DNA of 64,000 bases from an uncultured Candidatus Saccharibacteria bacterium (GTDB lineage: Bacteria > Patescibacteriota > Minisyncoccia > Phycocordibacterales > JABMNX01), in assembly GCA_964575755.1 (NCBI GenBank), contig CAZNRH010000003.1, positions 2,303 through 66,302 of the forward strand. The letters are read 5' to 3'. The translations under genes were made by a program, and so were the position numbers. The notes beneath the pieces are model-generated. The model was given only the letters and a program-made list of their open reading frames with translations. It had not been told where the DNA came from and made no database searches. Shown piece by piece: positions 1-64,000 of the stretch. How positions within the stretch are numbered: the first letter of the stretch is position 1; each line of letters opens with the position of its first letter.

Positions 1-23
1 AACATATACATGGCAAGCGGTTT

Positions 24-635
24 TTGTGGAAACTATCTGGGAGGGAGAAAATCAATCGGGAGATATCTGAAGTGTTGTCATATACTCATACTAGGAAGAC
101 AGTACCAACTCCAAAGGAGCGGGTAATAGACTTTAGCGACACGCTTCGTATTGAATTGTTTTCTGGGTTAGGCGATATTGCTGGAGTAATTAAAGAGGCA
201 TTTCAGCTACATAAAACAGAGAGACTTCTTATTATAGAGAATGCGTCTGCAACTGCGAATATTATAAGAAAGCATTCTTCAGAGTATATTATATCTATTA
301 ATAAAATCTCAGAGAAACATCACGTAATTAGTGAAGGGATTATTACAGAAGGAGTACTGAAAGAATTGCAAGCCTTTAATAAGAAAAATCCACTATGGGG
401 GAAGAGTTTTTTAAAGCGTATGTTTGATGTACGTGTCGTTGAAAGTTCGATTCTAGATAACCTAAAAGGGAATCTTTCAATTTATCGTGACGTAGTATTG
501 ATTACTGATTGGGATAAAGAAACATTGATACGTATTAAAAATCGTGAGACAGTAGCATTAATTACCACAATGTTTCGTGCACTTCAAGAAACAGGAAAGA
601 AAGTAAACATACAAACTCTTTTTGAAAAATCATAA
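24..635 (+). CDS. Hypothetical protein. It appears to start with TTG at 24, and its frame stays open back to the window edge, so it may be 5'-truncated.
   Basis: Long ORF lying just upstream of pilB and co-oriented with it. No motif was recognised. Confidence 0.35.
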   Translation: MWKLSGREKINREISEVLSYTHTRKTVPTPKERVIDFSDTLRIELFSGLGDIAGVIKEAFQLHKTERLLIIENASATANIIRKHSSEYIISINKISEKHHVISEGIITEGVLKELQAFNKKNPLWGKSFLKRMFDVRVVESSILDNLKGNLSIYRDVVLITDWDKETLIRIKNRETVALITTMFRALQETGKKVNIQTLFEKS

Positions 636-703
636 TCACGTTTTCAACTGTGTAACGGTAAATCTATGCTAATAAACTGATATAATGTTTTATAAGTTGA
701 ACT

Positions 704-2452
704 ATGTATATAAATGAAAAACAATTAAAAGAATTTATTCTTGATTCTGGTTTGGTATCTAAGAAAGCTTTTAAGGAAGCTGAAAAGGAGGCCAAGAAAA
801 AAGACCAATCTGTGGGCGATATTCTTGTAAGTAATGGAGACTTCACAGAAGACGATTTGCGCAGAACACAGGCGTACATCCTCGGCATACCTTTTGTGAA
901 TCTTCAGAACAAGCGAATAGATACTGAGGTACTCTCTCTTATTCCTGAACCAATTGCTAGAAATCATAACATTATTGCGTATAAAAAAACCGAAGACAGT
1001 CTTGAGGTTGCCATGTTAAACACTGACAACTTAACTGCAATCGATTTTGTTAAAAAGAAAGTGCGTTTAAAGATATTGCCACGACTTACTGACGCAGGTT
1101 CTATTAAGTCGGCACTCAAGCAGTACCAGAAAAGTCTTAAAGACGAGTTTGGTGACATTATTATGCGTGAGACTGCGTCACTCAAAGGGTTTTCTGGTGA
1201 AGAAGAGAACATGTCTGGCGAGGATCTTAAAAAGCTCGCAGAAGATTTGCCCGTAGTACGTATTGTTGATTCACTTCTTCGCCATGCAGTGAATCAAAAT
1301 GCATCGGATATTCATATTGAGCCGATGGATGATCAGGTTTTGATTCGCTATCGTATTGATGGCATCTTGCATGACGCAATGACTCTCCCTAAAAGTGCGG
1401 CGCCATCTATAACTGCTCGAATTAAAGTTCTCTCAAGTTTAAAACTTGATGAGAAGAGACTGCCACAAGACGGTCGTTTTAAGATGGAGACTGGAAATGA
1501 ACGAGTATCATTTCGTGTTTCTGTATTACCAACATATTACGGAGAAAAGACAGTGATGAGACTTTTACGTGAAGATATTTCTGGATTCACGCTCGAAGGT
1601 TTAGGATTCCACGGTGAAGGACTCGAGAAGATTCATAAAGCAACACGTCGTAAGACAGGAATGATACTGACAACAGGTCCAACAGGCTCTGGTAAGACCA
1701 CAACCCTATATACAATATTAGATATTTTAAATACAACAGATGTAAATATTTCTACTATCGAAGATCCTATCGAATATCAAATGCCAAGGATAAACCAAAC
1801 GCAGGTTAAACCAGATATCGGTTTCACTTTTGCGACAGGGCTCCGTGCTCTTGTACGACAAGATCCAGATGTGATTATGGTGGGGGAGATACGAGACAAT
1901 GAGACAGCATCTCTTGCTATCAATGCAGCCTTGACTGGCCACTTAGTTCTCTCAACGCTCCACACAAACTCTGCAGCTGGAGCTATGCCACGTCTTATGG
2001 ATATGGATTCGGAACCATTTTTGATTGTTTCTACGATAGAAGTAATTATCGGACAGCGTTTGGTTCGACAACTTTGTGACTCAAAAAAAGAGTACATCTT
2101 AACTGATTCAGAAATAAAGAAGCTTGAGAAGGTAGTTGATTTAGACACGGTATTAAAGGCGCTTAAGGAAGAAAAAATAGTAGATAAAAAAGCAACATGG
2201 AAAAGTATTCCTTTTTATAAAGAAGTGTCATCACAAGAATGTGAGGACGGGTTTAGTGGAAGACTTGGTATCCATGAGATTTTGTACATGTCAGATACGA
2301 TTAAAGGTCTGATAATGAAGGGCGCAACTTCAGAGGAGATAGAAGCACAAGCAAAGAGTGATGGCATGATGACTATGATAGAAGATGGAATATTTAAAGC
2401 CGCAAGAGGTATTACGACTATTGAAGAGGTGCTGCGTGTTATTTCTGAATAG
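704..2452 (+). CDS. pilB: Type IV pilus assembly ATPase of the PilB/GspE family
   Basis: Walker A motif GPTGSGKTTT, Asp/His boxes, and a GspE N-terminal domain, all characteristic of T2SS/T4P secretion ATPases. Confidence 0.9.
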   Translation: MYINEKQLKEFILDSGLVSKKAFKEAEKEAKKKDQSVGDILVSNGDFTEDDLRRTQAYILGIPFVNLQNKRIDTEVLSLIPEPIARNHNIIAYKKTEDSLEVAMLNTDNLTAIDFVKKKVRLKILPRLTDAGSIKSALKQYQKSLKDEFGDIIMRETASLKGFSGEEENMSGEDLKKLAEDLPVVRIVDSLLRHAVNQNASDIHIEPMDDQVLIRYRIDGILHDAMTLPKSAAPSITARIKVLSSLKLDEKRLPQDGRFKMETGNERVSFRVSVLPTYYGEKTVMRLLREDISGFTLEGLGFHGEGLEKIHKATRRKTGMILTTGPTGSGKTTTLYTILDILNTTDVNISTIEDPIEYQMPRINQTQVKPDIGFTFATGLRALVRQDPDVIMVGEIRDNETASLAINAALTGHLVLSTLHTNSAAGAMPRLMDMDSEPFLIVSTIEVIIGQRLVRQLCDSKKEYILTDSEIKKLEKVVDLDTVLKALKEEKIVDKKATWKSIPFYKEVSSQECEDGFSGRLGIHEILYMSDTIKGLIMKGATSEEIEAQAKSDGMMTMIEDGIFKAARGITTIEEVLRVISE

Positions 2453-2683
2453 AACGTGCGTTATTGGCGGATTTCTTTGTCACACTTCACTGAATGTCAC
2501 TCGCAGTATGTCTATACAGCTTGCTCTACTTAGCTCGTGCTCCTCGAACTACACCAATGACGCACGTTCTAGATGATACACGTACACTGAATATATTGAA
2601 TGTAGTAAGTTACAAGTAAGAAATGTCAAGTAATGCTATAATTTTTAAATAACTTTCAACTTGATAACTTTTAACTATTTTCC

Positions 2684-3895
2684 ATGCGGTTTATATACAA
2701 AATAAAAAATAAAGACGGAGAGATAATAGAAAGCACTGCAACTGCTCGTGATAAGTTTGAATTGTACGATCAAATTAGAAAAGAAGGCTCGGAAGTAATT
2801 GAAGTGCGCGAACATGGCAAGAACAAATTCTCAATGGATAGGTTTAATGAGATTTTCGGCACAATTAAAGAGCATGAAAAAGTCATCTTAACTCGTAATC
2901 TAGGTGCAATGATAGGTGCAGGACTCTCACTGACAAGAGCTATTACGGTACTCGAGCGTCAAACTAAAAACCAAAAATTAAAAATGGTTCTCGCTGGAAT
3001 TAACAGTGATATAAAAAAGGGTGGCAATTTCCACACTGCATTAAAAAAGTTCCCCAAAGTATTTACACAACTTTTTGTATCCATGGTTCGCGCTGGTGAA
3101 GAGAGCGGTAAGTTATCGGGAGCACTTGATCTCATAGGCGCACAGTTAGAGCGCTCATACACGCTTAAAAAGAAAATAAAAGGAGCGATGATGTACCCGA
3201 GTATTATAATGGTTGCGATGATAATAATTGCCGTGTTGATGCTTATCTTTGTGGTACCAACTTTAACTCAAACATTTGGTGAGCTTGGTGCAGATTTACC
3301 TAAAAGTACGCAAACTATAATCATGGCAAGTGATTTCTTTATACAGCACACGATACTTGCAATAACAATACCAATCGCATTTGTCACTTTTATAATGTAT
3401 GTATTAAAGACAACAAGAGGACGAAGAGCATTTCATTTTATACTGTTGCATACTCCAATAATTGGTGGATTAGTAAAAGAGATTCAGTCAGCACGTACAG
3501 CCAGGACCCTAGCGTCACTCCTCTCGTCTGGAGTTGAGATAGTTACATCTATTTCTATTACTTCAGAGGTGATGCAAAACTCGTATTATAAAGATGTGCT
3601 CTCTCAAGCGCAAAATGACGTGCAAGAAGGCTCGCCTCTGTCGAGAGCATTTACAGAGAATGAACATCTCTATCCAATACTTGTGGGCGAGATGATTTCA
3701 GTTGGAGAGGAGACAGGTAAACTGCCAGATATGCTTCTGCGTGTTGCTGAGTTTTATGAATCAGAGGTTGAGCAAAAAACGAAAGACATGTCTACTATTA
3801 TTGAGCCGTTTCTGATGATTATTATAGGGGCGTTTGTTGGATTCTTTGCTTTGTCTATGATTTCTCCAATATATTCACTTTCAGAAAGTATTTAG
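2684..3895 (+). CDS. pilC: Type IV pilus inner-membrane platform protein of the PilC/GspF family
   Basis: About 400 aa with two GspF-like repeats and three transmembrane segments. It sits immediately downstream of pilB. Confidence 0.85.
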   Translation: MRFIYKIKNKDGEIIESTATARDKFELYDQIRKEGSEVIEVREHGKNKFSMDRFNEIFGTIKEHEKVILTRNLGAMIGAGLSLTRAITVLERQTKNQKLKMVLAGINSDIKKGGNFHTALKKFPKVFTQLFVSMVRAGEESGKLSGALDLIGAQLERSYTLKKKIKGAMMYPSIIMVAMIIIAVLMLIFVVPTLTQTFGELGADLPKSTQTIIMASDFFIQHTILAITIPIAFVTFIMYVLKTTRGRRAFHFILLHTPIIGGLVKEIQSARTARTLASLLSSGVEIVTSISITSEVMQNSYYKDVLSQAQNDVQEGSPLSRAFTENEHLYPILVGEMISVGEETGKLPDMLLRVAEFYESEVEQKTKDMSTIIEPFLMIIIGAFVGFFALSMISPIYSLSESI

Positions 3896-4035
3896 AAAAT
3901 ATTATGAACGTAGTGAATTAGATTTTCTTAACCCTGTTAAATCTTTTGCAAAGCAAAAGGAAAAATATGAAAGATTTTTCCTTAACGGGGTACAAGATTT
4001 CCTAACTTATTTTTGTTCAGTAGGCAAAACTTATA

Positions 4036-5364
4036 ATGTCACACATTCAAAACAAACAAAAAGGGACGACATTACTGGATGTTGTTTTTGGCACAGCATT
4101 ACTTCTGATTGTGTTTGTTGGGCTGTATGGAGTATTTCAGCTTACTCTCGAATTAGTGCAGAGTTCTAAATCTAAAACAGGTGCACTTACTCTTGCTAGT
4201 GAACGCATGGAGTTTATTCGTAGTCTCAATTATGATGACGTCGGTACGGTTGGCGGTATCCCGCAAGGAGTGCTCACTGCGGAAGAAAACAATACATTGA
4301 ATGGAATTCCATATACTAAAAAGACGTTTGTTCAATATGTCGACGCTGTAGAAGACGGAGTTGGTGGCTCTGATTCAAATGGAATAACAACAGACTATAA
4401 ACTCGTAAAAGTTACTATAGAATGGCTATTTCGAGGGGACGCACGTTCATTTTCTCTTGTAACAAATGTTACACCTCAAGGTATAGAATCGGTTGTTGGT
4501 GGCGGCACACTGCGCATTAATGTGCTTGATTCTTATGGTTCACCGGTGCCAAGCGCTCAAGTAAATCTTATAAATAACGCACTTAATCCATCTGTTTCTG
4601 TTTCGACATTTTCAAATATAAGTGGAGTTGTGGAGTTTCCTGGAGCCCCTTCGTCAAGTAGTTATGAGATTTCCATAAGTAAATCAGGGTTAAATAGCGC
4701 ACAGACATACTCTGTTGGAGGTCTAAACGTGAACCCAAATCCAGGACACTTAACAGTCGTAGAGGCACAGACAACATCTTCAACTTTTTACATAGACACT
4801 ACTGGCTCAGCAACAGTGCGCACTTTTGAAGCAGGTACAACAACACCACTTCAAAGTATTGACCTATCAATTGCTGGCAATAAAACGATAGGAACAGATG
4901 GAATAGATGATCCTATATATAAGTATAGCTCAGACATTAATACAGGCTCTTTAGGAAGCATTTTGCTAGAGGATCTTGAGTGGGATAATTACACAATCAC
5001 CATAGATAGTGGCGCAACAGGATACGAAATAGCACAGACGTGCGAACCTCAACCATTTGCACTTGCGCCATCAGAAAATAAGGTTGTAGATATGCATCTT
5101 ACTGACAGCTCCACGCATTATATTATTGTGGATGTTACCGATAGTATCGGTAACGATCTTGGTGGAGCAAATGTACGTTTGTATAATGGAGGATATAACA
5201 CTACGTTTTCAACTGATGACTGTGGACTGACTTCATTTAGTAATTCTTCTTCATGGGGTTCGTATTCGATAGATGTATCGCTTTCTGGATATACACCACA
5301 AACAGTGAATAGTGTTGACGCAAGTAGAATATCAAACTTGAGTATCGTGCTAAACAGTATCTAA
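4036..5364 (+). CDS. Large pseudopilin-like protein with an N-terminal hydrophobic helix and Ser/Thr-rich beta-domains
   Basis: The N-terminus reads KG-TTLLD-VVFGTALLLIVFVGL, a class-III signal-like motif with Asp at +5 instead of Glu. Long Thr/Ser/Gly-rich repeats follow. Confidence 0.5.
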   Translation: MSHIQNKQKGTTLLDVVFGTALLLIVFVGLYGVFQLTLELVQSSKSKTGALTLASERMEFIRSLNYDDVGTVGGIPQGVLTAEENNTLNGIPYTKKTFVQYVDAVEDGVGGSDSNGITTDYKLVKVTIEWLFRGDARSFSLVTNVTPQGIESVVGGGTLRINVLDSYGSPVPSAQVNLINNALNPSVSVSTFSNISGVVEFPGAPSSSSYEISISKSGLNSAQTYSVGGLNVNPNPGHLTVVEAQTTSSTFYIDTTGSATVRTFEAGTTTPLQSIDLSIAGNKTIGTDGIDDPIYKYSSDINTGSLGSILLEDLEWDNYTITIDSGATGYEIAQTCEPQPFALAPSENKVVDMHLTDSSTHYIIVDVTDSIGNDLGGANVRLYNGGYNTTFSTDDCGLTSFSNSSSWGSYSIDVSLSGYTPQTVNSVDASRISNLSIVLNSI

Positions 5365-5365
5365 A

Positions 5366-5983
5366 ATGAAACAATTAGTAACTAATAATTATAAACTGAG
5401 GACTAAATATGGGTTTACTCTTATAGAGACGCTCGTGGTCATCACCATCACCATCACCATTATTGGTGCACTCGTTTCATCAATTAGCTTTTTTTATAAA
5501 TCTAATACAAATGCACTTGAGCAATCTTTTGCTATTAACAGTGCTCGTATTGGAATAGAAAGGATAGTTAAAGATATTCGGGAAGCGTCTTTTTCTGATG
5601 AGGGAGCATATCCAGTTATTGCCATGGCTACATCATCGTTTAGTTTTTATAGTGATATAGACAGTGATATCTTTGTTGAAAAGGTAAGATATTTTATTGA
5701 TGGCACTAATTTAAATAAAGGGGTTATAAACTCTTCTGGAGATCCACTTATATATAATAGTAATAATGAAGTTGTTTCTCTTGTCTCAGACAATGTTCGA
5801 AATAATGTAGAGCTGATAGACCTCTTTGTGTTTTTTGATGAATCAGGTGTGGTGATGACAGACATGTCAGATGCGACAGCATTAAGGTTCGTGACAGTGA
5901 AAGTTTCCGTTGACGTTAATCTAGCACGTTTACCAGAGAGTTTTGTACTTAACTCAAGTGCAACACTACGTAATGTAAGATAG
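5366..5983 (+). CDS. Type IV prepilin with a long (16 aa) leader
   Basis: Canonical prepilin cleavage and N-methylation motif KYG-FTLIETLVV followed by a hydrophobic helix. The TM helix contains an in-frame (ATCACC)x3 repeat. Confidence 0.8.
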   Translation: MKQLVTNNYKLRTKYGFTLIETLVVITITITIIGALVSSISFFYKSNTNALEQSFAINSARIGIERIVKDIREASFSDEGAYPVIAMATSSFSFYSDIDSDIFVEKVRYFIDGTNLNKGVINSSGDPLIYNSNNEVVSLVSDNVRNNVELIDLFVFFDESGVVMTDMSDATALRFVTVKVSVDVNLARLPESFVLNSSATLRNVR

Positions 5984-6034
5984 GTATCATTTTTCAGAAA
6001 AAATGAAAACAAAAATGAAAACAAAAGAATTATG

Positions 6035-6183
6035 CTCCCTGTTTGCCCAAGCTTTGCTTGGATACAAACAGCAGTGCAGAGCCTCCCTGTTTGCCCAAGC
6101 TTTGCTTGGATACAAACAGCAGTGCAGAGCCTCCCTGTTTGCCCAAGAGCGAAGCGATTGGTTGGCAAACAGCAGTGCAGTGA
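6035..6183 (+). repeat. Tandem array of about 48-nt hairpin-forming repeats. There are two perfect copies plus a third divergent copy, preceded by a 2x12-nt AAATGAAAACAA repeat.
   Basis: The unit CTCCCTGTTTGCCCAAGCTTTGCTTGGATACAAACAGCAGTGCAGAGC occurs at 6035-6082 and 6083-6130. Each unit holds the nested inverted repeats CTGTTTG/CAAACAG and CCAAGC/GCTTGG. Confidence 0.9.
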
Positions 6184-6251
6184 GGTCTTCAGACCGAGTC
6201 GTGAATAAGGAATTAGGAATTAAAAAATATAAAAACAGAGGATACGTAACC

Positions 6252-7619
6252 ATGCTGGTTCTTGTTTTTGCTGGCGTCTTTTTTACAATAGTGTCGGCGC
6301 TTTCAGGTTTTGTTTTTTTACAAAATAAAGTGCAGATTGCAAAAGAAAATAGAGAAAAAGCTTTTCAGATAGCTGAAGCAGGGCTAGATTATTACAAATG
6401 GTTCTTGGCACATTTTCCTAACGACTTAAAAGACGGGACAGGGACGTCTGGTCCGTATGTGCATTCTTACTCAGACCCAGAAGGTGGTGTGGTGGGGAAT
6501 TTCTCTCTTGATATTACTGGTAATACACAGTGTGGAATAGTTACCTCAATAAACATAACCTCGACAGGGGTATCCGATAACGACACCACTCTAGAGAGAG
6601 AGCTATTCGCGAAATATTCCAGACCATCAGTAGCAGAGTACTCTTTCATCCTAAATACAAATGATTGGAAGAAAGACCAGACTATCCTTGGTAAGTATCA
6701 CTCGAACAATGGAGTTCGCATGGACGCAGATAATAAATCGTTAGTGAGTAGCTCGGTAGCAAGTTGGACATGTACATCATCTCGCGGATGTGACCCTGAC
6801 TCAACCGAGGACGGCATCTTTGGAATTGGTGACAGTGCTCTATGGCAGTTTCCTGTACCTCAGATTGACTTTAATGGTATTACTGCTGATTTATCTTCAA
6901 TGAAGAATTTGGCACAAAATAGTGGTGGGATTTATCTCGGTGATTCAGGTGCAGAGGGATATCATATTTATCTACAAAGCGATGGAACGTTTGATGTATA
7001 TAGAGTTGATACTGTTGGAGATGGTTATTGGGCATATAGCTCACAGTGGACGTGGGAGATAGAAAACAATAAAGTTCTTTCGGAGACATTTCTTCAAACA
7101 TACACACCACCAGCAGATTGTAGTTTAGTTTTTGTGGAGGATATGTTGTGGTTGGAGGGTACAGTGAAAGGTAAACTAACAATTGTGTCAGCAGACTTAG
7201 TTAATTCAAATATTGAAACAGATATATATTTAGTAAACAATATAGAATACTCAACTTTAGTTGGTACAGATGGGTTAACAGTAATTGCGGAAGAGGATAT
7301 ATTATTATCTCCTGTAGTTCCAGACGATATGTCCATTCGAGGTATTTTTATAGCTCAAACAGGTCATTTTGGAAGAAATTACTACCACCCTGACAATGGA
7401 TATAGTGTAAGTGAGTCGTATCAGAATTCTTTTACAATAAATGGCTCAATTATTTCAAATGGACGTTCGTCAACTAGGTGGGATTGCCCAGATTATTGTT
7501 CAGGGTTTAATACGCGTAATAACTCATATGATCAGACACAGGCAAATAATCCTCCACCCTTAACTCCGTATACTAGTGATGATTTTAGGTTTGTTCAGTG
7601 GAGAGAAGAAACTTTATAG
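6252..7619 (+). CDS. Membrane-anchored pilus-associated protein (minor-pilin or PilX-like). The ORF track extends it to 6003 through the repeat array, which is unlikely to be coding.
   Basis: An ATG at 6252 with a purine-rich stretch upstream, followed by the N-terminal TM helix MLVLVFAGVFFTIVSALSGFV and a large Cys-containing extracellular domain. Confidence 0.45.
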   Translation: MLVLVFAGVFFTIVSALSGFVFLQNKVQIAKENREKAFQIAEAGLDYYKWFLAHFPNDLKDGTGTSGPYVHSYSDPEGGVVGNFSLDITGNTQCGIVTSINITSTGVSDNDTTLERELFAKYSRPSVAEYSFILNTNDWKKDQTILGKYHSNNGVRMDADNKSLVSSSVASWTCTSSRGCDPDSTEDGIFGIGDSALWQFPVPQIDFNGITADLSSMKNLAQNSGGIYLGDSGAEGYHIYLQSDGTFDVYRVDTVGDGYWAYSSQWTWEIENNKVLSETFLQTYTPPADCSLVFVEDMLWLEGTVKGKLTIVSADLVNSNIETDIYLVNNIEYSTLVGTDGLTVIAEEDILLSPVVPDDMSIRGIFIAQTGHFGRNYYHPDNGYSVSESYQNSFTINGSIISNGRSSTRWDCPDYCSGFNTRNNSYDQTQANNPPPLTPYTSDDFRFVQWREETL

Positions 7620-7640
7620 TAGTGTGATACAATTCGAGAT

Positions 7641-7763
7641 GTATGAATCCCGAACGAAATCGCGGACACAAACATAATATATAATAAATAAGTCGATAAT
7701 TAACAAAAGATTTAATCTAGTGACAAGGATTGTTTAAGTCCGTGTCCTATTTTGTACGGGATG
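7641..7763 (+). promoter_or_regulatory. Structured 5' leader element, copy 1, upstream of tpiA. Long-range helix ATCCCG-A-ACGAAAT..GGACAC / GTGTCC..ATTTTGT-A-CGGGAT encloses an AT-rich loop of about 60 nt and engages the start codon.
   Basis: A near-identical copy lies upstream of pgk, with 3 mismatches over about 123 nt. The ATG is embedded in the 3' strand of the helix. Confidence 0.6.
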
Positions 7764-8525
7764 AAAAAGATAATCATAGCCAACTGGAAGATGAATCCTG
7801 AAAGTGCCACAAAGGCAAAGGAACTCTTTATTGGAGTGAAGCAGGTAGCAAGTAAGCTTTCAAACGTAAAGACTGTTATAGCTACTCCGTTTGTATATTT
7901 ATCAGAGATTAGCAAATTATATCGTGGACATAGAATCGAGTTTGCAGCACAAGATGTATTTTGGGAGAAAAGAGGCTCATTTACTGGAGAGGTAAGCAGT
8001 GCGATGCTTAAAGACAGTGGGGCGACGCATGTCATAGTTGGTCATTCAGAGCGTCGTCTACTTGGCGAAGCAGATGTAGAGGTAAATCAAAAAGTTCTCG
8101 CTTCTACTCAAGCAGGTTTGACTGTTATACTTTGTATTGGCGAATCAGATCGCGATCATAGAGACGGCACACATCTTTCTTTTTTAACCTCACAGTTAGA
8201 ATCAGCACTTAAGGGTATATCTAAAAATAGACTTTCAAAAATTATAATTGCATATGAACCAATTTGGGCAATAGGTAAAAGTGAAGCTGATGCCATGAAG
8301 GGAGATGAGCTTCACGAGACAGTACTTTTTATTAGGAAAGTATTAACAGGTATCTTTGGAAAGAATCTTGCATTCAAAGTTCCTATTTTATACGGCGGGT
8401 CAGCAGGAAAGAGTAATACAGAAGTGTTACTTACCGAAGGTATGGTGGATGGGTTATTGGTAGGGCATGCAAGTCTGAAAATAGCTGAGTTTAGTGATAT
8501 GTTGAAGATAGCGCAAAAAATTTAG
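7761..8525 (+). CDS. tpiA: Triosephosphate isomerase
   Basis: IIANWKMN N-terminus, VGHSERR catalytic motif and the YEPIWAIGTG-like region. The start is taken as the ATG at 7761, which matches the leader/start arrangement of pgk. Confidence 0.9.
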   Translation: MKKIIIANWKMNPESATKAKELFIGVKQVASKLSNVKTVIATPFVYLSEISKLYRGHRIEFAAQDVFWEKRGSFTGEVSSAMLKDSGATHVIVGHSERRLLGEADVEVNQKVLASTQAGLTVILCIGESDRDHRDGTHLSFLTSQLESALKGISKNRLSKIIIAYEPIWAIGKSEADAMKGDELHETVLFIRKVLTGIFGKNLAFKVPILYGGSAGKSNTEVLLTEGMVDGLLVGHASLKIAEFSDMLKIAQKI

Positions 8526-8534
8526 TAAAAAATA

Positions 8535-8657
8535 GTATGAATCCCGAACGAAATCGTGGACACAAACATAATATATGATAAATAAGTCGATAATTAACAA
8601 AAGATTTAATCTAGTGACAAGGATTGTTTAAGTCCGTGTCCTATTCTGTACGGGATG
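8535..8657 (+). promoter_or_regulatory. Structured 5' leader element, copy 2, upstream of pgk
   Basis: About 97% identical to 7641-7763. The helix again ends in gggATG. Confidence 0.6.
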
Positions 8658-9755
8658 AAAAGTATTAAAGATGCAGGAGACGTAAAAGGAAAGAGAGTAC
8701 TTGTTCGAATTGATATTGATGACTCTGGAGTGAGTGCACTCCCCACTAATGCGCTTAAACCAACACTTTCTTATCTTAAAATGGCAGGTGCACGCGTCAT
8801 CCTTTTAGGGCATGTAGGACGTGACGGCAGTGTGTCTTCACGTAAGATTTTTGAAATACTAAAGAAAGAAATAGAGATTAGTTTTATTCCAGACATCGTT
8901 GGAGAAGTAGCCAGAGCAAGCATTAATGAAATGAAAGATGGGGAAGTCGTCTTGTTAGAAAATGTACGTGGCGACACAAGAGAAATGGAAAATGACGAAA
9001 CTTTTTCAAAAGAACTCGCAAGCCTAGCTGACATATATGTAAATGATGCCTTTGCAGTTTCACACAGAGAGCATGCATCACTTACTGGTATAACAAAACA
9101 TTTACCCAGTTATGCAGGACTTCGTTTACTAGAAGAAATAGAGGAGCTCTCTAAAGCCATTAACCCAAAGTCTCCATCCATTTTTATTATCAGTGGAGCA
9201 AAGATAAAGACTAAATTGCCTCTAATAGAAAAATTTATAGAAGTATATGACTATGTATTTGTAGGAGGAGTTCTTGCAAATAACTTCTTTGAAGCTAAAG
9301 GGTTTGAGATTGGCACATCAGTTGTGTCAGATGAGAATATTGATATATCACACCTACTTAATAATGAAAAAGTTCTAATACCAACTGACGTTGTTGTAGA
9401 AGTTGATGGAAAGTCATTAATAAAAAAAGCAGACGGGGTATTAAAAGAAGAAAAAATAGTAGATGCCGGTCCAGAGACTGTCTTAATGCTTAAAGAAAAA
9501 ATTAAAGACATGAACAGTGTTGTATGGAATGGTCCGCTTGGAGAGTATGAGCGTGGTTTTGATACAGCCACCAAAGACTTAGCGCTTGGTATTGCAGAAA
9601 GCCACGCCTATTCAATCGCAGGTGGTGGAGACACTCTTAACGCAATCGCAGATCTCAATATAGAGGAGAAGTTCTCATTTGTCTCAACTGGCGGAGGTGC
9701 AATGCTTGCGTTTTTACTACATGGAACATTGTCTGCAATTGAAGCCTTAAAATAG
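8655..9755 (+). CDS. pgk: Phosphoglycerate kinase (short form)
   Basis: The C-terminal GGGDTLNAI...STGGGAMLAFL signature and an N-terminal substrate-binding region. Confidence 0.85.
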   Translation: MKSIKDAGDVKGKRVLVRIDIDDSGVSALPTNALKPTLSYLKMAGARVILLGHVGRDGSVSSRKIFEILKKEIEISFIPDIVGEVARASINEMKDGEVVLLENVRGDTREMENDETFSKELASLADIYVNDAFAVSHREHASLTGITKHLPSYAGLRLLEEIEELSKAINPKSPSIFIISGAKIKTKLPLIEKFIEVYDYVFVGGVLANNFFEAKGFEIGTSVVSDENIDISHLLNNEKVLIPTDVVVEVDGKSLIKKADGVLKEEKIVDAGPETVLMLKEKIKDMNSVVWNGPLGEYERGFDTATKDLALGIAESHAYSIAGGGDTLNAIADLNIEEKFSFVSTGGGAMLAFLLHGTLSAIEALK

Positions 9756-9827
9756 CATAAGATTTGTGCTCCAGTCTATATTTGTGTATTCTAAAAATAG
9801 GCAACGTCTTTTTGGAGGAGGATTGAA

Positions 9828-9962
9828 ATGGTCATAGGAAGAATGCATACATCTAAACCGTCTAAGAAATTAAATTCGTCGCAGTTCGTAATGATCTTTT
9901 TTGGTATTTGTGCAGTGCTTGTTTTTCTATTTATTATAGTTGTTGAATTCAGGGGAACGTAA
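9828..9962 (+). CDS. Small (44 aa) membrane protein
   Basis: Strong Shine-Dalgarno GGAGGAGG placed 7 nt upstream of the ATG. The protein has a single TM helix, and a bidirectional terminator follows. Confidence 0.45.
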   Translation: MVIGRMHTSKPSKKLNSSQFVMIFFGICAVLVFLFIIVVEFRGT

Positions 9963-9987
9963 ACACAAACTGATTTACCGAGTTCGA

Positions 9988-10022
9988 CAGTTGAAAGTTT
10001 AAAGACGACCTTAAAAAGGTCG
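9988..10022. terminator. Bidirectional intrinsic terminator
   Basis: AAAGACGACC-TTAAAAA-GGTCGTCTTTTTT. Confidence 0.7.
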
Positions 10023-10028
10023 TCTTTT

Positions 10029-10433
10029 TTATGTATAATCTCGAATCTTATCTCCAATTTTTTTCATTTCGCCGTCTTTATACGGAGCCCCTTTCCATGG
10101 AAGAAATCCATCTTCGTCGTGGCGAGGAATGATATGCACATGAGTATGGAATACTTCTTGAAACGCCGACGCTTCATTATTCATATATACGTTTACTCCA
10201 GTTGCTCCCATGGATTCTTTGATAACAGGAGCAAGTTTGCGTACAGTGTCCATAAGAGCTACCCAATCTTCTTCTTTAATATCGAGAATATTTCGTGAAT
10301 GCACCTTAGGAATTACGAGCGTATGCCCGGGGTTATTAGGGTTAATCTCAAGAAATGCATATGTTTTGTCATCCTCATATATTTTTTCAGAGGGGATGTC
10401 GCCCTTAATAATTTTTAAAAACAAATCATTCAT
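10029..10433 (-). CDS. HIT-family (histidine triad) nucleotide hydrolase
   Basis: HTHVHIIPR, the HxHxHxx histidine triad motif. Confidence 0.85.
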   Translation of the reverse strand: MNDLFLKIIKGDIPSEKIYEDDKTYAFLEINPNNPGHTLVIPKVHSRNILDIKEEDWVALMDTVRKLAPVIKESMGATGVNVYMNNEASAFQEVFHTHVHIIPRHDEDGFLPWKGAPYKDGEMKKIGDKIRDYT

Positions 10434-10491
10434 ATATATGATTGTATGCTAGAATTCGTGAAAACCCAAGATTTAAAAACATATAGATATA

Positions 10492-12213
10492 ATGAGCCCC
10501 TATACAATCAAAGAAACCTATAAAGAGAAAGACAAAAAAGAGTTGGAGATGTACCCAGAGTTACTTCAAGAGCTTTTAATAAATAAAGGAATAACAACGA
10601 AAAAAGAAGCTGATATATTTCTAAACCCAGATTATGTTAAACATCTTCACGATCCATTTCTTATAAAAGACATGGACAAGGTTGTGGATAGGATACTACA
10701 GGCAATTTCCAAAAAAGAAAAAATAGTAATCTATAGCGATTACGATTGTGATGGAATCCCAGGAGGGGTGTTACTACACGACTTCTTTAAGAAGATAGAA
10801 TACGAAAACTTTACAAATTATATTCCACACAGACATGATGAAGGGTATGGTCTTAATATCTCTGCAGTAGAAGAGTTTGGAAAAGATAACGCAAAGATTT
10901 TAATTACTGTAGATTGTGGTATCACAGACATAGTGCCAGTTGAAAAAGCGAACGAGTTTGGAATAGATGTAATAATCACAGATCACCACGTCCCTGGGGC
11001 AGACTTACCAAAAGCTTTTGCAATATTAAACTCAAAACAAAAGGGTGATACATACCCATACGACATGCTTTGCGGTACAAGTGTCGCATTTAAGTTAGTG
11101 CAGGCACTTATAGAAAAAGCTGGCAGAGTTAATAGCGGTGTAGGCTTTAATATAAAAGAAGGATGGGAAAAATGGCTCCTTGATATGGTTGGGCTCGCAA
11201 CAATAGCCGATATGGTTCCGCTCACAGGAGAGAACCGTGTTTTAGCCCACTATGGGTTACGTGTACTTCGTAAATCAAGGCGCCCAGGGCTTATGCAGTT
11301 ATGCAGAAAGATGTATATACAACAGAGGAATATAACAGAGGACGATGTTGGTTTTATGATAGTCCCGAGGATAAATGCAGCATCTCGCATGGGAATACCA
11401 ATGGACGCCTTTAACTTACTCTCCACTAAAGATGAAGTAGAGGCTGGAGCGCTTTCAACTCACTTAGATAAAATTAATAACAAGAGAAAGGGTGTGGTTG
11501 GAGCAATAACACGAGAAGTCAAAAAGCGGATAGACGAAGATAATCTAAAAGGTGTGATAGTTATGGGTAATCCAGACTGGAAGCCACCTCTACTTGGTAT
11601 TGTTGCGAACAATGTATCTGAGTTATATAAAAGACCAGTATTTTTATGGGGCAGAGATGGTGGAGAGCACCTTAAAGGGTCATGCAGGTCTGGAAACATA
11701 ATGGACGTTATGGAATTAATGTTAAAAGTAGAGAAAGGTTTGTTTTTGGAGTTTGGTGGGCATGCCTTTTCAGGAGGGTTCTCAGTTAAACACGAAAAGA
11801 TTCATGAACTAGAAGAAGGGCTTCTAAAAGCCTATAAGAAGATGGATAAGAACAAAGAGCCAGAACCAATGAGTGTAGACAAGAAGCTCTCGCTAGACGA
11901 CGTGAGCTGGGATACATACAGTGTGTTAGAGAAGCTAGCACCATTTGGACAAGGTAATAAGAAACCATTATTTCTTTTTGAGAACATAACGATAGAAGAC
12001 GTCAGAGATTTTGGTAAAGATAAAAACCATTTACAAATCGACTTTAAGAAGAAGTCAGGAGGTAAAGTATCAGCAATAGGTTTTTTCAAAACAATAAACG
12101 ACTTTGGCGATAAACTAAAAGAAAGGAATAAGATTGATCTTATAGCAACGATAGATAAATCAACCTTTAGAAACATCATAGAGCTCCGTCTACGTATAGT
12201 AGAAATACTTTAA
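10492..12213 (+). CDS. recJ: Single-stranded-DNA-specific exonuclease RecJ (DHH/DHHA1)
   Basis: DYDCDGI and DHH motifs, plus a DHHA1-like GGH region. Confidence 0.85.
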   Translation: MSPYTIKETYKEKDKKELEMYPELLQELLINKGITTKKEADIFLNPDYVKHLHDPFLIKDMDKVVDRILQAISKKEKIVIYSDYDCDGIPGGVLLHDFFKKIEYENFTNYIPHRHDEGYGLNISAVEEFGKDNAKILITVDCGITDIVPVEKANEFGIDVIITDHHVPGADLPKAFAILNSKQKGDTYPYDMLCGTSVAFKLVQALIEKAGRVNSGVGFNIKEGWEKWLLDMVGLATIADMVPLTGENRVLAHYGLRVLRKSRRPGLMQLCRKMYIQQRNITEDDVGFMIVPRINAASRMGIPMDAFNLLSTKDEVEAGALSTHLDKINNKRKGVVGAITREVKKRIDEDNLKGVIVMGNPDWKPPLLGIVANNVSELYKRPVFLWGRDGGEHLKGSCRSGNIMDVMELMLKVEKGLFLEFGGHAFSGGFSVKHEKIHELEEGLLKAYKKMDKNKEPEPMSVDKKLSLDDVSWDTYSVLEKLAPFGQGNKKPLFLFENITIEDVRDFGKDKNHLQIDFKKKSGGKVSAIGFFKTINDFGDKLKERNKIDLIATIDKSTFRNIIELRLRIVEIL

Positions 12214-12265
12214 AATAATTATCCTCCACATAAACACTTACCACAATAGCGCATCGACAACATGA

Positions 12266-12293
12266 CGAATAGTTCGGTTAACCGAACTATTCG
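12266..12293. promoter_or_regulatory. Perfect 28-bp palindrome CGAATAGTTCGGTTAACCGAACTATTCG, a putative operator, upstream of the yerC-like gene
   Basis: A second copy overlaps the stop codon of the same gene at 12713-12738. Confidence 0.55.
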
Positions 12294-12308
12294 TGGTAGT
12301 ATAAGAGC

Positions 12309-12719
12309 ATGACTTATGTGTCAAAAGGACCTCTTAAAAGTGATATAAAGAAACGCTTAGATAAACAATTTGTTAATACTATTGTATCGCTACGTACCAC
12401 TTCTGGTGGTAAGAACTTTATTTCAGAACTTTTAACAGAATCAGAACAAATAATGCTTGCAAAGCGTTTGATGATGATCTTTATGATTGCAGAAGGCGTG
12501 TCGCAATATAAAATAAAATATTTATTACAAGTCAGCTCTTCTACTGTCTCGCATATAGCGTCAAGGCTTGATTCAGGGGCATATAAACATATAAAGAAAG
12601 ATTGTAGAAGTAAAAGAAATCGTCAGACTTTTTGGGATGAGTTAGAGATTATAGTTAGGCTTGGCATGCCTTCTATGGGCAAGAGACGTTGGGATTGGCT
12701 TGATGGATTATACGAATAG
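12309..12719 (+). CDS. TrpR-like YerC/YecD-family DNA-binding protein
   Basis: The helix-turn-helix region LAKRLMMIFMIAEGVSQYKIKYLLQVSSSTVSHIASRL resembles the YerC/YecD Trp-repressor fold. Confidence 0.55.
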   Translation: MTYVSKGPLKSDIKKRLDKQFVNTIVSLRTTSGGKNFISELLTESEQIMLAKRLMMIFMIAEGVSQYKIKYLLQVSSSTVSHIASRLDSGAYKHIKKDCRSKRNRQTFWDELEIIVRLGMPSMGKRRWDWLDGLYE

Positions 12720-12738
12720 TTCGGTTAACCGAACTATT
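12713..12738. promoter_or_regulatory. Second copy of the 26/28-bp palindrome, overlapping the yerC-like stop codon and lying upstream of rnhA
   Basis: CGAATAGTTCGGTTAACCGAACTATT. Confidence 0.55.
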
Positions 12739-12765
12739 GGAGTGTGTGATATACTTTGCAATATT

Positions 12766-13179
12766 ATGCAGAAGATAATCATTTATACAGACGGTGGTGC
12801 ACGCAACAATCCTGGACCAGCTGGAGCTGGAGCCATTATTTTTGACGAAAGTGGTGAAGTGCTTAAAGAAGCATCGAGATATCTAGGGGAGAGGACGAAT
12901 AATTGGGCTGAATATGAGGCGGTTATTCTTGGTTTCGAAGAAGCAAAGAAGCTTGGGTTAAATGAAAGAGTAATCGAATTTAAAGTTGATAGTCAGTTGA
13001 TACAACAACAACTTTTAGGAAATTATAGGGTCAAAGAACCTGCTTTACGTGAACAATTTACCAAAGTAAGAAATTTTCAAGAGAAAGATTTCCCTAACAT
13101 AACCTTTACTCACATCCCTAGAGAAGAAAACAAAGATGCAGATCGCCTAGCAAACGAAGCAATGGATAGAGGGGAATAG
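12766..13179 (+). CDS. rnhA: Ribonuclease HI
   Basis: IIYTDGGARNNPGPAGAG N-terminus and the DEDD catalytic pattern. Start is placed at the ATG at 12766; the longer 12661 start would overlap the upstream gene. Confidence 0.85.
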   Translation: MQKIIIYTDGGARNNPGPAGAGAIIFDESGEVLKEASRYLGERTNNWAEYEAVILGFEEAKKLGLNERVIEFKVDSQLIQQQLLGNYRVKEPALREQFTKVRNFQEKDFPNITFTHIPREENKDADRLANEAMDRGE

Positions 13180-13202
13180 AAGCAAATATATATGGATAAT
13201 AT

Positions 13203-14684
13203 ATGAAGAATATCGTCTACCTTATTGTTGGTGGGTTTGTTACGGGAGTGTTTTGGCGCTCCTTTTTTGATTTCGGGGTGGAATTCTCCGTATTCGTACT
13301 TAGTTTAGGTGCTGTGGTTTTATTAATGTCGTTTATTTTAAAAAGTAGACGGAATGTGTTGCTTGTTGTTATTTTTATTATTTCCGCAGCATTTGGATTG
13401 TTACGATACGATGTTGCGAACATACATCAAGGTAGTGCGGTGGTAGATAGTTTTGTCAACAAAACTATTCTTGCAGAGGGTATTGTAATAGATGAGCCAG
13501 ATGTGCGAGAGAGAAGCACAAACTACACGATTAAGTTACAAAGTGTTTCTGGAGTAGAGGTTTCAGAGAAGGTGCGTATTGTAGCCAATTCATATCCTCA
13601 GCTTACGTATGGAGATAAAGTTGTGGTGTCAGGTGAACTGCAAAAACCAAAAGGCTTTACAACAGATACTGGGAAATATTTTGACTATGCATCTTTTCTA
13701 TCTAAAGATGATATTTTTTACCAGGTGTTATTCCCTGAATTAGAGTTTGTGTCAGGAGGTCATGGAAATGTTATAAAACAATATTTATTTAGTTTTAAAA
13801 ATGCTTTTCTTTCTAAAATTCAGAGATTGATTCCAGATCCGCAAGTAGCTTTGCTTGGAGGATTGGTAGTTGGCGCTAAACAGTCATTAGGGGAAGAACT
13901 TCAAGATAATTTCCGTACCACTGGAATTATTCATATCGTTGTGTTGTCTGGATACAATGTGACAATTGTTGCAGAAGCCATCATGAGAACTTTTGCATTT
14001 CTTCCAAGACTAGCTGGCATGTCGCTTGGTGTAGTATCGATAGTATTATTTGCTCTTATTACAGGAGCGTCGGCAACTATAGTGCGCGCGAGTATTATGG
14101 CACTGTTTGTAATTTTGGCGCGAGCTACTGGCAGAACTTATGGCATGACGCAAGCATTACTTGTTGCTGGCTTTCTAATGGTCTTACATAATCCAAAGAT
14201 TTTAGTTTATGATGCGTCGTTCCAGCTTTCTTTTCTAGCAACTATTGGTTTGATACATTTTTCTCCTCTTCTTGATAGATATGTATCGTTTGTTCCTTCA
14301 AAGTTGCAGTTTCGAGAGTTTGCAACAGCTACAATAGCAACACAGATTTTTGTACTACCTCTTTTGTTATATAAAATAGGCGAGCTGTCTTTGGTTGCGC
14401 TCCCTGTAAACTTACTGGTACTTATTACAGTGCCAATAACGATGCTTTTCGGATTTCTTGCTGGAATTATCTCATTCGTAAGTTTTTTTCTCGCAACCCC
14501 ATTTGCGTTTATTGCTTACGTATTACTTACATACCAACTCAAAGTGGTCGAGTTGTTTGCAAATGTACCTTTTGCTTCAGTTAAAATTAGCACATTCCCA
14601 CTGTGGCTTATGCTTTTATTTTACGCTGTATATGCAATCATTTTGTGGAAGATTTACAGGAAAACTATTAACTCAATAACATAA
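13203..14684 (+). CDS. comEC: ComEC/Rec2 DNA-uptake channel comprising the N-terminal OB/DUF4131 domain and the competence membrane domain, without a C-terminal MBL domain
   Basis: Multi-TM competence domain with HIVVLSGYN-like motifs. Confidence 0.75.
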   Translation: MKNIVYLIVGGFVTGVFWRSFFDFGVEFSVFVLSLGAVVLLMSFILKSRRNVLLVVIFIISAAFGLLRYDVANIHQGSAVVDSFVNKTILAEGIVIDEPDVRERSTNYTIKLQSVSGVEVSEKVRIVANSYPQLTYGDKVVVSGELQKPKGFTTDTGKYFDYASFLSKDDIFYQVLFPELEFVSGGHGNVIKQYLFSFKNAFLSKIQRLIPDPQVALLGGLVVGAKQSLGEELQDNFRTTGIIHIVVLSGYNVTIVAEAIMRTFAFLPRLAGMSLGVVSIVLFALITGASATIVRASIMALFVILARATGRTYGMTQALLVAGFLMVLHNPKILVYDASFQLSFLATIGLIHFSPLLDRYVSFVPSKLQFREFATATIATQIFVLPLLLYKIGELSLVALPVNLLVLITVPITMLFGFLAGIISFVSFFLATPFAFIAYVLLTYQLKVVELFANVPFASVKISTFPLWLMLLFYAVYAIILWKIYRKTINSIT

Positions 14685-14758
14685 TACATAGATTGTTTTC
14701 CACGCACTACGCAGGTTTTTCTTTAAGAACGCTAGTATACTATGTATACAGGTCGTAA

Positions 14759-15037
14759 TTGTTACTTTTTATGTTAAACAATATGTCAACACAGACGATA
14801 GCTATCGGAGGAGTTGTTGCGATTGCACTTGCGGGTACTGGGATGTACATGGCGCAAAATAGAATCGAAATTTGCCATGTGACTAGTGATTCTAGTAAAC
14901 CTTGGAATATAATTACTGTAAGTGAGCGTGCGTGGGAATCAAAACACGAAGCTCATGGTGATAAATATCCTGTTCCAGCAGGAGGCTGTGATGCAGACAC
15001 AGGAGTAGGTCCACCACCACCAGGAGGAGAGAGTTAA
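14759..15037 (+). CDS. Small membrane-anchored protein with a Pro/Gly-rich tail
   Basis: ORF with an N-terminal TM helix and no recognisable family. Confidence 0.35.
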   Translation: MLLFMLNNMSTQTIAIGGVVAIALAGTGMYMAQNRIEICHVTSDSSKPWNIITVSERAWESKHEAHGDKYPVPAGGCDADTGVGPPPPGGES

Positions 15038-15043
15038 GATTTC

Positions 15044-15082
15044 TTACAAAAAAACACCACGGGTTACTGTGGTGTTTTTTTG
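15044..15082. terminator. Bidirectional intrinsic terminator
   Basis: AAAAAAACACCAC-GGGTTACT-GTGGTGTTTTTTTG. Confidence 0.75.
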
Positions 15083-15092
15083 TATATATTTT

Positions 15093-15677
15093 TTACTTTG
15101 CTTTACTAAACCCCTTTTCAACGACACTCCAATTTAGGTTTGAAAGAAAGACGTCGATGTATTTTCCTTTATCTGCTGGTACGTAGTCCACCATAAATGC
15201 GTGTTCCCACATATCCATAGCAATAAGTATAGGAAGTCCTGAAAGCGTGCCAACTTCATGGTTTCCAACCCATGTTACGTGAGGAGTCTTTGCTTTGTTG
15301 TCCCAATACAAAACAGTCCACCCGATACCGCGACTCATTCCAACAGCTTTGAAGTGTGAAATAAAATCCTCAAAACTTCCGTACTTTGCACTGAGTACGC
15401 TTTTTAAATCTTCGTCCTGGATTTCCTTAGAGCCGTTTTCTAGTCCCTCAAAGTAGTATTCATGCATACGCATGCCGTCAAACTCAAAACTAAATCGTCG
15501 GCGTAGCTCTGCAATGATGTACGCGTTTTTTTCTTTGCCTGTTTCTAATTCGTGAATTTTTTCTTGGATAAGATTTACATGTTTCACGTACCCTGAGTAG
15601 AGCCCAAGATGCACCTCTATTTGTTTTTCTGATATACCAGAGAGGTTCTCAAGACTAAATTGTTTTTCTTTATACAT
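15093..15677 (-). CDS. sodA: Fe/Mn superoxide dismutase
   Basis: DMWEHAFMVDY and GIGWTVL motifs with the N-terminal His ligands. Confidence 0.85.
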   Translation of the reverse strand: MYKEKQFSLENLSGISEKQIEVHLGLYSGYVKHVNLIQEKIHELETGKEKNAYIIAELRRRFSFEFDGMRMHEYYFEGLENGSKEIQDEDLKSVLSAKYGSFEDFISHFKAVGMSRGIGWTVLYWDNKAKTPHVTWVGNHEVGTLSGLPILIAMDMWEHAFMVDYVPADKGKYIDVFLSNLNWSVVEKGFSKAK

Positions 15678-15748
15678 AATATATTTTGTTAGTTATTTAT
15701 TTTTAGTATACCAAATTAATATTTTTATGTTTATGATATGATTTTTAC

Positions 15749-16606
15749 ATGAAGTTTTTTCGTACATTTATGGGACCGATAATTGTTGGTCTTTTTGTTT
15801 TCATAAATATTTTTATTTGGTCTTCTGTATTTGCTAGTGAACACGATAGGCTACTTACTATTGCATTTCTTGATGTGGGACAAGGTGACGCCATCTACAT
15901 CGAGGCTCCAAATGGCAATCAGATACTTGTAGATGGTGGCTCTAACTCTGCTGTAATAAGAGAGCTTGGTAAGGTTATGTCGTTTTCTGATCGTACTATT
16001 GATGTAATTGTGGCGACACACCCTGACAAAGACCATATAGCTGGACTTATAGATGTATTTAAGCGCTTTGAAGTTAGTATGTATTTTGACCCTGGAGTTA
16101 ATCCTAGTACTGGAGAATATAAAACGCTTCTAGATATGGTTGAAAGAGAGGGAGTCCGAACGACGATTGCGCGTCGTGGCACAAAGATAGTATTAGGCGA
16201 CGGAGTGTACGCAGAAATATTATTTCCTGATAGAAATGTAAGTAATGTAGAGAGTAACCTAGCTTCGATTGTACTAAAGGTGGTGTATGGAGAGACAGAG
16301 GTGATGCTTACAGGTGACTCCCCAAAAAGTATTGAGAAATATTTAGTATCAATCGATGGAAATAATTTAGAGAGCAATTTATTAAAAGCAGGTCATCATG
16401 GTTCTAAAACTTCCAGCGCGGAGAGTTTTATTGGCTTTGTAAATCCTAAGTATGTAATTATCTCGGCTGGTAAAGATAATAGGTATGGGCATCCACACAA
16501 AGAAGTTTTAGATATATTTAAAAGGTTTGGTATTGAGACGGTAAGTACAGCAGAGCACGGAACTATCATTTTTACATCAAATGGTGATAAATTCACTATA
16601 GAATAG
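15749..16606 (+). CDS. Membrane-anchored metallo-beta-lactamase-fold protein of the ComEC C-terminal domain type
   Basis: HPDKDHIAG and GHHGSKTSS motifs, with an N-terminal TM/signal segment. Confidence 0.75.
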   Translation: MKFFRTFMGPIIVGLFVFINIFIWSSVFASEHDRLLTIAFLDVGQGDAIYIEAPNGNQILVDGGSNSAVIRELGKVMSFSDRTIDVIVATHPDKDHIAGLIDVFKRFEVSMYFDPGVNPSTGEYKTLLDMVEREGVRTTIARRGTKIVLGDGVYAEILFPDRNVSNVESNLASIVLKVVYGETEVMLTGDSPKSIEKYLVSIDGNNLESNLLKAGHHGSKTSSAESFIGFVNPKYVIISAGKDNRYGHPHKEVLDIFKRFGIETVSTAEHGTIIFTSNGDKFTIE

Positions 16607-16780
16607 GTTTCAAAAAACTCGCATAGAGTGTGCTAAACGCAACTAGAGTCAGCAAGACTAGAACTTACAAAGTTAGATGCAATTCAAGGAGTAAACAAAA
16701 AATCCTACGAGTTGAACGTATTGGTTCATCGAGTAGGATTTTTTGTGCAACGACAAAGTAGTGCGCTAACTATGAATGTT

Positions 16781-17023
16781 CTAGATGAGGCCGGCTTTTT
16801 TGAGGGTCTTATAGGCCCCATTTTTGTTAATAGTCCTTATTGCTTTGGTTGAGAGCGTAAGAATCATTTTCTTACCTAACTCTGGTATAAAAATAGTTTT
16901 CTTTTGTAGGTTTGCGTAGCGACGGAACTTCTTACCTGGTATGTAAAAGTTAGCACGAAAACGGTTAACTCGTGTCTGAGCCATTTTTGAACTTTTACCT
17001 GTTATTGGACATACTTTTACCAT
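16781..17023 (-). CDS. rpmB: 50S ribosomal protein L28
   Basis: MVKVCPITGKS...RFRANF...TLSTKAIRTINKNG. The start is the internal ATG at 17023. Confidence 0.8.
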   Translation of the reverse strand: MVKVCPITGKSSKMAQTRVNRFRANFYIPGKKFRRYANLQKKTIFIPELGKKMILTLSTKAIRTINKNGAYKTLKKAGLI

Positions 17024-17120
17024 ATTTATTTGAGTCGTTGCTATGGTATCATTACTGAACTGTCTATGCAAATACTTTTTTTATCTTTCAGTTATTAATG
17101 AACAACTTAACAACTAACTC

Positions 17121-17768
17121 ATGTCTATAGAAATTCTTTTTGTTATTTTAATACTTATTATGTCTGTCGTAATCCATGAAGTAGCACATGGGTACACCGC
17201 TAATATACTTGGCGACCCTACTGCACGCATGGCAGGGCGTTTAACACTTAATCCCCTAAAGCACATTGATCTTATGGGCTCTATTATAATCCCAGGACTT
17301 CTCGTGCTCACAAGTTCACCATTTTTATTTGGATACGCTAAACCTGTTCCATACAATCCATATAATTTACGGAAATATGCATTAGGTCAAAGGTGGGGGG
17401 AAGCAATAGTCTCGCTAGCTGGTCCTGCCAGCAACATGTTCATTGCACTTGTTTTTGGGTTAATTATTAGATTTGGCTCAAATCTTAGTTTTGTAAACTC
17501 TGCATTTATTGAAATAAGTTCAATAGTTGTATTTATTAATATTCTTTTGGCTGTTATTAATATGATTCCAATCCCACCACTTGATGGTTCAAAGGTTTTG
17601 GAGTCACTGCTTCCATTCCCTTTATCACAATCATATGCACGCATTCGTGCCGTTCTAGAACAAAATATATTTATGGCGTTTGGAATTGTGATTCTATTTA
17701 TTTATTTATTTGGCGGAGTGTTTGCTCGATTCGTGTATTATTTGTCATCTCTTATTATTGGATTCTAA
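17121..17768 (+). CDS. Site-2 protease family zinc metalloprotease (peptidase M50)
   Basis: HEVAHG (HExxH) motif inside a TM helix, on a multi-TM protein. Confidence 0.75.
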   Translation: MSIEILFVILILIMSVVIHEVAHGYTANILGDPTARMAGRLTLNPLKHIDLMGSIIIPGLLVLTSSPFLFGYAKPVPYNPYNLRKYALGQRWGEAIVSLAGPASNMFIALVFGLIIRFGSNLSFVNSAFIEISSIVVFINILLAVINMIPIPPLDGSKVLESLLPFPLSQSYARIRAVLEQNIFMAFGIVILFIYLFGGVFARFVYYLSSLIIGF

Positions 17769-17864
17769 ATACAAAAAACGAATCATTTTAAGGTAAGTAT
17801 TGCTTTTTCTCTAACAAAATAGTAAAGTATTGGCACTGCGAATAGCAGTTTTTTGTTAAAAGAC

Positions 17865-18272
17865 ATGTCAACAATTAACCAGTTAGTTAGAAAAGCAAGA
17901 AAGCGACCAACCACTAAATCAAAAGCGGTGGCACTTACTCGTGGTTTTAATACATTAAAAAACAGACCTACTAAATACCCTTCACCATTTAAAAGAGGAG
18001 TATGTACTAAAGTAACAACAAAGACACCTAGAAAACCAAACTCAGCTATCAGGAAGATTGCTCGAGTTCGGCTTACCAACGGTATTGAAGTAACTGCGTA
18101 TATTCCAGGAGTAGGACATAATCTTCAAGAGCACGCCGTTGTACTACTGCGGGGTGGACGAGTGAAAGATATTAACGTTAGATATACCATTGTTCGAGGT
18201 AAGCTTGATGCTGAAGGAGTACAAGGGCGAAAGAGAAGCCGAAGCCGTTATGGTACTAAGAAAGAGAATTAA
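17865..18272 (+). CDS. rpsL: 30S ribosomal protein S12
   Basis: N-terminus [13 protein letters not shown] with PNSA.RK motifs. Confidence 0.95.
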
Positions 18273-18275
18273 AAT

Positions 18276-18737
18276 ATGCGACGACCACTTAAGAAAAAAA
18301 GAGAACTACAACCAGATCGTGTATACGATTCTGTTAATGTGTCAAAATTTATTAACTACGTAATGGAACGTGGTAAGAAAAATACAGCACGAAAGGTTGT
18401 ATACAATACATTCTTAGAGCTAAAGAAAAATGGAGACCCTGTTGAGATATTTGAAACAGCTTTGCGTAATGTAGAGCCTTCAATGGAAGTACGTTCAAGG
18501 CGAGTTGGTGGTGCAAACTATCAAGTTCCACGAGAGGTTCGTGCAGAAAGACGTTTGTCACTTTCAATGCGTTGGATACTTGCAGCTGCTAAATCACGCA
18601 AAGGTTCACCGATGCACAAGAGACTTGCAGAGGAGTTACTACTTGCAAGCAATAAAGAAGGAGAAGCAGTGAAGCGTAAGGTTAATACTCATAAGATGGC
18701 TGAGGCTAATAAGGCCTTTGCCCACTTCGCTTGGTAG
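18276..18737 (+). CDS. rpsG: 30S ribosomal protein S7
   Basis: [14 protein letters not shown]...[11 protein letters not shown]. Confidence 0.95.
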
Positions 18738-18923
18738 CAAACTTTCAGATTTGGCGCATTTCGTTGTTGCTCTACTAAAAAAGACGCTCGTCGTATTTTC
18801 AATACGTCTCGTGTCTTTTTTCTTGCGCGCCTAGAACTGCACTTAAATCTGAATGCTTGCTCTATGATTACTTCTAGAGATTTTTTATTTTATACATAAA
18901 ACTCATTGACCCTATTAAAGACT

Positions 18924-18952
18924 TGACGTGGGTATATTTATTTAGTATAAAT
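18924..18952 (+). promoter_or_regulatory. Sigma70-like promoter with -35 TTGACG and -10 TATAAAT separated by about 16 nt
   Basis: Near-consensus hexamers lying upstream of the gene at 18987. Confidence 0.5.
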
Positions 18953-18986
18953 TATTTAGATATTTCAACTCTGGGGAGTAAGAACA

Positions 18987-19484
18987 ATGCTTCAGTTCGC
19001 AGAAAATTGGTCTTGGGACATTAAGGCTTTGGTTGCTGTTGGGTTGGTATTTTCATTACCCATCCTACTAATCTTCTTTGGAAAACAATACGGAATGAGA
19101 AGCGAGGTGTTTCTCTTGGCGTGGATTGTTGGAGTAAGTGTAGCTTTTATTTTTCTAACTGCGATTTCCGAGACAATGGAAATTATAGAACTGGTTAACC
19201 CTTTTGTGCCTTTCTTGTGCGTTGTCTTATTTGGAGTAATCCTCGGCGGAGTGAGTAACATCCTTATTGCTCAATCAATTGCACAGGCACCTAATCCAGG
19301 ATTACCATGGGCAATATTTTCCATCAGTACACCGCTCGCTTATCTTTTGGCTTATGCTCTTGGAAAGGTATCTCCAACAATGTTTCCTGTGTTTGAATTT
19401 AACTGGGTTAACTTTGCTGGAGTCATTGTACTTGGCATTGGACTTATAATGGTAATGTACCAAACAAATCCATCTACCAATTAA
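18987..19484 (+). CDS. Integral membrane protein
   Basis: Five hydrophobic segments. It is inserted between rpsG and fusA. Confidence 0.5.
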   Translation: MLQFAENWSWDIKALVAVGLVFSLPILLIFFGKQYGMRSEVFLLAWIVGVSVAFIFLTAISETMEIIELVNPFVPFLCVVLFGVILGGVSNILIAQSIAQAPNPGLPWAIFSISTPLAYLLAYALGKVSPTMFPVFEFNWVNFAGVIVLGIGLIMVMYQTNPSTN

Positions 19485-19505
19485 CTCAGGAAATCTTTCA
19501 GCTAA

Positions 19506-19549
19506 CTGGGACTCGAACGATTTGTCGTTTGAGCCCCAGTTTTTCTTTT
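19506..19549 (+). terminator. Intrinsic terminator
   Basis: CTGGGACTC-(nested AACGA/TCGTT)-GAGCCCCAG followed by TTTTTCTTTT. Confidence 0.75.
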
Positions 19550-19682
19550 ATTATTTACTAAATTTTAATTTAATTTTTCAAAACAGGAGTTCTTTAAATG
19601 ACTACTTTCTATTTTCATATAAAAGTGATAGAACTAATACTAGATTAAGATGTAATTTATAAGACAAGGAAGGAGAATACTC

Positions 19683-20339
19683 ATGACTAGATTGAGCCTG
19701 TTCGCACCACTTTTCTTATTTGTATTCACTGCGTGCGCAGTAGTGACACAATACACTGACCCAAAAAAACAAACAGTAGTTGATACAGATCAAGCTCTCG
19801 ATCATTTAACATACGAAGATTGTTTACCTGAGGTGCGTAAAGTTAAAGGCCACAAAAGATTCCCCCCAGAGTTTTCTTTTGTGCGCAGTATAAGCACTAG
19901 AATAATTCTTTGTGATTTTTCTGGCGGAGAAAAGATAAGATTTTTTGGAAAAGTCATAAAAGTTCGTGGCAAGCCAGTATCCTCTGGAAACGGTCTTATC
20001 ATTTTTGACAGGCTGTCGAGAAAAATATCTGCTGACGGTTTAGTCAATGCGTACGCCGACTCAAGCAATAGGTTTAAAATTAATGTCAAAAAGAAACTTA
20101 TTCCTATAGAGAGGTATGGATTACTTCCAGTATTCATTATTTCTGGGAAAATGAAGTTTATTCCAAAGATAGTGATCGGAATGATCGTCGTCATAGACTT
20201 TGAGATAGAAGAAGGGGAGTTCACTGCGCTTATATGGGAATACGGAAACAGGATATCGCAAAGTGAAGTATCAAATCCATTTCAAGAGTTATTGTTAGAC
20301 ACCGTGGCACCTTCTCTTGGCGATGGGTCTGCTACATAA
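19683..20339 (+). CDS. Putative lipoprotein
   Basis: Signal peptide with lipobox LFVFTAC. Confidence 0.5.
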   Translation: MTRLSLFAPLFLFVFTACAVVTQYTDPKKQTVVDTDQALDHLTYEDCLPEVRKVKGHKRFPPEFSFVRSISTRIILCDFSGGEKIRFFGKVIKVRGKPVSSGNGLIIFDRLSRKISADGLVNAYADSSNRFKINVKKKLIPIERYGLLPVFIISGKMKFIPKIVIGMIVVIDFEIEEGEFTALIWEYGNRISQSEVSNPFQELLLDTVAPSLGDGSAT

Positions 20340-20362
20340 AAAGTTAAGTCTTTTTAGATTGT

Positions 20363-20394
20363 ATCCCCCAAAACACTTTAGTGTTTTGGGGGAT
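20363..20394 (+). terminator. Hairpin terminator
   Basis: Perfect 14-bp stem ATCCCCCAAAACAC-TTTA-GTGTTTTGGGGGAT. Confidence 0.6.
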
Positions 20395-20488
20395 GGTTGT
20401 TTCGCATTGCACTCATTGAATTTATACTGTATTCTACTTGCAACTGTGGCGTTTGAGCCACTTTTTAATTTAAAATATCTATTTATAT

Positions 20489-22633
20489 ATGGAACGAGAA
20501 TATCCACTAGAAAGAGTCCGTAACTTCGGAATTATAGCCCACATCGATGCGGGTAAGACCACTGTGTCTGAGCGCATACTTTTCTATACAGGAGAAAGTC
20601 ATAAGATAGGTGAAGTTCACGACGGAGAGACTGTAACCGACTGGATGGAACAAGAGCGAGAGCGAGGTATCACTATTACCGCCGCCGCTATTTCCTGCTT
20701 GTGGAATAAGACAGATGAAGACCCTGATGATAATTCCAAAAAATACAGTTTTAACATTATTGATACTCCAGGACACATCGACTTCACAGTAGAGGTAAAA
20801 CGCTCAATGAGCGTGCTCGACGGAGCTATTGTTGTATTCGACGGTGTTTCAGGAGTAGAACCACAGTCAGAAACTAACTGGCGATATGCAGACGAAGCCG
20901 GAGTGCCTAGAATATGTTTTATTAACAAGCTTGACCGAACAGGAGCAAGTTTTGAGCGTTCATACGCAAGTATTCTCGATAGACTTTCACCAAATGCAGT
21001 ACGACTTCAGATTCCAATAGGCGAGGAGACAGACCATAAAGGAGTAATAGACCTGCTTGCCATGAAAGGATATACATTTGACGGAGTAATGGGAAAGGAT
21101 GTCATAAAAGGAGAGGTTCCAGAAAACCTTAAAGCAGATGCAGAGAAATATCGAGCAGAGCTTATAGAAAAAATAGTTGAACATGATGATGATCTTATGA
21201 ATCTATACCTTGAAGGTAAAGAGATACCATATGAAGATTTAAAAAGAGTTCTGAGAGTAGCAATTCTTAAGAACGCTATCTTTCCAGTATATGCTGGTTC
21301 AGCACTAAAGAACAAAGGAGTTCAGTTGGTGCTCGACGGCGTTGTTGATTACTTACCGTCACCAATGGACCTTCCGCCAGTAAAAGGAACAGACCCAAAA
21401 ACAGGAGAAGAAATATTACGAAAGCCTTCAGATGATGAACCGTTTGCAGCGCTAGCATTCAAGCTACAAACAGATCCATTTGTTGGTCAGCTTACATTCT
21501 TCCGTGTGTATTCAGGTACAGCAGAAGCTGGTTCATACATTTACAATGCATCAACGAAGAGTAAAGAACGACTCGGGCGAATTGTTCGCTTACAGGCTGA
21601 TAAACGAGAAGAAATAAAGAAAGTATTTGCAGGAGAGATTGCAGCTGCAGTTGGACTTAAAGATACAAAGACATCACACACACTTTGTGACGTAGATAAT
21701 CCAATTATTCTTGAAGAAATTACATTCCCAGAGCCAGTTATATCTCTGCGTATTGAACCTAAGACAAAAGCAGACCAAGAGAAGATGGGAATCGCACTCA
21801 ATAAACTTTCTGACGAGGATCCAACATTTAAAGTGAGTTCAGATTCTGAAACCATGGAGACAGTAATATCAGGAATGGGAGAGCTTCACCTTGAGATTCT
21901 TGTTGACCGTATGAAGAGAGAGTTTAATGTAGAGGCAGATGTAGGAACACCACAAGTGTCTTACAAAGAAACAATCCAAGGAGCGTCAGAAGCTGAAATA
22001 AAATACATAAAACAATCTGGTGGGCGTGGTCAATATGGTCATGTAAAGATTCGAATCAAACCACTTGAAGAGATTGAAGAAGGCGCAAAGATTGCAAAGA
22101 ACATAAAGAGAAGCGACCACTTCGAGTTTGTAAACTCAATTAAAGGAGGCGTTATTCCCCAGGAGTATATTCCAGCAGTTGAGAAGGGTGTTAAAGAAGC
22201 AATGGACAGAGGTATTCTTGCAGGATACAAAGCAGTTGATATTTCAGTAGAGCTTTACGATGGTTCATACCACGATGTTGACTCATCAGAAATTGCTTTC
22301 AAGATTGCAGGTTCACAAGCATTTAAAGATGCAGCAAGTAGAGCAAAGCCAGTACTTCTTGAGCCGATTATGAAAGTAGAAGTAGTAACCCCTGAGAAAT
22401 TCATGGGAGACATCAATGGAAACCTAAGTTCAAAGCGTGGACAGGTTGAAAGCATGGAAGACAGAGGAGGAAACAAGGTAATTAACGCTAAAGTACCTCT
22501 TTCAGAAATGTTTGGATACACCACAACACTACGCTCTATGACAGAAGGGCGAGCAAGTTCAACTATGGAGTTTGACCACTACGCAGTCGTACCTCAAAAT
22601 GTTGCAAAGGATATAATAGATGCAAGGAATTAA
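20489..22633 (+). CDS. fusA: Elongation factor G
   Basis: [10 protein letters not shown]-loop, DTPGHIDF, and domain IV/V motifs. Confidence 0.97.
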
Positions 22634-22719
22634 GTTTCTATTGAAAACCTATATTATATAAATTAGGAATGCCTGCCCCGTAGCTGGACGACTTAAAGGA
22701 GGACGTGGTGACTTAGGTA

Positions 22720-22760
22720 GCAAAAGACATTATCGACGCAAGGAACTAGAGTTTCTATTG
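22720..22760 (+). repeat. Displaced duplicate of the last 10 codons of fusA ([10 protein letters not shown]), carrying only synonymous substitutions
   Basis: Compare 22604-22643 with 22720-22760. Seven codons differ and all encode the same residues. An 85-bp insert separates the two copies. Confidence 0.8.
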
Positions 22761-22772
22761 TAAAATATACAT

Positions 22773-22806
22773 AAATAAATGCCCCAGGTACCTGGGGCAT
22801 TTATTT
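22773..22806. terminator. Perfect palindromic terminator AAATAAATGCCCCAGGTACCTGGGGCATTTATTT (family A)
   Basis: 16-bp stem between fusA and tuf. Related copies occur at 33491, 40024 and 50589. Confidence 0.75.
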
Positions 22807-23016
22807 ATGTATATTTTACGCCAGAATACTTGACTTATACATTCATTTCTTGCTATTATAGCGTCATCGCAATGGGCGCCTTTTTGTATGGGGATTCTTT
22901 TCTCTTGTATATTTAGATGTCTGTAGCTTATTATCAATAAGTATTTTTAAGAAGTAAATCACTTGTTCTCGCGCGTTTACTTTTCAAAAATACTAAATAT
23001 TTTAAATAAAATTATT

Positions 23017-24216
23017 ATGGCAGAAGAATTTGATCGTTCAAAACCACACGTAAACGTAGGAACAATTGGTCACGTTGACCACGGAAAGACTACACTTACA
23101 GCTAGTATCCTTCACGTCCTTAACTTGATGGGAGGAGAGTATGGCTCAAACCTTAAAAACGTTGACCAAATTGATAGCGCACCAGAAGAAAAAGAGCGAG
23201 GTATTACAATCGCGCTTTCTCACAATGAGTACTGGACACCAACACGTCACTATGCTCACATTGATGCTCCTGGCCACGCAGATTACATTAAAAACATGAT
23301 TACTGGTGCAGCACAGATGGACGGCGCAGTATTAGTTGTAGCAGCTTCAGATGGAGTTATGCCACAGACACAAGAGCACATCCTTCTTGCAAAGCAAGTC
23401 GGAGTACCTAAGATCATCGTATTCCTAAACAAGGTAGACCAAGTTGATGACAATGACCTTATTGATCTTGTAGAAGAAGAAGTTCGAGAACTTCTTACAA
23501 AATACGAATTCGACGGTGAAAATGCACCAATTATACGAGGTTCAGGACTTAAAGCTCTAGATGCAACATCAGTTGATGATGAATGGGCAAAGAAAATTAT
23601 TGAGCTTATCAAAGCTATGGACGAATACTTCCCAGTTCCAAAGCGAGATACTGATAAAGATTTCTTAATGCCAATTGAAGATGTCTTCTCAATTGAAGGC
23701 CGCGGCACAGTAGTTACAGGACGAATCGAGAGAGGAATAGTTAAGGTTGGAGAGGAAGTTGAAATCGTTGGTATTAAAGACACAGTGAAGACAACAGTTA
23801 CTGGAGTTGAGATGTTTAACAAACAACTTCAAGAAGGACAAGCTGGAGACAATGCAGGAATTCTTATTCGAGGAATCAAGAAAGAAGATATTCATCGAGG
23901 ACAAGTACTTGCTAAAGTAGGTTCAGTTACTCCTCATACAGAGTTTGAGGCTGAAGTATTTATCCTTAAAAAAGAAGAAGGTGGACGTCACACTCCATTC
24001 TTCACTGGATACAAGCCACAGTTCTACCTTGGAACAACAGACGTTACAGGGGATGTAACACTTGCTGAGGGAACAGAGATGGTTATGCCAGGAGACACAG
24101 TAACATTTAAAGTAAAGCTCGTAGGACCTATCGCACTTGAAGAACAGCAACACTTTGCTATTCGAGAAGGAGGTAAGACTGTTGGAGCTGGAGTTGTTAC
24201 AAAAATAGTCGCATAA
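23017..24216 (+). CDS. tuf: Elongation factor Tu
   Basis: [28 protein letters not shown]. The start is the internal ATG at 23017. Confidence 0.97.
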
Positions 24217-24293
24217 TAATTTATACGACTGCATAACGTACTCTAATAAAGTAAGCGTGTGTGGTACAGTGTACCCACAAGAAAAACAGAACC

Positions 24294-24710
24294 ATGACAA
24301 CCAAAGATACAAAGAAAGAAAAAGTAGTAAAGAAATCTACCAAGAAAAAAGTAGCCAAGAAGGTTGCACCTAAGAAGGCAACTAAAAAAGCTGCTGGAGA
24401 GGGAATTTCAAGATTACGTATTCGTGTGCGAGCATACGAACATAAACTTCTTGATACGTCTGTAAAACAGATTATTGATACTGCACTTCGGTATGATGCT
24501 GAAGTTGTCGGACCAACACCTCTTCCTACAGAAAGGAAGTTATACACTGTTAATCGTTCCAGTTTCGTACACAAAGATGCGCGAGAACAATTTGAAATGC
24601 GTGTACATAAGAGAATGATTGATATCCTCAACCCAAATCAAAAAGTTGTAGAGTCTTTGACTAATCTTTCTTTGCCGTCTGGTGTGAACATCGACGTAAA
24701 AATGCTCTAG
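24294..24710 (+). CDS. rpsJ: 30S ribosomal protein S10 with a Lys-rich N-terminal extension of about 40 aa
   Basis: S10 core RIRVRAYEHKLLD...VVGPTPLPT, preceded by KKEKVVKKSTKKKVAKKVAPKKATKKAAGE. Confidence 0.9.
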   Translation: MTTKDTKKEKVVKKSTKKKVAKKVAPKKATKKAAGEGISRLRIRVRAYEHKLLDTSVKQIIDTALRYDAEVVGPTPLPTERKLYTVNRSSFVHKDAREQFEMRVHKRMIDILNPNQKVVESLTNLSLPSGVNIDVKML

Positions 24711-24838
24711 TCGCAATCTCAAAAGCACTTCATCTGCGTTATTGTGGTTTAGAAAATCTCTTTCGCCGTATTGATTACGTCTCTAGAGATTTTCCTTCCA
24801 CACTTCGCATCTAAAGCACTTTTGAAATTGCTTAACAA

Positions 24839-24871
24839 AACACGCCATGTATGGCGTGTTTTGTGTTTTTT
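24839..24871 (+). terminator. Intrinsic terminator AACACGCCAT-GT-ATGGCGTGTT followed by TTGTGTTTTTT (family B)
   Basis: 10-bp GC-rich stem plus a U-tract. A related copy lies at 42236. Confidence 0.85.
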
Positions 24872-24921
24872 ACTGTGAAATGCGGTACTATTAATGTAGA
24901 GGTGTTAGACTTGTAATAAGT

Positions 24922-25203
24922 ATGGAGGAGAAAGAAATGGTGAATAATACTTTAGGAATTGACGTTCTGGAGGCTCTCGAACAAGCTGCTGTGGAACAGA
25001 CACCGAACGATGACGGCAGTTGTAAGACCGAAGGATGTAAAGGGAAAATAACCAAACAAGTTAGAGGAAAATCGAGTTACGGATATTTTTTTGATCCTGC
25101 TAAATGCGAAAATTGCTCGAGAGCTTATTTAAATTACGAATACGCTCAACCTATAGGCATAGCAGAATTTGAAGAGTCATTAAATCAACCCATGACGATT
25201 TAA
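24922..25203 (+). CDS. Small Cys4 zinc-ribbon protein, inserted between rpsJ and rplC
   Basis: CKTEGC...C-x2-C pattern (CENCS) with an acidic N-terminus. The gene is preceded by its own terminator. Confidence 0.45.
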   Translation: MEEKEMVNNTLGIDVLEALEQAAVEQTPNDDGSCKTEGCKGKITKQVRGKSSYGYFFDPAKCENCSRAYLNYEYAQPIGIAEFEESLNQPMTI

Positions 25204-25357
25204 GTGGTTCGAATACTTTAATAGGTCATATGTAATCTTTGTATATGGCCTATACTTTTTCTTGCATTATTTAATGACTTCTATATACTCTTCCCTAGAA
25301 ATGTATTGAATCGTTGACTCGATACATACACAATATTATAAAGAAAGGAATTGAAAG

Positions 25358-25630
25358 ATGTCCGATCTAGATGTTGCCATGAACGCTTTGCTTGATTGGG
25401 AAGCAATGTTAGCGAGCTTGGGCATGCAAAGAAATGCTGATGCAATAGGTATTTTGTGGCATGTCCGCAACTTGGGAAAAAGCCATAGAAGAAATTTCTT
25501 GCTTGTTCTGAAGGGAACAGGTCACTGCTCTGACGAATTTATCGTCGATTCAAGTATAGGTGAGCAAGCTGCTATAAGTCTTAAAAGACTTTTCAAAGCT
25601 GCTGGCGAACCTCAGTTCGACGAAGAATAA
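25358..25630 (+). CDS. Hypothetical 90-aa protein, inserted in the S10 operon
   Basis: ORF with the upstream AG-rich sequence AAAGAAAGGAATTGAAAG. Confidence 0.4.
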   Translation: MSDLDVAMNALLDWEAMLASLGMQRNADAIGILWHVRNLGKSHRRNFLLVLKGTGHCSDEFIVDSSIGEQAAISLKRLFKAAGEPQFDEE

Positions 25631-25828
25631 AATTGAACCTTTGTTCGATTAACCTGCCCTACGCAATCTGGCGTAGGGTTTTCTTTTTCTTGCAATATTT
25701 AGCTACTCCTGTATACTCTCTTTTGTACCTATTTAGTTTAGGTAGCTATGTTCTCTCAAGTGGGAACCTATGGCATATTCCATTGTTTGGATGCGCCATT
25801 ACGGCGCCTTTTTTGTACATATTTTTAA

Positions 25829-26458
25829 ATGAAATTTATTCTAGGAACAAAGCAATACATGACACAAGTCTTTGATAAAAAAGGCGTGGCTTATCCTGCT
25901 ACTGTTTTAGCTGCTGGTCCTGTTACTGTTACTCAAGTAAAAAATACTGAAAAAGATGGATATGATTCTGTTCAGGTTGGATACGGAGACAGACACGAGA
26001 AAAACATTAACAAAGCACAAAAAGGTCATTTTAAAGATTTAGGGCTATTTAGATATTTAAAAGAGTTCCGAGCAAAAAGCATCGGCAACGATGAATACAA
26101 AAGAGGAGATATTATTGATGTTTCAAAGTTTGAAGTGGGAGATATTGTAGAGGTTTCAGCAATTTCAAAAGGTAAAGGATTCCAAGGTGTTGTTAAACGA
26201 CACGGGTTTGCTGGAGGTCCACGTACTCACGGTAACAAACACCACGAACGTACCCCAGGTTCTATTGGAGCTCAGGGTCCACAGCGTGTACTTAAAGGAG
26301 TGAGAATGGCAGGACGAATGGGTTCAGACCGTGTTACGGTGAAAAACCTTAAAGTTCTTCAGGTTGATAAGGAAAACAATCAACTTGTAATCAAGGGAGC
26401 TGTACCAGGACACAGAGGGACTTTTGTTGAGGTTAGGGTAATGCAAAAGGCAAAATAA
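25829..26458 (+). CDS. rplC: 50S ribosomal protein L3
   Basis: MKFILGTKQYMTQVFD...GKGFQGVVKRHGF. Confidence 0.95.
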   Translation: MKFILGTKQYMTQVFDKKGVAYPATVLAAGPVTVTQVKNTEKDGYDSVQVGYGDRHEKNINKAQKGHFKDLGLFRYLKEFRAKSIGNDEYKRGDIIDVSKFEVGDIVEVSAISKGKGFQGVVKRHGFAGGPRTHGNKHHERTPGSIGAQGPQRVLKGVRMAGRMGSDRVTVKNLKVLQVDKENNQLVIKGAVPGHRGTFVEVRVMQKAK

Positions 26459-26468
26459 TTAAATAATT

Positions 26469-27380
26469 ATGGCCCCGTTAGAAGTTACGAAAATTAATAT
26501 GACAACAGAAACCAATACAAAAGAATACAAAAAGAAAGATAATCAAACGTCAAATTCGATGAGAAAGACTGGAGGGGTTTCTACTTCTAACGGGGTGGAA
26601 ACTAACGTATACAACCAAGAAGGAAAAACTGTTGGAAAGGTAAATCTACCAGAAGCTATTTTCGGACTTAAGTGGAATGCTGATCTAGTACATCAGGTTG
26701 TTGTTGGTTTGGAAGCTAATAAACGAACTCCAGTAGCCCACACAAAAGACAGAGGCGAGGTTCGCGGTGGAGGTAGAAAGCCATGGCAACAGAAAGGAAC
26801 TGGTCGCGCTCGTGTTGGCTCTTCACGTTCTCCTATTTGGAGAGGTGGTGGAATAACATTCGGTCCACGAAAAGATAAAGACTATTCAAAGAAGATTAAC
26901 AAGAAAATGAAGATTAAAGCACTCTACGTAGCGCTCTCACAGAAGATGCGTGACGGAGAAATAATCTTTATAGACTCACTTTCATTCTCAAGCCCAAAGA
27001 CAGCACAGGCAAAAAAAGTTCTTTCTGCACTTGCGTCAGTCAAAGGTTTTGATACTCTGGCAACAAAGAAGAAAAACAGTGCACTTATCGCTACAAATGA
27101 GAAAAATGTTGCTGTAGAAAAAAGTTTTAATAATATGGGCAATATTGAGGTGGACGAAGTGAGGAATATAAACGCTCGAGATCTGCTTCTACATAAATAC
27201 ATCATCATCACTAATCCAGAAGAAGCTGTTACATTTTTTGGTAGTAAGTTGAAGTCTGTTTCAAGGACCATGAAAGATGTGACAGAGAAGACAGCAACAA
27301 CAAAGAAAGAGTCAGACAAGAAGGAGGTAGTAAAGAAGACGCCTGTGAAAAAAGCTGTAAGTAAAGTAGTGAAAAAATAA
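26469..27380 (+). CDS. rplD: 50S ribosomal protein L4 with N- and C-terminal Lys-rich extensions
   Basis: GGGRKPWQQKGTGRAR core. Confidence 0.9.
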   Translation: MAPLEVTKINMTTETNTKEYKKKDNQTSNSMRKTGGVSTSNGVETNVYNQEGKTVGKVNLPEAIFGLKWNADLVHQVVVGLEANKRTPVAHTKDRGEVRGGGRKPWQQKGTGRARVGSSRSPIWRGGGITFGPRKDKDYSKKINKKMKIKALYVALSQKMRDGEIIFIDSLSFSSPKTAQAKKVLSALASVKGFDTLATKKKNSALIATNEKNVAVEKSFNNMGNIEVDEVRNINARDLLLHKYIIITNPEEAVTFFGSKLKSVSRTMKDVTEKTATTKKESDKKEVVKKTPVKKAVSKVVKK

Positions 27381-27381
27381 C

Positions 27382-27843
27382 ATGGCATTATTTCGATTAA
27401 AAAAAGAAAATGTTGAGAAAGAGAAAATCTCTGATGAGAAAGTAGTTTCTGATACTAAAGCAACCCAGACTGTAAAAAAGACGGATGTTGTTAAAAAAAG
27501 TACTGAAACTAAGGTAGTAAAAAAATCTTCTTCAGATGTCCTTTCTCTTAATTACAGAAAAGACATAGCGTCAGTACTTAAGAATCCTCGAGTGACTGAG
27601 AAGGCAACTATTATGTCTGAAAGAGGTGTGTACGTGTTTGATGTATCTACACGAGCAACCAAGGCAGATGTTGCAGAAGCCGTTAAAGAACTTTACAAAG
27701 TGACTCCACGAAAGATAAACATGGTAAAGGTTCCTTCAAAACGAACAAGGGTACGTGGACAGCAAAATAAGTTTGGGGTAAAGTCAGGAGGAAAGAAGGC
27801 GTATGTATACGTAAAGAAGGGTGACACTATTGATATAGTTTAG
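27382..27843 (+). CDS. rplW: 50S ribosomal protein L23 with an N-terminal extension
   Basis: YVFDVSTRATKADVAEAVKELYKV. Confidence 0.9.
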   Translation: MALFRLKKENVEKEKISDEKVVSDTKATQTVKKTDVVKKSTETKVVKKSSSDVLSLNYRKDIASVLKNPRVTEKATIMSERGVYVFDVSTRATKADVAEAVKELYKVTPRKINMVKVPSKRTRVRGQQNKFGVKSGGKKAYVYVKKGDTIDIV

Positions 27844-27860
27844 TTATATTATTTTGAAGT

Positions 27861-28700
27861 ATGAAAACATATAAACCAACATCACCAGGGCAAAGAGGAA
27901 TGACACGAGTAAGTTTTAAAAAACTTACGGTTTCTAGCCCGTTCAAAAAACTGACCAAAGGCAAGAAGCGTCATGTGGGGCGAAACAGTCAAGGACGTAT
28001 TACTACAAGGCATAAAGGTGGTGGTCACAAGAGACTTTATCGTGATATAGACTTCCTTTTTAATAAAAGAGATATACCTGCAAAGATTGAGACAATCGAG
28101 TATGATCCAAACAGAACAGCATTTATTGCACTTGTATTATACGCTGACGGAGAGCGTCGTTACATGCTCTTGCCACAATCACTTGAGGTTGGGGATAGTA
28201 TTATAACTTCAGAAAAGGCTCCACTTAAGGCTGGAAATAGGCTTAGATTGAAGAATATCCCCGTAGGTACGTTTGTATATAGTATTGAATTAAAACCAGA
28301 AGGTGGGTCTAAATTAGCTCGCTCTGCAGGAAATTACGCTGAGGTTATTGGACAAGATGCTGGGTATACTCTACTTAAGATGCCTTCAAGTGAAGTTCGA
28401 AAAGTTCTTGAGAATTCTTGGGCATCAGTCGGAGAAGTTTCAAATGAGGAACATAAGTTAGTAAATATAGGAAAGGCTGGAAGAAACAGATGGCTCGGTA
28501 AACGACCTACTGTACGTGGAGCGGCTATGAACGCCGTTGATCACCCACATGGAGGTGGAGAAGGTAAAGCTGGGCGAGGGCACCGAAGACAGCGTACTAA
28601 GTGGGGTAAGCCAGCAGGAAAAGGCCAGAAGACAAGAAAGATAAAGAAATATTCAAACACACTTATTGTACGTAGGCGAAAAGTCGGAAAGAGACGATAA
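27861..28700 (+). CDS. rplB: 50S ribosomal protein L2
   Basis: GRNSQGRITTRHKGGGHKR ... HPHGGGEGK. Confidence 0.97.
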   Translation: MKTYKPTSPGQRGMTRVSFKKLTVSSPFKKLTKGKKRHVGRNSQGRITTRHKGGGHKRLYRDIDFLFNKRDIPAKIETIEYDPNRTAFIALVLYADGERRYMLLPQSLEVGDSIITSEKAPLKAGNRLRLKNIPVGTFVYSIELKPEGGSKLARSAGNYAEVIGQDAGYTLLKMPSSEVRKVLENSWASVGEVSNEEHKLVNIGKAGRNRWLGKRPTVRGAAMNAVDHPHGGGEGKAGRGHRRQRTKWGKPAGKGQKTRKIKKYSNTLIVRRRKVGKRR

Positions 28701-28703
28701 ATA

Positions 28704-28731
28704 AAAAACCAAGGGCAGTCCTTGGTTTTTT
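28704..28731 (+). terminator. Intrinsic terminator
   Basis: AAAAAACCAAGG-GCAGT-CCTTGGTTTTTT. Confidence 0.85.
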
Positions 28732-28801
28732 ATTACCTTGTTTTTTTGTGGATGATGTGTTTTATTTATTATAGTAAAGGCTTTATAGATATAAGGAGGA
28801 T

Positions 28802-29128
28802 ATGGTAATGGAAGATTCACCTATAGCATGTTTGTGGACTGGTCATTTTACTGACTTACAGAAGAACTCCGGTGGCGGCTTTGATTATGAGGTACGGGAA
28901 ATTAGCAAGAGGTATATCTCAAAATATGCTAGAAAAGCACTCGTATTTCATTCAAATGACAAGGTGTCAATTAGTTACTCTAACGGCTCTAATGTTGTAG
29001 TTAAAGTTCATGAGTCTAATGGTAAAATACTCTTAGATGTTATGGATAAAAAAGGAAATCGAATCAAGAGACTGTTTATTGAGATTAATGGTCGCCGTAC
29101 ATATATTTATAAAAAAAGAAAGGTTTAA
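28802..29128 (+). CDS. Hypothetical basic protein of 108 aa, inserted between rplB and rpsS
   Basis: The ORF is flanked by terminators and has no recognisable family. Confidence 0.4.
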   Translation: MVMEDSPIACLWTGHFTDLQKNSGGGFDYEVREISKRYISKYARKALVFHSNDKVSISYSNGSNVVVKVHESNGKILLDVMDKKGNRIKRLFIEINGRRTYIYKKRKV

Positions 29129-29297
29129 AGTGACGTCAGGAATCATCCAAGCGTCATTTTTTTTGGCAATAATTCATCTTTAAAATACATTTAACCGTTG
29201 GTATTCGATTGTACTCACTCTCTTCTTTTGTGATTTGACACCGGCCTTCGTTTTAGCTATTATGTACGCCAAGCTCGAGAGAGCTTTTTAATTTGAA

Positions 29298-29633
29298 ATG
29301 GCACGATCTATTAAAAAAGGACCATACGTAGACCCAAGACTTCAAAGGAAGATCGAAGGTAAAAAGCCAAATGATACTGGCGTTGTTAAGACGTGGGCAC
29401 GAAGAAGCCAAATCTCTCCTGATATGGTTGGATTTACTTTCGGTGTTCATAACGGCAGAGACCATATTGAGGTTTTTGTTACTGATGAGATGGTTGGACA
29501 TCGTCTAGGAGAGTTTTCTCCTACTAAGAAGTTCCATCGCCATGGAGGTAAAATGCAGAAAGAATTAGAGCAACGACAGAAAGAAGCTGAGATTACAGCA
29601 GCTAAGGCAGCTAAAGTAGCAGCCGATAAATAA
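29298..29633 (+). CDS. rpsS: 30S ribosomal protein S19 with a C-terminal extension
   Basis: [15 protein letters not shown]...[10 protein letters not shown]. Confidence 0.95.
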
Positions 29634-29645
29634 ACATAAATATTC

Positions 29646-29975
29646 ATGAAAGCACGACTTAAAAATTATCGACAATCTCCACGCAAGGTTAGACTTGTTG
29701 CTAATCTTGTACGCGGTAAGAGTGTTGTTAGAGCACTGACAGCTCTCTCATTTTTAGACAAGAAGTCAGCAGCCCCAATTAAGAAATTAATTGAGTCAGC
29801 AGTTTCAAATGCAGAAAACAAAGGGTCGAAAAAGGAAGACTTAGCTGTTTCAGATATTCAAGTAGACGAAGGGGTTTCATTTACACGCTTTCGTCCTCGA
29901 GCACGTGGGCGAGCAGCTCCTATAAAACGTCGCTCGAGTCACATAAATATAAATCTAACTAATTCAAAAAACTAA
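29646..29975 (+). CDS. rplV: 50S ribosomal protein L22
   Basis: MKARLKNYRQSPRKVRLVANLVRGKSV. Confidence 0.95.
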   Translation: MKARLKNYRQSPRKVRLVANLVRGKSVVRALTALSFLDKKSAAPIKKLIESAVSNAENKGSKKEDLAVSDIQVDEGVSFTRFRPRARGRAAPIKRRSSHININLTNSKN

Positions 29976-29999
29976 AACCTAGAATCTAACGCTTTAAAC

Positions 30000-30665
30000 A
30001 TGACACATAACGTACACCCATATTCACATAGACTCGGAATACTTCGCGACTGGAAATCTCGGTGGTTTTCTTCAAACCCACAAGAATATCGTGAGGGTAT
30101 TAAGCTCGATGTAAGTATTCGGGAGTTTTTAACAAAACAACTACGTGGTAAATACGTTAGTTCTATTGAGATGGAACGAAACCAGAAAACACTTCGAGTT
30201 ATTATCAAAACCACCCGACCTGGAATTATTATTGGCAGAAGTGGCGAAGGTAGCGCGAAGATAAAAGCTGACGTTGAAAAGATGACCAAGAAGCTCAGGA
30301 TAGAAGAGCTTCCAGAAATTAAGATTGATATTGAAGAAGTACGATCACCAGAATCAAATGCAGCAATCGTATCTCAAATGATCGCAGAAGGCTTAGAAAA
30401 GCGAATGCCGTTTCGTCGAGTGTTAAAACAGACAGTAGACAAAGTAATGGCAAATCGAGACGTTGAAGGAGTCAGGATTTCTGTAGCAGGACGACTTGGA
30501 GGAACTGAGATGGCGCGACAAGAGCAAATAAAGAAGGGGCGTATTCCACTTCAGACATTTAGGGCAGATATTGATTTTGCACGAGAAAAGGCGTATCTTC
30601 CATACGGTGTAATAGGTATTAAAGTATGGATATATAAGGGTGACGTATTTGATACTAATGAATAA
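30000..30665 (+). CDS. rpsC: 30S ribosomal protein S3
   Basis: HPYSHRLGILRDWKSRWF with KH domain. Confidence 0.95.
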   Translation: MTHNVHPYSHRLGILRDWKSRWFSSNPQEYREGIKLDVSIREFLTKQLRGKYVSSIEMERNQKTLRVIIKTTRPGIIIGRSGEGSAKIKADVEKMTKKLRIEELPEIKIDIEEVRSPESNAAIVSQMIAEGLEKRMPFRRVLKQTVDKVMANRDVEGVRISVAGRLGGTEMARQEQIKKGRIPLQTFRADIDFAREKAYLPYGVIGIKVWIYKGDVFDTNE

Positions 30666-30670
30666 GGCTT

Positions 30671-31093
30671 ATGTTATTTCCAAAGAAAGTAAAATACAGA
30701 AAATGGCAGACACGCCGTTCAAATAAAAACAAAGTGCACAATGCAACAAGGGGTGTAACCGTAGCATTTGGTTCACACGGTCTTAAAGCTGTTGCTATGA
30801 AGCGGGTTACATCAAACCAAATAGAGGCAGCAAGACGTGTTATTAGCCGAACGTTAGGAAAGACAGGAAAGACGTGGATTCGTATTTTTCCAGACCGACC
30901 AATCACAGCTAAGGCAGCTGAGGTAGGTATGGGTAAAGGAAAAGGAGACTTAAAGCACTATGTTGCTGAAGTACTTCCTGGTCGTATTCTATTTGAAATA
31001 GACGGAGTTGAAGACGATGTGGCTAAAGAAGCTCTTCGAAAAGCTGGAGCAAAACTTCCTCTTAAGACCAAGATAGTAACTAGGCAGGCATAA
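30671..31093 (+). CDS. rplP: 50S ribosomal protein L16
   Basis: MLFPKKVKYRKWQ. Confidence 0.95.
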   Translation: MLFPKKVKYRKWQTRRSNKNKVHNATRGVTVAFGSHGLKAVAMKRVTSNQIEAARRVISRTLGKTGKTWIRIFPDRPITAKAAEVGMGKGKGDLKHYVAEVLPGRILFEIDGVEDDVAKEALRKAGAKLPLKTKIVTRQA

Positions 31094-31103
31094 TAAAAAA
31101 ATT

Positions 31104-31292
31104 ATGAAAAAAGAACCAGTAATTAAAAGCAAGAGCAGTAAAGATTTAATAAAAACACTTAACGAAAAACGTGAAGAGTTAAGGAAGTTTCGTTTTGGTA
31201 TCTCAGGAAGTAAGACTCGTAATGTAAAAGAAGGAAGAAACACACGAAAAGAGGTCGCAAAGGTTCTCACTGAGTTAAACTCAAGAGTATAA
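31104..31292 (+). CDS. rpmC: 50S ribosomal protein L29
   Basis: Position between rplP and rpsQ, a size of 62 aa, and a coiled-coil composition. Confidence 0.8.
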
Positions 31293-31300
31293 ATAAAAAT

Positions 31301-31582
31301 ATGACTGACAAACAAACAACAAATAAAGAAGTTGAAAGCTCTACTCCAAAAGCTAAGAAAGTATTTAGTGGTACGGTGGTATCTAACAAAATGAAAGACA
31401 CAATAGTTGTCTTGGTATCTAGGTACACAAAGCATCCAAAGTACAAGAAGTTTTTAAAGCGTTCAAAGAAGTTTATGGCGCACGATGCAGGGAACACCAA
31501 GGAGATTGGAGACAAAGTAAATATAGAAGAAGCGCGGCCAATGTCGAAAAACAAGAAGTTCAAACTAGTCGACAGTAAGTAA
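31301..31582 (+). CDS. rpsQ: 30S ribosomal protein S17
   Basis: [30 protein letters not shown]. Confidence 0.9.
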
Positions 31583-31645
31583 CTATTAGTTTATAGTAAC
31601 CACTCATTACCTTAAAGCTGACACCTGTAACCTAAAACCTAGAAC

Positions 31646-32017
31646 ATGATTCAACCACAAACAACAGTAAAAATAACCGACAACTCAGGCGCAAAGATAG
31701 GCGTTGTGTTTAAGGTTCTTGGTGGATCTAAGCGTAGGTATGCTCGTATTGGAGACTTGGTAGTTCTTTCCATAAAATCAGTTGAGCCACGAAAGATGAT
31801 AAAAAAGAAAGAAGTTGTTCGAGGTATTGTAGTACGCCAAAAGCAACCATTCAGACGCAAGGATGGTTCTTATATAAGATTCGACGAGAATGCAGTCGTT
31901 TTAGTTGAAAAGGAGAAGAAAGAACCTAGAGCAGGACGAATCTTTGGTCCAATTCCACGAGAGATTGCAGAAGCTGGATACCAGAAGATTGTTTCTCTTG
32001 CACCAGAGGTTGTATAA
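31646..32017 (+). CDS. rplN: 50S ribosomal protein L14
   Basis: MIQPQTTVKITDNSGAK. Confidence 0.95.
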   Translation: MIQPQTTVKITDNSGAKIGVVFKVLGGSKRRYARIGDLVVLSIKSVEPRKMIKKKEVVRGIVVRQKQPFRRKDGSYIRFDENAVVLVEKEKKEPRAGRIFGPIPREIAEAGYQKIVSLAPEVV

Positions 32018-32027
32018 AGATATACAT

Positions 32028-32336
32028 ATGAAAATCAAAAAGGATGACAAAGTAATAGTGATTGCAGGGAAAGACCGAGGAAAGAAAGGTAAGGTTCTTC
32101 GAGCACTTCCAAGGGAAGACCGTGTGATAGTCGAAGGTGTTAATGTTGTTAAACGACACCAGAAGGCAACTTCACAGCGCCAGAATGGACAGATTATAGA
32201 CAAGACTCTTCCTATTCATGTTTCAAATGTAATGATTGTTGACCCAAAGACAGGCAAGAGAACACGGATTGGCATCAAAAGAGTAAATGGTAAGTACACA
32301 CGTATCGCAAAAAAGAGTAATACAAAGATTTCATAA
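32028..32336 (+). CDS. rplX: 50S ribosomal protein L24
   Basis: MKIKKDDKVIVIAGKDRGKKGKV. The start is the internal ATG at 32028; the 5' extension in the ORF track overlaps rplN and was rejected. Confidence 0.9.
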   Translation: MKIKKDDKVIVIAGKDRGKKGKVLRALPREDRVIVEGVNVVKRHQKATSQRQNGQIIDKTLPIHVSNVMIVDPKTGKRTRIGIKRVNGKYTRIAKKSNTKIS

Positions 32337-32341
32337 CACGT

Positions 32342-32875
32342 ATGTCATTAACAAAAGAAAAACAAAATAGTATTTTTGGCTCTATTAAAGAGAAGTTAAA
32401 CTACACAAACGTTTCTCAGTCACCAAAGATTGAAAAAGTCTCCGTGTCTGTTGGAGTTGGCTCAATAAAGGATAAAAAGAAAATAGAGACAATTATAGAT
32501 CGACTTACAAAAATAACAGGACAAAAGCCTTCTGCCTGCCCTGCAAAGAAGTCAATCGCTACATTTAAGCTTCGAGAAGGAGACGTTATTGGATACCAGG
32601 TGACACTGCGTGGTTCACGTATGTATGATTTTCTTGATAAGCTCATCCATGTTGCACTTCCAAGAACTCGTGACTTTAGGGGAATTAAACTTTCATCAAT
32701 AGATGAGATGGGTAATATTTCTATCGGGATTAAAGAGCATACAATATTCCCAGAGACTTCAGATGAAGAGCTAAGGAATGTATTTGGAATGAGTATTACT
32801 ATTACAACTTCATCTAGTACGAGAGAAGAGACTGAGGCTTTGTTACGCGGCATACAATTCCCACTTCAGAAATAA
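32342..32875 (+). CDS. rplE: 50S ribosomal protein L5
   Basis: KLREGDVIGYQVTLRGSRMYDFLDKLI...PRTRDFRG. Confidence 0.95.
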   Translation: MSLTKEKQNSIFGSIKEKLNYTNVSQSPKIEKVSVSVGVGSIKDKKKIETIIDRLTKITGQKPSACPAKKSIATFKLREGDVIGYQVTLRGSRMYDFLDKLIHVALPRTRDFRGIKLSSIDEMGNISIGIKEHTIFPETSDEELRNVFGMSITITTSSSTREETEALLRGIQFPLQK

Positions 32876-32992
32876 AACCCCATTTTAAGCGAATTACTTC
32901 GTTGTGTTCGCGAAAATATTGTTCACAATACGCTTGTATTGCTCTCAATATTTTCGCTCCACAGCCTCGTACTTCATCTTAAAATGGGGTTT
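32875..32992. repeat. 118-nt nested hairpin element with 15-bp perfect terminal inverted repeats AAACCCCATTTTAAG/CTTAAAATGGGGTTT, an inner 12-bp stem GCGAAAATATTG/CAATATTTTCGC and a core hairpin CAATAC-GCTT-GTATTG
   Basis: It fills the entire rplE-to-next-gene spacer. Its left arm begins inside the rplE stop codon and its right arm ends 5 nt before the ATG at 32998. Confidence 0.8.
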
Positions 32993-32997
32993 CTGGG

Positions 32998-33453
32998 ATG
33001 TTTGATAAAGCGATTCGTGCTCTTTCAAAAGAAGAAAATGATTCAAGTTATATATCAGATGTACACGTTGTATTTTGGGGTGATATAAAAAATGAGGGAT
33101 ATAATCACTTAAGAGAAATATTAGAAAAGGAGTATAAAATAAATAAAAAATTTAAAGAAAAGATTCTTTACTTTGTAAATAAATACGTTGAATTTAGAGA
33201 GGCTGAAGTCTCTGAAGGAGACAAAGATAAGCTCGCTGGTTATATCATAAGCGAACTACCGACTCTGTTAGGTGGAGTTTTGTGGAACAACACTTTATAT
33301 GATCTTGTTCTTTATCCAACATATGTAGATAGTGGAATGAGTCAATTCGTTTTAGATATACGAGGAGGTAAATATTTCGATTCTTCAAAACTTCTCTTGA
33401 GACAGCTCAATACTCTTGTGGAAGATTATCTGGAAAAGCCCAAGTTATCCTGA
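32998..33453 (+). CDS. Hypothetical 151-aa protein, inserted between rplE and rpsN
   Basis: The ORF is bracketed by the nested hairpin element upstream and a 19-bp-stem terminator downstream. Confidence 0.45.
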   Translation: MFDKAIRALSKEENDSSYISDVHVVFWGDIKNEGYNHLREILEKEYKINKKFKEKILYFVNKYVEFREAEVSEGDKDKLAGYIISELPTLLGGVLWNNTLYDLVLYPTYVDSGMSQFVLDIRGGKYFDSSKLLLRQLNTLVEDYLEKPKLS

Positions 33454-33490
33454 AAAATAAGTCTATATAGACTAGTAAACAACCATTTCA

Positions 33491-33541
33491 AGCCATTTTA
33501 AATGCCCCAGGTGGTTGGGGCATTTAAAATGGCTTGTTTTG
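33491..33541. terminator. Terminator of family A: AGCCATTTTAAATGCCCCA-GGTGGT-TGGGGCATTTAAAATGGCT followed by TGTTTTG
   Basis: 19-bp perfect stem. Confidence 0.85.
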
Positions 33542-33658
33542 TGGCAAAAGTTGCTTAAAACCCTTTTAGAACAAGAGTTTTATTTGACTTTAGGCGCTTC
33601 AACTGATAATATGTGCCAAGCGTTTCAAAGCGCTTTTTTAATTAGCTATATATAATTC

Positions 33659-33844
33659 ATGGCAAAGAAATCAGTAATAGCTCGGTCACAAAAGACCCCA
33701 AAGTTTAAGTCACGTGTTGTGCGGCGATGTTTTCGTTGTGGGCGTACTCATGGGTATATGAGAGATTTCGACCTTTGTCGTATATGTTTTAGAGAACAAG
33801 CAAATGACGGAAATTTACCAGGAATCAAAAAAGCATCATGGTAA
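33659..33844 (+). CDS. rpsZ: 30S ribosomal protein S14, type Z (zinc-binding)
   Basis: [23 protein letters not shown] Cys4 motif on a 61-aa protein. Confidence 0.95.
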
Positions 33845-34233
33845 CAGACACAGTAGGAGATTTCATAATAAGACTTAAAAATGCATCCATAATGAAAAAG
33901 GATGTTGTGAGTACTCCGTATTCAAAATTACGATTTGCAGTTGCTCAGTCATTACAGAAAAATGGATATATCAAATCAGTAAACAAAAAAGGTAAAAAAA
34001 TAGAAAAAACTATTGAGGTTGAATTAGCCTACGATAAAGACAACAAATCAGTCATTACTGATGTTAAGCGTGTGTCTAGTCCAGGACGCCGAACATACTA
34101 CGGTACTAAAGATATACAGCCAGTAAAGTATGGAAGAGGCTCTCTTATCCTTTCAACACCAAAGGGTATTTTGACAGACAAGGAGGCTAAGAAAGAAAAC
34201 GTTGGAGGTGAAGCGTTGTTTAAAATTTGGTAA
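33838..34233 (+). CDS. rpsH: 30S ribosomal protein S8
   Basis: [18 protein letters not shown]. Confidence 0.95.
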
Positions 34234-34239
34234 ACAGAT

Positions 34240-34776
34240 ATGTCACGTATAGGTAAACAAAAAATAAGTATTCCAGAAAAGACAGAAGTAACTGTTTCTG
34301 GTAATTCTGTTTCTGTGAAGGGTCCTCTTGGAGAACTTACAAAAGATCTTCATGAAGCTATTACAGTGAGCGTTGATAACAACGAAGTAGTAGTTTCCCC
34401 TGTTAGTAATACGATACAAGCAAGAGCTTTGTGGGGAACATATGCTTCTCACATAAAGAGCATGATAGAGGGAGTAAACAAGGTATTCGAAAAAAAGCTT
34501 ATCGTAGAAGGAATTGGATATAAAGTAAATCTTTCCGGAAAGAATCTAGAGCTTATAGTAGGTTTTTCTCATCCAGTAATTCTTACTCTTCCAGAAGGAA
34601 TCAATGTTGTTGTTGAAAAAAACAACATATCAATATCAGGTTCTGATAAACAAATAGTTGGACAATTTACTGCAGAGATTCGAGACGTAAAGAGACCAGA
34701 GCCTTACAAAGGTAAGGGAATACGATATGAAGATGAAATAGTTCGCCGAAAACAAGGTAAGAAGACTGTAGGATAA
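34240..34776 (+). CDS. rplF: 50S ribosomal protein L6
   Basis: [33 protein letters not shown]. Confidence 0.95.
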
Positions 34777-34795
34777 GAATAGTAGAATAAAAAAT

Positions 34796-35143
34796 ATGTT
34801 AAGTAATATAAAAAAAATAAGACGACAAAGGAGACATAATCGCGTACGAGCGAAGATTTCCGGCACAGATACCACTCCACGGTTGTCTGTATTCAAGTCT
34901 AATACACGTATTACTGCGCAGGTTATTAATGATGAAAAGGGTGAGACTATCGCATCTTCTTCCACTACAGATTTTAAAAAAGGAACTCTTAAAGACAAAG
35001 CAGTAGAGGTGGGAAAGAAGATTGCACAAGACGTAAAAGGTAAAAAAATAGAGAAGGTCGTATTTGATAGAGGAGGATTTCTATACACAGGGAACATTAA
35101 AGCACTTGCTGACAGCGCAAGAGAAGGCGGGTTAAAGTTTTAA
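34796..35143 (+). CDS. rplR: 50S ribosomal protein L18
   Basis: [34 protein letters not shown]. Confidence 0.95.
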
Positions 35144-35160
35144 TATAATTTTTAATACAT

Positions 35161-35766
35161 ATGACAGAAGAAACACTACAAAAGAAAACGACTGAACCAA
35201 AGAGCGATGTAACACCAAAGACACCAGCAACATCTACGAGTACAGATAAGCCTCCTGCAAGTACTCCTGCAAGAAACACAGGCTTCAGGAAAAATACTCG
35301 TAGAATAGTTCGTAGACAAGATAGAGCTCGTTCAGAGTTCACTCAAAAGATCATCAGTATCCGCCGAGTTACTCGTGTTATGGCAGGTGGGCGACGTTTT
35401 GGTTTTTCAGTAGCAATGGTTCTAGGAGATCAGAAGGGGCGTGTTGGAATAGGTACTGGCAAGGCAACAGACACAGCACTTGCGATTGAGAAGGCTATCC
35501 GACAAGCAAAGAAAAACATGATTAAGATAAATACTACGAAAGAAATGAGTATTGCTCATGACGTAAACATGAAGTACGGTGCATCTGTTATTCAGATAAT
35601 TCCGGCGAAAGGACGAGGTCTTGTTGCAGGTAGTTCAGTAAGGACAATTCTCGAGCTTGCAGGAATCAAAGATGTAACAGCAAAGATTTTCTCACGAAGC
35701 AAGAACAAGCTTAATAATGCACAAGCTACCATCAATGCGCTTAAACAATTGAAAGTTGAAAACTAA
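35161..35766 (+). CDS. rpsE: 30S ribosomal protein S5 with an N-terminal Thr/Pro/Lys-rich extension
   Basis: RRVTRVMAGGRRFGFSVAMVLGDQKGRVGIGTGKA. Confidence 0.95.
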   Translation: MTEETLQKKTTEPKSDVTPKTPATSTSTDKPPASTPARNTGFRKNTRRIVRRQDRARSEFTQKIISIRRVTRVMAGGRRFGFSVAMVLGDQKGRVGIGTGKATDTALAIEKAIRQAKKNMIKINTTKEMSIAHDVNMKYGASVIQIIPAKGRGLVAGSSVRTILELAGIKDVTAKIFSRSKNKLNNAQATINALKQLKVEN

Positions 35767-35770
35767 AAAC

Positions 35771-36220
35771 ATGCAATTAAACGATTTAAAACAAAAGACA
35801 AAACGAATAACAAAAAAGCGAATTGGTCGCGGTGGTCTTCGAGGTAAAACATCTGGACGTGGACACAAGGGTCAAAAAGCGCGTGCCGGACATTCACTTC
35901 GCCCAGAATGGCGAGATATAATCAAAAGGCTTCCAAAGCTACGTGGACACGGCAAGAACAGAGCTCGAACAATTAATAGTTCTGTTGTTAAACCTACACC
36001 AGTAAATCTAGCTATTTTAGAGGCGACATTCTCAGACGGTGAGGTAGTTACCCCAACTGTTTTGTTTGATAAGAACATTGTTTCTCGTGTAGATGGTAAG
36101 ATGCCTAAAGTAAAAATTCTTGGTCTAGGATCTATTTCCAAGAAAGTATCAATTGAAGAGTGTCTTGTCTCAAAGACTGCAAAAGAGGCGATAGAAAAAG
36201 CAGGTGGAAGTATAAAATAA
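35771..36220 (+). CDS. rplO: 50S ribosomal protein L15. It follows rpsE directly with no rpmD (L30) between them.
   Basis: MQLNDLKQKTKRITKKRIGRGGLRGKTSGRGHKGQKAR. The start is the ATG at 35771; the 35756 start in the ORF track overlaps rpsE. Confidence 0.9.
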   Translation: MQLNDLKQKTKRITKKRIGRGGLRGKTSGRGHKGQKARAGHSLRPEWRDIIKRLPKLRGHGKNRARTINSSVVKPTPVNLAILEATFSDGEVVTPTVLFDKNIVSRVDGKMPKVKILGLGSISKKVSIEECLVSKTAKEAIEKAGGSIK

Positions 36221-36233
36221 AGATATAAAAATC

Positions 36234-37508
36234 ATGTTTTCTTCATTTTTAAATAAAGTAAGACTAGTTATAAAAGACAGCACCCTACGTAAGAGATTAC
36301 TTTTTGTAATTTTTGCACTTCTAATATTCCGAGCACTTGCTGCAATCCCAATTCCAGGTGTTGATATTCTTCAACTTGAAAACTTTTTTGCAAACAATCA
36401 GTTTTTAGGACTTCTTAATATTTTCTCAGGAGGTGGGTTGGCAAACCTTTCTATCGTTATGCTTGGAGTAGGGCCATATATTACAGCGTCCATTATTATG
36501 CAATTACTTACTATTATGTCACCTAAGCTTAAGGCGATGTATCAAGAAGACGGTGAGGCAGGGCGGAAGAAATTTTCACAATATTCACGATTACTGACAA
36601 TACCACTTGCCTTTGTTCAAGGGTTTAGTTTCTACGTATTATTACAACGACAAGGTATTATTATTGACTCTGGTCTTATAAGCACTGTAACCAACGTTAT
36701 GGTTATCGCAGCTGGTTCTATATTCTTAATGTGGATTGGTGAGCTTATTTCAGAGTTTGGTATAGGCAACGGAGTCTCACTTATTATATTTGCAGGTATT
36801 GTAGCAAGTCTACCAACGACCATAAGCCAGTTGGCATTTTCATTTGATATCGTTCAACTTCCTTTGTATATAGGATTTATTCTCGTGGGTATATTGATTA
36901 CAGCAGGTGTTGTAGTTGTCACAGAAGCAGAGAGGCCGATACCGATTACGTATGCTCGTCGTGTACGAGGAGCAAAAGTATATGGCGGCATCTCAACATA
37001 CCTTCCTATTCGAGTTAATCAGGCTGGTGTTATTCCAATTATCTTCGCACTATCAATACTCCTATTTCCACAGATGATTTTTACATTCTTAGCTAACCTT
37101 AATATAGCAATAGTAAGCTCAGTATCTTCTGCAATAGTCACGGGGCTTTCAAATCAGCTTGTCTACGCGATACTGTATTTCTTACTCGTATTCATGTTTA
37201 CATATTTTTATACAGCAGTTACGTTTGATCCAGACACAATTTCTAAAAATCTTCAAAAGAGTGGAGCGTTTATTCCAGGTGTTCGTCCAGGTAATATGAC
37301 CTCAACATATATAGCTAAAATACTCACTCGGTTAACATTAGTAGGCGCTTTATTCTTAGGATGTATCGCAGTATTACCTCTTGGTATGCAAGCAATTACG
37401 GGCATAACAGCGCTTGCTATTGGTGGTACAGCGCTTTTGATTGCGGTATCAGTAGTTCTCGACTTGGTTAAAAAGATTGATGCACAGATTGCAATGCGTG
37501 AATATTAA
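36234..37508 (+). CDS. secY: Preprotein translocase SecY
   Basis: Ten TM segments with the GIMPYITASIIMQLL-like motif. Confidence 0.95.
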   Translation: MFSSFLNKVRLVIKDSTLRKRLLFVIFALLIFRALAAIPIPGVDILQLENFFANNQFLGLLNIFSGGGLANLSIVMLGVGPYITASIIMQLLTIMSPKLKAMYQEDGEAGRKKFSQYSRLLTIPLAFVQGFSFYVLLQRQGIIIDSGLISTVTNVMVIAAGSIFLMWIGELISEFGIGNGVSLIIFAGIVASLPTTISQLAFSFDIVQLPLYIGFILVGILITAGVVVVTEAERPIPITYARRVRGAKVYGGISTYLPIRVNQAGVIPIIFALSILLFPQMIFTFLANLNIAIVSSVSSAIVTGLSNQLVYAILYFLLVFMFTYFYTAVTFDPDTISKNLQKSGAFIPGVRPGNMTSTYIAKILTRLTLVGALFLGCIAVLPLGMQAITGITALAIGGTALLIAVSVVLDLVKKIDAQIAMREY

Positions 37509-37705
37509 GACTCCAAAATTTGCTAAAACTCCTAAAATTGACCCAGAGCTTCGTCAGTTACGAAAAAAGTTTTCTCACCGTATGTTCATACGGCTCAAAA
37601 ACTTTTTTCTTACTTTCTCGCCCTGAATCAATTTAATGAGTTTATGTCCCTTCGTTTGGCGTTCAATTTTTAAACAGTGGAGATGAATAAGGTATACTAG
37701 ATATC

Positions 37706-38272
37706 ATGTTAAATACATTTGTCATAACAGGGCGTCCTGGTTCAGGGAAGTCCGCACAAGCAAAATTACTTTCTAAAAAAACAGGTTTTAGATTTTTTTC
37801 TCCTGGGAACCGATACCGTGAGATAGCTACACAGGAGAACATATTTGGTAAAAAGATAAAAGAAATCATAGATGGAGGGCACCTAGGTCCCTATTGGCTC
37901 TCGGCCTATTTATTTCAAGAAGTAATTTTAAATATAGATGATACAGAGGGGATAATTTTTGAAGGAATTGGGAGAAAAGAAGAGGAAGCAAAAATGTTTG
38001 ACGAAGTTATGGGATGGCTTGATCGTGACTACAAAGTTCTCGATGTTTCGGTGGATGAAGAAGAAATCACTAAACGGCTGACACTCCGTCGCAATACAGA
38101 ATCTAGAGAAGATGATGACCCTGAAGATATTCCGGTGCGTATTAAAGAATATGACGCACATACATTACCAGCAATAAATTTTTTCAAATCAGTTGGAAAG
38201 TATACTGAAATCAATGGAGAGCAAAGTATAGATGAGGTACACCAAGAAATTTTACAAAGACTAAGCATTTAA
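37706..38272 (+). CDS. adk: Adenylate kinase
   Basis: GRPGSGKSAQA P-loop, with the expected position after secY. Confidence 0.85.
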   Translation: MLNTFVITGRPGSGKSAQAKLLSKKTGFRFFSPGNRYREIATQENIFGKKIKEIIDGGHLGPYWLSAYLFQEVILNIDDTEGIIFEGIGRKEEEAKMFDEVMGWLDRDYKVLDVSVDEEEITKRLTLRRNTESREDDDPEDIPVRIKEYDAHTLPAINFFKSVGKYTEINGEQSIDEVHQEILQRLSI

Positions 38273-38330
38273 TTTTTCAATTTTTGCTTAATTCTTAATT
38301 CTTAATTCATTATTCCTAATTCATAACAGT

Positions 38331-39095
38331 ATGTTAGCACATGAGGAAGATAAAGAAGCATTACGCACAGCAGGAGAACACTTAGGAACAATACTTAAAA
38401 CACTTGCGGGTTTAGCAAAACCAGGAGTGTCAGTTGCGTCGTTAGATGAAAAAGCAAAAGAGATGATGGACGAATATGGAGACAAGCCAGCCCTTTTAGG
38501 ATACAAGCCACAGGGAGCACCTCGAGCATATCCAGCCACATTGTGCATAGCGGTTAACGATATTGTTGTGCACGGTATTCCGACTGAGCAAAACACCGTA
38601 CTTCAAGAGGGGGATATTATAGGTCTTGATACTACGCTAGTTCATGGCAAATATATAGTAGACAGTGGCATAACCGTACCTGTTGGTAATGTAAGCAAAG
38701 AAGCCACAAAGCTCATACAAGTGACCAGAGAGGCCTTATATATAGGTATAGAGCAGGCGAGGATAGGGAATACCGTAGGAGATATAGGGCACGCAATAGA
38801 AACATATGTAAAACCATATAAATATGGGATAGTGCGCGAGCTGTGTGGGCACGGAGTGGGTAATAAAGTTCATGAAGAGCCATCTATCCCAAACTACGGC
38901 AAGGCTGGAGAGGGGGATGTCTTAAAAGAAGGTATGGTTATCGCGATAGAGCCAATGTTTAACATAGGAAGCGAAGAAGTTATTTTTGAGGATGACGGGT
39001 TTACTGTCAGAACAGCAGACGGGTCATTAAGTGCGCACTTTGAACACACTCTTGTTATAACTAAAGACGGACCGGAAATTTTTACGGAAGTTTAA
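38331..39095 (+). CDS. map: Methionine aminopeptidase type I
   Basis: Pita-bread fold with the metal-ligand pattern H...D...D...H...E...E (HGIP, DIIGLD, GHGVG, IEPM). Confidence 0.9.
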   Translation: MLAHEEDKEALRTAGEHLGTILKTLAGLAKPGVSVASLDEKAKEMMDEYGDKPALLGYKPQGAPRAYPATLCIAVNDIVVHGIPTEQNTVLQEGDIIGLDTTLVHGKYIVDSGITVPVGNVSKEATKLIQVTREALYIGIEQARIGNTVGDIGHAIETYVKPYKYGIVRELCGHGVGNKVHEEPSIPNYGKAGEGDVLKEGMVIAIEPMFNIGSEEVIFEDDGFTVRTADGSLSAHFEHTLVITKDGPEIFTEV

Positions 39096-39139
39096 AGCGA
39101 GCTAGAAAGTTAGAAGTTTATAAAATAGAAAGAAAAGAT

Positions 39140-39172
39140 TAGGCCATATAATCCCTTCGAGGAATTATATGG
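39140..39172. terminator. Hairpin terminator candidate GGCCATATAATCCCT-TCG-AGGAATTATATGGCC
   Basis: A 14-15-bp stem. A T-rich tract is present only on the minus side, so orientation is ambiguous. Confidence 0.4.
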
Positions 39173-39393
39173 CCGTTGTAACTAGTCGCTTTTATATGGA
39201 TTGATATCAAGCGATCCGCAACCAATGTTGTTTAGTTTCATTAAAATCACCTCCTTTTCCATTTTCATATTAGCTTATATAAAGCGTTTATTCAAGAAGA
39301 TTGCGCCATAATACTAATAGCGTATAATTGTGCGTACTAATCTTTTAATTATTTAGTAATTTATTAATAGCTTTCGGCTAAAATCTATTTATT

Positions 39394-39999
39394 ATGTCAA
39401 AACACAGCAAAGAGAGGACTCTTGTTATTATCAAACCAGATGGAGTGCAACGCTCACTTATTGGAGAAGTAATAGCACGGCACGAGAGAGTTGGATTAAA
39501 ACTTGTAGGTCTCAAAATACAAGTTCCTGAGGCTGGTCATGTAGAAGAACACTATACACTTGATCCGCAGTGGCGTACTGTGACAGGTGAGAAGTCAATT
39601 GAGGCATATAAAAAAAGGGGGCTTACACCTCCATCAACTGACCCCCTTGAAGTTACAGCAAAGATTCTAGAAAATTTAAAGAAATATATGACGTCCGGCC
39701 CTGTAATTATTATGGTGTGGCAAGGAGCACATAGTGTTGAGTTAGTGAGAAAACTTGTTGGTGGCACAGAACCGCTTACGTCAGATGTAGGTACTATTAG
39801 AGGGGATTATGTTTTAGACTCATATCGTATGGCAGACGAAGATGGGCGAGCTGTACGAAATGTTATCCACGCATCAGGCTCAGTTAGTGAAGCGGAGAAT
39901 GAAATTAAACATTGGTTTGAAGACAGTGAATTGATTAATTATCGTCTTGTTCAAGAAGAAATTATATACAATGTAGAATTGGATGGGATTCTTGAGTAA
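39394..39999 (+). CDS. ndk: Nucleoside diphosphate kinase (long form with an insertion)
   Basis: RTLVIIKPDGVQR...NVIHASGS, with the active-site His in the NxxH.SD context. Confidence 0.8.
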   Translation: MSKHSKERTLVIIKPDGVQRSLIGEVIARHERVGLKLVGLKIQVPEAGHVEEHYTLDPQWRTVTGEKSIEAYKKRGLTPPSTDPLEVTAKILENLKKYMTSGPVIIMVWQGAHSVELVRKLVGGTEPLTSDVGTIRGDYVLDSYRMADEDGRAVRNVIHASGSVSEAENEIKHWFEDSELINYRLVQEEIIYNVELDGILE

Positions 40000-40393
40000 A
40001 AATTAAACTTAATATAAGCCATAAAAAATGCCCAAGTACCTGTGGTATTTTTTATTAGCGACGTAGAGCGAGAGAAACGGGAAAGCGTAGCTTTTGCATT
40101 TCCGAGCCGAGGAGCTAATATGGGTTCAATACTTCGTGCTTTTAGGCTGAGGATCCTTTATATTGCGAACGTCTTATTGCAGGAGTATAATACAAGCAAG
40201 GTAACGAAAGTATTGTTCACTTAGTTACTTGTTCAGGGAAGTTTGAATGTATTAAGTATACACACAACACGGTGTATCGCTGAAAACACCCACCTTCATT
40301 TACTGAGCGAGTACTTTCGTTCCCTTATCAAAGGATCACTCAATTTGCTTGAGTGGTTTTTTGATTATGTATATTTGATATACTGAGACTGTT

Positions 40394-40804
40394 ATGCACA
40401 AGCATCCATTATTCATTTCATGGGCAATACTTCTAGCATGTATCGCGGTACTTCATATTATTGCGTTGGAGTTTTTCTTGTATTGGTTGTATCCGTGGTT
40501 TGACATCATGATGCATTTTCTAGGGGGTATCTTCGTTGGACTTATGTCCCTGTGGTTCTTTTTTGAATCAGGATATATAAGAGTAGACAAAAGTATACAA
40601 AACATAGTTATTATTGCAGGCGGGGCATTTGTATTTATTGGAGTTGGTTGGGAAGTGTTTGAAGTCCTTGCAGGAATACCAATTGAAGAAAATTATGTTA
40701 GCGATACTATAACTGATTTAGGTATGGGTTTCTTAGGAACATCAACAGCAGTATTTATATTTATAAAATTATTTTTATCTAAAGAAAAAGATCATGGAGA
40801 ATAA
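40394..40804 (+). CDS. Small integral membrane protein
   Basis: Four hydrophobic helices. It overlaps the start of the next gene. Confidence 0.45.
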   Translation: MHKHPLFISWAILLACIAVLHIIALEFFLYWLYPWFDIMMHFLGGIFVGLMSLWFFFESGYIRVDKSIQNIVIIAGGAFVFIGVGWEVFEVLAGIPIEENYVSDTITDLGMGFLGTSTAVFIFIKLFLSKEKDHGE

Positions 40805-42161
40805 AAACACAATTACATTTTACGGTGGGGCGGGTACAGTAACAGGGTCTAACTTCCTTTTAGTATTAGGTGGCACAAAGATACTTATAGACTGCGGACT
40901 AACGCAGGGGGAGAAATATAGTAGTGAGTTTAACCATGAACCATTTGTATATGACGCATCGAGTGTAGATTATTTATTTGCAACACATGCACATGCTGAC
41001 CATATAGGACTTATACCAAAGTTAGTAAAAGAAGGTTTTAATGGAATTATATATTCAACACCTGCCACGAAAGATTTGTCAGAGACTATGTTTGCAGACT
41101 CTGTAAGGATTCTTGCTCGTGAGGCTAAAAACAGCGGGACAGAGCCATTATACAGCGCAGATGATGTAGCAAAAGCCCTATCTCTATGGAGAGAGATAGA
41201 CTATCACAAAGACGAATCGCTTACCTCAGACATCTCAGTTTTTCTTAAGGATGCTGGACATATTCTCGGCTCAGCGATGATTGAGTTTACATATAAAGGG
41301 AGAAAAATAGTGTTTACAGGGGACTTGGGTAATTCACCAGCGCCCTTGCTTCGCGATACAGAAGTAGTAGACGATGCAGACTACATTGTTATCGAGAGTG
41401 TCTATGGAGACAGAAATCACGAAAACAGAGAACAACGGGAAGAGTTGTTAAAGAAAGCTATCGAAGATGTGTCAGCAAGAGGAGGTACTCTTATGATCCC
41501 TGCTTTCTCAATGGAGCGTACACAGCTGTTGTTGTACTTAATAAATAATTTTGTCGAAGACAAGGTACTGCCGAAAATTCCTGTGTTCCTTGATTCACCA
41601 CTCGCTATTAAAGTGACTGACATTTTCAAGAGATATACTCATTTGTTTAATAAAGAAGTTCGAGCAGAAATTAAAGCAGGGGACGATATTTTTGATTTCC
41701 CTCTATTTAAAGACACAAAAAACGTCTCAGAGTCGAAAGCGATATTAAAAGCGCCAGACCCGAAGATAATTATTGCCGGCTCGGGGATGTCTTCTGGTGG
41801 CAGAATTCTTCATCATGAGAAACATTATTTAGGTAATGCAAAAAACATGTTACTTCTTGTAGGATATCAAGCTGTCGGTACGTTAGGCAGATTAATCCAA
41901 GATGGCGCTAAAGAAGTGATTATTAATGATGAGACGGTAAAGATTAAAGCAGAGGTGAGAATGATATATGGTTTCTCTGCACATAAGGACTCAGACAATT
42001 TAATTGAGTTTGTTGAAAGCTCGCAGAGTTCTCTAAAGAAAGTTTTTGTAGCAATGGGTGAACCAAAATCATCTTTATTCTTAGTACAAAGACTCCGCGA
42101 TTATCTTGAAGTAGATGCCTACGCGCCAGAGCGCGGGGAAGTAGCAGATCTTGATATTTAA
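40794..42161 (+). CDS. Beta-CASP metallo-beta-lactamase-fold nuclease (RNA-metabolising MBL family)
   Basis: HAHADHIG motif 2, beta-CASP motifs A-C, and a C-terminal RMMBL-like region. Confidence 0.75.
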   Translation: MENKNTITFYGGAGTVTGSNFLLVLGGTKILIDCGLTQGEKYSSEFNHEPFVYDASSVDYLFATHAHADHIGLIPKLVKEGFNGIIYSTPATKDLSETMFADSVRILAREAKNSGTEPLYSADDVAKALSLWREIDYHKDESLTSDISVFLKDAGHILGSAMIEFTYKGRKIVFTGDLGNSPAPLLRDTEVVDDADYIVIESVYGDRNHENREQREELLKKAIEDVSARGGTLMIPAFSMERTQLLLYLINNFVEDKVLPKIPVFLDSPLAIKVTDIFKRYTHLFNKEVRAEIKAGDDIFDFPLFKDTKNVSESKAILKAPDPKIIIAGSGMSSGGRILHHEKHYLGNAKNMLLLVGYQAVGTLGRLIQDGAKEVIINDETVKIKAEVRMIYGFSAHKDSDNLIEFVESSQSSLKKVFVAMGEPKSSLFLVQRLRDYLEVDAYAPERGEVADLDI

Positions 42162-42230
42162 CCTACTTAGGTGTTGGACACCTAAGTAATATTACGTATA
42201 TTTAGGTTTGCAAGACATTCAGATTTAAAC

Positions 42231-42258
42231 AAAAACACACGCCGTATGGCGTGTTTTT
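42231..42258. terminator. Bidirectional terminator of family B: AAAAACACACGCC-GTAT-GGCGTGTTTTT
   Basis: Lies between the convergent beta-CASP and rplT genes. Confidence 0.8.
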
Positions 42259-42403
42259 CAATAATATATTGTTTGTTTCTATTAAAACTTACACACTTGG
42301 ATGCAATTCAAGGCGCAAGTGGAAAATAGAAGAAATCATATGCACAATATGGTGACTGATATTTTTCACGCAGTAACGAAGAAGTGCGCCTAGTGTGTAA
42401 GTT

Positions 42404-42751
42404 TTACTTAGCTTGTTCAACGATTCGAGAGAAAGTCTCAGGTCGATCCTTTGCAATCTGTGAAAGTACTTTTCGATCAAGTCCGATTTCTTTCTTACCA
42501 AGTGCATATATAAACCTACTGTAAGAAGGGAAGTTGAGCGCTCGAACCGCAGCGTTGATACGCACAGTCCAAAGTCGTCTGAAGTCTCCTTTCTTGTCTT
42601 TTCTATGACCAAAAGCATTTTCTCCAGCATGCTTGATAGCATCGTATGCCATGCTCTTTTTTGTAGAACGTCCAAAACGATATCCTTTTGTTTGCTCTAA
42701 GGTGTACCCTCTGCTTTTTGATTTAGTTGTTCCTCGTTTAACTCGTGCCAT
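42404..42751 (-). CDS. rplT: 50S ribosomal protein L20
   Basis: MARVKRGTTKSKSRGYTLEQTKGYRFGRS. Confidence 0.95.
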   Translation of the reverse strand: MARVKRGTTKSKSRGYTLEQTKGYRFGRSTKKSMAYDAIKHAGENAFGHRKDKKGDFRRLWTVRINAAVRALNFPSYSRFIYALGKKEIGLDRKVLSQIAKDRPETFSRIVEQAK

Positions 42752-42770
42752 GATATTTAGTAATTAAGTA

Positions 42771-42956
42771 TTATGCGTGTGGCATAAATTGACTTTTAAT
42801 TTTTGCTGAAATCTTAATAAGGTTAGTTCTCTTCTTTTTAAGTCGTCGTTTTGAAGATTCTTTAGCATTAAAATGGTTCTGACCAGGGGTACGCGCAAGA
42901 ACCTTACCGTTCTTGGTTACCTTTAATCGTTTTGTAAATGATTTGTTTGTCTTCAT
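42771..42956 (-). CDS. rpmI: 50S ribosomal protein L35
   Basis: MKTNKSFTKRLKVTKNGKVLAR. Confidence 0.9.
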   Translation of the reverse strand: MKTNKSFTKRLKVTKNGKVLARTPGQNHFNAKESSKRRLKKKRTNLIKISAKIKSQFMPHA

Positions 42957-42957
42957 A

Positions 42958-43530
42958 TTATTTTTTTTCGCCAGTTGTCGGACTCTTTATCTCTTTTTGG
43001 TCTACATCTTTACTGCCTCCTTTGTTTCTCTCTAGTACCACAGTAAGACCTTTTGGGCTCTTTCGTATTTTATCGGCTACCTTATAATCTTCTGTTATAA
43101 GGTTAAGGAACCTTTCTAGTCTTTCCTTTAGAAAGCTAAACTCCATGTATTTATAGCGTCCCCATAAGAAGAGGTCTATCTTCACACGATGTCCTTCATT
43201 GAGCCATCCTGATACTCTACGAGCCTTTAGATTAAGGTCATTTTCTCCAGTTCCAATCTTTACTTGAGCTGACTTAGTCTCAGTAGTGTGAGATTTAGCC
43301 TTTATTTCCTTCTGCTTCTTTTTAAGCTCGTACTGAAACTTACCATAGTCCATTATTTTTGCAACTGGTGGCTTTGCCATTGGGGATATTTCGATTAAAT
43401 CGAGCCCCAACTCATTTGTCTTGGAAAGCGCATCTTCAAGAGATAGAACACCTAAAGCGGCGCCATCGGCGCCTAACACTCTAAGCTCTTTAGCTCTTAT
43501 ATTCTCATTAATACGTATGTACTTATTCAA
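42958..43530 (-). CDS. infC: Translation initiation factor IF-3 (apparent TTG start)
   Basis: INENIRAKELRVLGADG...GLDLIEISPMAKPPVAKIMDYGKFQYE. Confidence 0.9.
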   Translation of the reverse strand: MNKYIRINENIRAKELRVLGADGAALGVLSLEDALSKTNELGLDLIEISPMAKPPVAKIMDYGKFQYELKKKQKEIKAKSHTTETKSAQVKIGTGENDLNLKARRVSGWLNEGHRVKIDLFLWGRYKYMEFSFLKERLERFLNLITEDYKVADKIRKSPKGLTVVLERNKGGSKDVDQKEIKSPTTGEKK

Positions 43531-43566
43531 AACTTATGTTAGTTACAGGGCGCAGTATACCATATT

Positions 43567-44700
43567 CTACCCCTGTATTTCAAGGTCTTCTCTATAATCT
43601 ACCTCAAATATCTTCCACATAGAAAGGAAGAATCCAGCGATGATTGGACCTATAATAAATCCAGTTATTCCAAACAAAGTAAGCCCACCAAGCGTGGAAA
43701 TGAGAACAATAGCGTCAGGAATCTTAGCATCACGACCAACTAGTATTGGACGTAATATGTTGTCTATCAAGCTTATAATAATAAAGCCTCCAGCCAGCAC
43801 AAGAACTCCTTGCCATACCGCGCCTGTGAGCAAAAGTACAACTCCAGCAGGAAACCAAATAATAGTTGGACCAATGGCAGGTATAATTGAAAACATCATC
43901 ATAACGACAGTCCAAAGCAGGACTCCTTCTATTCCAGCAATCCAAAACAACACCCCGCCAATGGATCCTTGCAGTACAGCTATCACAAGAGTGCCTTTAA
44001 ATATTGACCGGATGATAATCTCAAAGTTTTTAAATAGACCTTGTTCTCGTTCATCGCCAAGCGGAAGAATGTGGGAAATCGTACGTCCTATCGACGGACC
44101 ATCACGAAGTAAGAAAAATAAAATATAAATCATCAAGAAAAAACTAATAAGTACGGAAAATGTTGCCTGTCCAAATACAACAGCCTGCCTAGCGAACCAG
44201 CCACTTGTGGATTGAACTAGGGAAGTAAGTTTTTCCTTAACAGTATCCTGCTGTATCCCATAACGCTCAAAGTAGCTAAGGGCTATAACAGTCTTATTTA
44301 CTAGGTTAGTTTGTGAAGATTCAATAGATTCGTTTGATATGCGGTTGTAGACTTGCAGAGATTCTTGAACTACGAGCCCCCCAACAGTCCAGAGAGGTAT
44401 AAATAAGACAACGATAATAGTAAGCAGTGAAAGAAGAGAAGAGAGTGTTTTATTTTTAAAAACAGTTAACCACTTCTTTTGTACAGGGTTAAATACAATA
44501 GCTAGTATAACAGCCCAGAAAATAGGCATAATAAAATCTTGGATAAGCCAAACGAATACTATCGTGGCAAAAGATAAAAGCCCAAAGAAAAGTACATTTT
44601 GTACTGTAAGGAATTTAGCTAAATGTGAGTGTTCCATTAGAATGTATTGTATCACGAAGCTTAAAAATATTAAAAAAAATAAAAAACGCCCTGCATACAT
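43567..44700 (-). CDS. AI-2E family transporter / UPF0118 permease
   Basis: Eight TM segments on a PerM-like protein. Confidence 0.7.
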   Translation of the reverse strand: MYAGRFLFFLIFLSFVIQYILMEHSHLAKFLTVQNVLFFGLLSFATIVFVWLIQDFIMPIFWAVILAIVFNPVQKKWLTVFKNKTLSSLLSLLTIIVVLFIPLWTVGGLVVQESLQVYNRISNESIESSQTNLVNKTVIALSYFERYGIQQDTVKEKLTSLVQSTSGWFARQAVVFGQATFSVLISFFLMIYILFFLLRDGPSIGRTISHILPLGDEREQGLFKNFEIIIRSIFKGTLVIAVLQGSIGGVLFWIAGIEGVLLWTVVMMMFSIIPAIGPTIIWFPAGVVLLLTGAVWQGVLVLAGGFIIISLIDNILRPILVGRDAKIPDAIVLISTLGGLTLFGITGFIIGPIIAGFFLSMWKIFEVDYREDLEIQG

Positions 44701-44933
44701 GTGTAGGACGTTTTCCTATTTTGTAAAGGAGGGATATAGACACTTTAGATTAGGTGTTTAGATTATAGAAATGTTTACGTCAAATTAGTTTGCTTAAAAA
44801 CAGAAACAGCTTACAAAAGTGAACCTTTACAGGTTGCTTTTGCAGGCTGATGCGTTCAAGTAAAAAACACATGAATGATTACTAAAAAGACGATCAAAAA
44901 AGCACCAATCCGTTGAAAGACTCAGCTTTACAT

Positions 44934-45974
44934 TTATTTTCTATCAGTAGAGCTTTTTAATTTGAGCACAGTTTTAAAGATTTCCCCTGCTTCATCAGAC
45001 TTAAAAGTAAATATCTTATTTTGATTAATTAAGAGAGTTATCTTATCAGTGATTATTTCTCTTAAATATGTGTTGTTTGCTCCTATCCCACCAGAAAATA
45101 CTAGAGCATCACAGCCTTGTAGGACACCATAGTAAGCAAAGATTTGTTTAATAATTTGGTGTACAAAGATGTCGAAGGCTAGTCTTTCAGGTCCATCTTC
45201 ATGTTGAGCTTTTTCAATTATATCTTTTATATCACCACTATCTGTAATACCAAAGAATCCAGACTGCGTATTTAAAATATCTGATATTTCATCAATATTT
45301 TTACCTGTAAGTTTAGTTAAAATCTTTGGTAAGTCGGGGTCAACACTACCGCTTCTTGTCTTCATCATTATTCCATCTAGAGGAGTTAGTCCCATTGTGG
45401 TGTCTAGACTGACTCCATCTTGTACAGCAGCTATAGTAGATCCACCTCCAAGGTGTGCAAGTATTACCCGTCTAGGTTTAGTAGCACCACTTTTTTCGAA
45501 TTCATTATCTACTTGCTCTAAGACTGATTTCAATGCGATACCATGAAAACCATATTTACGTATACTATATTTCTTTGTTAGATTATGAGGGATTGGATAC
45601 GTGCTCGCATATTTTGGTATCTGTGTATGGAAAGCCGTATCAAATACTGTCACCATTGGTACATCTTTTAGGATTTCTCTTATAAGAGATATTACTTCTA
45701 AAGCTATTTTGTTATGTATAGGAGCAAATTGTTTAAATGTAGTAATTTGTTTGATAACTTTCTCATCAATCATGGTAGGTTTTGTAAGATTGCCGGCGTG
45801 AACAATACGGATACCGATTTTCCCTACGTTTGTTAATTTAGACAGCCATTCCTTCTGTTCATTAAATTGTTCGTCTAAGTTTTCAAACTTTTTTTTATCT
45901 AAAACTACTCCTGATTCATCAAATAGTGTGTATTTAACTGCGGTAGATCCGGGATTTATAATTAATATTGACAT
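44934..45974 (-). CDS. ackA: Acetate kinase (short form)
   Basis: N-terminal ILIINPGSTAVKY, followed by GFHGIA and HLGGGSTIAAV...TPLDGIMMKTRSGSVDP. Confidence 0.8.
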   Translation of the reverse strand: MSILIINPGSTAVKYTLFDESGVVLDKKKFENLDEQFNEQKEWLSKLTNVGKIGIRIVHAGNLTKPTMIDEKVIKQITTFKQFAPIHNKIALEVISLIREILKDVPMVTVFDTAFHTQIPKYASTYPIPHNLTKKYSIRKYGFHGIALKSVLEQVDNEFEKSGATKPRRVILAHLGGGSTIAAVQDGVSLDTTMGLTPLDGIMMKTRSGSVDPDLPKILTKLTGKNIDEISDILNTQSGFFGITDSGDIKDIIEKAQHEDGPERLAFDIFVHQIIKQIFAYYGVLQGCDALVFSGGIGANNTYLREIITDKITLLINQNKIFTFKSDEAGEIFKTVLKLKSSTDRK

Positions 45975-45992
45975 ATTATCTTTATTTACAGA

Positions 45993-48350
45993 TTAAATTT
46001 CCCAGTTACGGATTTCATCCGGGTCCACTGAGTGTTCTTTTATATATTCTTTTTCCCATGCAAGCTTAGCATCCATTTTGCCTGTGATGTCATGAAGTTG
46101 CTCAGCTGATATTAATTTTTCTGAATGAGCTAGCAAAGACAGGTCTTTTACAAGATGAAAACGTGACAAGCCATTACGAGATTTCATATCAAATGGAGAA
46201 GTCGTAGAACCCTCTTCTTCGTAACCATTTATAATAATTCTTTTAGAAACATGATGATTAAACAAAAGCTTTTTAATAGTAGCTGGGTATCCATGAAAAT
46301 TAAATACAATAGGTTTATCTTTGGTTATGTATTCTTCAAATTTATCTTTCTTATTCAAATTTTCACCAGCTTCAGCTAGCATATCAAGACGAAGTATATT
46401 TACGAATCTAATCTTTATATTTGAAATATATTCTCGGAAAAGTTTTACTCCTATTACTGCTTCTTCTGTTACATAATCTCCACACGTAACTACAACTAAA
46501 TCTGGATTATCATCTGATAAAAAATTCCAAGTCATAATTCCTTCTCGAGTTTGTTTTAGCACTTCTTCTAGTGAAAGCCAATTTCGTTTCATTTTTTTAC
46601 CACAAACAATTACATTTAAAGAATTCTTTGATTTTAATGTTTCATTAACTGAAGCTAGCATTAAATTTTTATCTGCTGGAAAGTATAAATTTACAATATC
46701 TAAGTCACGGTCTAGCATACTTGCGATGAAAGATGGGTTTTGGTGTGAGAACCCATTATGGTCTTGTCTTTCTAGAAGGGAAGACAGTATAACAGTAAGT
46801 CCTGGCAGGGGTTTACGAAATTTTACTCGTTTTGCAATCTTTATAAATTTTGCATATTGATCAGCCATTGAAGCGACAATTTGAGCGAACGCTTCATATG
46901 TTGCAAAGATTCCATATCTTCCTGTCATAGTGTATCCCCAAAGCATCCCGAATAATGTATGTTCAGAAAGTAATTCTATTACTCTCCCGTCTCGTGACAT
47001 ATCCTTGTCCCATTCTTCTATAGGCCACTGCCATACGCGTGATGTTTCCTTAAAAACTGGATGTAAATGATTAGAGTAAGTTTCATCAGGGCTGAATAGT
47101 CTAAAATTCTTTTCATTCTTATTTTTATCAAATACTTGTGCTATATATTCACCAGCGGTTTGCATTGAATCTGTTGTAATACAACTTTTCTTTTCAAAAT
47201 CACAGAATGACTCTGATATATTAGGTGAATTTAATTCTTTTACACTACTGCCGTTTGCGTGTGTAGATACACCAACAGCACGACCTTCTTTTGGAATAAG
47301 TTCAGTTATTTCTTTATCCAGTACGATACTGCCGTCTTTTTTAAAAGAAATTAATTCATCTATATTATACGATTTCATCCAATCTTCGAGCATCTTCATT
47401 TGTTCTAGATTATTATGTAAATCATTAAATACTATTTGATGTGAAAGATGATTTCCTACTATTTTTTCACCATCAATTTCTTTAGGAGCACCGATTCCTT
47501 TTTGAGTCTTTAATATTATTATAGGCCACATAGGAGGAGCTGAATCGTTGGTCTTTTTTATTGATTGTATATGTTTGTAAGCTTCGTCAAATACTCTTAT
47601 ACCTTGTTTGTAAATATCCTCATCTATTGTGTAATCAATAAAGTATGGATGATAGCCAAGCCCTTCAAAAAACTTTCGTATTTCCGTGTCTTTCATTCTG
47701 CCAAACACTGTTGGGCCAGAGATTTTATAACCATTTAGATGTAATACTGGGAGCACTACTCCATCACCATTATTTGACGGGTTTATAAACCGATTCGCAT
47801 TCCAGCTTGCTGCGAGTGGTCCTGTTTCAGCTTCTCCGTCCCCTATAATACATACAGTTATCAAGTTTGGATTATCTAACACTGTGCCGTACGAAACGGA
47901 TAGAGAGTAGCCTAATTCTCCACCTTCTAGCACTATACCTGGAGCTTGTGGGTTTAGGTGTGATGGGTAACCATACGGTATTGAAAAATCTCTACACATA
48001 TCCTCAATTCCTTCAAGCGTGTATGGGTTTTTGTCAGGATATACTTTAGTGAGTGATCTCTCAACAAATAAGTTTGCTTGAAATGCTGGAAATCCATGTC
48101 CAGGACCTACAACAAAAAGGAAATCATTTTCTGTTTTGTTTATTAATCGGTTAATGTTTGCATACACAAAATTAATACCAGGACATGTACCCCAATGTCC
48201 CAAAAGTCTGTGTTTTATATGTTCTTTAGTCAGTTCTTCATTAAGGAAGAAATTATTGCGTAAAAAAATTTGTGCCACCGAAAGATAGTCGGTTAAACGT
48301 ACATATTTAGTCAGCGCTGATGCTTCTTTTTTAAGGACAGTTTCGGTCAT
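45993..48350 (-). CDS. xfp: Xylulose-5-phosphate/fructose-6-phosphate phosphoketolase
   Basis: LLGHWGTCPG and GPGHGFPAF motifs, 785 aa, and TPP-binding GDGEAETG. Confidence 0.9.
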   Translation of the reverse strand: MTETVLKKEASALTKYVRLTDYLSVAQIFLRNNFFLNEELTKEHIKHRLLGHWGTCPGINFVYANINRLINKTENDFLFVVGPGHGFPAFQANLFVERSLTKVYPDKNPYTLEGIEDMCRDFSIPYGYPSHLNPQAPGIVLEGGELGYSLSVSYGTVLDNPNLITVCIIGDGEAETGPLAASWNANRFINPSNNGDGVVLPVLHLNGYKISGPTVFGRMKDTEIRKFFEGLGYHPYFIDYTIDEDIYKQGIRVFDEAYKHIQSIKKTNDSAPPMWPIIILKTQKGIGAPKEIDGEKIVGNHLSHQIVFNDLHNNLEQMKMLEDWMKSYNIDELISFKKDGSIVLDKEITELIPKEGRAVGVSTHANGSSVKELNSPNISESFCDFEKKSCITTDSMQTAGEYIAQVFDKNKNEKNFRLFSPDETYSNHLHPVFKETSRVWQWPIEEWDKDMSRDGRVIELLSEHTLFGMLWGYTMTGRYGIFATYEAFAQIVASMADQYAKFIKIAKRVKFRKPLPGLTVILSSLLERQDHNGFSHQNPSFIASMLDRDLDIVNLYFPADKNLMLASVNETLKSKNSLNVIVCGKKMKRNWLSLEEVLKQTREGIMTWNFLSDDNPDLVVVTCGDYVTEEAVIGVKLFREYISNIKIRFVNILRLDMLAEAGENLNKKDKFEEYITKDKPIVFNFHGYPATIKKLLFNHHVSKRIIINGYEEEGSTTSPFDMKSRNGLSRFHLVKDLSLLAHSEKLISAEQLHDITGKMDAKLAWEKEYIKEHSVDPDEIRNWEI

Positions 48351-48417
48351 TGATATGAGTATACCATTACATCAACCACAATATGACCTATAACTTATTT
48401 AAGTAAATTGAAAAAAA

Positions 48418-48452
48418 AGAAGCCCCGAGAGAAGAAGGACTCCTTCGGGACT
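48418..48452 (-). terminator. Minus-strand intrinsic terminator (hairpin followed by T8)
   Basis: On the minus strand: AAGTCCCG-loop-CGGGGCTT followed by CTTTTTTTT. Confidence 0.6.
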
Positions 48453-48464
48453 TGTGATTATTAG

Positions 48465-49103
48465 TCGTTACGTGCAAGCTCGCAGAGCTTTGCGATACCA
48501 GCAATAAGCGTTATTTGTTGTGCTGCGGAATCTAGATTATGACAAGCAAACCGCACTGACTTTGTTCCGAGTGCATCACCATAAATTTGGTCAGGATAAA
48601 TAGAAACATCACATGCATCTCCAGGGCACATGAGGCAAAACCGTCCATCGGGACCATTGGAAAACCCTAGTTTCTAAGTGGTTCGGATTGGTATGTATCG
48701 GTGTAAATATTAAAAAAAAGAAGCACGTGCTGTGCAGAGGTACGACTAAGTTCGATATATTGTGACTTCACGATCAAAATATACCAAGAGATACAACTTG
48801 GGCTTCAAGGAGTATCAAGATTTCATCCACGAGGAATTTAATAGTTGTTTCAATGTCACCACAGGACTCTTTTGGTGAGTCGACGCCCATTTTAACCCAA
48901 CCCAATGCTTGCCCTGTCTTTTTATGCAGACAGAGTCTGGCGTCAACCATGACAGAATACTTTTTTCCTGTCCAATCAGTAATCTTAACCGAAATAAGTA
49001 AGGGGTAAAAGTGCTCCCAAAATATTTAAACTACTATAATACTGAGAGAACTCACATGGGTATTAACTACAAGACTCCTCTGGAAGTGTTTCAAAGGTGT
49101 TGA
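48465..49103. mobile_element. Decayed insertion-sequence remnant holding fragments of a DDE transposase or integrase ORF
   Basis: The plus-strand C-terminal fragment ...VLPKYLNYYNTERTHMGINYKTPLEVFQRC* matches the conserved C-terminus of rve-type transposases. It is broken by stops upstream. A minus-strand 50-60-aa fragment lies at 48465-48644. Confidence 0.55.
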
Positions 49104-49158
49104 TTCTTTTGCGGTGTAGTGTCCAAGATTGGACTTTGAACAGGGGAGCGTTCTCGGG

Positions 49159-50460
49159 TTACGTATTTGATTTAGATGCACGTGCTCCTATGTCTGAACC
49201 GGCGACGAATCCAGTTGTCCAACACAGCTGTAAAGAGAAGCCTCCAGAGGGTCGGTTTATATTTAAAACATCCCCAAGCAGGTATAGGTTTGGGTGTAAT
49301 TTAGAGCTCATGTTTTTAAAGTTCACTTCATTAAGATCAACTCCACCGTCGGTTAATACAGCTTTATCGAAACCAAGTGCTCCACTTATCTCAAAGGTTA
49401 AATCCTTCATTCTTTTAACGAGCCTTTTTCGTTCTTCCTTAGTAATCGAATTAACACTTGTTTCAAGAAGCCTTATTTTCCTAAAAGAGAGAACAATTTC
49501 AGCAACGTTTGCAGGAATAAGCTCTGGTAGGATGTTTTTTGCTTTCTTATTTTTATTCTTTTCGAATAGATCTAAGAGTGTTTTATCGAGCTCTCCTTCG
49601 TTTGTGTCAGGGAAGAGGTCAATAGACGCAATCACGGACCCTCCGAGTAACAGGTCTTTCACTTCATGAGAAGAGTTTAAAATGAGTGGCCCCGAGACTC
49701 CAAAGTGAGTGAATAGGACGGTGCCGATCTTTTTAATTTTTACTTTATCATCTTGAGAAAAGCTAATTTTCATGTGAGGTAGCGAGGTTCCAGATAGAGA
49801 GTGTACCCATTTTTCTTTTGTTTTTAGTGGTACCACATTTGAACTCGGCTTGCTCACATTATGTCCAAGTTCTTTAAGGAACCTAAACCCGTCACCAGTA
49901 GAGCCTGTCTTAGGTGAAGCAAGTCCGCCAGTGGCTATAACGACATTTTCTGCTTCAAATGTCCCGTTGTTTGTTTCGATAGAAAAAAATACGTCATTTT
50001 TAACTCTTTTCTTATTTACAGATTCAACCTCTGTATTTGTCTTTATTTTTACTCCACCGCTCTTCACATATTCTTTCATCACGTTCATTACATCAGTTGC
50101 TTTCTGACTTTTAGGGAAGACTTTGTTTTTTTCTTCAATAACCAAAGGAAGACCTCTTTCTTCAAAGAAGGTAAAAGTGTCTTTTGCAGAGAACTCTGAG
50201 AAAGGGGAGTGAAGATATTTCTGTGATTCAGGGAAATTACTTAGAAATTTTCTAACATCAAGTTCAGCATTGGTGATATTGCACCTACCGCCACCAGTAA
50301 TACTTAGTTTTTTACCAAGTTCTTTGTTTTTTTCAAGCAATATAACCCTAGCTCCTAGTTCACCAGCTCTTCCTGCAGCCATCATACCACTCGGCCCTCC
50401 TCCTATTACAATAAGGTCGTATGTATATCGAGTTTTCATGTTAGTGAGCATACCATACAT
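49159..50460 (-). CDS. HI0933-family FAD-dependent oxidoreductase
   Basis: DLIVIGGGPSGMMAA Rossmann motif and ITGGGRCNITN. Confidence 0.8.
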   Translation of the reverse strand: MYGMLTNMKTRYTYDLIVIGGGPSGMMAAGRAGELGARVILLEKNKELGKKLSITGGGRCNITNAELDVRKFLSNFPESQKYLHSPFSEFSAKDTFTFFEERGLPLVIEEKNKVFPKSQKATDVMNVMKEYVKSGGVKIKTNTEVESVNKKRVKNDVFFSIETNNGTFEAENVVIATGGLASPKTGSTGDGFRFLKELGHNVSKPSSNVVPLKTKEKWVHSLSGTSLPHMKISFSQDDKVKIKKIGTVLFTHFGVSGPLILNSSHEVKDLLLGGSVIASIDLFPDTNEGELDKTLLDLFEKNKNKKAKNILPELIPANVAEIVLSFRKIRLLETSVNSITKEERKRLVKRMKDLTFEISGALGFDKAVLTDGGVDLNEVNFKNMSSKLHPNLYLLGDVLNINRPSGGFSLQLCWTTGFVAGSDIGARASKSNT

Positions 50461-50816
50461 ATAAATAGTGTCAGTTTTTTGTAAAAAAGTTTCATTAAGT
50501 TTAAGAATACAGCTCTCTGTGGAAGTTACGAAGAAATAGGGTTAAGTATCCACTTTTGATTTTATAGATGGCTTGAATAAGCTAAAATAAATGCCCCAGG
50601 TGGGTGGGGTGAGAGGCGAATACATGGAGCTTCGCAAGAGGTTGTCGATATTCTGACGGAGGAAGGATATAGTACAACCTGAACAGTTCCTGTAAGGAAT
50701 CGGCGCAGGTTTCTAATCTCCTGCCTCGCTAAGCACCTCCTGTCCTAGTTCAGCACTCTTTCGTGCTTTTGCACACGTGCTATAAAATAAAAGAATGGTG
50801 GGGAAAAAATCAAATG

Positions 50817-51053
50817 TTACAAAATGACCGTAACTACATCGTTTTTAATATAGCACTCTCCATTTATATTTTGTATAATTTCACTTTCTTTGTTTGATTG
50901 TCGCAAGGAAATATTCCCTTTTTGCAATAAAATAAAAGATTCAGCATGACCGGGTAATATTTGCATCTGGCCAGAAAGTGCCGGTAGCGTGATGCTCTGC
51001 ACATTTTTATAAACTGTTGTTTTTTGAGGTGATGTAATCGTGCAACTAATCAT
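50817..51053 (-). CDS. atpC: F1 ATP synthase epsilon subunit (beta-sandwich only, 78 aa)
   Basis: LSGQMQILPGHAESFILLQKG, with the expected position after atpD. The C-terminal helical domain is absent. Confidence 0.75.
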   Translation of the reverse strand: MISCTITSPQKTTVYKNVQSITLPALSGQMQILPGHAESFILLQKGNISLRQSNKESEIIQNINGECYIKNDVVTVIL

Positions 51054-51054
51054 A

Positions 51055-53257
<2,203 letters not shown>

Positions 53258-53261
<4 letters not shown>

Positions 53262-54739
53262 GGTTGTTGCTTTTCTTTGGTTAACAAAAATTCTTGTTTA
53301 AAATCCTTTACGATTTCTTGAATCTTTATTTGTATTTTTTCATCAAATACTCCACTTTTAATCTTTTGCAGCACATCGGGATAGCGATTTCTTACTAATT
53401 CCATCAAAAGTATTTCAAAATAGCTCCATTTCTTTTTCTCAATGTCATCAAAGAAACCTTCCTCAACCGTGTAAAACAAAATTGTCTGTTCCGGCCATTC
53501 AATGTTTGTATGTTTTTCTTGCTTTAAAAGTTCCAGCATTAAATCTCCTCTATGAATCTTTTTTTGGGCCTCATTACTTACAACCGTTTCCAGCTGGGAT
53601 AATTTTTGGAGCTCCTTGTGTTGGGCAAGAGCTAGGCGAATACCGCCCACTACTTCTTTAAGAATACTCGGTTGCGCTTGCGATCCTACGCGAGAAACGG
53701 AAAGTCCCACATTCACCGCCGGCAAAAATCCTTTCTGGAAAAGTCCATTTTCCAAGTAAATTTGCCCATCAGTAATTGAGATAAGATTAGTGGGAATAAA
53801 AGATGTGATGTCGCTTTCTTGCGTTTCAATAATCGGCAACGCGGTAAGCGTTCCGCCACCTTTTTCTTTTGAAAGTTTAGCGGCTCGTTCCAAAAGTCCA
53901 GCATGTAATGAAAAAATATCGCCCGGATATGCTTCTCTTCCCGGTGCTCGTTCAAACAAAAGTGAAATGTCCCGGTATGCCTTGGCGTGTTTTGAGAGGT
54001 CGTCATAGACAACTAAAGCATCTTTGCCATTATCGCGAAAATACTCCCCTATAGCGCATCCGACAAAAGGAGCGAGATACTGTTCCGCAAATGAAGCGCC
54101 CGCGGAAGCGGCGACAATTGCTGTGTATAAAAATGCATTATGTTCTTCAAAAAGAGAGATGAGTTCGCGAACTTTTTGTTCTTTTTGTCCGCAAATTACA
54201 TATACGCACTGTACGGGCGATTTGGCATATTTTTGATTTAATACCGTATCTATGGCAATCGTGCTTTTGCCAAGTTTTCGGTCGCCAATTATAAGTTCCC
54301 GCTGGCCTCTGCCTAATGGAAGATTGGTATCAATAATTTTTATTCCCGTAGAGAGTGGCGTTGAAACGGGTTCCCGATCAATAATTGGAGGCGCTTGCCG
54401 AAAAACAGACGTCATTTTTCCCTGAAGGCTTCCAAGTTCATCCATAGGCACACCTAAACCATCAACAACTCTACCTATAAGACTTTCTGAAATTGGTATT
54501 GAAAAAGGATGAAAACTGCGAAAGATTGGTTTTTTCAGATTAAATTTTTCATCAAAAAACAGCGCTTCAACAAAATTCTCATCAAAACCGATGACAATAG
54601 CTACCGGCATACCAACTTCATCTAAAAGTACCTCATGTAAAAATATATGGGGCAACCCTTGAATTCGGGCAACTCCAGAAAAAAAAGAAACTATATACCC
54701 GGCTTCATTATTTTTTTTAGTGATTAGATTTTTCCGCAT
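53258..54739 (-). CDS. atpA: F1 ATP synthase alpha subunit
   Basis: GDRKLGKSTIAIDTVLNQ P-loop and YDDLSKHAKAYRDISLL. Confidence 0.95.
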
Positions 54740-55100
54740 ATTTTATTTCAGATAAACGAGATTTAATTTGTTTTATAACTGCTCGTTTTTCTTGTTCCGT
54801 CTCTTGTTGGACTTGTTTTTTTATCTCTTTAGCCATATTCTTTGCCTCTTTTATAATTTCTCGCGCTCGTTTCTTTGCTTCGGCTATTTCTTTCTTTTTT
54901 TGCTCCGCAAAAGTATTTCTTTGTCGCTCCAATTTTCCATTTTGTATTTGAGCTTGTTTTAATTCATTCTCGTCTTTTTCAATCCGCTTAATAATAGGTT
55001 TATACAAAAACTTTGAAAGTAGCCATAAAAGCAACCCGAAGTTAATTATTTGAGCGATTAAAAGTTTAATATCTATACCAAGATTGCCTAAAAATTCCAT
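54717..55100 (-). CDS. atpF: Fo ATP synthase subunit b (127 aa)
   Basis: N-terminal TM helix followed by a long charged coiled coil. Confidence 0.75.
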   Translation of the reverse strand: MEFLGNLGIDIKLLIAQIINFGLLLWLLSKFLYKPIIKRIEKDENELKQAQIQNGKLERQRNTFAEQKKKEIAEAKKRAREIIKEAKNMAKEIKKQVQQETEQEKRAVIKQIKSRLSEIKYAEKSNH

Positions 55101-55103
55101 AAT

Positions 55104-55304
55104 TTAAAACCCACTAAGGGTTGAAGTATACACGCTTAGAAACTTTGGTATAACAAAAAGCATCCCTATAAGGGGTAAAACAAACACAACCAGCGAGATA
55201 ATAAGCGTCCAGAGAAAGTACTTTCGCGTCTTTTCAACCGATTTATAAATTTTCACAAGCAACTCGTCCTGTGCGTCAAACCGCTTTTTTGTTTCTTCTT
55301 CCAT
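55104..55304 (-). CDS. Small 66-aa membrane protein within the atp operon, possibly a b' stub or an accessory protein
   Basis: A single TM helix, with the expected position between atpE and atpF. Confidence 0.4.
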   Translation of the reverse strand: MEEETKKRFDAQDELLVKIYKSVEKTRKYFLWTLIISLVVFVLPLIGMLFVIPKFLSVYTSTLSGF

Positions 55305-55319
55305 AATTTCTTGTATTAT

Positions 55320-55532
55320 TTAAACAAACTTTAAGATAAGCGCGACTACCAATGCGTAAATGGCAATGGCTTCGGCAAATGCAATGGCAATAATCATTGC
55401 GAGCATAATCTTTTCAGAATTTTCTGGGTTGCGCGCCATACCTATTACTGCCGCCGCGCCAATCATACCAATGGCCAACGCAGGACCGATAGTCCCTATA
55501 GCCATCGTAAATGCTGATGAATCTTGAATCAT
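55320..55532 (-). CDS. atpE: Fo ATP synthase subunit c
   Basis: Two-helix hairpin GPALAIGMIGAAA...FAEAIAIYALVVAL, with the carboxylate being Glu. Confidence 0.9.
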   Translation of the reverse strand: MIQDSSAFTMAIGTIGPALAIGMIGAAAVIGMARNPENSEKIMLAMIIAIAFAEAIAIYALVVALILKFV

Positions 55533-55552
55533 ATTTTTATTTTAATTAGTTA

Positions 55553-56302
55553 CTAATTTTGCGCCACCGACCCTATATGGCGCATTGTGCTTGTTTTAAT
55601 AAATGTTAATGTAAGTATAGCAAAAATAAATGCCTGAATGATACCAACAAATACCTCTAAAATCATAAAAGGCAAAGGAATAATATAAGGAACTAAAAAA
55701 GCAATAACCAAGAGCAATACTTCTCCTGCAAAAATATTTCCAAATAATCGGAAAGAAAAAGAAAGAATTTTAACACTTTCAGAAATCAGTTCAAAAAAAC
55801 CAATGATAAATTTAATTGGGTTTGTGAAATTGAGGAATCGTCCTATATACTTTTTTGTTCCCAACACTTGCAAGGAAAAAAATTGAATAGCAAGAACTGA
55901 AAATAACGCCAGTGCCACTGTTATTGTCAAATCGCTATTAGGGGATCGTAAAACAGAAAATTCTCCTGCTGGGGTGTTTATAAAGAATGAACCTAAGAAA
56001 CCGGGAATAAGAGCCAAGAGATTAGCAGTAACGATAAACATAAAGAAAGTAGCTATCAATGGAAGAATTTTTTTAGACAGTTTTCTATCCTGTGTCACCA
56101 TATCAGCAAGTTTTAACAATTCAAAAACCAAAACCCTCATTCCATTGATAAAAATGTTTTTGTGATTCTGTTTTTTTAGATAGAAAACTATTCCTAAAAT
56201 ACCAAGAAGTACCGTAACTAAAATAGAGGTTAAAAAAGTATTAGTTAGAGACATGCCAGAAACAGACAAAATATATTCTGGTTGTAAGCCAATGTTAATC
56301 AT
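55553..56302 (-). CDS. atpB: Fo ATP synthase subunit a
   Basis: LSFSFRLFGNIFAGEVLL, carrying the conserved Arg. Confidence 0.9.
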   Translation of the reverse strand: MINIGLQPEYILSVSGMSLTNTFLTSILVTVLLGILGIVFYLKKQNHKNIFINGMRVLVFELLKLADMVTQDRKLSKKILPLIATFFMFIVTANLLALIPGFLGSFFINTPAGEFSVLRSPNSDLTITVALALFSVLAIQFFSLQVLGTKKYIGRFLNFTNPIKFIIGFFELISESVKILSFSFRLFGNIFAGEVLLLVIAFLVPYIIPLPFMILEVFVGIIQAFIFAILTLTFIKTSTMRHIGSVAQN

Positions 56303-56570
56303 TTTTTTCTTTATCTTTAATTAAAGGAATAAGCAAGTGATACACTTCATAAATCGTAATAACAATACCGACAACAAGACCGAGAAGCAAAAAAAATGGC
56401 TGGGTTTTAAAAAATTTATCACCCAAAACTCCTAGAAAAAGAAAACCGCCGATGGGGATAGAAATTAGAAACCCTAATTGCCACGCAATGGATAACGCGT
56501 AAAATGTTTTAAAATTATTTTTTTGGGACATAGCTTTTGTCTTTTTTATAGGAAAAAACCATAATGGCAA
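56295..56570 (-). CDS. AtpZ/AtpI-like small membrane protein
   Basis: Two TM helices, lying upstream of atpB. Confidence 0.5.
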   Translation of the reverse strand: MPLWFFPIKKTKAMSQKNNFKTFYALSIAWQLGFLISIPIGGFLFLGVLGDKFFKTQPFFLLLGLVVGIVITIYEVYHLLIPLIKDKEKND

Positions 56571-56868
56571 GTATTACCACAAGAGCGAGTAAATACAAAT
56601 ACGCCGTTTGTGATTGCGCTTTTACGGCATCATCTAGAAATTTAATAATAAAAAGAGGTAAAGCAAGAATGATACTGATTGTTAAATGCGAGCGGATAAG
56701 TGAAAATTGCCTGAGTTCTTCAATGGTATCTTCTTGCTTCTTCCTTTTTGTTTCATACTGAATAAATTCCCACAGCGTTTTTATTGCTCCGCTTACAATA
56801 ATGAGAACGCCTATAACGACGAGCACATTAACAAGTATGAAATCGACAGAAGATAGAAAATTAATCAT
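56515..56868 (-). CDS. Membrane protein (possibly AtpI-like)
   Basis: Three TM helices. It overlaps the next ORF. Confidence 0.4.
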   Translation of the reverse strand: MINFLSSVDFILVNVLVVIGVLIIVSGAIKTLWEFIQYETKRKKQEDTIEELRQFSLIRSHLTISIILALPLFIIKFLDDAVKAQSQTAYLYLLALVVILAIMVFSYKKDKSYVPKK

Positions 56869-56879
56869 ATGTTTATATT

Positions 56880-57086
56880 TTAACGCAGAAGATCATCAAT
56901 GGAAACATCAAGCGTTATTGAAATCTTCTGCAAAGTTTCTAATGTCGGGTTTTTGTTTTCCCCGGATTCGATTTTAATAATTGTATTATTAGCAACATCG
57001 GCCATTCTTGCCAATTTTTCTTGGGAAAAGTTATTTCTTTTCCTTAATTTTTTTATATTCTTTGATAATTTTGAACTATTTGACAT
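56880..57086 (-). CDS. XRE-family helix-turn-helix transcriptional regulator, the first gene of the atp operon
   Basis: NIKKLRKRNNFSQEKLARMADVANNTIIKIESGENKNPTLETLQKISITLDVSIDDLL. Confidence 0.8.
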   Translation of the reverse strand: MSNSSKLSKNIKKLRKRNNFSQEKLARMADVANNTIIKIESGENKNPTLETLQKISITLDVSIDDLLR

Positions 57087-57146
57087 ACTTATAACAGAGT
57101 AGTAATACTAAAGTAGAGGTATACATAATTATCTTCTACCAATTTA

Positions 57147-57175
57147 ATAGTACACCATTATTATATCACAGTCAA
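57147..57175 (-). promoter_or_regulatory. Sigma70-like promoter on the minus strand, with -35 TTGACT, a 17-nt spacer and -10 TACTAT
   Basis: Near-consensus hexamers located 55-90 nt upstream of the XRE gene ATG. Confidence 0.55.
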
Positions 57176-57180
57176 ATTTA

Positions 57181-57540
57181 AATAGGGAGCTGTCGCCCGC
57201 GCACGGGAAGGGTTGGGCAAGGGCGACTGTAAATATAAATAGCTCGTCCGAAAAAAATCGGTCGAAGCCCGAAAAGCAAGCGGACAAAAAGGAAGTGGGT
57301 CTGGGGGAAGGAATTTTTGCCCGCTTGCGCTTTCCGCGCCGAAGGCGCGGTTGGGGTGGAAACGCTGGGCGGGAATTGACCACTAGTCACTAAATGAAAT
57401 CATCGTCCTATGGATTCAATTTCACTAAGTGCTCCTGATCTGGACTCGCGCCCCTGCCTACGCTTCGCTACGTCAGGGAACCCGCGTTCCGTCTTTCAAT
57501 TTCTGACATCGCTCACAAAATGCACAACCCCCAGACGAAG
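57181..57540 (-). ncRNA. GC-rich (about 55%) structured block of unknown identity, a candidate ncRNA or long structured leader
   Basis: Multiple GC helices. Read on the minus strand these include a C(UUCG)G tetraloop hairpin CCGCGCC-TTCG-GGCGCGG, GGAAC-GCGG-GTTCC, and the 7-bp stem GTCGCCC...GGGCGAC. Strand is assigned on the basis of the UUCG loop. Confidence 0.35.
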
Positions 57541-57560
57541 TCTGAGGGTTGTGCATTTTG

Positions 57561-57962
57561 TGGAGATGGGGGGTATCGAACCCCCGTTCAATGAAGGGCT
57601 TATGAATGAATCTACAAAGGTGTAGTCTATTTTTTTCTGCACAAAGTGAACAGATTTAAACTTTATATGTATAAAACAAACAAAATCATATAAAGTCGAG
57701 TTTCTTGAGTTCGGTTGTAAGTCGAAACATTCTTACTTCCTAGACCGATGTTTATGACATCAAGCAAATCGTATCGGACGTCTGATTTGTTGATGGTCGC
57801 TTAGGCCTGAGCGTAAGCGAACTGGAAGTCTTTCATCTGAAAAGGTGAAAGCATTCCGAGTGCAGATTTTTTTGCATCTACATGTTCCAGCTTTTTAAGA
57901 AGTTCTGGTCTTCTACCTTGCACATACATATGCTAACGACACTGTCGAAGCCGATCATCCCC
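57561..57962 (-). ncRNA. ssrA: tmRNA (SsrA), about 402 nt
   Basis: - The 5' end GGGGATGATCGGCTTCGACAG resembles the tmRNA 5' consensus GGGGCUGAUUCUGGAUUCGACGG.
- The 3' end GGGGGTTCGATACCCCC-CATCTCC-A forms a T-arm plus acceptor strand.
- The acceptor helix carries a G3.U70 pair.
- The 3' end is followed by a 15-bp processing hairpin.
- smpB is adjacent.
- A candidate tag ORF GCA AAA ... GCC TAA begins about 88 nt from the 5' end. Confidence 0.8.
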
Positions 57963-58089
57963 CGCCTTTAATCTCGCCGGAGCCAGATTAAAGGCGGGGA
58001 AGGACCCACATATACCAGTACCGAAAAGTGTGGGCAAAGCAAGCTTTGCCCAGTTAGTGGTTTAGAAAGTCCAACCTAGTTGAACGTCT

Positions 58090-58341
58090 TTAAAATTCTA
58101 GTTGATGAATTTCCTCATCCTCATCAAATATTTTCCCAGAGGGATCTTCGTCGGTATCTTTTCCGAACTTAACACCAGAGGAAACTTCATCCTCATCGTC
58201 ATCGGTTCTTAATACAAGAAGTTCTTTGTCAGGATCTTCAGCTTCCAATTGTGCTTCTCTGTTCCTAGCAAGGAAATCTTCCCGTACTTCTTCAATCGGT
58301 ATTTCTATCATCCCAACCGGTATTTTTTTTGTAGCACTCAT
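58090..58341 (-). CDS. Highly acidic 83-aa protein lying between smpB and ssrA
   Basis: Acidic C-terminal half DDDEDEVSSGVKFGKDTDEDPSGKIFDEDEE. Confidence 0.45.
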   Translation of the reverse strand: MSATKKIPVGMIEIPIEEVREDFLARNREAQLEAEDPDKELLVLRTDDDEDEVSSGVKFGKDTDEDPSGKIFDEDEEIHQLEF

Positions 58342-58410
58342 CGCTCATCCCCTTTTTCTAATTCAACATATACTCAAACCACTTTTCGATACTTGTATAT
58401 TATTTAATTC

Positions 58411-58857
58411 TCAACGTGCTTGCTTCATTTGTCGTTCGATATCTTTCTTTGAATCACGGTCTTTGATTGTTTGTCGTTTATCACTTTTTTTCTTTCCACG
58501 AGCTATTGCAATTTCGAGCTTCAAATTTCGACCTTTATTATACACTGAAATAGGCACTATTGTCAATCCTTTTTGCAACTCTGCGCTTGAGAGCTCACTA
58601 AGCTCCTTTTTATTTAACAGCAGTTTACGCGTGCGTTCAGGGTCATAGTTTTTTGGTGTATTTGATGGTTGGTATGGTGGTATGGTTGCACCAACAAGGA
58701 AAGCCTCATTTCCACGTACAACAACATGGGACCCCTCCAAAGAGCCTTGTTTATTCCGAATGGATTTCACTTCATACCCTAAAAGCTCAAGCCCTGCTTC
58801 AAAGGTCTCTAAGATTTCGAAATCGAAATGAACTTTTTTGTTTTTTATTAATGTCAT
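58411..58857 (-). CDS. smpB: SsrA-binding protein SmpB
   Basis: HFDFEILETFEAGLELLGYEVKSIR...GATIPPY, with a basic C-terminal tail. Confidence 0.9.
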   Translation of the reverse strand: MTLIKNKKVHFDFEILETFEAGLELLGYEVKSIRNKQGSLEGSHVVVRGNEAFLVGATIPPYQPSNTPKNYDPERTRKLLLNKKELSELSSAELQKGLTIVPISVYNKGRNLKLEIAIARGKKKSDKRQTIKDRDSKKDIERQMKQAR

Positions 58858-58873
58858 AATTTTATAGATATAT

Positions 58874-59715
58874 TTACAGGAACAACGACTTCAATTTTTC
58901 ACTTGATACCATGTCACTGTAACCCATTTGATATTTTTTCTTGAGCCTCTTCCTGCTGTTGTTAAACATATTCGCATACAGTTCGCGTTTAGGTCTTATA
59001 TATATTATGTCTTCATCCTCTACGACAACATTGTTCTTTATATCATTATATAGATAGTTTCTTAAAATATCTCTCATGTGACCTGGAGTGAGTAGTGCGT
59101 ATATTCGTACGAATAAGAATTCTGTTTTTGATTTAATTTTCGAAGAATTATCTATCAATATTATTACGTCCGCACCTTCGTCTCTAGCTTTTTTTATACT
59201 ATTATTAGTATCCATAAAACCATCCACGTATCTGTTTCCATTTATATGTACTGTTCGATTAGATATCAAAGGCATGGTCTTTGACGCTCTTAATATTTTA
59301 TAGGGGTACTTTTTAACAAATTTATATCGAGCTTAGCTTTATCCTTAAAGATAGTATTAATTAAATAGTACAGGTCCATAATGTTACAAATACGCCATGG
59401 TGATATAAATCCTTTTGTTAATAGTAAGTTAAGCCAAGCGTTTTTTATATGCTCGTATTGTTTTGATACAAAATAAGCAACTGTTCCCGCACTTCCTGAA
59501 CTACCTATTACAACATGTGGTTCAGTTAGGTCATACTTATCGACAAGCGCCATGAGGGCTCCTGCACTATAAGCACATTTCATACCACCACCAGAACATA
59601 TGATTGCTATTTTCGTATCTTTTTTTGCTCCCATCTTCAGCACTATAACACAATAAAGCTTTTGTTTAAGCTGTATTCGTGTATAATGACTCAATATTAC
59701 AGACTTATATAGCAA
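58874..59715 (-). pseudogene. Patatin-like phospholipase split into two ORFs by a frameshift
   Basis: The upstream part (59290-59715) carries GGGMKCAYSAGAL and GSSGS (the oxyanion Gly motif and the GxSxG Ser). The downstream part (58874-59275) carries the catalytic VDGF Asp motif. They are in different frames and join at the A/C homopolymer stretch ACCCCTATAAAATATT. Confidence 0.6.
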
Positions 59716-59752
59716 GCAGATATAGAAAAAACACTAAAAAATTAAAAAGAAT

Positions 59753-61879
59753 ATGAAAAACAAAAAAAGTCCTAGAAATACTTATTTTAAAGGGAAAATA
59801 GGTATCAAGAAGAAAACAACTAAAGGTGCACCTAAGTTACCAGAAGGTCAGCAATTTTTTGCAAATATAATCAGTACAGTAATTATTTTCTTTATTCTTG
59901 TTACCGCATACTCTTTTATTGTTGGTAGTAATCAAAAACCAGAAGAAATTCCAATTTCTCAACTAGCACTAGATATAGAAGCGGGGATAGTCTCTTCTAT
60001 ATCTGTAAGCGGTGAGGAAATAGAGATTACATATGTAGTTGTTGAAGACGATTTTGATGTCTCGCAAGACATCATGTCCACAGACCAAGCAAAAATCGCG
60101 TCCGAAGACGTTGTGCAAGAAAGCACAGGCTCGGAGACTCCCGAAGATGCCTCCAAAGAAGAGGGTATTGCTACATCGACTACTCAATCCGAATCAGAAG
60201 AAAAAGAGGTTATCGGAGTAGTCAAAAAATCAAAGAAAGAAATCGACACTGCTCTTTCGGAGACACTCGTTAACTATGGTGTTACGAGAGAACAATTGAG
60301 TTCAGTAAGTATTGAAATAAAAAGTCCAAGTGGATTTCGTTTCTGGTTCTTAGCTCTTGTACCGTTCTTGCTACCACTTCTGCTTATTGTATTTTTAATT
60401 TGGTTCCTTTCACGACAAGTTAAAGGCTCTGGGATGCAAGCATTTTCTTTTGGTAAATCTAAAGCACGTATCATTGATCCAAATGATAAAAGTCAAAAGA
60501 TAACTTTCAAGGATGTTGCTGGAGCAAAGGAGGCAAAAGAAGAACTTATTGAAATAGTAGATTTTTTAAAGAACCCTAAGAAGTTTCTAAGTATTGGAGC
60601 GCAAATTCCTAAAGGAATAATGCTTATGGGCGCACCTGGCACAGGCAAGACTTTACTTGCTCGCGCCGTTGCAGGTGAGGCACAGGTTCCATTTTTTTCA
60701 ATCTCAGGTTCAGAGTTTGTTGAGATGTTTGTTGGAGTTGGTGCGTCACGTGTACGTGATTTATTTGAACTTGCAAAGAAAGCTGCACCAGCAATTATTT
60801 TTGTTGATGAGATAGATGCAGTTGGACGCGTGCGTGGCACAGGAGTTGGTGGAGGAAATGATGAACGAGAGCAAACTCTCAACCAAATCCTCGTTGAGAT
60901 GGATGGCTTTGAGCCAAATGAAAAAGTTATTGTTATGGCAGCAACCAACAGGCCAGACGTACTTGACCCTGCGCTACTTCGTCCGGGGCGATTCGACAGG
61001 CGTGTAACTATTGACCTACCAGACAGGAAAGATAGAGAAGACATTCTTGATATTCACGCTCGTAAAAAACCACTTCACGATGACGTTAGTCTTGAAGTAA
61101 TAGCAGAGCGTACTCCAGGGTTCTCTGGAGCGGACCTGTATTCACTTATGAATGAGGGGGCTATTTTAGCGGCACGAGAAGATCGTAAAAAGGTGACGCA
61201 GTACGACCTAATTCGTTCAATCGAAAAAGTGATGCTCGGTCCAGAGAGAAAGAGTCATGTTCTTAACAAAAAAGAAAAGAAAATTACAGCGTATCATGAA
61301 GCAGGTCATGCGCTTGTTTCAAGTGTACTTCCTTATGCTGACCCAGTTCACAAGATATCAATAATTTCACGTGGTAGTGCTGCAGGGTATACGCTAAAAT
61401 TACCGTTTGAAGACAAGAGAATGCAAACAAAAAAAGAATTTCTTGATGATATTGCGATGACGCTCGGTGGGTACATAGCAGAAAAGATGGTATTTGGTGA
61501 TATAACTACAGGTGCTTCGAGCGACCTTCAGGTTCTGACTGCATTAGCAAGAAATATGGTAACGAAATATGGTATGTCAGATGATATTGGCCCAGTTGCT
61601 TTAGAAGGAGAAAGTGGGCGTGCTCTTATGGGGTCAGGGTTAGACGGAAAAGGGTATTCAGAGAAGGTATCATCTGAAATCGACAAAGAAGTGCATGCGA
61701 TTATTGACGGAGCGTATAAAAAAGCTGAAGATATTCTTATTAAACATCGTGTTGTTCTTGATGCGATAGCTAATAGACTAATCGAGGTTGAGACTATTGA
61801 AAGGGAAGAGTTTGAGCTACTTCTAATAGCTAATGGTATTACCCCAAAGAAAAAAGAAGATATAGAGCATAGTGAGTAG
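59753..61879 (+). CDS. ftsH: ATP-dependent zinc metalloprotease FtsH with a long periplasmic N-terminal region bearing an acidic insert
   Basis: Walker [12 protein letters not shown] motif, and HEAGHAL zinc site. Confidence 0.95.
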
Positions 61880-61974
61880 GTTCAATAGTTGGCGATATTT
61901 TATTTTCACTTGAGTCATGAAGAATACACAAAACTCCAATGCATTACACTGGGGTTTTGTGTTGTAAATGTGTG

Positions 61975-62048
61975 TCCGCCCTCCAGGACTTGAACCTGGA
62001 ACCTCCAAGATATAAGCTTGGTGCTCTAACCAATTGAGCTAAGAGCGG
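61975..62048 (-). tRNA. tRNA-Ile with anticodon UAU
   Basis: Cloverleaf on the minus strand:
- acceptor CCGCTCT/AGGGCGG;
- D-arm GCTC-AATTGGTTA-GAGC;
- anticodon stem CCAAG/CTTGG with loop CTTATAT;
- T-arm CCAGG-TTCAAGT-CCTGG;
- discriminator A, with CCA not encoded. Confidence 0.8.
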
Positions 62049-62143
62049 TAATGTACAAAACTATACCGCAATTAAGCTTCTTATTCAAAGTGTAGTAGCT
62101 TTCGCATATAGAGCATGATAGTCTTTTTTATAGATAAAGTATT

Positions 62144-62482
62144 TTGGAGATAATTATGCAAATATACCTTGGACGACCAATCCCTCTATCTCTTCCTATT
62201 CATCACATTTTACTTGCGTTGAAGTTTGCAACAATCTTGTTGATACAGTGGGTGCTCTGGTTTATACCTGCTGTCTCAGATGCTTTTGATGAGTATTCTG
62301 GAGATGAATATCGAGGCATCATAGTACTCATCCTTTCGTCTGCCTGTTTATTTTCGTTTGCCATGCCATGGTTGCTATACTCCGACCAAGTAGTCACAGT
62401 TAGTATAAGTGTTAATATAGGCATTACGATGTATCTTTTCTTTGGTATACTCTATTTTTTACATGAACGTAAGTGGAGTTAA
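62144..62482 (+). CDS. Small integral membrane protein
   Basis: Three or four hydrophobic helices. Confidence 0.4.
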   Translation: MEIIMQIYLGRPIPLSLPIHHILLALKFATILLIQWVLWFIPAVSDAFDEYSGDEYRGIIVLILSSACLFSFAMPWLLYSDQVVTVSISVNIGITMYLFFGILYFLHERKWS

Positions 62483-62599
62483 ATAAGGCGAGTAAGTGCC
62501 CGACAGATTTTATCTGCGGGCACTTTTTCTATTCAAAAGTGTACGGTTTTTTTGTTTTTTTATCAAATCATTAAACCCGTGCGCACACGCACGGGTTTT

Positions 62600-62896
62600 T
62601 TAAGGTCCTCCATTCTTTTTTTCATATTTCTTTACAAGGACACGTGCCCTTTGCTTTTCTGAATTAAATGTTTCTGATAACACTTCGAACCCTATCAATG
62701 AGAAGAAGCGCTCAGTACATCTTAGAGAACAAAATTTAAATTCATCTCCGTTTAAATATACTACCCATTCCCACTTATTTGAAATAAAAGGTTCGACAAC
62801 ACATTCTTCAGGTGATGAATTGTACTGACAGAACCCTTGGTTTAATCCAGTCTCTGCTAAGTGACATAGAAACTTTTTTTCGCTCGCATCATTCAC
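62600..62896 (-). CDS. Hypothetical Cys-containing 98-aa protein
   Basis: ORF only. Confidence 0.3.
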   Translation of the reverse strand: MNDASEKKFLCHLAETGLNQGFCQYNSSPEECVVEPFISNKWEWVVYLNGDEFKFCSLRCTERFFSLIGFEVLSETFNSEKQRARVLVKKYEKKNGGP

Positions 62897-62930
62897 CTAC
62901 TTTCCTTTCTTGATAGTATAGAAAAATCAT

Positions 62931-64000
62931 CTACTCGAAATGTAGCACATTTTGCTTATGTTTAACAACACTTGCTAATTCTGGGTGCTTTTTGAGTGTC
63001 GCGTCTTTTTTAATCAGGTTTTCTGCTTCATTTCGTGCAGCTTCTACCATTTTTACATTTTTAATAGCTTCCATGCCGAGGTCTGTTAAGCCCCATTGCT
63101 TCTTTCCATACAATTCTCCAGACCCACGTAGTGTTAGGTCAAACTCTGCGAGTTCGAAACCATTCTTTGCTGTTTTTATAGCTTTGAGTCTCTCGGTTGT
63201 TTGTTTGCTCTTGCTGTCAGAGAATATAAAACAATATGCTTGGTGATTGCTTCGTATAACACGACCACGGAGTTGGTGAAGTTGGGCTAGTCCAAAGCGT
63301 TCAGCACCTTCGATAACAATCATTGTTGCATTAGGTACATTTACTCCCACTTCAACTACTGAAGTAGCGACAAGTATGTCAGTTTCTCCTTTTTCAAATC
63401 TCTCCATAGCATCTCCCTTGTCTTTCGGTGTCATTTTGCTGTGCAGAATATCAATTTCAAACTCTGAAAATATTTCTTCCTTAAGACGTTTAGCTTCTGC
63501 TGTGACAGAAGTCACATTAAGAGCAAGAGCTTTCTTAGGATCTGGTTCGTTAATACGTGGACATATTACATAAGACTGCCGTCCGCCTTTAATCTCTTTT
63601 CGTATATGTTCATACGTTTTCTTTCGTTCTATTGGTAAAACAATCTCTGTGATGATAGGTTTTCGCCCGTGTGGCATCTGGTCAAGAAGCGTTAAGTCGA
63701 GGTCTCCGTATATAGTGAGTGCGAGTGTACGAGGTATTGGGGTAGCTGTCATAGAGAGAAGGTGAGGAGCAAACTCGTCTTTACGTGCAAGCTTTTGTCG
63801 TTGAAGCGTACCAAAACGATGTTGTTCGTCGATAATTATATACGCAAGATTTTGAAACTCAACAGATTTTTGAATAAGAGAGTGTGTACCGATAACTATG
63901 GAAATCTCACCACTTTTAACCCACTTTAAGAGCTGTGCTCTTGAAATATTTGTAGACTCACCTTTGTTTACTTTAGAAGGGAATTTATTACAACCACTTG
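62931..64000 (-). CDS. recG: ATP-dependent DNA helicase RecG (3' portion; the gene continues past the window end)
   Basis: DEQHRFG (DEAH-type box II), SATPIPRTL, and the helicase C motifs QLHQLRGRVIR. The frame stays open beyond 63752 to position 64000. Confidence 0.8.
   Translation of the reverse strand, partial: SGCNKFPSKVNKGESTNISRAQLLKWVKSGEISIVIGTHSLIQKSVEFQNLAYIIIDEQHRFGTLQRQKLARKDEFAPHLLSMTATPIPRTLALTIYGDLDLTLLDQMPHGRKPIITEIVLPIERKKTYEHIRKEIKGGRQSYVICPRINEPDPKKALALNVTSVTAEAKRLKEEIFSEFEIDILHSKMTPKDKGDAMERFEKGETDILVATSVVEVGVNVPNATMIVIEGAERFGLAQLHQLRGRVIRSNHQAYCFIFSDSKSKQTTERLKAIKTAKNGFELAEFDLTLRGSGELYGKKQWGLTDLGMEAIKNVKMVEAARNEAENLIKKDATLKKHPELASVVKHKQNVLHFE

What the first reader, a model, noticed from the sequence alone, without database searches (positions are those of the whole stretch)
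6001..6183. Tandem array of 48-nt hairpin repeats between the prepilin gene and the next pilus gene
Two perfect 48-nt copies (6035-6082, 6083-6130) and a third rearranged copy (6131-6183) sit in the spacer between the major pilin gene and the following pilin-like gene. Each unit contains the nested inverted repeats CTGTTTG...CAAACAG and CCAAGC-TTT-GCTTGG. The third copy keeps the outer stem CTGTTTGCC/GGCAAACAG but swaps the inner hairpin. Perfect tandem copies in an AT-rich genome suggest recent expansion or contraction. The position between a highly expressed pilin and lower-stoichiometry downstream genes fits a role as an RNA processing or attenuation module, or as a protein-binding array. 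No U-tracts follow the hairpins, so they are not classic terminators. The ORF track's 538-aa protein starting at 6003 would translate these repeats, which I consider unlikely.
Basis: seen in the sequence. Interest (0 to 1): 0.6.

Follow-up and report, generated by a model that had tools for sequence, protein, structure and literature searches.

The report
Mobile hairpin repeat between pilus genes
The tandem hairpins are three copies of a small, apparently undescribed palindromic repeat that is scattered through many ultra-small (CPR/Patescibacteria) bacterial genomes and landed here on the start codon of a pilus gene, so they look like selfish DNA rather than a purpose-built pilus regulator.

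Summary
In detail: 6035-6147 is a perfect 48-nt x 2.4 tandem array, and a third, different unit ends at 6178. The array is not translated. About 470-aa homologues fix the downstream gene's start at GTG 6201, so the 538-aa ORF from 6003 is spurious.

The array is not a pilus-specific module. Relatives with 70-78% identical proteins have only 2-68 nt at this gene junction. The window's "rearranged" third unit is in fact the canonical form of a ~48-nt hairpin family. I found that family in 20 other CPR loci, from 5 species-representative genomes and 13 metagenome contigs.

The hairpin has a basal stem CTGTTTGC/GCAAACAG, a 3' bulge, CCAA/TTGG, a tandem G.A and a variable apex. Its flanks GCTCC and CAGTGC are conserved. 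Seven of its 14 base pairs show compensatory changes.

Elsewhere the element interrupts a YafQ/RelE toxin gene. It also forms a 19-aa in-frame insert in an ABC-F ATPase, nests inside another copy, and forms a 53-nt tandem array between mreB and murA. There is no match in Rfam, phages, plasmids or the literature.

Best reading: a new REP/MITE/RPE-like mobile palindromic repeat, inserted and locally amplified here. Any effect on pilus-operon expression is a by-product. The mobilisation mechanism is unknown.

The parts
5366..5983 (+). Upstream prepilin-like gene (205 aa, KYG|FTLIETL N-terminus). It ends three codons earlier than in relatives.
   Evidence: ORF list. Pfam N_methyl E=6e-4, below the curated cutoff. 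Junction comparison with relatives.
5984..6031 (+). A-rich spacer containing a 12-nt x 2.3 tandem repeat (AAAAATGAAAAC, 5999-6026). It is 84% identical to the sequence upstream of the element in the unrelated locus L015. A looser A-rich spacer exists in relative L006.
6032..6034 (+). Probable remnant of the downstream gene's original ATG. Window AAGAATTATG compares with AGGAATTATG|AAT in relative L004. It is now separated from the gene by the insertion.
   Evidence: Junction alignment. This is an inference.
6034..6077 (+). Hairpin unit 1, a derived variant. Basal stem CTGTTTG/CAAACAG and inner stem CCAAGC-TTT-GCTTGG. It lacks the family's tandem G.A. The 48-nt period runs 6035-6082 and includes the linker AGAG.
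   Evidence: Family model hit 46.8 bits, E=3e-10. TRF. Fold -17.4 kcal/mol.
6082..6125 (+). Hairpin unit 2, identical to unit 1 over the 48-nt period 6083-6130.
   Evidence: Family model hit 44.6 bits. 100% identity.
6130..6178 (+). Hairpin unit 3, the canonical family form: CCTCC CTGTTTGC CCAA GA GC-GAA-GC GA TTGG (TTG) GCAAACAG CAGTGC.
   Evidence: Family model hit 75.1 bits, E=4e-18. 88-96% identical to units in L015, L014, L030, L018 and L029.
6179..6200 (+). 3' tail module AGTGAGG-TC-TTCA-GACC-GAGTC(GT), with a small hairpin GGTC/GACC at 6184-6195. The same tail follows the unit in L015, L014 and L030. Its last bases create the new GTG start.
   Evidence: Flank comparison. blastn of L015 and L014 extends to window 6205-6208.
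6201..7619 (+). Downstream PilX/GspK-like minor-pilin gene (472 aa) with its true start at GTG 6201: (M)NKELGIKKYKNRGYVTMLVLVF.
   Evidence: 1541 homologues, the closest 466-479 aa with N-termini such as MNQELRIIKNRNGGYVTM. PF14341 PilX_N is precomputed for homologue P0058.
6032..6208 (+). 58-codon ORF running from the old ATG through all three units. It ends at a TAA 3 nt past the GTG start. It is a possible bridging ORF for termination-reinitiation, with no evidence that it is translated.
   Evidence: ORF list. Translation. The units lack stop codons in all six frames. The function is an inference.

Best explanation
The array is three head-to-tail copies of a ~48-nt palindromic repeat that belongs to a family dispersed across CPR/Patescibacteria genomes. 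One composite copy (canonical hairpin plus a 3' tail) inserted in this lineage at the start codon of the PilX-like gene. Before that, the gene abutted the upstream prepilin-like gene. A variant unit was then duplicated in tandem on the 5' side. This gives two perfect 48-nt copies and one older canonical copy.

The element behaves as selfish or mobile DNA of the REP/MITE/RPE type. It inserts into intergenic DNA and into genes, sometimes with short flanking duplications. It also amplifies in tandem and can nest inside its own apex. How it is mobilised is unknown.

Its consequences at this locus are by-products. The two cistrons are now 217 nt apart. The start codon became GTG and the old Shine-Dalgarno/ATG was displaced. 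The transcript would carry three stable hairpins, which could protect upstream mRNA or impede ribosomes. A 58-codon ORF from the old ATG ends on the new start and might preserve translational coupling.

Shown: the repeat, the family, its structure and covariation, the absence from relatives, and the insertions in genes. Inferred: mobility as a mechanism, the order of events, and every effect on expression.
For: The array is real and present in independent assemblies.

The true gene start is at 6201. The same gene junction in relatives L004, L009, L011 and L006 is 10, 2, 7 and 68 nt against 217 nt here, and none of them has a family-model hit.

The pattern CTGTTTGCCCAAG-N5-25-CAAACAGCAG has 23 fixed bases. 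It hits 7 loci in 5 GTDB species genomes and 13 metagenome contigs. Positions the pattern did not force are also conserved: GCTCC, AG...CGATTGG and T(G/C)C.

The hairpin is supported by covariation. 96.4% of cells are paired, against 25-52% when partners are slid. Seven of 14 pairs show changes on both sides, and 0 of 500 shuffles reach the observed values.

Insertion behaviour is documented in five places:
- L014: excising the element restores a full-length YafQ/RelE toxin (PF15738, 34 bits, profile 2-84 of 88), with GAAAAA on both sides.
- L013: a 19-aa in-frame insert in an ABC-F ATPase is absent from 118 of 120 CPR homologues. It is flanked by TCGGACGGT and TCGGGCAGT.
- L025: one unit is nested in the apex of another.
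- L024/L017: three identical 53-nt units plus one variant lie between mreB and murA.
- L012: the unit lies between 69-nt direct repeats that include the 3' end of tRNA-Ile.

The window's unit 3 scores as canonical and units 1-2 as derived. There is no Rfam family.
Against: No transposase or other mobilising gene was identified, and I could not scan whole genomes for one. Copy number looks low: one locus in this 64-kb window even with filters off, and 1-3 exact-pattern loci per genome. That is unlike classic REPs.

The flanking duplications vary in length (6, 9, ~44 and 69 nt) and are unclear at several loci, so a fixed target-site duplication is not shown.

The near-identity of the element across genomes of 32-51% GC is partly forced by the exact-match search. 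It could instead reflect a conserved host function, such as a protein-binding RNA.

In co-directional contexts and inside genes the element is always in the sense orientation (8 of 8, about 5 independent). This hints at an RNA-level constraint that a purely selfish DNA model does not predict.

The window and L015 share the A-rich leader as well, and both insertions lie upstream of PilX_N-like genes. This link is unexplained.
Confidence: 0.68

Rival explanations
1. A dedicated cis-regulatory RNA module of the pilus operon. The transcribed hairpins would act as a processing site, 3'-end stabiliser or attenuator that sets the ratio of the upstream pilin to the downstream pilus proteins.
For: The hairpins are stable (-17 kcal/mol each; spacer z = -3.7). 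They lie in the sense orientation inside an operon. A second, unrelated locus (L015) has the same composite between a prepilin gene and a PilX_N-like gene.
Against: The module is absent from all four orthologous loci of relatives, where the genes abut. The same element sits next to murA, ppa, cdaA, pfkB, fusA, smc and tRNA-Ile, and inside ABC-F and toxin genes. Nothing shows that the upstream gene is the major pilin. There is no terminator signature.
Confidence: 0.1
2. A portable structured RNA or single-stranded DNA motif that binds a conserved CPR protein through the tandem G.A internal loop and the conserved GCTCC and CAGTGC flanks. Arrays would act as multi-site binding platforms or sponges. 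Dispersal would reflect function rather than selfishness.
For: Unpaired positions are conserved in sequence while the stems covary. The element is in the sense orientation in all co-directional and in-gene contexts. It is conserved across genomes of very different GC content.
Against: Units 1-2 of the window have lost the G.A motif yet were the ones amplified. Insertion into and disruption of a toxin gene, and insertion into an ABC-F coding region, are hard to reconcile with a selected binding site. G-U versus A-C mismatch counts give no strand preference (6 versus 6). No partner protein is known.
Confidence: 0.12
3. The repeats are translated, either as a 66-aa N-terminal extension of the PilX-like protein (ORF 6003-7619) or as a small 58-aa peptide (6032-6208).
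For: Both ORFs are open. The ORF from 6003 is in frame with the gene here, and the equivalent ORF is in frame in L015. A long prepilin-type leader could be cleaved off. The units have no stop codon in any of the six frames.
Against: About 1500 homologues lack any such extension, and the closest start with MN(Q/K)EL, aligning to GTG 6201. Differences between the window and L015 in this frame are non-synonymous (L/F, V/E). There is no Shine-Dalgarno sequence before ATG 6003 or 6015. A six-frame peptide search found no protein family beyond the spurious ORFs themselves. The in-frame coincidence is a single event, because the two loci share the same sequence.
Confidence: 0.05
4. A site for structure-specific recombination, such as an attC-like or Xer-type folded hairpin, rather than a transposable repeat.
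For: The architecture resembles a folded attC: two short stems, a one-sided bulge, an internal loop and a terminal structure of variable length. Long direct repeats flank the element at a tRNA 3' end (L012) and in L020/L026.
Against: The core sequences do not fit the attC R'/R'' consensus (GTTRRRY/RYYYAAC), judged by eye from my own knowledge of attC. The neighbouring genes are housekeeping genes, not cassettes. Units occur in spacer-less tandem arrays. No integrase is seen in the loci held.
Confidence: 0.05

Closest known systems
REP / BIME / REPIN elements of proteobacteria (mobilised by RAYT, a Y1 HUH transposase)
   Same: A short (~35-50 nt) imperfect palindrome with a conserved single-stranded 5' motif. 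It is dispersed, mostly intergenic, often clustered, and transcribed as part of operons, where REPs stabilise upstream mRNA.
   Different: Copy number here is low. Clusters are head-to-tail, not inverted pairs. Copies also lie inside coding sequences. The 5' motif is GCTCC, not GTAG. The same sequence is shared by very different genomes, whereas REPs are species-specific. No RAYT has been identified.
Rickettsia palindromic elements (RPE)
   Same: A palindromic repeat that can insert in frame into protein-coding genes without destroying them (L013 ABC-F). It has no stop codons in the reading frames.
   Different: RPEs are 100-150 bp and confined to Rickettsia. This element is ~48 nt, also forms tandem arrays, and can disrupt a gene (L014).
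Mycobacterial interspersed repetitive units (MIRU)
   Same: Tandem repeats of 46-100 bp located between genes of an operon, in the direction of transcription. A small ORF runs through the repeats and its end overlaps the start of the next gene (6032-6208 against GTG 6201).
   Different: MIRUs are not hairpins and are not found inside genes. Copy-number variation between strains is not documented here.
Bacterial MITEs (for example Correia/CREE of Neisseria, ERIC)
   Same: Non-coding and dispersed, with terminal inverted repeats (here the two arms of the hairpin). There are putative short target duplications of 6 and 9 nt. They can alter expression of neighbouring genes.
   Different: At 48 nt it would be at or below the size of the smallest MITEs. 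No parent IS with matching ends is known. The duplications are inconsistent in length.
Type III toxin-antitoxin repeat arrays (ToxI-like)
   Same: A spacer-less tandem array of ~36-48-nt units just upstream of a gene.
   Different: The downstream gene is a PilX-like pilin, not a ToxN/AbiQ endoribonuclease. The units occur singly and in unrelated contexts.

Membership tests
REP/REPIN (RAYT-associated) | Short imperfect palindrome, 20-40 nt, able to fold as a hairpin | tested here: met
   14-bp interrupted hairpin, 96% paired, 7 covarying pairs.
REP/REPIN (RAYT-associated) | Strictly extragenic location | tested here: not met
   Copies lie inside an ABC-F gene and a YafQ/RelE gene.
REP/REPIN (RAYT-associated) | Tens to hundreds of copies per genome | tested here: inconclusive
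   One locus in 64 kb with filters off. 1-3 exact-pattern loci per GTDB genome. Whole genomes were not scanned with the model.
REP/REPIN (RAYT-associated) | A RAYT (Y1 transposase) gene in the same genome, flanked by REPs | not tested
MITE | Terminal inverted repeats and no coding capacity | tested here: met
   The arms GCTCC-CTGTTTGCCCAA and TTGG-GCAAACAG-CAGTGC are inverted repeats. The unit is 48 nt.
MITE | Target-site duplication of fixed length | tested here: inconclusive
   GAAAAA (6 nt) in L014, TCGGACGGT/TCGGGCAGT (9 nt, 7 of 9 matching) in L013, about 44 nt in L020/L026 and 69 nt in L012. None is clear in the window or L015.
MITE | A parent insertion sequence with the same ends | not tested
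   Only an IS3-family transposase lies near copies in L030.
Rickettsia palindromic element-like (in-frame genic repeat) | In-frame insertion into a conserved protein that keeps the ORF open | tested here: met
   A 19-aa insert in L013 ABC-F between GGSDG and AKISEGV, absent in 118 of 120 homologues and in PDB ABC-F proteins.
MIRU-like intercistronic tandem repeat | Tandem repeats between co-transcribed genes, with a small ORF whose ends overlap the flanking genes | tested here: inconclusive
   The array lies between two same-strand pilin-like genes. The ORF 6032-6208 ends 3 nt past GTG 6201. Its start does not overlap the upstream stop codon, and translation is untested.
Intrinsic terminator | GC-rich hairpin followed by a U-tract | tested here: not met
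   0 terminator-like sites in 5300-6700.
Any Rfam 15 RNA family | Covariance-model match | tested here: not met
   No hit on the element at E<=10 in the window, none at gathering score, and none at E<=1 in ten other loci carrying canonical units.
CRISPR array | Repeats separated by unique spacers | tested here: not met
   The units abut with 4-6-nt linkers.
Type III TA (ToxI-ToxN-like) | Repeat array followed by a ToxN/AbiQ-family toxin gene | tested here: not met
   The downstream gene is PilX-like with about 1500 homologues that lack arrays. Other arrays precede murA or ppa.

The most novel reading that the evidence does not exclude
The element is an active, cross-lineage mobile hairpin of CPR bacteria, moved by a mechanism not yet described for such small repeats. 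Candidates are single-stranded-DNA hairpin or RNA-mediated insertion. This would explain the sense-strand bias, the variable-length flanking duplications, the nesting into its own apex and the 5'-side growth of arrays. It may be tolerated, or even exploited, because it has no stop codon in any of the six frames and can carry a start codon and bridging ORF into operons.
Probability: 0.2. Interest if true: 0.75.

Novelty: new member of a known kind. Interest (0 to 1): 0.5.

Why it matters
CPR/Patescibacteria genomes are tiny and streamlined and are usually treated as poor in repeats, so a shared, insertion-prone 48-nt hairpin would be a useful marker of recent DNA exchange or of a common mobilising enzyme in this uncultured group. 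It causes gene-calling errors (the spurious 538-aa and 190-aa ORFs) and assembly breaks (the Logan contigs end inside it). It can remodel genes: a 19-aa insert in an ABC-F translation factor, an interrupted toxin gene, and a replaced start codon here. For this window it means the tandem hairpins should not be read as a designed pilus regulator. Any regulatory effect would be a by-product of the insertion.

Tried and rejected
- Rfam at gathering score on the whole window, and at E<=10 on 5900-6350: only noise, none on the array.
- Rfam at E<=1 on ten other loci with canonical units: nothing on the element.
- IMG/VR viral contigs with the family pattern: 0 hits.
- INPHARED phages and PLSDB plasmids by blastn: no match.
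- Literature search by concept and by the literal sequence: only irrelevant primer hits.
- A six-frame peptide query, meant to find proteins carrying the element in frame: only 2 hits passed the E<=10 cap, one of them the spurious L015 ORF. This was uninformative and wasted a search.
- Exact-protein look-ups of the downstream gene with alternative starts, meant to find contigs with a different copy number: nothing on record. P0001 returned only the same NCBI contig.
- Strand assignment from G-U versus A-C cells: 6 versus 6, no signal.
- Sigma-70 promoter scan of the spacer: none found.
- K-turn, bulge-helix-bulge, group II intron domain V and attC were considered by eye, from my own knowledge, and rejected. 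The bulge positions or consensus bases do not fit.

Full report
**1. The observation**

Tandem Repeats Finder reports a 48-nt period, 2.4 copies, 100% matches and score 226 at 6035-6147. The repeat finder gives 6035-6082 and 6083-6130 as identical. The 33-nt hairpin core occurs twice and nowhere else in the window, with 0 expected in 100 shuffles. The 3' segment CAAACAGCAGTGCAG occurs three times against 0.08 expected.

A third unit (6131-6178) shares the first 17 and the last 15 nt with units 1-2 but has a different apex. GC is 0.52-0.53 over the array and 0.28-0.47 around it. Each unit folds into a hairpin of about -17 kcal/mol. No U-tract terminator or sigma-70-like promoter is predicted in the spacer.

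The same sequence is present in a second NCBI contig (L001). Two independent Logan assemblies (SRR6439370, SRR6439372) end exactly at the last 31-mer that is unique before the repeat. That is what a de Bruijn assembler does at a real repeat.

**2. Gene context**

The window comes from a CPR/Patescibacteria genome. Homologues of the downstream gene are named Candidatus Paceibacterota, Kaiserbacteria or Patescibacteria group. The local genes, all on the + strand, are:
- a T2SSF/PilC gene (2684-3895);
- a 442-aa pilin-like protein with CarboxypepD_reg domains (4036-5364);
- a 205-aa prepilin-like protein with KYG|FTLIE (5366-5983);
- the ORF that the track draws as 538 aa from 6003.

A search with the downstream protein returned 1541 homologues. 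The closest are 466-479 aa, and their N-termini (MNQELRIIKNRNGGYVTMLVLVF and similar) align with (M)NKELGIKKYKNRGYVTMLVLVF read from GTG 6201. Only the protein called from this same genome carries the extension.

The real gene is therefore 6201-7619 and the spacer is 5984-6200 (217 nt). Nothing shows that the 205-aa gene is the major pilin.

**3. The spacer is a lineage-specific insertion**

In four orthologous loci (70-78% protein identity, same gene order pilC - big pilin - prepilin - pilX-like - tpiA - pgk) the junction is much shorter. It is 10 nt in L004, 2 nt in L009, 7 nt in L011 and 68 nt of A-rich sequence in L006. None of them contains a match to the family model.

In L004 the junction reads TAA GTTAGGAATT ATG AAT CAG GAA TTA. 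The window has ...AAGAATT ATG directly before the first unit (ATG at 6032-6034), and ...GAGTC GTG AAT AAG GAA TTA after the last. The simplest reading is an inference: the element landed on or next to the original start codon. The old Shine-Dalgarno/ATG now sits 169 nt upstream, and the element's last bases create the new GTG.

**4. The unit belongs to a dispersed family**

I scanned the public collections for CTGTTTGCCCAAG-N5-25-CAAACAGCAG, which has 23 fixed bases. It hit 7 loci in 5 GTDB species-representative genomes, labelled Saccharibacteria, Campbellbacteria or 'bacterium' MAGs. It also hit 13 metagenome contigs and no viral contig.

Every hit has the form of the window's third unit: (G)CTCC CTGTTTGC CCAA GA GC-loop-GC GA TTGG (1-4-nt bulge) GCAAACAG CAG T(G/C)C. 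Positions that the search did not force are conserved, namely GCTCC, AG...CGATTGG and T(G/C)C.

A covariance model built from 15 units scores the window's unit 3 at 75 bits, and units 1-2 at 45-47 bits. The 'rearranged' copy is therefore the canonical one. The two perfect copies are a derived variant in which the tandem G.A and the apex are replaced by CCAAGC-TTT-GCTTGG.

The model also recovered diverged copies: L030 1181-1229, L025 6957-7004 and L024 5133-5177. On the 22 distinct sequences, 96.4% of cells form pairs, against 25-52% when partners are slid. Seven of 14 pairs show changes on both sides, for example CTGTTTGC/GCAAACAG to CGTTTTAC/GTAAAACG and to CAATTTGT/ACAAATTG. None of 500 shuffles reaches the observed values.

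This alignment was fitted to the model, which favours the structure. The compensatory variants are nevertheless visible in the raw sequences. With filters off, the model finds no other copy in the 64-kb window.

**5. Behaviour of the family**

(a) L014. The element with its 3' tail interrupts a small gene. Removing it gives an 86-aa protein that matches the YafQ/RelE toxin profile end to end (PF15738, 34 bits, cutoff 30). GAAAAA flanks the insert on both sides.

(b) L013. The element lies in frame in the second ABC domain of an ABC-F ATPase. Against 120 CPR homologues of 56-75% identity, the L013 protein has a 19-aa insert (APCLPKSKAIGCKQQYSGS) between GGSDG and AKISEGV. 118 of the 120 have nothing there. 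The 57-nt insert is the 48-nt unit plus TCGGGCAGT, which matches the left flank TCGGACGGT in 7 of 9 positions.

(c) L025. A variant unit is nested in the apex of another unit.

(d) L024, L017, L021 and L027. Three identical 53-nt units plus a fourth variant fill the divergent gap between mreB and murA. As in the window, the 3'-most unit is the odd one.

(e) L012. The unit lies 54 nt after tRNA-Ile, between two 69-nt direct repeats that begin in the T-arm of the tRNA.

(f) Other copies lie upstream of ppa, cdaA, pfkB and an RHH-PemK operon, and downstream of fusA and smc.

In all eight co-directional or in-gene contexts the element is in the sense orientation. Perhaps five of these are independent, so this is only suggestive. 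Counts of G-U against A-C cells (6 versus 6) do not identify a functional strand. Most units have no stop codon in any of the six frames.

**6. What is shared with L015**

L015/L023 carry one canonical unit between a prepilin gene and a PilX_N-like gene. The unit is preceded by an A-rich stretch (ATGAAAACAAAAAT...) and followed by TGCAGAGAGGTCTTCAGACCGAGTTGTG. This 112-nt composite is 84-96% identical to window 5998-6205. The neighbouring proteins are unrelated apart from generic pilin N-termini.

The tail GAGTCGT also follows the unit in L014 and L030. The mobile unit at this locus is therefore probably the hairpin plus tail. Whether the A-rich leader travels with it, or was exchanged between pilin loci, is unresolved.

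**7. Interpretation**

The best-supported account is a small palindromic repeat of the REP/MITE/RPE kind that inserted here and was then amplified in tandem. The two perfect copies indicate recent duplication.

Expression effects are inferred, not shown:
- loss of the tight stop/start coupling seen in relatives;
- an ATG-to-GTG change;
- three stable hairpins in the transcript;
- a 58-codon ORF (6032-6208) from the old ATG that ends at a TAA 3 nt after GTG 6201 and could allow termination-reinitiation.

Reasons for caution are that no mobilising enzyme was found, copy number is low, and the flanking duplications are irregular. The sense bias and the conserved unpaired bases leave room for an RNA- or protein-binding function.

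**8. Comparison with known systems**

There is no Rfam 15 family. There is no phage or plasmid match and no literature hit by concept or by sequence string.

The element resembles REPs in size, hairpin and 5' motif, but it fails their extragenic rule and is not shown to be high-copy or RAYT-linked. It resembles RPEs in the in-frame genic insertion, but it is three times smaller. It resembles MIRUs in forming an intercistronic tandem array with an overlapping small ORF, but MIRUs are not hairpins. It resembles MITEs in having inverted-repeat ends and possible target duplications, but no parent IS is known.

It is not a CRISPR array, a terminator or a ToxI-type array. I file it as a new member of the known kind 'small non-autonomous palindromic repeats', first seen here in CPR bacteria.

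**9. Verdict**

The pilus-specific regulatory module is not supported. Interest is moderate (0.5): the finding is an ordinary kind of element, but apparently an undescribed family with unusual breadth and behaviour in a poorly known group.

Noticed in passing
window 7641-7767 and 8535-8661 (weak third copy 44700-44730); L006 6229-6380: A 127-nt direct repeat (98% identical) lies immediately upstream of tpiA and of pgk. Its ends pair over a long range: TCCCGAACGAAAT..GGACAC with GTGTCC..ATTTTGTACGGGA. A homologue upstream of pgk in relative L006 shows covarying pairs (CCCGTTAAAGATAGG / TATCTTTAACGGG). The 3' arm ends at the start codon, so it could mask the ribosome-binding site. Other relatives have only 8-33 nt at these junctions. 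There is no Rfam hit at E<=1. It could be a cis-regulatory RNA of glycolytic genes or a second mobile structured element.
   Followed up: partly
window 22753-22826, 33489-33536, 50576-50609: A family of long perfect or near-perfect palindromes around AAATGCCCCAGGTnnnTGGGGCATTT. They look like shared bidirectional terminator-type hairpins.
   Followed up: no
window 12265-12291 and 12712-12738: Two identical copies of ACGAATAGTTCGGTTAACCGAACTATT, containing a perfect palindrome. They bracket a small gene (about 12310-12716) whose product looks like a TrpR/YerC-type HTH protein by eye. They may be its operator sites.
   Followed up: partly
window 5999-6026: A 12-nt tandem repeat AAAAATGAAAAC x 2.3 sits in the A-rich spacer just before the hairpin array. 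It creates the two in-frame ATGs (6003, 6015) that mislead gene callers.
   Followed up: partly
L019 ~520-960, L020 ~1110-1560, L026 ~1960-2420: In three different contigs the hairpin unit is embedded in a larger conserved region. This region has long-range complementary segments (ggcgaccgttcatttgagag / ctctcaaatgaacggtcgcc), a direct repeat of about 44 nt on both sides of the unit, and GTCATTCC...GGAATCCAGTG hairpins that resemble Neisseria dRS3 repeats by eye. There was no Rfam hit for L019 or L020.
   Followed up: no
L012 718-1010: The hairpin unit sits between two 69-nt direct repeats that start in the T-arm of tRNA-Ile (718-790). This looks like an att-type duplication at a tRNA 3' end, but with only about 56 nt between the repeats.
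   Followed up: partly
L024 527-778 (also L017, L021, L027): Four hairpin units fill almost the whole divergent intergenic region between mreB and murA, leaving about 20 nt on each side. The promoters of these essential genes must lie within or beyond the array.
   Followed up: no
L018 5784-6074: A 96-codon ORF with a Cys-rich N-terminus (KKCSGCRAT-CLPKSKAIGCKQQC-PMG) reads through the element in the same frame as the ABC-F insert. It has no Pfam match. It is unclear whether it is a real gene.
   Followed up: partly
window 4036-5364: A 442-aa protein with a pilin-like N-terminus (KGTTLLDVVFG, Asp instead of Glu at +5) and CarboxypepD_reg/Ig-like domains. It is conserved next to pilC in all relatives. 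It may be a large tip or adhesin-type pilin of CPR pili.
   Followed up: no

Follow-up and report, generated by a model that had tools for sequence, protein, structure and literature searches.

Near-identical segments preceding tpiA and pgk are probably non-autonomous mobile elements of a start-codon-associated family in Patescibacteria

Two near-identical segments precede tpiA and pgk in the window, which is the whole 64-kb stretch of DNA analysed here. With a probability of about 80%, each segment is a non-autonomous, MITE-type mobile element of about 116 nt with terminal inverted repeats, belonging to a family that is abundant in Patescibacteria and is not specific to glycolysis. The family shows one arrangement, in which the old ATG-A is followed by an element running from ATCCCG to CGGGAT and then by G-A, with TGAA duplicated, and this arrangement occurs before about 80 unrelated genes in a single orientation. 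The original prediction had interpreted the pair as a cis-regulatory RNA through which two glycolytic enzymes are controlled together. The unrelated downstream genes, the absence of the segments from three relatives, the target duplications and the existence of a coding version all speak against that interpretation.

RESULTS

The repeat pair and its fold

The segments at positions 7641-7767 and 8535-8661 constitute a direct repeat of 127 nt, 98% identical and 894 nt apart. In the alignment they differ at three positions (C/T in the 5′ arm, A/G in the loop and T/C in the 3′ arm), in agreement with the near-identical pair of about 123 nt with three mismatches originally reported. The identity ends at GTATGA upstream and at ATGAAAA downstream. 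Probes of 20 nt and 27 nt, with up to three mismatches allowed, detected only these two loci in the 64 kb (chance expectation 0.01 and 0.00, respectively), and nhmmer with a profile of the wider family returned the same two copies only. A third partial match, at 44700-44730, was rejected as a chance resemblance; it is a terminator-like hairpin 3′ of a gene.

The outer helix found by RNAfold is exactly 6+7+6 bp in both copies and encloses an AT-rich loop, as had been predicted, with terminal inverted repeats (ATCCCGAACGAAAT.. paired with ..ATTTTGTACGGGAT). The folding energy is -31.8 kcal/mol for copy 1 (z -4.1) and -28.3 kcal/mol for copy 2 (z -2.4); the predicted weakening of one pair in copy 2 by a T to C change was borne out (Table 1). 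The ATGs of tpiA (7761-7763) and pgk (8655-8657) indeed lie within the 3′ strand. The reverse strands of the two copies also fold better than shuffled sequences (z -2.2 and -2.7), and because this holds for both strands, the fold reflects an inverted repeat at the DNA level and not a strand-specific signal. The arms of the window copies are slightly degenerate, and the degenerate arm variant is common to both. The 116-nt element is without coding capacity, its sole ORF being the 13 codons from the old ATG; this upstream ORF contains two of the three inter-copy differences, both silent (CGC to CGT and TAA to TGA). The lack of a Shine-Dalgarno sequence was correctly noted before but is not a special feature of these genes, since an SD-like motif precedes only 2 of the 55 genes in the window.

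TABLE 1 Positions of the elements and of the associated features at the tpiA-pgk locus
Feature	Position	Strand	Basis
Extended -10 promoter of tpiA, TGATACAAT, leaderless type, predates insertion	7625..7633	+	Same motif in relatives
Old (pre-insertion) tpiA start codon	7643..7645	+	Promoter distance as in relatives
Upstream ORF from old tpiA ATG, 13 codons, MNPERNRGHKHNI then stop	7643-7684	+	Window sequence
Left copy of duplicated target TGAA, copy 1	7644..7647	+	Target logo; right copy 7762-7765
Element copy 1, 116 nt, ATCCCG...CGGGAT, probable non-autonomous family member	7647..7762	+	nhmmer E 4.7e-18
5′ arm, copy 1, ATCCCGAACGAAATCGCGGACAC (family consensus ATCCCGTACGAAATCGCGGAC)	7647..7669	+	Fold, family comparison
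3′ arm, copy 1, GTGTCCTATTTTGTACGGGAT; final A + duplicated TG = working ATG	7742..7762	+	Fold, target logo
tpiA CDS from regenerated ATG, MKKIIIANWKMN...	7761..8525	+	ORF translation; PF00121 genes in same place in relatives
Old pgk start codon, 11 nt past tpiA stop	8537..8539	+	Window sequence vs L001
Upstream ORF from old pgk ATG, same 13 codons	8537-8578	+	Window sequence
Element copy 2, 116 nt; TGAA duplicated at 8538-8541 and 8656-8659	8541..8656	+	nhmmer E 2.9e-16
5′ arm, copy 2	8541..8563	+	Fold, family comparison
3′ arm, copy 2, ATTCTGT variant, one extra mismatch	8636..8656	+	Fold, copy alignment
pgk CDS from regenerated ATG, MKSIKDAGDVKGKRV	8655..9755	+	ORF translation

Empty sites in syntenic relatives

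The nearest syntenic relatives, L001 (Pgk 76% identical) and L003 and L004 (68%), keep the gene order T2SSF, pilin-like genes, TIM, PGK, HIT and RecJ, and both window elements are absent from all three. In the relatives, tpiA and pgk overlap or are 18-26 nt apart, which makes the separate transcription of the two genes that had been proposed unlikely. The tpiA promoter adjoins the ATG at a distance of 7-8 nt in the relatives (TGATACAAT in L001 and L004, TGCTACAAT in L003), and in the window TGATACAAT is found 9 nt 5′ of the old tpiA ATG (7643). Excision of the pgk copy in silico yields ATGAAAAGTATTAAAGA, which matches the closest relative, L001. The absence of both segments from the relatives and the restoration of ATGAAAAGTATTAAAGA on removal thus show that both window segments are insertions relative to these genomes. 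A second presence/absence case is provided by an insertion at prfB in L010 that is missing from L012.

Distribution and position of the family

Pattern scans located the same element at more than 100 loci in Patescibacteria (CPR bacteria) and in at least 117 metagenome stretches. Seven matches among the genome representatives were true (Paceibacterota, Saccharibacteria and Nomurabacteria); 4 of the 11 genome matches (L006, L008, L011 and L014) were discarded as single-arm chance matches in non-CPR genomes. Carriage by viruses was likewise rejected, the single IMG/VR match being a chance match inside a GC-rich phage gene. Family elements are about 116-125 nt long, with termini ATCCCGTACGAAAT...ATTTCGTACGGGAT around an AT-rich, variable centre, and the terminal repeat of the family consensus is a perfect 14 bp plus 7-9 bp more. 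Rfam 15 contained no match at the gathering score or at E<=10, in keeping with the earlier failure to recognise a described motif, and literature searches, including one with the arm sequence itself, found no published description of the element.

The downstream genes include ribosomal-protein and translation-factor genes, ssb, murG, pheT, nrdR, folD, glycosyltransferase genes and many others, covering translation, replication, cell wall, nucleotide metabolism and glycosyltransferases. The suggested check for recurrence before other central-metabolism genes thus revealed recurrence before genes of all kinds, and the presence of the same element before ribosomal-protein, ssb, murG and many other genes indicates that it is not a regulator of glycolysis.

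An unrelated gene takes its ATG from the right end in 83 of the 86 unique copies (96%), and an ORF of at least 50 codons follows 72 of those 83. On the left, the old start codon (ATG, GTG or TTG) is kept in 77/86 family members; ATGA flanks 43 copies on this side and ATGG flanks 12, with matching changes at the right junction. The target logo, built from 55 sites, reads ATGRA (A 52/55, T 55/55, G 53/55, R as A 40 and G 11, A 55/55). TGN is duplicated in 60 of the 85 family members, and the fourth base is A in all 55 logo sites; the duplication is 3 to 5 nt long (TGA in 14, TGRA in about 60 and TGGAA in 3), which is atypical of a transposase or a MITE. Both window copies come with a TGAA duplication and an old start codon of their own. 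Because the terminal A of the element and the duplicated TG rebuild an ATG, the coding sequence is left untouched. Orientation relative to the gene is 70:2 (p 1e-18), and divergent subfamilies are likewise located on start codons.

A model combining the ATGRA target with the loss of gene-disrupting insertions predicts a start-codon occupancy of 35%. The observed 96% exceeds this prediction (p ~1e-33), so that the target and the loss of such insertions are insufficient to explain the position, and this counts against the MITE reading. Among copies at the same locus in different genomes, 2/135 positions differ in the arms, 63/348 in the centre and 80/456 in the flanking coding sequence, so that change in the arms is about ten times below that in the centre. 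A purely selfish, decaying repeat would not show such conservation of its arms, and this also counts against the MITE reading.

Units encoding a GIY-YIG nuclease

The same termini also bound longer units, of about 280 nt, that carry the gene of a stand-alone GIY-YIG nuclease of 86 aa; the last codons of this gene are themselves the right terminus (RFLF-C/R-TG, then stop). The ORF matches PF01541 (E 1e-15) and consists of the catalytic domain only; with the group I intron endonuclease model it scores 25 bits, far below the cut-off of 56 bits, and by sequence the closest solved relative of the protein is BH0048 (PDB 1ZG2, E 6e-12). At least 1694 protein clusters of about 86 aa were found, and every one with an informative organism name came from Patescibacteria lineages. 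Sampling by protein, without reference to the arms, gave four loci, each of them immediately 5′ of a gene start; genes preceded by such units include ftsE-like, glycosyltransferase, epimerase, TMEM175 and signal-peptide genes. One GIY-YIG locus (L137) has perfect arms and an ATGA duplication, another (L134) contains an internally deleted GIY-YIG unit of MITE size adjoining the gene, and up to six element units in standard, GIY-bearing and variant forms occur within 12.6 kb in L025.

The GIY-YIG units and the short element have termini, site type and orientation in common. In the terminal frame of the GIY-YIG gene, an ORF ending on an ATGA overlap is present in 25 of 78 elements, compared with 10.7 +/- 2.8 for shuffled centres; this excess is more simply explained as a relic of the GIY-YIG reading frame. 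Such an ORF is absent from both window copies. Homology between the centres of the 120-nt form and the GIY-YIG unit is weak (z ~2.5 against shuffled centres), and the link between the two therefore comes from the termini, the reading frame and the L134 intermediate. Since the coding units of about 280 nt have the same termini, the 120-nt form is probably a non-autonomous, MITE-like relative of them. The 64-kb window itself contains no GIY-YIG gene and only the two element copies; together with the slightly degenerate arms, this counts against the mobile-element reading and makes any activity in this genome hypothetical.

DISCUSSION

The target-site duplications and the related coding version give the segments the properties of a mobile element. 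The main alternative is that the element is a functional RNA first: a general translational device, or a protein-binding or RNase III site, in the 5′ leaders of Patescibacteria, kept by the host for controlling or enabling initiation at the regenerated AUG (for example, with ribosomes passed from the old AUG to the new across the stem), and with mobility as its mere means of spread. The ATG is always part of the 3′ strand, and most copies keep the old start codon; the orientation is strict although both termini could rebuild an ATG in either orientation; and between genomes, the arms of copies at one locus change some tenfold less than the centre. An AGGA-type motif 30-49 nt 5′ of the ATG, present in 30 of 60 diverse copies, complements the UCCU bulge of the 3′ arm, G.U-type mismatches outnumber A.C-type mismatches 11 to 2 in helix 1, and the two differences in the upstream ORF of the window are silent. 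In addition, essential genes in ribosomal-protein operons carry the element, which must thus tolerate high expression. However, the wobble asymmetry disappears with helix 2 (~8 to 8) and is mostly due to one recurrent variant also present in GIY-YIG units. Covariation had been proposed as the check: the pairing is kept in relatives and concerted changes of both arms occur in subfamilies, but the RNAalifold covariation term is only -0.12, with a double change in 1 of 18 pairs in a sample chosen on the 5′ arm. The arms are thus conserved as sequence with almost no covariation, and only the terminal helix is conserved, the centre having no consensus structure and not being conserved between subfamilies. 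The two strands fold equally well, the downstream genes are unrelated to one another, relatives fare well without the element, and a nuclease needing both ends, or gene conversion among copies, could equally conserve the arms. We regard a primarily RNA-level function as rather unlikely, though a general RNA-level role of the hairpin in downstream translation is possible.

A portable, outward-facing promoter giving a leaderless or short-leader mRNA for the gene on which it landed appears improbable. The AT-rich centre holds many TATAAT-like hexamers, the orientation relative to the gene is fixed, and TATTTT or TATTCT stands 7 nt before the window ATGs, at the spacing of native leaderless promoters here; the family consensus at that position is nevertheless TATTTC, without the critical last T. 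The consensus scan detected no promoter-like site, no sigma-70 -35/-10 pair and no intrinsic terminator (hairpin and U-run) inside either window copy. In 60 diverse copies the native strong TGnTAnnnT occurs 0 times on the gene strand and 10 times on the other, and no promoter-like motif shows a positional peak. Moreover, the centre differs between subfamilies, and elements are found inside operons, where a promoter is unneeded. A purely local event, in which a single intergenic region of this strain underwent recent segmental duplication or gene conversion, would fit the closeness and 98% identity of the window copies and their common degenerate arm variant. This reading, already envisaged in the original prediction, is refuted by the more than 100 homologous elements at unrelated genes in other genomes, and the separate TGAA duplication and old start codon of each copy also argue against it, which leaves it a negligible probability.

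The mobile-element reading places the family beside several known systems. Correia elements of Neisseria, ERIC and RUP are non-coding repeats of 100-150 nt with terminal inverted repeats, short target duplications and many copies; they are co-transcribed with neighbouring genes, form long hairpins and have intergenic targets, TA or other simple sequences. The element here is like them in size, inverted-repeat ends and hairpin, with no known similarity in sequence, and it differs from them in that 83/86 copies are on start codons in one orientation. We know of no member of these families on start codons, rebuilding an ATG or with a GIY-YIG partner. The REP/BIME-RAYT system also has a small nuclease-type gene flanked by inverted copies of a scattered non-coding repeat. 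However, RAYTs are HUH/Y1 enzymes, and REPs are 20-40 nt long and located after genes without target duplication, whereas the gene here is of the GIY-YIG type and ends in the right repeat, which forms its C-terminal codons. Homing enzymes have DNA-binding domains, one cognate site, and neither terminal inverted repeats nor MITE-like progeny. Of the features of a homing endonuclease, the GIY-YIG domain is present here, and a single cognate host target and a separate DNA-binding domain are absent: the protein is a bare domain of 86 aa, and hundreds of different genes have such a site at their start. To our knowledge, no GIY-YIG protein acts as a transposase.

Free-standing GIY-YIG homing genes of phages, and the T4 mobA/gene 60 bypass cassette, which combines a nuclease gene at a gene boundary with a means of maintaining host-gene expression (bioRxiv 10.1101/2022.08.31.505936), resemble the family also in the persistence of degenerate, nuclease-less versions. 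The stand-alone UPF0213/bacterial Slx1-like GIY-YIG proteins (Dunin-Horkawicz et al., 2006, PMC1564403) have the same minimal single-domain architecture as the protein here; no link of their family to repeats or mobility has been described, and its members are functionally largely uncharacterised. The rRNA genes of CPR bacteria contain scattered non-intron insertions with GIY-YIG ORFs and many short, uncharacterised insertions of <200 bp, according to the portions of the account drawn on here (PMC11270868). Phylum and ORF kind are the same as in the present case, but the hosts are rRNA genes, and those portions mention neither inverted-repeat termini nor start codons. Riboswitches and start-codon-sequestering leaders resemble the element in burying an AUG in a stable helix from which an alternative state could free it; unlike riboswitches, the element has no conserved core resembling a ligand pocket, no covariation, no link to a single pathway and no Rfam match. 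The window segments should thus not be annotated as a glycolysis riboswitch, and hundreds of similar 'conserved leaders' in Patescibacteria genomes would have the same origin.

Considering these results, we propose the following scenario for the tpiA-pgk locus. A GIY-YIG protein of the bacterial Slx1-like/UPF0213 type may recognise the arms and move or maintain both forms of the element. Transcription of tpiA and pgk would begin at the old TGATACAAT promoter and run through both elements, which would place the hairpins in the mRNA. Ribosomes may still initiate at the old AUG and translate the 13-codon ORF through the 5′ arm; this translation may melt the helix and expose the regenerated AUG, Shine-Dalgarno sequences being scarcely used in this genome. 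Across the family, the frame of the upstream ORF relative to the gene is distributed 27/26/24, and its stop lies 36-108 nt before the gene ATG in most copies. Because the upstream ORF occurs in all three frames and mostly ends far from the ATG, melting is plausible at best, and a conserved coupling to the upstream ORF as the general mechanism was rejected in view of the uniform frames and of the stops, most of which are in the centre. An in-frame coding insertion like the Rickettsia palindromic elements was also rejected, as the elements contain stops and their lengths are not divisible by three.

A broader and quite tentative proposal is that the element and its 86-aa GIY-YIG partner represent an undescribed mobile element that colonises start codons. 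The bare Slx1-like domain would mobilise or maintain the hairpin ends; the coding form would use the initiation site of the host gene and return ribosomes to it via the ATGA stop-start overlap; and selection would retain the non-coding hairpin for its part in starting translation at the rebuilt AUG, with ribosomes either transferred across the stem or melting the helix as they read the upstream ORF; Shine-Dalgarno sequences are largely lacking in this phylum. We found no described transposon or homing system that fits an inverted-repeat element whose sole gene is an 86-aa GIY-YIG domain and which is located on start codons in 96% of copies. Essential genes, among them those of ribosomal proteins, EF-G, IF-2 and SSB, tolerate having their AUG buried in a stable hairpin (-28 to -32 kcal/mol in the window copies), and such hairpins, in genomes almost without Shine-Dalgarno sequences, offer a handle on initiation in little-studied bacteria. 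Element copies also give rise to repeat-driven deletions or chimeric assemblies, as seen between L062 and L101 and between L047 and L117.

Two insertions at the start codons of tpiA and pgk

A direct repeat of 127 nt, 98% identical with three differences, precedes tpiA and pgk, confirming the two near-identical segments of the original prediction. Probes from either end of the repeat matched these two places only in 64 kb (chance expectation ≤0.01), and the profile of the wider family recovered the same two copies in the window and no others. Folding of both copies reproduced the 6+7+6-bp outer helix as first drawn, with energies of −31.8 (z −4.1) and −28.3 kcal/mol (z −2.4). Better folding than in shuffles was likewise seen for the complementary strands (z −2.2 and −2.7), indicating that the signal is an inverted repeat in the DNA and not specific to one strand.

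The Pgk protein assigns the organism to Patescibacteria (Paceibacteria/Kaiserbacteria-like names). The gene order T2SSF, pilin-like genes, TIM, PGK, HIT and RecJ is kept in three syntenic relatives, L001 (76% Pgk identity to the window), L003 and L004 (both 68%); other L-numbers denote genome or metagenome loci carrying family members or homologous sites. In these relatives, tpiA either overlaps pgk by a single base or ends 18–26 nt before it, and an extended −10 box (TGATACAAT or TGCTACAAT), forming a leaderless-type promoter, lies 7–8 nt upstream of the tpiA ATG. When the element and one duplicate copy are taken out of the window's pgk junction (...AATAGTATGA, element, GAAAAGTATTAAAGATGCAGG), ATGAAAAGTATTAAAGATGCAGG results, and L001 has ATGAAAAGTATTAAAGAAGCTGG. 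The empty sites of the relatives and the restored pgk junction thus show that each copy is an insertion of approximately 116 nt exactly on a start codon, with target duplication and a rebuilt ATG.

Locations of features in the window and at other loci
Feature	Location	Strand	Remark
Direct repeat, copies 1 and 2	7641–7767; 8535–8661		before tpiA and pgk
Rebuilt ATG	7761; 8655		opens tpiA; opens pgk
Extended −10 box TGATACAAT	7625–7633		ATG at 7643, 9 nt later, is first part of repeat
Putative upstream ORF MNPERNRGHKHNI	7643–7684; 8537–8578		from old ATGs
AAGGA	7726–7730; 8620–8624		instances of AGGA-type motif
Spacer with 48-nt unit CTCCCTGTTTGCCCAAGCTTTGCTTGGATACAAACAGCAGTGCAGAGC	5984–6252		identical units 6035–6082 and 6083–6130, partial third to ~6170; ORF from 6003 reads through
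27-nt segments ACGAATAGTTCGGTTAACCGAACTATT	12265–12291; 12712–12738		identical, each with perfect palindrome
136-aa ORF	12309–12719		at position of relatives' TrpR-like gene
tRNA-Ile	61974–62048	−	anticodon TAT
L010, ~70-nt variant	~871–942	−	arms ..GAAGC/GCTT.., in last prfB codons
L012, mini-hairpin	~200–240	−	35 nt, arm to arm only
L121, copy	1077–1193 of reversed locus	−	right end mutated to CGGGAC
L137/L138, 23S_rRNA_IVP-domain gene	~2960–3379		Parcubacteria contig
L137, GIY unit			perfect arms, ATGA on both sides
L135, GIY unit			arms changed in concert; stop overlaps next ATG
L134, decayed unit			beside 124-nt internally deleted GIY unit still starting ATGTTTTACGCTTATA
L139, GIY unit			followed by short element on next start codon

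A hairpin-element family residing on start codons

Scanning species-representative genomes with a pattern fitting either arm gave 11 matches: seven full elements, from Paceibacterota, Saccharibacteria, Nomurabacteria and one further MAG, and four single-arm chance hits in other phyla. In metagenome contigs scanned with the consensus 5′ arm, at least 117 stretches matched. The 86 unique full elements extracted from all loci (the genome and metagenome matches listed) are mostly 116–125 nt long, with some ~81-nt variants, and consist of a 5′ arm, ATCCCGTACGAAAT(C/A)GCGGAC, an AT-rich centre differing from subfamily to subfamily, and a 3′ arm, GTCCGCG-TCCT-ATTTCGTACGGGAT. The window copies are slightly degenerate members of this family (GAAC for GTAC; TTTTG or TTCTG for TTTCG). 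Divergent subfamilies whose two arms have changed in concert (among their arm pairs GTTAG/CTAAC, GTTCC/GGAAC, GAAGC/GCTTC and CACGTAT/ATACGTG) likewise occupy start codons.

The last two element bases and the next base form an ATG in 83 of the 86 elements, and 72 of these are followed by an ORF of 50 codons or more. The downstream genes are unrelated and, judged by their N-termini, include rplD, rplV, rplX, rplO, rpsI, rpmI, fusA, infB, typA, ssb, rnhB, pth, murG, pheT, nrdR, tig, folD, purN and glycosyltransferases. The orientation of the element with respect to the gene is 70:2. On the left, the flank reads ATGA (43), ATGG (12), ATG directly (7), ATGGA (3), ATGT (3) or, in a few cases, GTG/TTG, and it covaries with the right junction (ATGA...ATGA, ATGG...ATGG, ATGT...ATGT). 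Over 55 sites, the reconstructed target reads A(52) T(55) G(53) R(A40, G11) A(55/55). This is most simply read as duplication of the four bases TGRA on either side of TCCCG...CGGGA, with the last A of the element completing the new ATG; in L015, the same junction replaced an old GTG start by ATG. In 14 copies the duplicated stretch is 3 nt long and in three it is 5 nt, and the few insertions outside start codons also duplicate TNNA (TTGA at the 3′ end of prfB in L010; TTCA in L090 and L126).

The L010 insertion, a short variant, replaces the C-terminal EAEKDL of PrfB by DPVRSRPRV, and the L012 site is intact. In L121, the ATG is not rebuilt and a long ORF continues in frame from within the element, so that the gene may start at another codon. 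L062 and L101 share an identical left flank and element before different downstream genes (ssb and an rpsR-like gene), as do L047 and L117 before two unrelated genes. Either recombination of two element copies caused a deletion, or the metagenome assembly is chimeric at the repeat.

Coding units that carry a GIY-YIG nuclease gene

Units of 277–282 nt with the termini of the element (GIY units) occur in L010, L016, L025 (twice), L033, L051, L097, L112 and L123, each with one 86-aa ORF matching PF01541 (GIY-YIG; E 1e-15). The right arm (AAGCGTTTCCTATTTTGTACGGGAT) supplies the final codons of this ORF (...K R F L F C/R T G). The ORF terminates at the TGA within the ATGA junction, or at a TAA if a further element comes next. 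GIY unit and 120-nt form have the same 3′ arm, down to the asymmetric TCCT bulge. In four loci sampled through the protein, independently of the arms, the unit was in every case directly upstream of, and co-oriented with, another gene. Some called ORFs reach back to the host's old ATG (MNPVQNNLV-MFY... and MIPYEII-MFY...), so that in those cases the nuclease could be translated from the host initiation site.

The ~86-aa protein family comprises at least 1694 clusters; most lack an informative organism name, and all that carry one are from Patescibacteria lineages. The closest solved relative is the UPF0213 protein BH0048 (1ZG2; E 6e-12), placing the protein among the stand-alone minimal GIY-YIG proteins that Dunin-Horkawicz et al. 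(PMC1564403) put in one group with Slx1. The frame used at the end of the GIY-YIG gene runs without a stop into the ATGA overlap in 25 of the 78 non-coding elements, compared with 10.7 ± 2.8 for shuffled centres, and direct homology between the standard-form centre and the GIY unit is weak (z ~2.5). The 120-nt form is thus best seen as a non-autonomous relative that has the two ends of the GIY unit; only for the L134 type is a simple deletion in one step documented.

At the prfB–ftsE junction, several genomes (L010, L016, L051, L097, L112 and L123) have a GIY unit and then a 120-nt element; a GTG start with a TGATAAAAT-type promoter precedes both. In L012, a mini-hairpin occupies the expected place of the GIY unit, apparently a near-complete internal deletion. 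The 23S_rRNA_IVP-domain gene in L137/L138, a few kb from the GIY unit, belongs to a family first found in rRNA intervening sequences.

Evaluation of regulatory and selfish origins

The original prediction was of a duplicated cis-regulatory RNA leader co-regulating tpiA and pgk. The element had no match in Rfam. In 36 diverse copies selected on an exact 5′ arm, a choice that restricts the power of the comparison, RNAalifold retained the terminal helix alone (covariation term −0.12) and found no consensus structure in the centre, and the ratio of G.U-type to A.C-type mismatches was 11:2 in helix 1 and approximately even with helix 2 added. No promoter-like or terminator-like sites lay within either window copy; across 60 copies, the native strong motif TGnTAnnnT was found 0 times on the gene strand versus 10 on the other, and promoter motifs showed no positional peak. 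That tpiA and pgk have no Shine-Dalgarno sequence upstream was correctly noted, but is the rule in this genome, since only two of 55 window genes show an SD-like motif no more than 16 nt from the ATG. Preceding unrelated genes and not behaving as a riboswitch-like leader, the element is not a regulator of glycolysis.

Several window genes have TGnTAnnnT 5–10 nt before the ATG, and initiation in the window seems largely leaderless or SD-independent. An AGGA/GGAG/GAGG motif, the complement of the bulged UCCU in the 3′ arm, lies 30–49 nt upstream of the rebuilt ATG in 30 of 60 diverse copies.

In its size, its inverted repeats, the target duplication and the empty sites of relatives, the element has most of the properties of a MITE. 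A plain selfish repeat does not explain its start-codon occupancy. Taking the window to represent the genome, ATGRA was counted at 22 gene starts, at 40 intergenic places and at 309 places within genes, so that an ATGRA-specific nuclease with loss of all gene-disrupting insertions would give a start-codon share of ~35%, compared with the observed 83/86 (p ~1e-33). Nor does it explain the conservation of the arms. In five same-locus copy pairs from different genomes, the 3′ arm, which lay outside the search pattern, differed at 2/135 positions, compared with 63/348 in the centre and 80/456 in the first 90 nt of the downstream gene (Fisher p 7e-8). The centre and the flanks diverge in step, as they should if the copies of a pair descend from a single insertion. 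For the arms, this leaves either selection in place or homogenisation through conversion or re-insertion.

Considering these results, the two window copies are members of a phylum-wide family of hairpin elements on start codons, linked to a tiny GIY-YIG gene, and we propose the following scenario. The nuclease may recognise the identical ends, perhaps in hairpin or cruciform form as Slx1-like enzymes do, and move or maintain the elements. In the coding form, the host initiation site would drive the nuclease gene, and the ATGA overlap would hand ribosomes back to the host gene. In the window, a transcript from TGATACAAT may cover element 1 and tpiA, then element 2 and pgk; ribosomes starting at the old AUGs would translate MNPERNRGHKHNI and, traversing the 5′ arm, would melt the helix that holds the rebuilt AUG. 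Of the three differences that separate the window copies, two lie in the MNPERNRGHKHNI ORF and are silent (CGC to CGT, TAA to TGA), a weak hint, not evidence. Across the family, neither the frame nor the end point of an upstream ORF is fixed, and helix opening is thus the least secure step; RNase III might instead cut the stem, as in rRNA intervening sequences.

Relation to known systems

Its residence on start codons in a fixed orientation, together with the rebuilt ATG and a GIY-YIG partner, sets this family apart from Rickettsia palindromic elements and from the known Correia, ERIC, RUP and REP-RAYT elements. Unlike homing endonuclease genes, the units have inverted-repeat ends, occupy many different sites and encode a bare catalytic domain. 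The mobA/gene 60 cassette of phage T4, in which a nuclease travels with a device keeping the host gene expressed, is a conceptual parallel (10.1101/2022.08.31.505936). A 2024 survey of CPR rRNA insertions describes GIY-YIG ORFs in non-intron insertions and many short uncharacterised insertions (PMC11270868), which may be the same elements. In the full-text literature, as far as covered, no description of the family or its arm sequence was found, and the family is apparently new, though an earlier description is possible. Its interest lies in the start-codon finding, the conservation of the arms in place and the use of a buried AUG, more than in the two copies themselves.

Other repeats and a tRNA in the window

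A spacer of ~270 nt between two pilin-like genes contains the CTCCCTGTTTGCCCAAGCTTTGCTTGGATACAAACAGCAGTGCAGAGC repeat, each unit of which includes a palindrome. This spacer is absent in L001, L003 and L004 (gaps of 3–11 nt) and may be a second, unrelated inserted repeat. One ACGAATAGTTCGGTTAACCGAACTATT segment lies before, and the other at the end of, the 136-aa ORF, and both may be operator sites. The window also encodes a tRNA-Ile with a TAT anticodon, an uncommon bacterial way of reading AUA.

Follow-up and report, generated by a model that had tools for sequence, protein, structure and literature searches.

What is a small regulator gene doing between two nearly identical long palindromes, directly upstream of rnhA, in a member of the Patescibacteria (CPR)? 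To our knowledge, gene regulation in this group is almost unknown: the genomes are reduced, the organisms are mostly uncultured and very few transcription factors are encoded. We analyzed the locus within the window, by which we mean the whole 64,000-nucleotide stretch of DNA presented above, and compared it with homologous loci and with dispersed copies of the palindrome in other genomes. The features on which the analysis rests are the following.

10492-12213, plus strand: recJ (DHH/DHHA1/RecJ_OB), the upstream neighbor, whose stop lies 52 nt before the first palindrome; synteny is kept in relatives.
12265-12294, no strand: O1, putative operator, a 30-bp perfect palindrome with a 20-bp core TAGTTCGGTTAACCGAACTA at 12270-12289; a counterpart lies upstream of every homologue.
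12294-12302, plus strand: putative extended -10 element of the regulator gene, TG at 12294-12295 and TAGTAT at 12297-12302, read from the sequence.
12309-12719, plus strand: regulator gene, TrpR family, 136 aa (Pfam, PDB profile matches, AF2, Foldseek).
12712-12740, no strand: O2, putative operator, of which 27 nt (12712-12738) equal O1, with the core at 12717-12736; a counterpart lies past the stop of every homologue.
12747-12755, plus strand: putative extended -10 element of rnhA, TGATATACT, read from the sequence, 10 nt before the ATG.
12766-13179, plus strand: rnhA (RNase HI, RVT_3/RNase_H domain matches), the probable regulated target.
13203-14684, plus strand: comEC (DUF4131 and Competence), 23 nt past rnhA; synteny is kept in relatives.

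The preliminary description of this locus reported a perfect 28-bp palindrome that occurs twice. For the first copy the symmetry extends even further, since the 28-mer CGAATAGTTCGGTTAACCGAACTATTCG at 12266-12293 is part of a perfect palindrome of 30 bp (12265-12294). The second copy (12713-12740) departs from the 28-mer by one mismatch (position 27, C to G), and its perfect symmetry spans 24 bp (12715-12738); a direct repeat of 27 nt is common to both copies (12265-12291 equals 12712-12738). As described before, the first copy ends 15 nt before the regulator ATG at 12309, and the TAG stop (12717-12719) of the 136-aa open reading frame lies inside the second; the distance from the end of the second copy to the rnhA ATG at 12766 was measured as 25 nt, instead of the about 28 nt given earlier. 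The repeat is not a product of base composition by the shuffling control, as none of 100 dinucleotide-preserving shuffles contained any match at three or fewer mismatches. Only three perfect palindromes of at least 16 bp occur in the 64 kb, and no strong copies beyond the two flanking the regulator gene were found in the window. One weak look-alike of the palindrome lies within comEC. Neither copy is followed by a T-run (the downstream letters are CGTGGTAG and GGAGTGTG) and the terminator scan called neither of them, which rules out an intrinsic terminator in the window, as had been stated from the lack of a U-tract.

To assign the regulator to a family, we combined domain, profile and structure searches. 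Pfam PF01371 (Trp_repressor) matched residues 19-91 with 35.0 bits against a cut-off of 27, and this domain was present in all 13 close homologues. A profile of 13 homologues matched PDB entries 3g1c (E = 2e-4), 3frw and 3kor over residues 10-91; these are the solved TrpR-like/HisR structures closest by sequence. The AF2 model (pLDDT 77.9) contains eight helices, and the top 37 Foldseek matches in the PDB were all TrpR (E. coli) or TrpR-like chains, with target-normalised TM values of 0.6-0.73 and weak E-values of 0.06-2. By Pfam score and predicted fold, the regulator is a member of the TrpR family. The helix-turn-helix (HTH) lies at about residues 66-88, two C-terminal helices (about 102-135) are extra relative to TrpR/HisR, and the N-terminal arm is strongly conserved as M-x-x-V/I-S-K. 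The family half of the earlier label "YerC/TrpR-like" is thereby confirmed. Its YerC half was too specific, because the NCBIfam YerC/YecD model (TIGR02531) gave 21.3 bits, below its cut-off of 42.2; the score with the TrpR equivalog model was likewise below cut-off. Judged by its model scores, the regulator is not a YerC/HisR orthologue. Domain and fold searches of the protein found no transposase or nuclease domain passing cut-off and no S24 peptidase domain, the fold being TrpR-like. A profile search at E <= 1e-10 collected 745 family representatives (50% identity clusters), nearly all of 130-146 aa, and public sources gave no name for the protein.

The TrpR protein of E. coli is a small all-helical dimeric HTH protein, and its operators at trpEDCBA, aroH and trpR overlap the promoter. 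The regulator studied here shares with it the Pfam family and the fold, together with a palindromic operator of about 20 bp and autoregulation, both of which are predicted in our case. It differs in the operator consensus (TAGTnnnnTnnAnnnnACTA versus TGTAcTnGTnnACnAgTACA), in its length of 136 aa with the two additional C-terminal helices, in the second putative operator at the 3' end of its gene, and in the absence of amino-acid biosynthesis genes nearby. Both TrpR and HisR bind 20-bp palindromes with a lineage-specific consensus and are often autoregulated (PMC9413887), and the earlier remark that the palindrome has the size of a dimeric HTH operator fits these documented operators of the family. 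In Firmicutes, HisR (YerC/YecD) is autoregulated in about half of the cases, and its regulons consist of his biosynthesis and transport genes (PMC9413887). HisR thus resembles the window regulator in providing the closest structures by sequence and in the use of 20-bp palindromes with a lineage-specific consensus. However, the HisR motif cacTTTAnnnnnnTAAAgtg is distinct from TAGT...ACTA, and the neighbors here are rnhA, comEC and recJ, with replication and repair genes in relatives, rather than his genes.

The positions of the two palindromes were then considered in relation to candidate promoters. Boxes of the form TGnTAnnnT are located 7-13 nt downstream of both window copies, at 7 nt in the case of the O1 core. 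The -10 box of the regulator gene (TG-n-TAGTAT) ends exactly 6 nt before the ATG, which implies a leaderless message; the regulator mRNA looks leaderless, with a start at about 12309. This layout, TGnTAnnnT-N6-ATG, recurs in at least seven relatives (L001, L003, L007, L010, L012, L013 and L050), and the rnhA-type -10 element with its spacing is also seen in L008, L013 and L007. In some distant relatives, the upstream site comes within 0-4 nt of the ATG or even overlaps with it, as in L066. A simple -35/-10 scan called neither promoter, as expected for promoters of the extended -10 type, and the elements were read by eye. The layout implies that O1 would cover approximately -44 to -15 of the putative regulator promoter, and for O2 we infer a coverage of approximately -47 to -24 of the putative rnhA promoter. 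Both positions would suit repression by occlusion.

These observations lead to the reading that we prefer and consider probable, namely that the regulator is a dimeric HTH repressor of the TrpR family that uses the two palindromes as operators, for autorepression and for control of the rnhA promoter. Autoregulation together with rnhA control had been proposed in the preliminary description and is well supported here by the TrpR family assignment, the operator size, the placement of the sites by the extended -10 boxes, and the bracket of two sites with its concerted variants in 23 homologues, which is described below. The regulator dimer would act as the repressor, with both palindromes as its DNA operators. 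Since O1 overlaps the -35/spacer region of the putative regulator promoter, binding there would amount to autorepression. O2 overlaps the stop codon and is placed alike relative to the extended -10 of rnhA, so the same protein would be expected to control rnhA. The comEC gene is probably co-transcribed with rnhA and would then probably be under the same O2-controlled promoter. Protein bound at O2 may also block read-through from the regulator's own gene. Direct observations in this scheme are the palindrome sequences, the family membership, the bracket with its concerted variants and the association of the motif with replication and repair genes in relatives. Its inferred parts are that the protein physically binds the sites, that it represses and does not activate, where transcription starts, and which signal it responds to; candidates for the signal would be an amino acid, by analogy with the family, or a DNA- or nucleotide-related cue, by the nature of the neighboring genes.

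To examine the conservation of the two-site arrangement, we compared the flanks of 23 distinct homologues of 31-100% identity from several Patescibacteria classes. Twelve of them are close (the window and P0002-P0013, 54-100% identity) and eleven are distant (31-57%), the latter from metagenome-assembled genomes (MAGs) labeled Parcubacteria/Paceibacterota, Woesebacteria, Kaiserbacteria, "Saccharibacteria" and others. In all 23, one palindrome precedes the start codon by 0-25 nt and a second follows the stop at 0-75 nt; two of these loci are clipped by contig ends, with the beginning of the site still visible. The gene downstream of the bracket varies and can be rnhA, a class-I release factor, tRNA-Trp or a convergent htpX, rnhA being characteristic of the window lineage. 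Because the bracket is present whatever gene follows, it belongs to the regulator gene and not to rnhA. A relaxed scan for other genes bracketed by a weak 5' site and a strong 3' site found none.

Within the palindrome core, the frame TAGT-N12-ACTA is constant and the positions inside it vary. At least seven core variants were distinguished: TTCGGTT/AACCGAA (the window), TTCTGTT/AACAGAA, TTTTGTT/AACAAAA, TTTCATT/AATGAAA, TTCGATA/TATCGAA, TGCGATG/CATCGCA and TGCGATA/TATCGCA. The natural operator variants besides that of the window include CGATGCATCG and CGATATATCG. The two copies that flank a given regulator gene have the same variant or are at most a symmetric base pair apart. In L010, for instance, both sites read CTGTTAACAG, and compared with the window this means four half-site changes in coordination. 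Each switch has therefore changed four half-sites together, which argues for one common reader of all of them, or else for concerted evolution.

The preliminary description had offered as an alternative that the gene and its palindromes form a small mobile cassette. A related possibility is a REP- or MITE-like selfish repeat that has spread from a master copy, as in the REPtrons, which combine a RAYT protein, an IS200/IS605-type Y1 transposase, with high-copy intergenic REP elements. A single-copy gene between copies of a dispersed hairpin-forming repeat formally resembles this arrangement, as does the lineage-specific co-variation; uniformity of the copies within a genome is typical of dispersed repeats, and in DATDXU the regulator gene has on either side a direct copy of a module of about 75 bp made up of two sites 33 nt apart. 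However, the gene order recJ-regulator-rnhA-comEC is kept from 100% down to 48% identity, and this stable synteny speaks against a cassette moving as a unit. The protein also lacks a transposase or nuclease domain of any kind passing cut-off, the Y1 type included; the sites are perfect palindromes with zero spacer, and their copy number is very low, with two in the 64 kb and a handful per MAG. Taking into account also the intragenic sites and the coherent neighbors presented below, we regard both a mobile cassette and a selfish repeat as very improbable.

To identify dispersed sites, a degenerate pattern was scanned against 185,579 species-representative genomes, among which the genome of the window is not included, and 98 loci were obtained; a metagenome scan with the exact 20-mer of the window returned 4 loci only. 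By our estimate, chance alone would produce roughly 98 degenerate matches, but only about 1/16 of them would be perfect palindromes. Most of the 98 loci are perfect palindromes, and they are concentrated in Patescibacteria MAGs, each of which contributes 4-6. The variant found beside the regulator gene is also that of the dispersed sites in seven MAGs. Two MAGs depart from this rule: JBBTXX combines CTTACGATATATCGTAAG at the regulator gene with TAGTGCGATATATCGCACTA at its six dispersed sites, and in JBLHGD four variants coexist, two of them 56 nt apart; a second regulator paralogue for either genome was not found among the loci examined.

The genes at the dispersed sites were assigned by Pfam annotation. 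Sites in the 5' region precede uvrD, ruvC, dnaX, holB, ogt, polA and a PD-(D/E)XK nuclease gene, in addition to rnhA at the regulator locus. Sites at the 3' end are associated with recA, recG, xth, a pif1-like helicase, holA, ligA, ogt and another PD-(D/E)XK nuclease, as well as with recJ and UDG at regulator loci. For xth, the convergent junction with abcF carries the 3' site in two lineages, in the variant of the respective lineage. The genes for rnhB and an HhH-GPD glycosylase (nth-like) contain a site within the gene. Unrelated neighbors are typA, htpX, lysS, alaS, secA, metK, mscS and others, and unrelated genes with an internal site are leuS, ychF and a reverse transcriptase. At one locus (L024:5514) the site lies downstream of tmRNA. 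Replication and repair functions account for 17 of 56 flanking or containing genes, versus 0 of 30 genes drawn at random from the same loci but not adjacent to a site (one-sided Fisher test, p = 2.5e-4; 6e-4 after collapsing orthologues). Ten neighbors annotated after the test added recA, bringing the count to 18 of 66. No his genes were present among the approximately 66 annotated neighbors, and no Trp or His genes were found near the sites examined.

The intragenic site in leuS is informative with respect to selection. It occupies the same codon position in four LeuRS genes from four genomes, where it encodes VVRYIEL or (V/I)VRYIAL, and the four genes show no length change among them at this site. 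The codons are GAA/GTT or GCA/GTG, which amounts to a Glu/Ala difference and a synonymous one, and the choice tracks the variant of each genome, with the palindrome kept perfect. Since the codon switches follow the genome variant, the DNA sequence itself is selected, and it was not inserted among these four genes. In-frame sites at the same codon without a length change speak against a spreading repeat. Elsewhere, the non-self sites are subject to turnover: sites follow recG and tmRNA in JBBDKB, whereas the window contains both genes without them, and the 3' flanks of recG and tmRNA from JBBDKB and the window do not align.

The occurrence of the palindrome at many unrelated loci had been named in the preliminary description as a sign of a REP-like element. 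Copies are indeed found at several loci per relative, 4-6 in each MAG, yet their number is low and their neighbors are coherent. The dispersed sites look like a regulon and not like a REP element, because of the low copy number, the in-frame intragenic sites that follow the genome variant, and the functional coherence of the neighbors, although unexplained features remain. A broader reading, which we put forward tentatively and hold to be possible with somewhat less than even confidence, is that a widespread and so far undescribed Patescibacteria branch of the TrpR family governs, in place of amino-acid biosynthesis, a LexA-independent network of DNA replication, repair and uptake through a fast-evolving perfect 20-bp palindrome located at promoters, at 3' ends and inside genes. 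Its members would be recA, recG, recJ, ruvC, uvrD, polA, ligA, xth, ogt, udg, rnhA, rnhB, dnaX, holA, holB and comEC. In such a network, the bound protein or a hairpin at the 3' and intragenic sites may act as a bidirectional roadblock or terminator, and the regulator gene would always be insulated between two sites. The LexA/SOS, DdrO-RDRM and PafBC systems are comparable in that one palindromic motif accompanies recA, uvrD, ruvC, recG, polA, ligA, xth and others across genomes. LexA consists of a winged HTH and an S24 autopeptidase; the regulator here has another fold without the S24 peptidase, and many of its sites lie outside promoters.

As far as the literature searched goes, a Patescibacteria-wide family that is always bracketed by its sites, switches its operator quickly and is linked to replication and repair appears to be new, and no work was found there that connects a TrpR-family regulator with DNA repair or with CPR. 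If the proposed reading is true, this would be a conserved regulator with an easily recognized operator and coherent neighbors in repair, replication and DNA uptake, providing a handle on the control of genome maintenance and perhaps on nucleotide scavenging through comEC.

Several features of the sites are at odds with a simple repressor. One that occludes promoters needs no convergent, 3'-end or intragenic sites, yet many of the non-self sites are found in such places. About 15 of approximately 58 Patescibacteria sites lie between convergent genes. Hidden tRNA or other non-coding RNA genes were considered as the cause of the seemingly convergent sites and rejected, as only a few sites adjoin tRNA or tmRNA genes. 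This distribution brings in a second alternative, that of a site-specific DNA binder not chiefly concerned with promoters, which would serve as a symmetric roadblock or insulator, or as a chromosome organizer resembling parS/matS, with the regulator gene insulated by its own sites. Retention of the bracket whatever lies downstream, including a convergent htpX, would agree with this role, as would the intragenic and convergent-junction sites, which parS sites also show, the orientation-independent binding that a perfect palindrome allows, and the low number of 4-6 sites found per MAG. The replication and repair bias of the neighbors (17/56 vs 0/30, p = 2.5e-4), on the other hand, is unexpected for architectural sites, and the absence of the JBBDKB recG and tmRNA sites from the syntenic places in the window points to quick turnover. 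We consider such a main role improbable, and slightly more so than the hairpin account that follows.

The symmetry of the sites extends beyond the core in a substantial fraction of cases. Sixteen sites, about a quarter, have perfect site-specific arms of 16-27 bp per arm, and L112 and L114 show them as well. The extended arms are often framed by A-runs and T-runs in the manner of bidirectional terminators, for example in L076, L053, L112 and L024:5514. Such arms are also present at a divergent gene pair (L058) and in front of the regulator gene (L073, L085). Double substitutions that preserve the symmetry are seen in two individual sites, TGGT..ACCA in L040 and TCGT..ACGA in L050. From the long arms and the symmetric changes, it seems that perfect palindromy is retained for its own sake, which would mean that the palindrome, or the hairpin it can form, is of importance as such. 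Three causes can be envisaged: the hairpin may have a second function, for instance in termination or in stabilizing mRNA 3' ends; a bound protein may act as a roadblock irrespective of orientation; or template switching, known to "correct" quasi-palindromes, may impose a mutational bias.

A third alternative follows from these properties, in which the palindrome is mainly a nucleic-acid hairpin, either an RNA stem-loop (at 3' ends, in 5'-UTRs or within genes, as a terminator, stabilizer or processing site) or a DNA cruciform. Its role would be to tag the transcripts of a functionally related set of genes; the TrpR-like protein would then either recognize the structure or simply be encoded by one of the tagged genes. 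Sites at every transcript position, from 5' through intragenic to 3' including convergent junctions, would be accounted for in this way, together with the arms of up to 27 bp in their A-run/T-run frames and the compensated changes in L040 and L050. The window copies fold strongly as RNA as well (-22.2 and -17.5 kcal/mol; z = -5.8 and -4.1). However, the region had no Rfam match at E <= 1, neither window copy has a U-tract, and the upstream copy is tied to the start codon of the regulator in all lineages, with the -10 box downstream of it, and is thus probably outside the mRNA. A hairpin function needs no sequence identity between the copies of a locus or a genome, yet the copies are identical. 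In five asymmetric sites inspected by eye, G-U was not favored over A-C on the transcribed strand. Extended arms between divergent genes and upstream of the regulator make no sense as terminators, and HTH proteins of the TrpR fold are DNA binders. Hence we rate the hairpin as the main function of the palindrome as unlikely.

If the sites are indeed read by the regulator, as in the reading that we prefer, their odd placements and the rapid concerted switching of the operator would make this family a good natural system for the study of regulator-site co-evolution. With regard to specificity (DETERMINANTS), the recognition helix (S-S-S-T-V-x-[R/H/K/Q]) showed no simple relation to the operator variant. 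Residue 3 of the N-terminal arm offers only a lead, as phylogeny alone predicts the same correlation with the operator center. It matched the central hexamer in 20 of 20 cases, with His for ATATAT (9/9), Phe for ATGCAT (5/5) and Tyr or Asn for GTTAAC (6/6). In a blind test of this correlation on three unseen homologues, two were predicted correctly, and the third, with His, had ATTAAT.

We read the regulator gene and rnhA as having mRNAs that appear, from the sequence ahead of their starts, to be leaderless or near-leaderless, both in the window and in the loci L001-L013 of relatives. An extended -10 box is located 6 nt (regulator) or 10 nt (rnhA) before the ATG. Neither start is preceded by a Shine-Dalgarno sequence, in the window or in these loci. 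The stretches from extended -10 box to ATG, which occur likewise in L001-L013, are:

window 12294-12311, regulator
window 12747-12768, rnhA

An AGGAG is present for other genes of the relatives, e.g., the GNAT gene in L051.

Several regulator loci of relatives have unusual layouts. In DATDXU01, four sites surround a single regulator gene, and a ~75-bp module consisting of a site, a 33-nt spacer and a site is directly repeated, with one copy on each side of the gene (L107, 3919-3988 and 4467-4536). In locus L012, recJ and the regulator are separated by an additional ORF of 148 aa (2237-2683) that gave no Pfam hits, and a gene encoding a reverse transcriptase with a DnaG-type zinc ribbon (3719-4915) replaces comEC downstream of rnhA. 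The Zambryskibacteria homologue (L088, 2652-3125) is broken into two frames, 2652-2945 and 2949-3125; it is either a pseudogene or shows a frameshift or an assembly error.

Several Patescibacteria MAGs share another kind of palindrome, (T)ATACGATATATCGTAT(A) / CTTACGATATATCGTAAG, sometimes immediately adjoining a TAGT...ACTA site. It occurs at:

L024, ~1962-1985
L088, upstream of the regulator
L085, flanks of 6722-7183
L105, after 3676
L020, after 3162

It also flanks the only TrpR-like gene found in the JBBTXX MAG, and may be the operator of a paralogous regulator subfamily. Four different operator variants were found in JBLHGD01 (loci L019, L048, L058 and L078; contigs of about 42-44% G+C), a MAG labelled Candidatus Azotimanducaceae (Gammaproteobacteria). 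L078 has two differing variants 56 nt apart (at 648 and 704); in L019, a pair with a spacing of 63 nt follows ogt on its downstream side. The cause may be a set of several regulator paralogues, or a bin that is mixed or mislabelled.

The window shares a gene neighbourhood with JBBDKB (L024):

window 57560-57962, 61974-62048 and 62934-64000, tmRNA, tRNA-Ile(tat) and recG

The palindromes following recG and tmRNA in JBBDKB are absent from the window counterpart.

Palindromes were also found inside coding sequences. A weak operator look-alike, TAGTTTTGTCAACAAAACTA (9/10 pairs; window 13448-13467), lies 245 nt into comEC, one base apart from the variant flanking the homologue P0004 (L116). At the same codon position, comEC of CAZVBS carries the perfect TAGTTTTATTAATAAAACTA (L003, 5190-5209), and both stretches encode D-S-F-(V/I)-N-K-T. 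Because the look-alike was not found in four other relatives, it is probably a coding coincidence. A gene that we read as reverse-transcriptase-like, present in two MAGs (L102, 3813-4862; L111, 306-1154; 64% mutual identity), contains the operator palindrome in frame, encoding IVRYIAL, which in L102 is the host MAG's own operator variant.

Unrelated to the operator is a perfect 60-bp palindrome, GTAAAATATACATAAATAAATGCCCCAGGTACCTGGGGCATTTATTTATGTATATTTTAC, situated between fusA and tuf. Its tip is rich in G+C, its arms are rich in A/T, and the positions are:

window 20489-22633, fusA
window 22760-22819, 60-bp palindrome
window about 23026-24216, tuf

With a predicted fold of -44 kcal/mol (z = -10), the palindrome resembles a long, bidirectionally acting terminator or attenuator.

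Follow-up and report, generated by a model that had tools for sequence, protein, structure and literature searches.

The question raised by this locus is how the end of fusA, an essential and conserved gene, came to be written twice in the same stretch of DNA. In the window (the whole stretch of 64,000 nucleotides that was analysed), fusA encodes an EF-G (translated protein P0001, 100% identical, with the EF-G Pfam domains), and its last ten codons and stop recur in a different spelling a short distance downstream. The parts concerned are the following:

20489-22633, plus strand: fusA (EF-G, 714 aa)
22601-22633, plus strand: copy 1, the terminus of fusA, GTT GCA AAG GAT ATA ATA GAT GCA AGG AAT TAA
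22634-22643, plus strand: flank F1, GTTTCTATTG, which recurs unchanged behind copy 2
22717-22749, plus strand: copy 2, GTA GCA AAA GAC ATT ATC GAC GCA AGG AAC TAG
22750-22760, plus strand: native flank F2, AGTTTCTATTG, with AGTTTGTATCA as its counterpart in the sister genome L214

Copy 1 is in frame with fusA, and its start lies 116 nt before that of copy 2. Both encode one and the same ten-residue peptide followed by a stop, and seven of the ten sense codons differ, every change being synonymous and in the third position (T>A, G>A, T>C, A>T, A>C, T>C and T>C from copy 1 to copy 2, followed by A>G in the stop, TAA in copy 1 and TAG in copy 2). The recurrence, its synonymous pattern and the change of stop had been described in a sequence-only reading and are confirmed by both sequences; the repeat begins, however, with the Val codon at 22601 and not at 22604 as given there. 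That reading had also considered a chance match unlikely, and chance is indeed excluded as the origin of the second tail: a random 33-mer of equal composition encodes the peptide and stop with P=5.7e-15, which rises to about 8.5e-12 when 1500 start positions are allowed for. Seven substitutions would all land on third positions with P=5.9e-5, and the number of differing codons (7) is close to the 5.9 expected from two independent back-translations with the codon usage of this genome.

The spacer between the stop of copy 1 and the start of copy 2 measures 83 nt, roughly the 85 bp proposed earlier, but it is not wholly the unrelated sequence it was taken to be, for the stretches that follow the two copies align significantly (0/500 shuffles). 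The same GTTTCTATTG does follow both copies, as claimed, although it is shifted by one additional A after copy 2. Third positions differ between the copies at 8/11 sites, compared with 0/10 in the adjacent flank (Fisher P=0.001), so the pair is not a uniformly decaying in-situ duplicate; neutral decay predicts even divergence over codon positions and flank, whereas 7/7 sense changes are found in the third position. The longest exact run common to the two copies is at most 11 nt. This leaves no k-mer path by which an assembler could have joined the fusA 3' ends of two strains. These are metagenome assemblies in which related species share samples (L082 and L083 in ERZ24794644), but such an artefact is scarcely credible, as a comparable arrangement in L083, described below, was assembled identically in independent samples (L083, L084), and analogous structures recur across studies and assemblers.

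The polarity of the event is given by L214, a sister genome whose EF-G is identical at 709/714 residues and which was reached via the cluster mate P0121; exact-protein look-ups with the EF-G and EF-Tu of the window returned no record. L214 has a single fusA tail, its ...CAAAAT running straight into a tail of the copy 2 type. This tail differs from copy 2 at 3/33 positions, all of them third positions and in line with the third-position background of 26%, and from copy 1 at 9/33 positions, that is, at 9/11 third positions against the same background (P=1.5e-4). Since the single tail of L214 matches copy 2, copy 1 is foreign, 22601-22716 is an insertion that brought it in, and 22717-22749 is the displaced native tail. 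Two further features follow from this comparison:

22601-22716, plus strand: insertion of 116 bp relative to L214, between codon 704 (AAT) and native codon 705, consisting of replacement tail, flank, AT-rich linker and hairpin-module remnant
20948-21972, plus strand: fusA tract of 1025 nt, 100% identical to L214, where the background divergence is about 8-12%

The last ten codons of fusA as now read are part of the insertion. The earlier proposal that DNA had entered the 3' end of fusA with its own synonymous terminus and had displaced the original is thus upheld. In the window, copy 2 has a stop immediately 5' of it and no in-frame start codon, and in all probability it is an untranslated relic of the native fusA tail. 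It shows no change at 22 non-third sites (P=0.03 on the assumption that it was a relic throughout the branch), which points to a recent gain of the insertion. The locus therefore offers a clean, dated case of foreign DNA entering an essential conserved gene without damage, with the empty site preserved in a sister genome.

The sequence on either side of the insertion bears on how it arrived. In 100-nt windows 5' of copy 1, divergence from L214 amounts to 5-19 differences per 100 nt (8-11 in the adjoining 300 nt), a range also found in tuf and in rpsL/rpsG. A donor-type tract is not present next to the insert, the 60-600 nt upstream being at background as against 80% third-position divergence in copy 1, and downstream of the insertion the sequence is native. 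Because the upstream side is at background and the downstream side native, a point insertion fits better than homologous replacement. Copy 1 itself is a mosaic. Its codons 3-7 (AAG GAT ATA ATA GAT) are unlike both the native copy and L214, GAT ATA ATA GAT being of the type found in copy 1 of L083, with which TAA(A)GTTT is also shared; codons 8-9 and the flank side with the native copy against L214 at 5/6 sites. The identical tract within fusA (0 differences in 1025 nt; P about 1e-47 at 10% per nt) marks a recent inter-lineage homologous recombination. The signal is visible only against L214; no mosaic was seen when fusA was compared in sliding windows with relatives at about 20% divergence.

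The remainder of the insertion and the region leading to tuf comprise the following:

22644-22669, plus strand: AT-rich linker of the insertion, resembling the native 3'UTR after copy 2 (0/500 shuffles; z 6-7)
22670-22716, plus strand: hairpin-module remnant, GCCTGCCCCGTAGCTGG...GTGGTGACTTAG, its 3' end abutting the displaced tail
22753-22826, no strand assigned: native fusA terminator, a 29-bp perfect stem with core GCCCCAGGTACCTGGGGC, then a T-run (-45 kcal/mol, z -10.7)
22830-22859, plus strand: tuf promoter-like site TTGACT-18-TATTAT, conserved in relatives
23017-24216, plus strand: tuf (EF-Tu), conserved, closing the variable fusA-tuf interval on its right

The terminator palindrome is the longest hairpin in the window. 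It is orthologous to the L214 terminator (z 9.1), with stem bases differing on both arms, and the L214 terminator and promoter together are orthologous to the region after copy 2. The hairpin remnant inside the insertion can no longer fold (z +1.4), whereas the L083 hairpin has a z of -8.5. The remnant is homologous to the spacers of L083, which contains a perfect 21-bp hairpin, and of L003, which contains two copies, and it has a 16-nt identity to a motif in IMG/VR contigs. Searches of Rfam with the window, L038 and the phage motif gave only generic hairpin matches below the gathering scores.

A tandem duplication in situ, in which the native tail and terminator (a unit of about 116-120 nt) were copied, for instance through replication slippage at the long palindrome of the terminator, and later patched by foreign alleles, would account for the likeness of the regions after the two copies, for the identical flank and for the agreement of codons 8-9 against L214. 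The exceptional length of the perfect palindrome in the native terminator is in its favour as well. Such an origin is nevertheless improbable. The contrast between third positions and flank and the distance of copy 1 from L214 both speak against it, the hairpin part of the spacer resembles the spacers of L083 and L003 more closely than it does the native hairpin, and at least two further foreign patches would be required.

Recoded duplicated fusA tails were also found in L083, L003, L038, L049 and L001, all of them Patescibacteria. L083 has its insertion at the same codon as the window (-10) and a homologous spacer, L003 carries a tandem pair of units, L038 has a period of 219 nt, and L001 has an insert of 3.1 kb between the duplicated tails that carries a PG_binding_1 surface-protein gene and lacks recombination genes. 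The start of the duplicated segment varies, from -10 in the window and L083 to -14 in L003, about -23 in L038 and -37 in L001, with L049 different again, and one conserved core is not evident across these lineages. The spacers of duplicate-bearing loci resemble each other (z 5-8) and not the native 3'UTRs of single-tail relatives; the hairpin module occurs at four junctions only, too few for covariation or core mapping. As the sequence-only reading had suggested, relatives were compared at the junction, and presence and absence could be mapped (the window-type arrangement is found in 2/10 clade lineages and missing from 8/10), but an integrase-bearing version was not among them. Similar 3'-end duplications at other conserved genes, for which it had also proposed to look, were not seen in about 1 Mb of fusA neighbourhoods, where recoded tail duplicates occurred at fusA only and in Patescibacteria only. 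A metagenome scan with the degenerate pattern VAKDIIDxR returned 77 loci with one fusA tail (L159), which is single. The fusA-tuf interval is furthermore a hotspot for accessory genes without mobility genes (13 enlarged gaps examined). With similar scars recurring in related ultra-small bacteria, this fusA end is a repeated landing site for foreign DNA, though the scar itself looks inert. In Patescibacteria, a group about whose mobile elements and recombination little is known, DNA has thus entered repeatedly at the fusA-tuf boundary.

The arrangement could alternatively be maintained by selection on the hairpin and second tail, which might, for instance, form an RNA element in the 3'UTR of fusA or the leader of tuf, provide a backup terminus, or be a second ending that is translated or bypassed. 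Intact downstream tails are present in the window, L083, L003 and L038; relics are found intact or absent and never half-decayed, although the detection threshold favours intact copies. The two L003 hairpins are 95% identical despite saturated AT-rich linkers, and a related motif occurs in phage-like contigs. A maintained function is still very improbable: a start codon 5' of copy 2 is lacking in the window, L083, L003 and L049, the spacings of 116, 125, 114, 219 and 59 nt among duplicate-bearing lineages have no common frame, the window hairpin has decayed, the arrangement is missing from L214 and most of the clade, and Rfam gave no match to a known family.

The sequence-only reading had ascribed the duplication to an integrase-bearing element since mostly lost, a claim that the search for recombinases did not bear out. 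This search covered 30 window ORFs, 13 enlarged fusA-tuf gaps, the duplicate-bearing loci and IMG/VR, about 95 loci being sampled. Phage_integrase, resolvase and transposase domains had no match in the 30 window ORFs, the gap ORFs of the 13 loci or the six duplicate-bearing loci, and neither these loci nor IMG/VR yielded a full-length or intact element at the fusA junction. In IMG/VR there was no attP with a fusA tail, and three matches to fusA relatives had no duplicated tail and no fusA fragment beside phage DNA. In two of these three, fusA is followed by a tRNA gene. A scan of IMG/VR with the hairpin pattern returned 43 matches, mostly chance or plain terminators, and four contigs with a truly similar motif. 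There the motif is intergenic, in a tail-gene module or between methyl-/glycosyltransferase genes, with no integrase beside it in any of the four.

The explanation that we tentatively prefer is that 22601-22716 is a gene-less miniature integrative module of 116 bp, similar to the microCIMEs of streptococci. On this view it entered fusA of a Parcubacteria-type Patescibacterium with precision, between codons 704 and 705. The inserted DNA opens with its own synonymously recoded last ten codons and stop, by which EF-G was kept intact, and continues with a short flank, the AT-rich linker and the hairpin module, whose final base lies directly against the Val codon that begins the native tail. That tail was pushed behind the stop and left, in all probability untranslated, as a relic before the native terminator and tuf promoter. 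Arrival may have been a conservative site-specific insertion of the att type, by a recombinase acting in trans and not encoded nearby, or the module may be the leftover of a larger element following internal deletion. Because copy 1 is a mosaic with native-like codons 8-9 and flank, an extra conversion step is needed, in which the 3' part of copy 1 and the flank would have been homogenised with the native copy after insertion. That mosaic, the scattered codons at which the duplicated segments start, the small number of hairpin junctions and the lack of a recombinase or full-length element at the loci searched count against the module.

In streptococci, ICEs and IMEs with tyrosine integrases target the 3' ends of rpsI, rpmG, rplL and fda, and they leave behind CIMEs and gene-less microCIMEs of 130-220 bp, including tandem ones (PMC7563491). 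The fusA scar shares with these remnants a gene-less insert of about 100-200 bp between direct repeats that include the 3' end of a gene, the upstream repeat preserving the ORF; tandem arrays (L003), versions with cargo but without recombination genes (L001) and empty sites in close relatives are further points in common. The upstream repeat is in frame with fusA, the insertion is precise, and the empty site carries the native distal repeat. In contrast, a cognate site-specific recombinase was found neither in the element nor in a full-length relative among about 95 loci, and no cognate ICE, IME or phage with an integrase was seen at fusA. Phylum (Patescibacteria) and target (fusA) differ as well, the fusA repeats are recoded at nearly every wobble position without an identical core and start at different points according to lineage, and a conserved hairpin abuts the displaced tail. 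Tyrosine-integrase elements such as the ICESt3 family enter the 3' ends of protein or tRNA/tmRNA genes and bring a replacement end with them. The likeness to these elements is that incoming DNA restores the frame with its own terminus while the native terminus is moved to the far att site; here, however, a search for the enzyme and for a circular or phage form with attP found neither.

The main rival to the miniature module, which we regard as possible but rather unlikely, is that foreign fusA DNA was joined in by illegitimate recombination, without an integrase, in a lineage that is competent and recombines. The alternative offered earlier, a scar of recombination with another fusA allele, is a live rival. 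DNA comprising a fusA 3' end, its 3'UTR and a terminator hairpin would have been taken up from a related Patescibacterium; one homologous or short-homology contact would have formed at the start of the tail, and an illegitimate microhomology joint (by homology-facilitated illegitimate recombination, HFIR, or template switching) right after the donor hairpin would have left the tail duplicated. An integrase-free route does exist, since this lineage recombines inside fusA, as the tract identical to L214 amid about 10% divergence shows, and since genes for ComEC, RecJ and type IV pili (T2SSE/T2SSF) lie in the window. Saccharibacteria are naturally competent (PMC10633639), HFIR requires only one homologous end (PMC3240628), and hotspots without mobility genes, such as the fusA-tuf interval, are known from transformable bacteria (PMC5635113). 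The lineage-to-lineage variation in junction position and insert size and the mosaic nature of copy 1 would also fit. At the joint of the hairpin base with the Val codon, the last G of the hairpin followed by GTN could give a G/GT(T) microhomology with a terminator T-run; the identity seen is G/GT(N) only.

Compared with HFIR (PMC3240628) and integrase-free hotspots (PMC5635113), the locus has the competence genes, a position between two highly conserved genes that is free of mobility genes, and a flanking core gene, fusA, in which homeologous recombination is directly evident. It departs from them in that the adjoining donor tract is missing on the homologous side, the upstream 600 nt being within background, and in that three lineages share the same joint (hairpin base and Val codon) and homologous hairpin-bearing spacers. 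The scar would therefore require repeated identical illegitimate joints or else transfer through a right-hand homology of only about 33 nt, and the spacers are alike among themselves and unlike the native 3'UTRs of the sampled relatives. Should the integrase-free route be correct, the locus would document outcomes of illegitimate and short-homology recombination in naturally competent ultra-small bacteria.

A more far-reaching possibility, which we consider doubtful, is a novel type of mobile module, active but non-autonomous, or else a hairpin that is a selected RNA element hitch-hiking with the tail. The mobile unit would consist of replacement tail, linker and GCCCCGTAGC...GGTACNGGGG hairpin and would be specialised on the last fusA codons across Patescibacteria; the recoded tail would render insertion harmless, a recombinase acting in trans would recognise the hairpin, and the hairpin would be kin to the near-identical motif that phage-like contigs carry between genes. 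Should a dedicated recombinase or hairpin guidance be at work, the site could offer genetic tools a natural landing pad in bacteria that are hard to manipulate.

Several other candidates were considered and rejected. As in the template/variable repeats of diversity-generating retroelements (DGR), two copies of a gene 3' end lie close together with a hairpin nearby, but the substitutions in the fusA tail are all synonymous and not adenine-specific, and there is no reverse transcriptase, the only RVT_3 match being an RNase H-type protein. The hairpin is not tRNA-like and not a group II domain V (no AGC triad, no ARAGORN match), nor is it an integron attC (no R''/R' boxes). The antisense ORF 22693-22800 was dismissed as a source of constraint, for it uses the same codon triplets as copy 2, sense third positions being antisense first positions. 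Lineage-specific residues that both copies share do not argue for selection on copy 2: in the window these residues sit in a near-identical 23-nt block, DSRS is common in the clade, and the detection threshold favours identical tails. Translational bypass, read-through and a small ORF of copy 2 were discarded for want of a start codon and a shared frame; in annotation, the short ORF-like downstream copy should most probably be treated as a relic and not as a gene.

Two successive versions of the last fusA codons are found at the 3' end of the elongation factor G gene:

20489-22633, plus strand: fusA (EF-G), last codons and stop at 22601-22633 (copy 1), GTT GCA AAG GAT ATA ATA GAT GCA AGG AAT TAA
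22717-22749: second tail (copy 2), GTA GCA AAA GAC ATT ATC GAC GCA AGG AAC TAG

Codon comparison confirmed the sequence-only reading that the last 10 codons recur 116 bp downstream (start to start). Both copies encode the identical 10-residue peptide; seven of the ten sense codons differ, every change being third-position and synonymous, and the stop is TAA in copy 1 and TAG in copy 2. A chance origin of the second tail is excluded (~1e-11), and the probability that seven substitutions all fall in third positions is 5.9e-5. Two independent back-translations with the codon usage of this genome are expected to differ in 5.9 codons, and 7 were observed. The 3' flank, claimed to be identical, is indeed GTTTCTATTG after each copy, but one additional A precedes it in copy 2. 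Since third positions are far more diverged (8/11) than this adjacent non-coding flank (0/10; P=0.001), uniform decay of a local duplicate does not account for the pair; neutral duplication is thereby ruled out, and a duplication in situ, later patched by foreign alleles, is regarded as improbable. An assembly artefact can be given hardly any credence, because no exact match between the copies exceeds 11 nt, and because the related duplication in locus L083 assembles identically in independent samples.

The polarity of the event was read from a sister genome. The 90% cluster of the window EF-G has a second member, P0121 (709/714 identical), whose contig L214 (GCA_964625905.1) carries one fusA tail, GTT GCA AAA GAC ATT ATC GAC GCT AGA AAC TAG, followed by AGTTTGTATCA. 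This tail differs from copy 2 at 3/33 positions, all of them third positions and in keeping with the background at such positions between the two genomes (fusA 26%, tuf 20%), and from copy 1 at 9/33, equal to 9/11 third positions (P=1.5e-4 versus background). The region past copy 2 has its orthologue in the terminator and promoter of L214 (z=9.1), and the L214 3'UTR shows no similarity to the window spacer (z about -1). Hence 22717-22749 is the native tail, and 22601-22716 is a 116-bp insertion that separates codon 704 (AAT) from native codon 705, which bears out the proposal of an insertion that supplied its own tail and displaced the original end. Compared with L214, copy 2 has no changes at 22 non-third sites, where 3.4 would be expected of a relic throughout the branch since the split (P=0.03), so the insertion probably postdates the split. 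In 100-nt windows 5' of the insertion, divergence from L214 is 5-19 differences per 100 nt (8-11 in the nearest 300 nt), inside the range of tuf and rpsL/rpsG, so that no donor tract is visible beside the insertion. Farther upstream, the fusA tract 20948-21972 (fusA nt 460-1484; L214 3460-4484) is 100% identical over 1025 nt, while divergence is ~5-19 per 100 nt in the fusA parts that flank it, in tuf and in rpsL/rpsG (background ~10%); it marks recent inter-lineage recombination inside fusA.

The insert consists of copy 1, flank, an AT-rich linker and a 47-nt stretch. Copy 1 is a mosaic of two sequence affinities: codons 3-7 (AAG GAT ATA ATA GAT) agree with L083 copy 1 and with neither the native copy nor L214, and codons 8-9 with the flank side with the native copy against L214 at 5/6 informative sites. 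The inserted flank is identical to that past copy 2, and the linker is similar to the native 3'UTR. The 47-nt stretch (GCCTGCCCCGTAGCTGG...GTGGTGACTTAG) has lost its folding (z +1.4); its homologues form a perfect 21-bp hairpin in L083 and two imperfect hairpins in locus L003. The inserted tail has two ATA codons, which a tRNA-Ile with anticodon TAT (61974-62048, minus strand) reads directly. The window also encodes a tmRNA (57558-57962, minus strand; tag AKKSALGMLSPFQMKDFQFAYAQA).

The locus is a str operon in the order rpsL, rpsG, two unannotated ORFs, fusA and tuf (from 23017), and its best EF-G relatives are Patescibacteria of the Parcubacteria/Kaiserbacteria-Adlerbacteria type. Copy 2 is followed by a palindromic terminator (a 29-bp perfect palindrome, the longest hairpin of the 64-kb window), a conserved tuf promoter-like site and a conserved leader. 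The rpsG-fusA interval (window 18987-20339; L214 2202-2870; also L082, L083 and L163-166) holds one or two unannotated ORFs in the clade. Between the window and L214 its sequence has diverged by ~50% or does not align, which makes it a second variable spot within the operon.

A survey of ~95 fusA loci from genomes and metagenomes revealed recoded duplicate tails in other Patescibacteria:

L083/L084: duplicate VAKDIIDSRS*, Ser AGT vs TCA, Arg AGA vs CGT; insertion codon as in the window
L003: three fusA tails, two spacers
L038: 56-nt identical block, then five recoded codons
L049: duplicated tail with a 26-nt spacer
L001: duplicate of 37 codons, its copies 3.1 kb apart; the intervening DNA carries a terminator and small ORFs, and encodes an 827-aa PG_binding_1 protein

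Recoded duplicates were absent from ~30 loci outside Patescibacteria, and the suggested search for 3'-end duplications at other conserved genes yielded none across ~1 Mb of sequence. The suggested comparison of the junction in relatives was informative: the site is empty in L214, and of the 10 lineages in the clade, L214 and L170 among them, the window and L083 alone are occupied. Window, L083 and L003 have spacers that are similar to each other (z 5-8) and dissimilar from the native 3'UTRs of single-tail relatives, and at all four junctions the last base of the hairpin directly abuts the Val codon opening the displaced tail. No half-decayed fusA tails were seen, which may reflect fast deletion, a detection threshold or selection.

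The displaced copy is predicted not to be expressed as protein. A stop codon lies directly 5' of copy 2 in the window, no in-frame start occurs between the preceding stop and the displaced copy in L083, L003 or L049, and the duplicate spacings (116, 125, 114, 219 and 59 nt) keep no common frame. The coding-like conservation of copy 2 is thus historical; a translational bypass site was rejected on the same three observations, and a selected functional arrangement of any kind is considered quite unlikely. A diversity-generating retroelement (DGR) repeat pair was also rejected, as was a known RNA, Rfam giving no match.

The search for an integrase-bearing element at the junction found none: integrase, resolvase and transposase domains were lacking in 30 window ORFs, in those of 13 fusA-tuf gaps that are enlarged and in the duplicate-bearing loci, and IMG/VR held no fusA-tail attP. 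The 13 gaps encode pilin-like, PG-binding, cupredoxin, NUDIX and unknown proteins. In many Patescibacteria (L001, L005, L008, L011, L066, L071 and others) the fusA-tuf interval carries 1.5-4.9 kb of accessory genes without mobility genes, and in L049 a type I restriction-modification system lies just past tuf.

Site-specific, att-type insertion of a tiny module at a point within the fusA 3' end is tentatively preferred; the module would either be what is left of a larger element or be non-autonomous and mobilised in trans. It is favoured by the point insertion with no co-converted flank visible, the insertion codon and homologous module end shared by the window and L083, the tandem units of L003, the version with cargo in L001 and the occurrence of one copy-1 allele in different genomes; against it stand the lack of a recombinase in any locus or database searched and of a common core across all lineages. 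The att-type reading also has a near parallel in known elements: tyrosine-integrase ICEs and IMEs target the 3' ends of rpsI, rpmG, rplL and fda, and leave CIMEs and gene-less 130-220-bp microCIMEs, tandem ones included (PMC7563491). Integrase-free recombination with foreign fusA DNA is a less likely, though serious, possibility. The 1025-nt tract, the variable junction positions, the mosaic copy 1 and the ComEC, RecJ and type IV pilus genes of the window speak for it, as do natural competence in Saccharibacteria (PMC10633639), mobile-element-free hotspots of transformable bacteria that recombine at flanking core genes (PMC5635113) and the sufficiency of one homologous end for homology-facilitated illegitimate recombination (PMC3240628); the missing donor tract beside the insert and the repetition of the same joint with a shared module speak against it. 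The uptake and processing genes cluster at 704-3895 and 10492-14684 (T2SSE, the type IV pilus ATPase; T2SSF, the platform; RecJ; an RNase H-like protein; ComEC).

The scar works in the manner of the attL/attR pair of 3'-end-integrating elements that supply a replacement gene end. Structurally, repeats bracket the insert, the ORF is preserved, a relative has the empty site and the insertion is precise, but no recombinase was found; the scar is therefore filed as working like a microCIME, with membership unproven. Scars of this kind are already known, and a displaced gene end alone would little surprise a specialist. What is new is that the target is fusA, that the phylum is Patescibacteria, that the wobble positions are almost completely recoded and that a shared hairpin abuts the displaced tail. 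The recurrence of a hairpin-ended module, with no integrase, at a single gene across Patescibacteria merits systematic survey.

A related hairpin motif, TGCCTGCCCCGTAGCTCCGGGAGATGGTACTGGGGTGAGAG, is intergenic in phage-like IMG/VR contigs with Mu-like head and tail genes and Mtd_N proteins:

L179: 5360-5390
L192: 7001-7031
L204: 5426-5456
L207: 3490-3520 and 8840-8870, two inverted copies

The motif, absent from Rfam, shares 16 consecutive bases with the window spacer, and the L003 hairpin matches it at both ends (TGCCCCGTAGCTCC and GATGGTACTGGGG; 27 bases). Another hairpin core, ATGCCCCAGGT, occurs at three intergenic window sites (22779-22800, 33502-33512 and 50591-50601); it has 4 matches in the window, a number reached in 0/100 shuffles. 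The outer stems of the complete hairpins at 22779 and 33502 are AT-rich and perfectly complementary but differ between the two, and the group may represent a REP-like or otherwise spreading terminator family.

Further repeats were noted in the window. A 125-nt near-identical direct repeat (7641-7770 and 8535-8660) covers the upstream region and first codons of two genes:

7752-8525: tpiA
8655-9755: pgk

This duplicated 5' region brackets tpiA. An exact tandem repeat of 48-nt period (~6035-6147) lies within or beside ORF 6003-7619, which has no Pfam match. A perfect 30-nt palindrome (ACGAATAGTTCGGTT/AACCGAACTATTCGT) at 12265-12294 recurs ~447 nt downstream (~12712-12738), the two copies flanking a Trp-repressor-like ORF (12309-12719).
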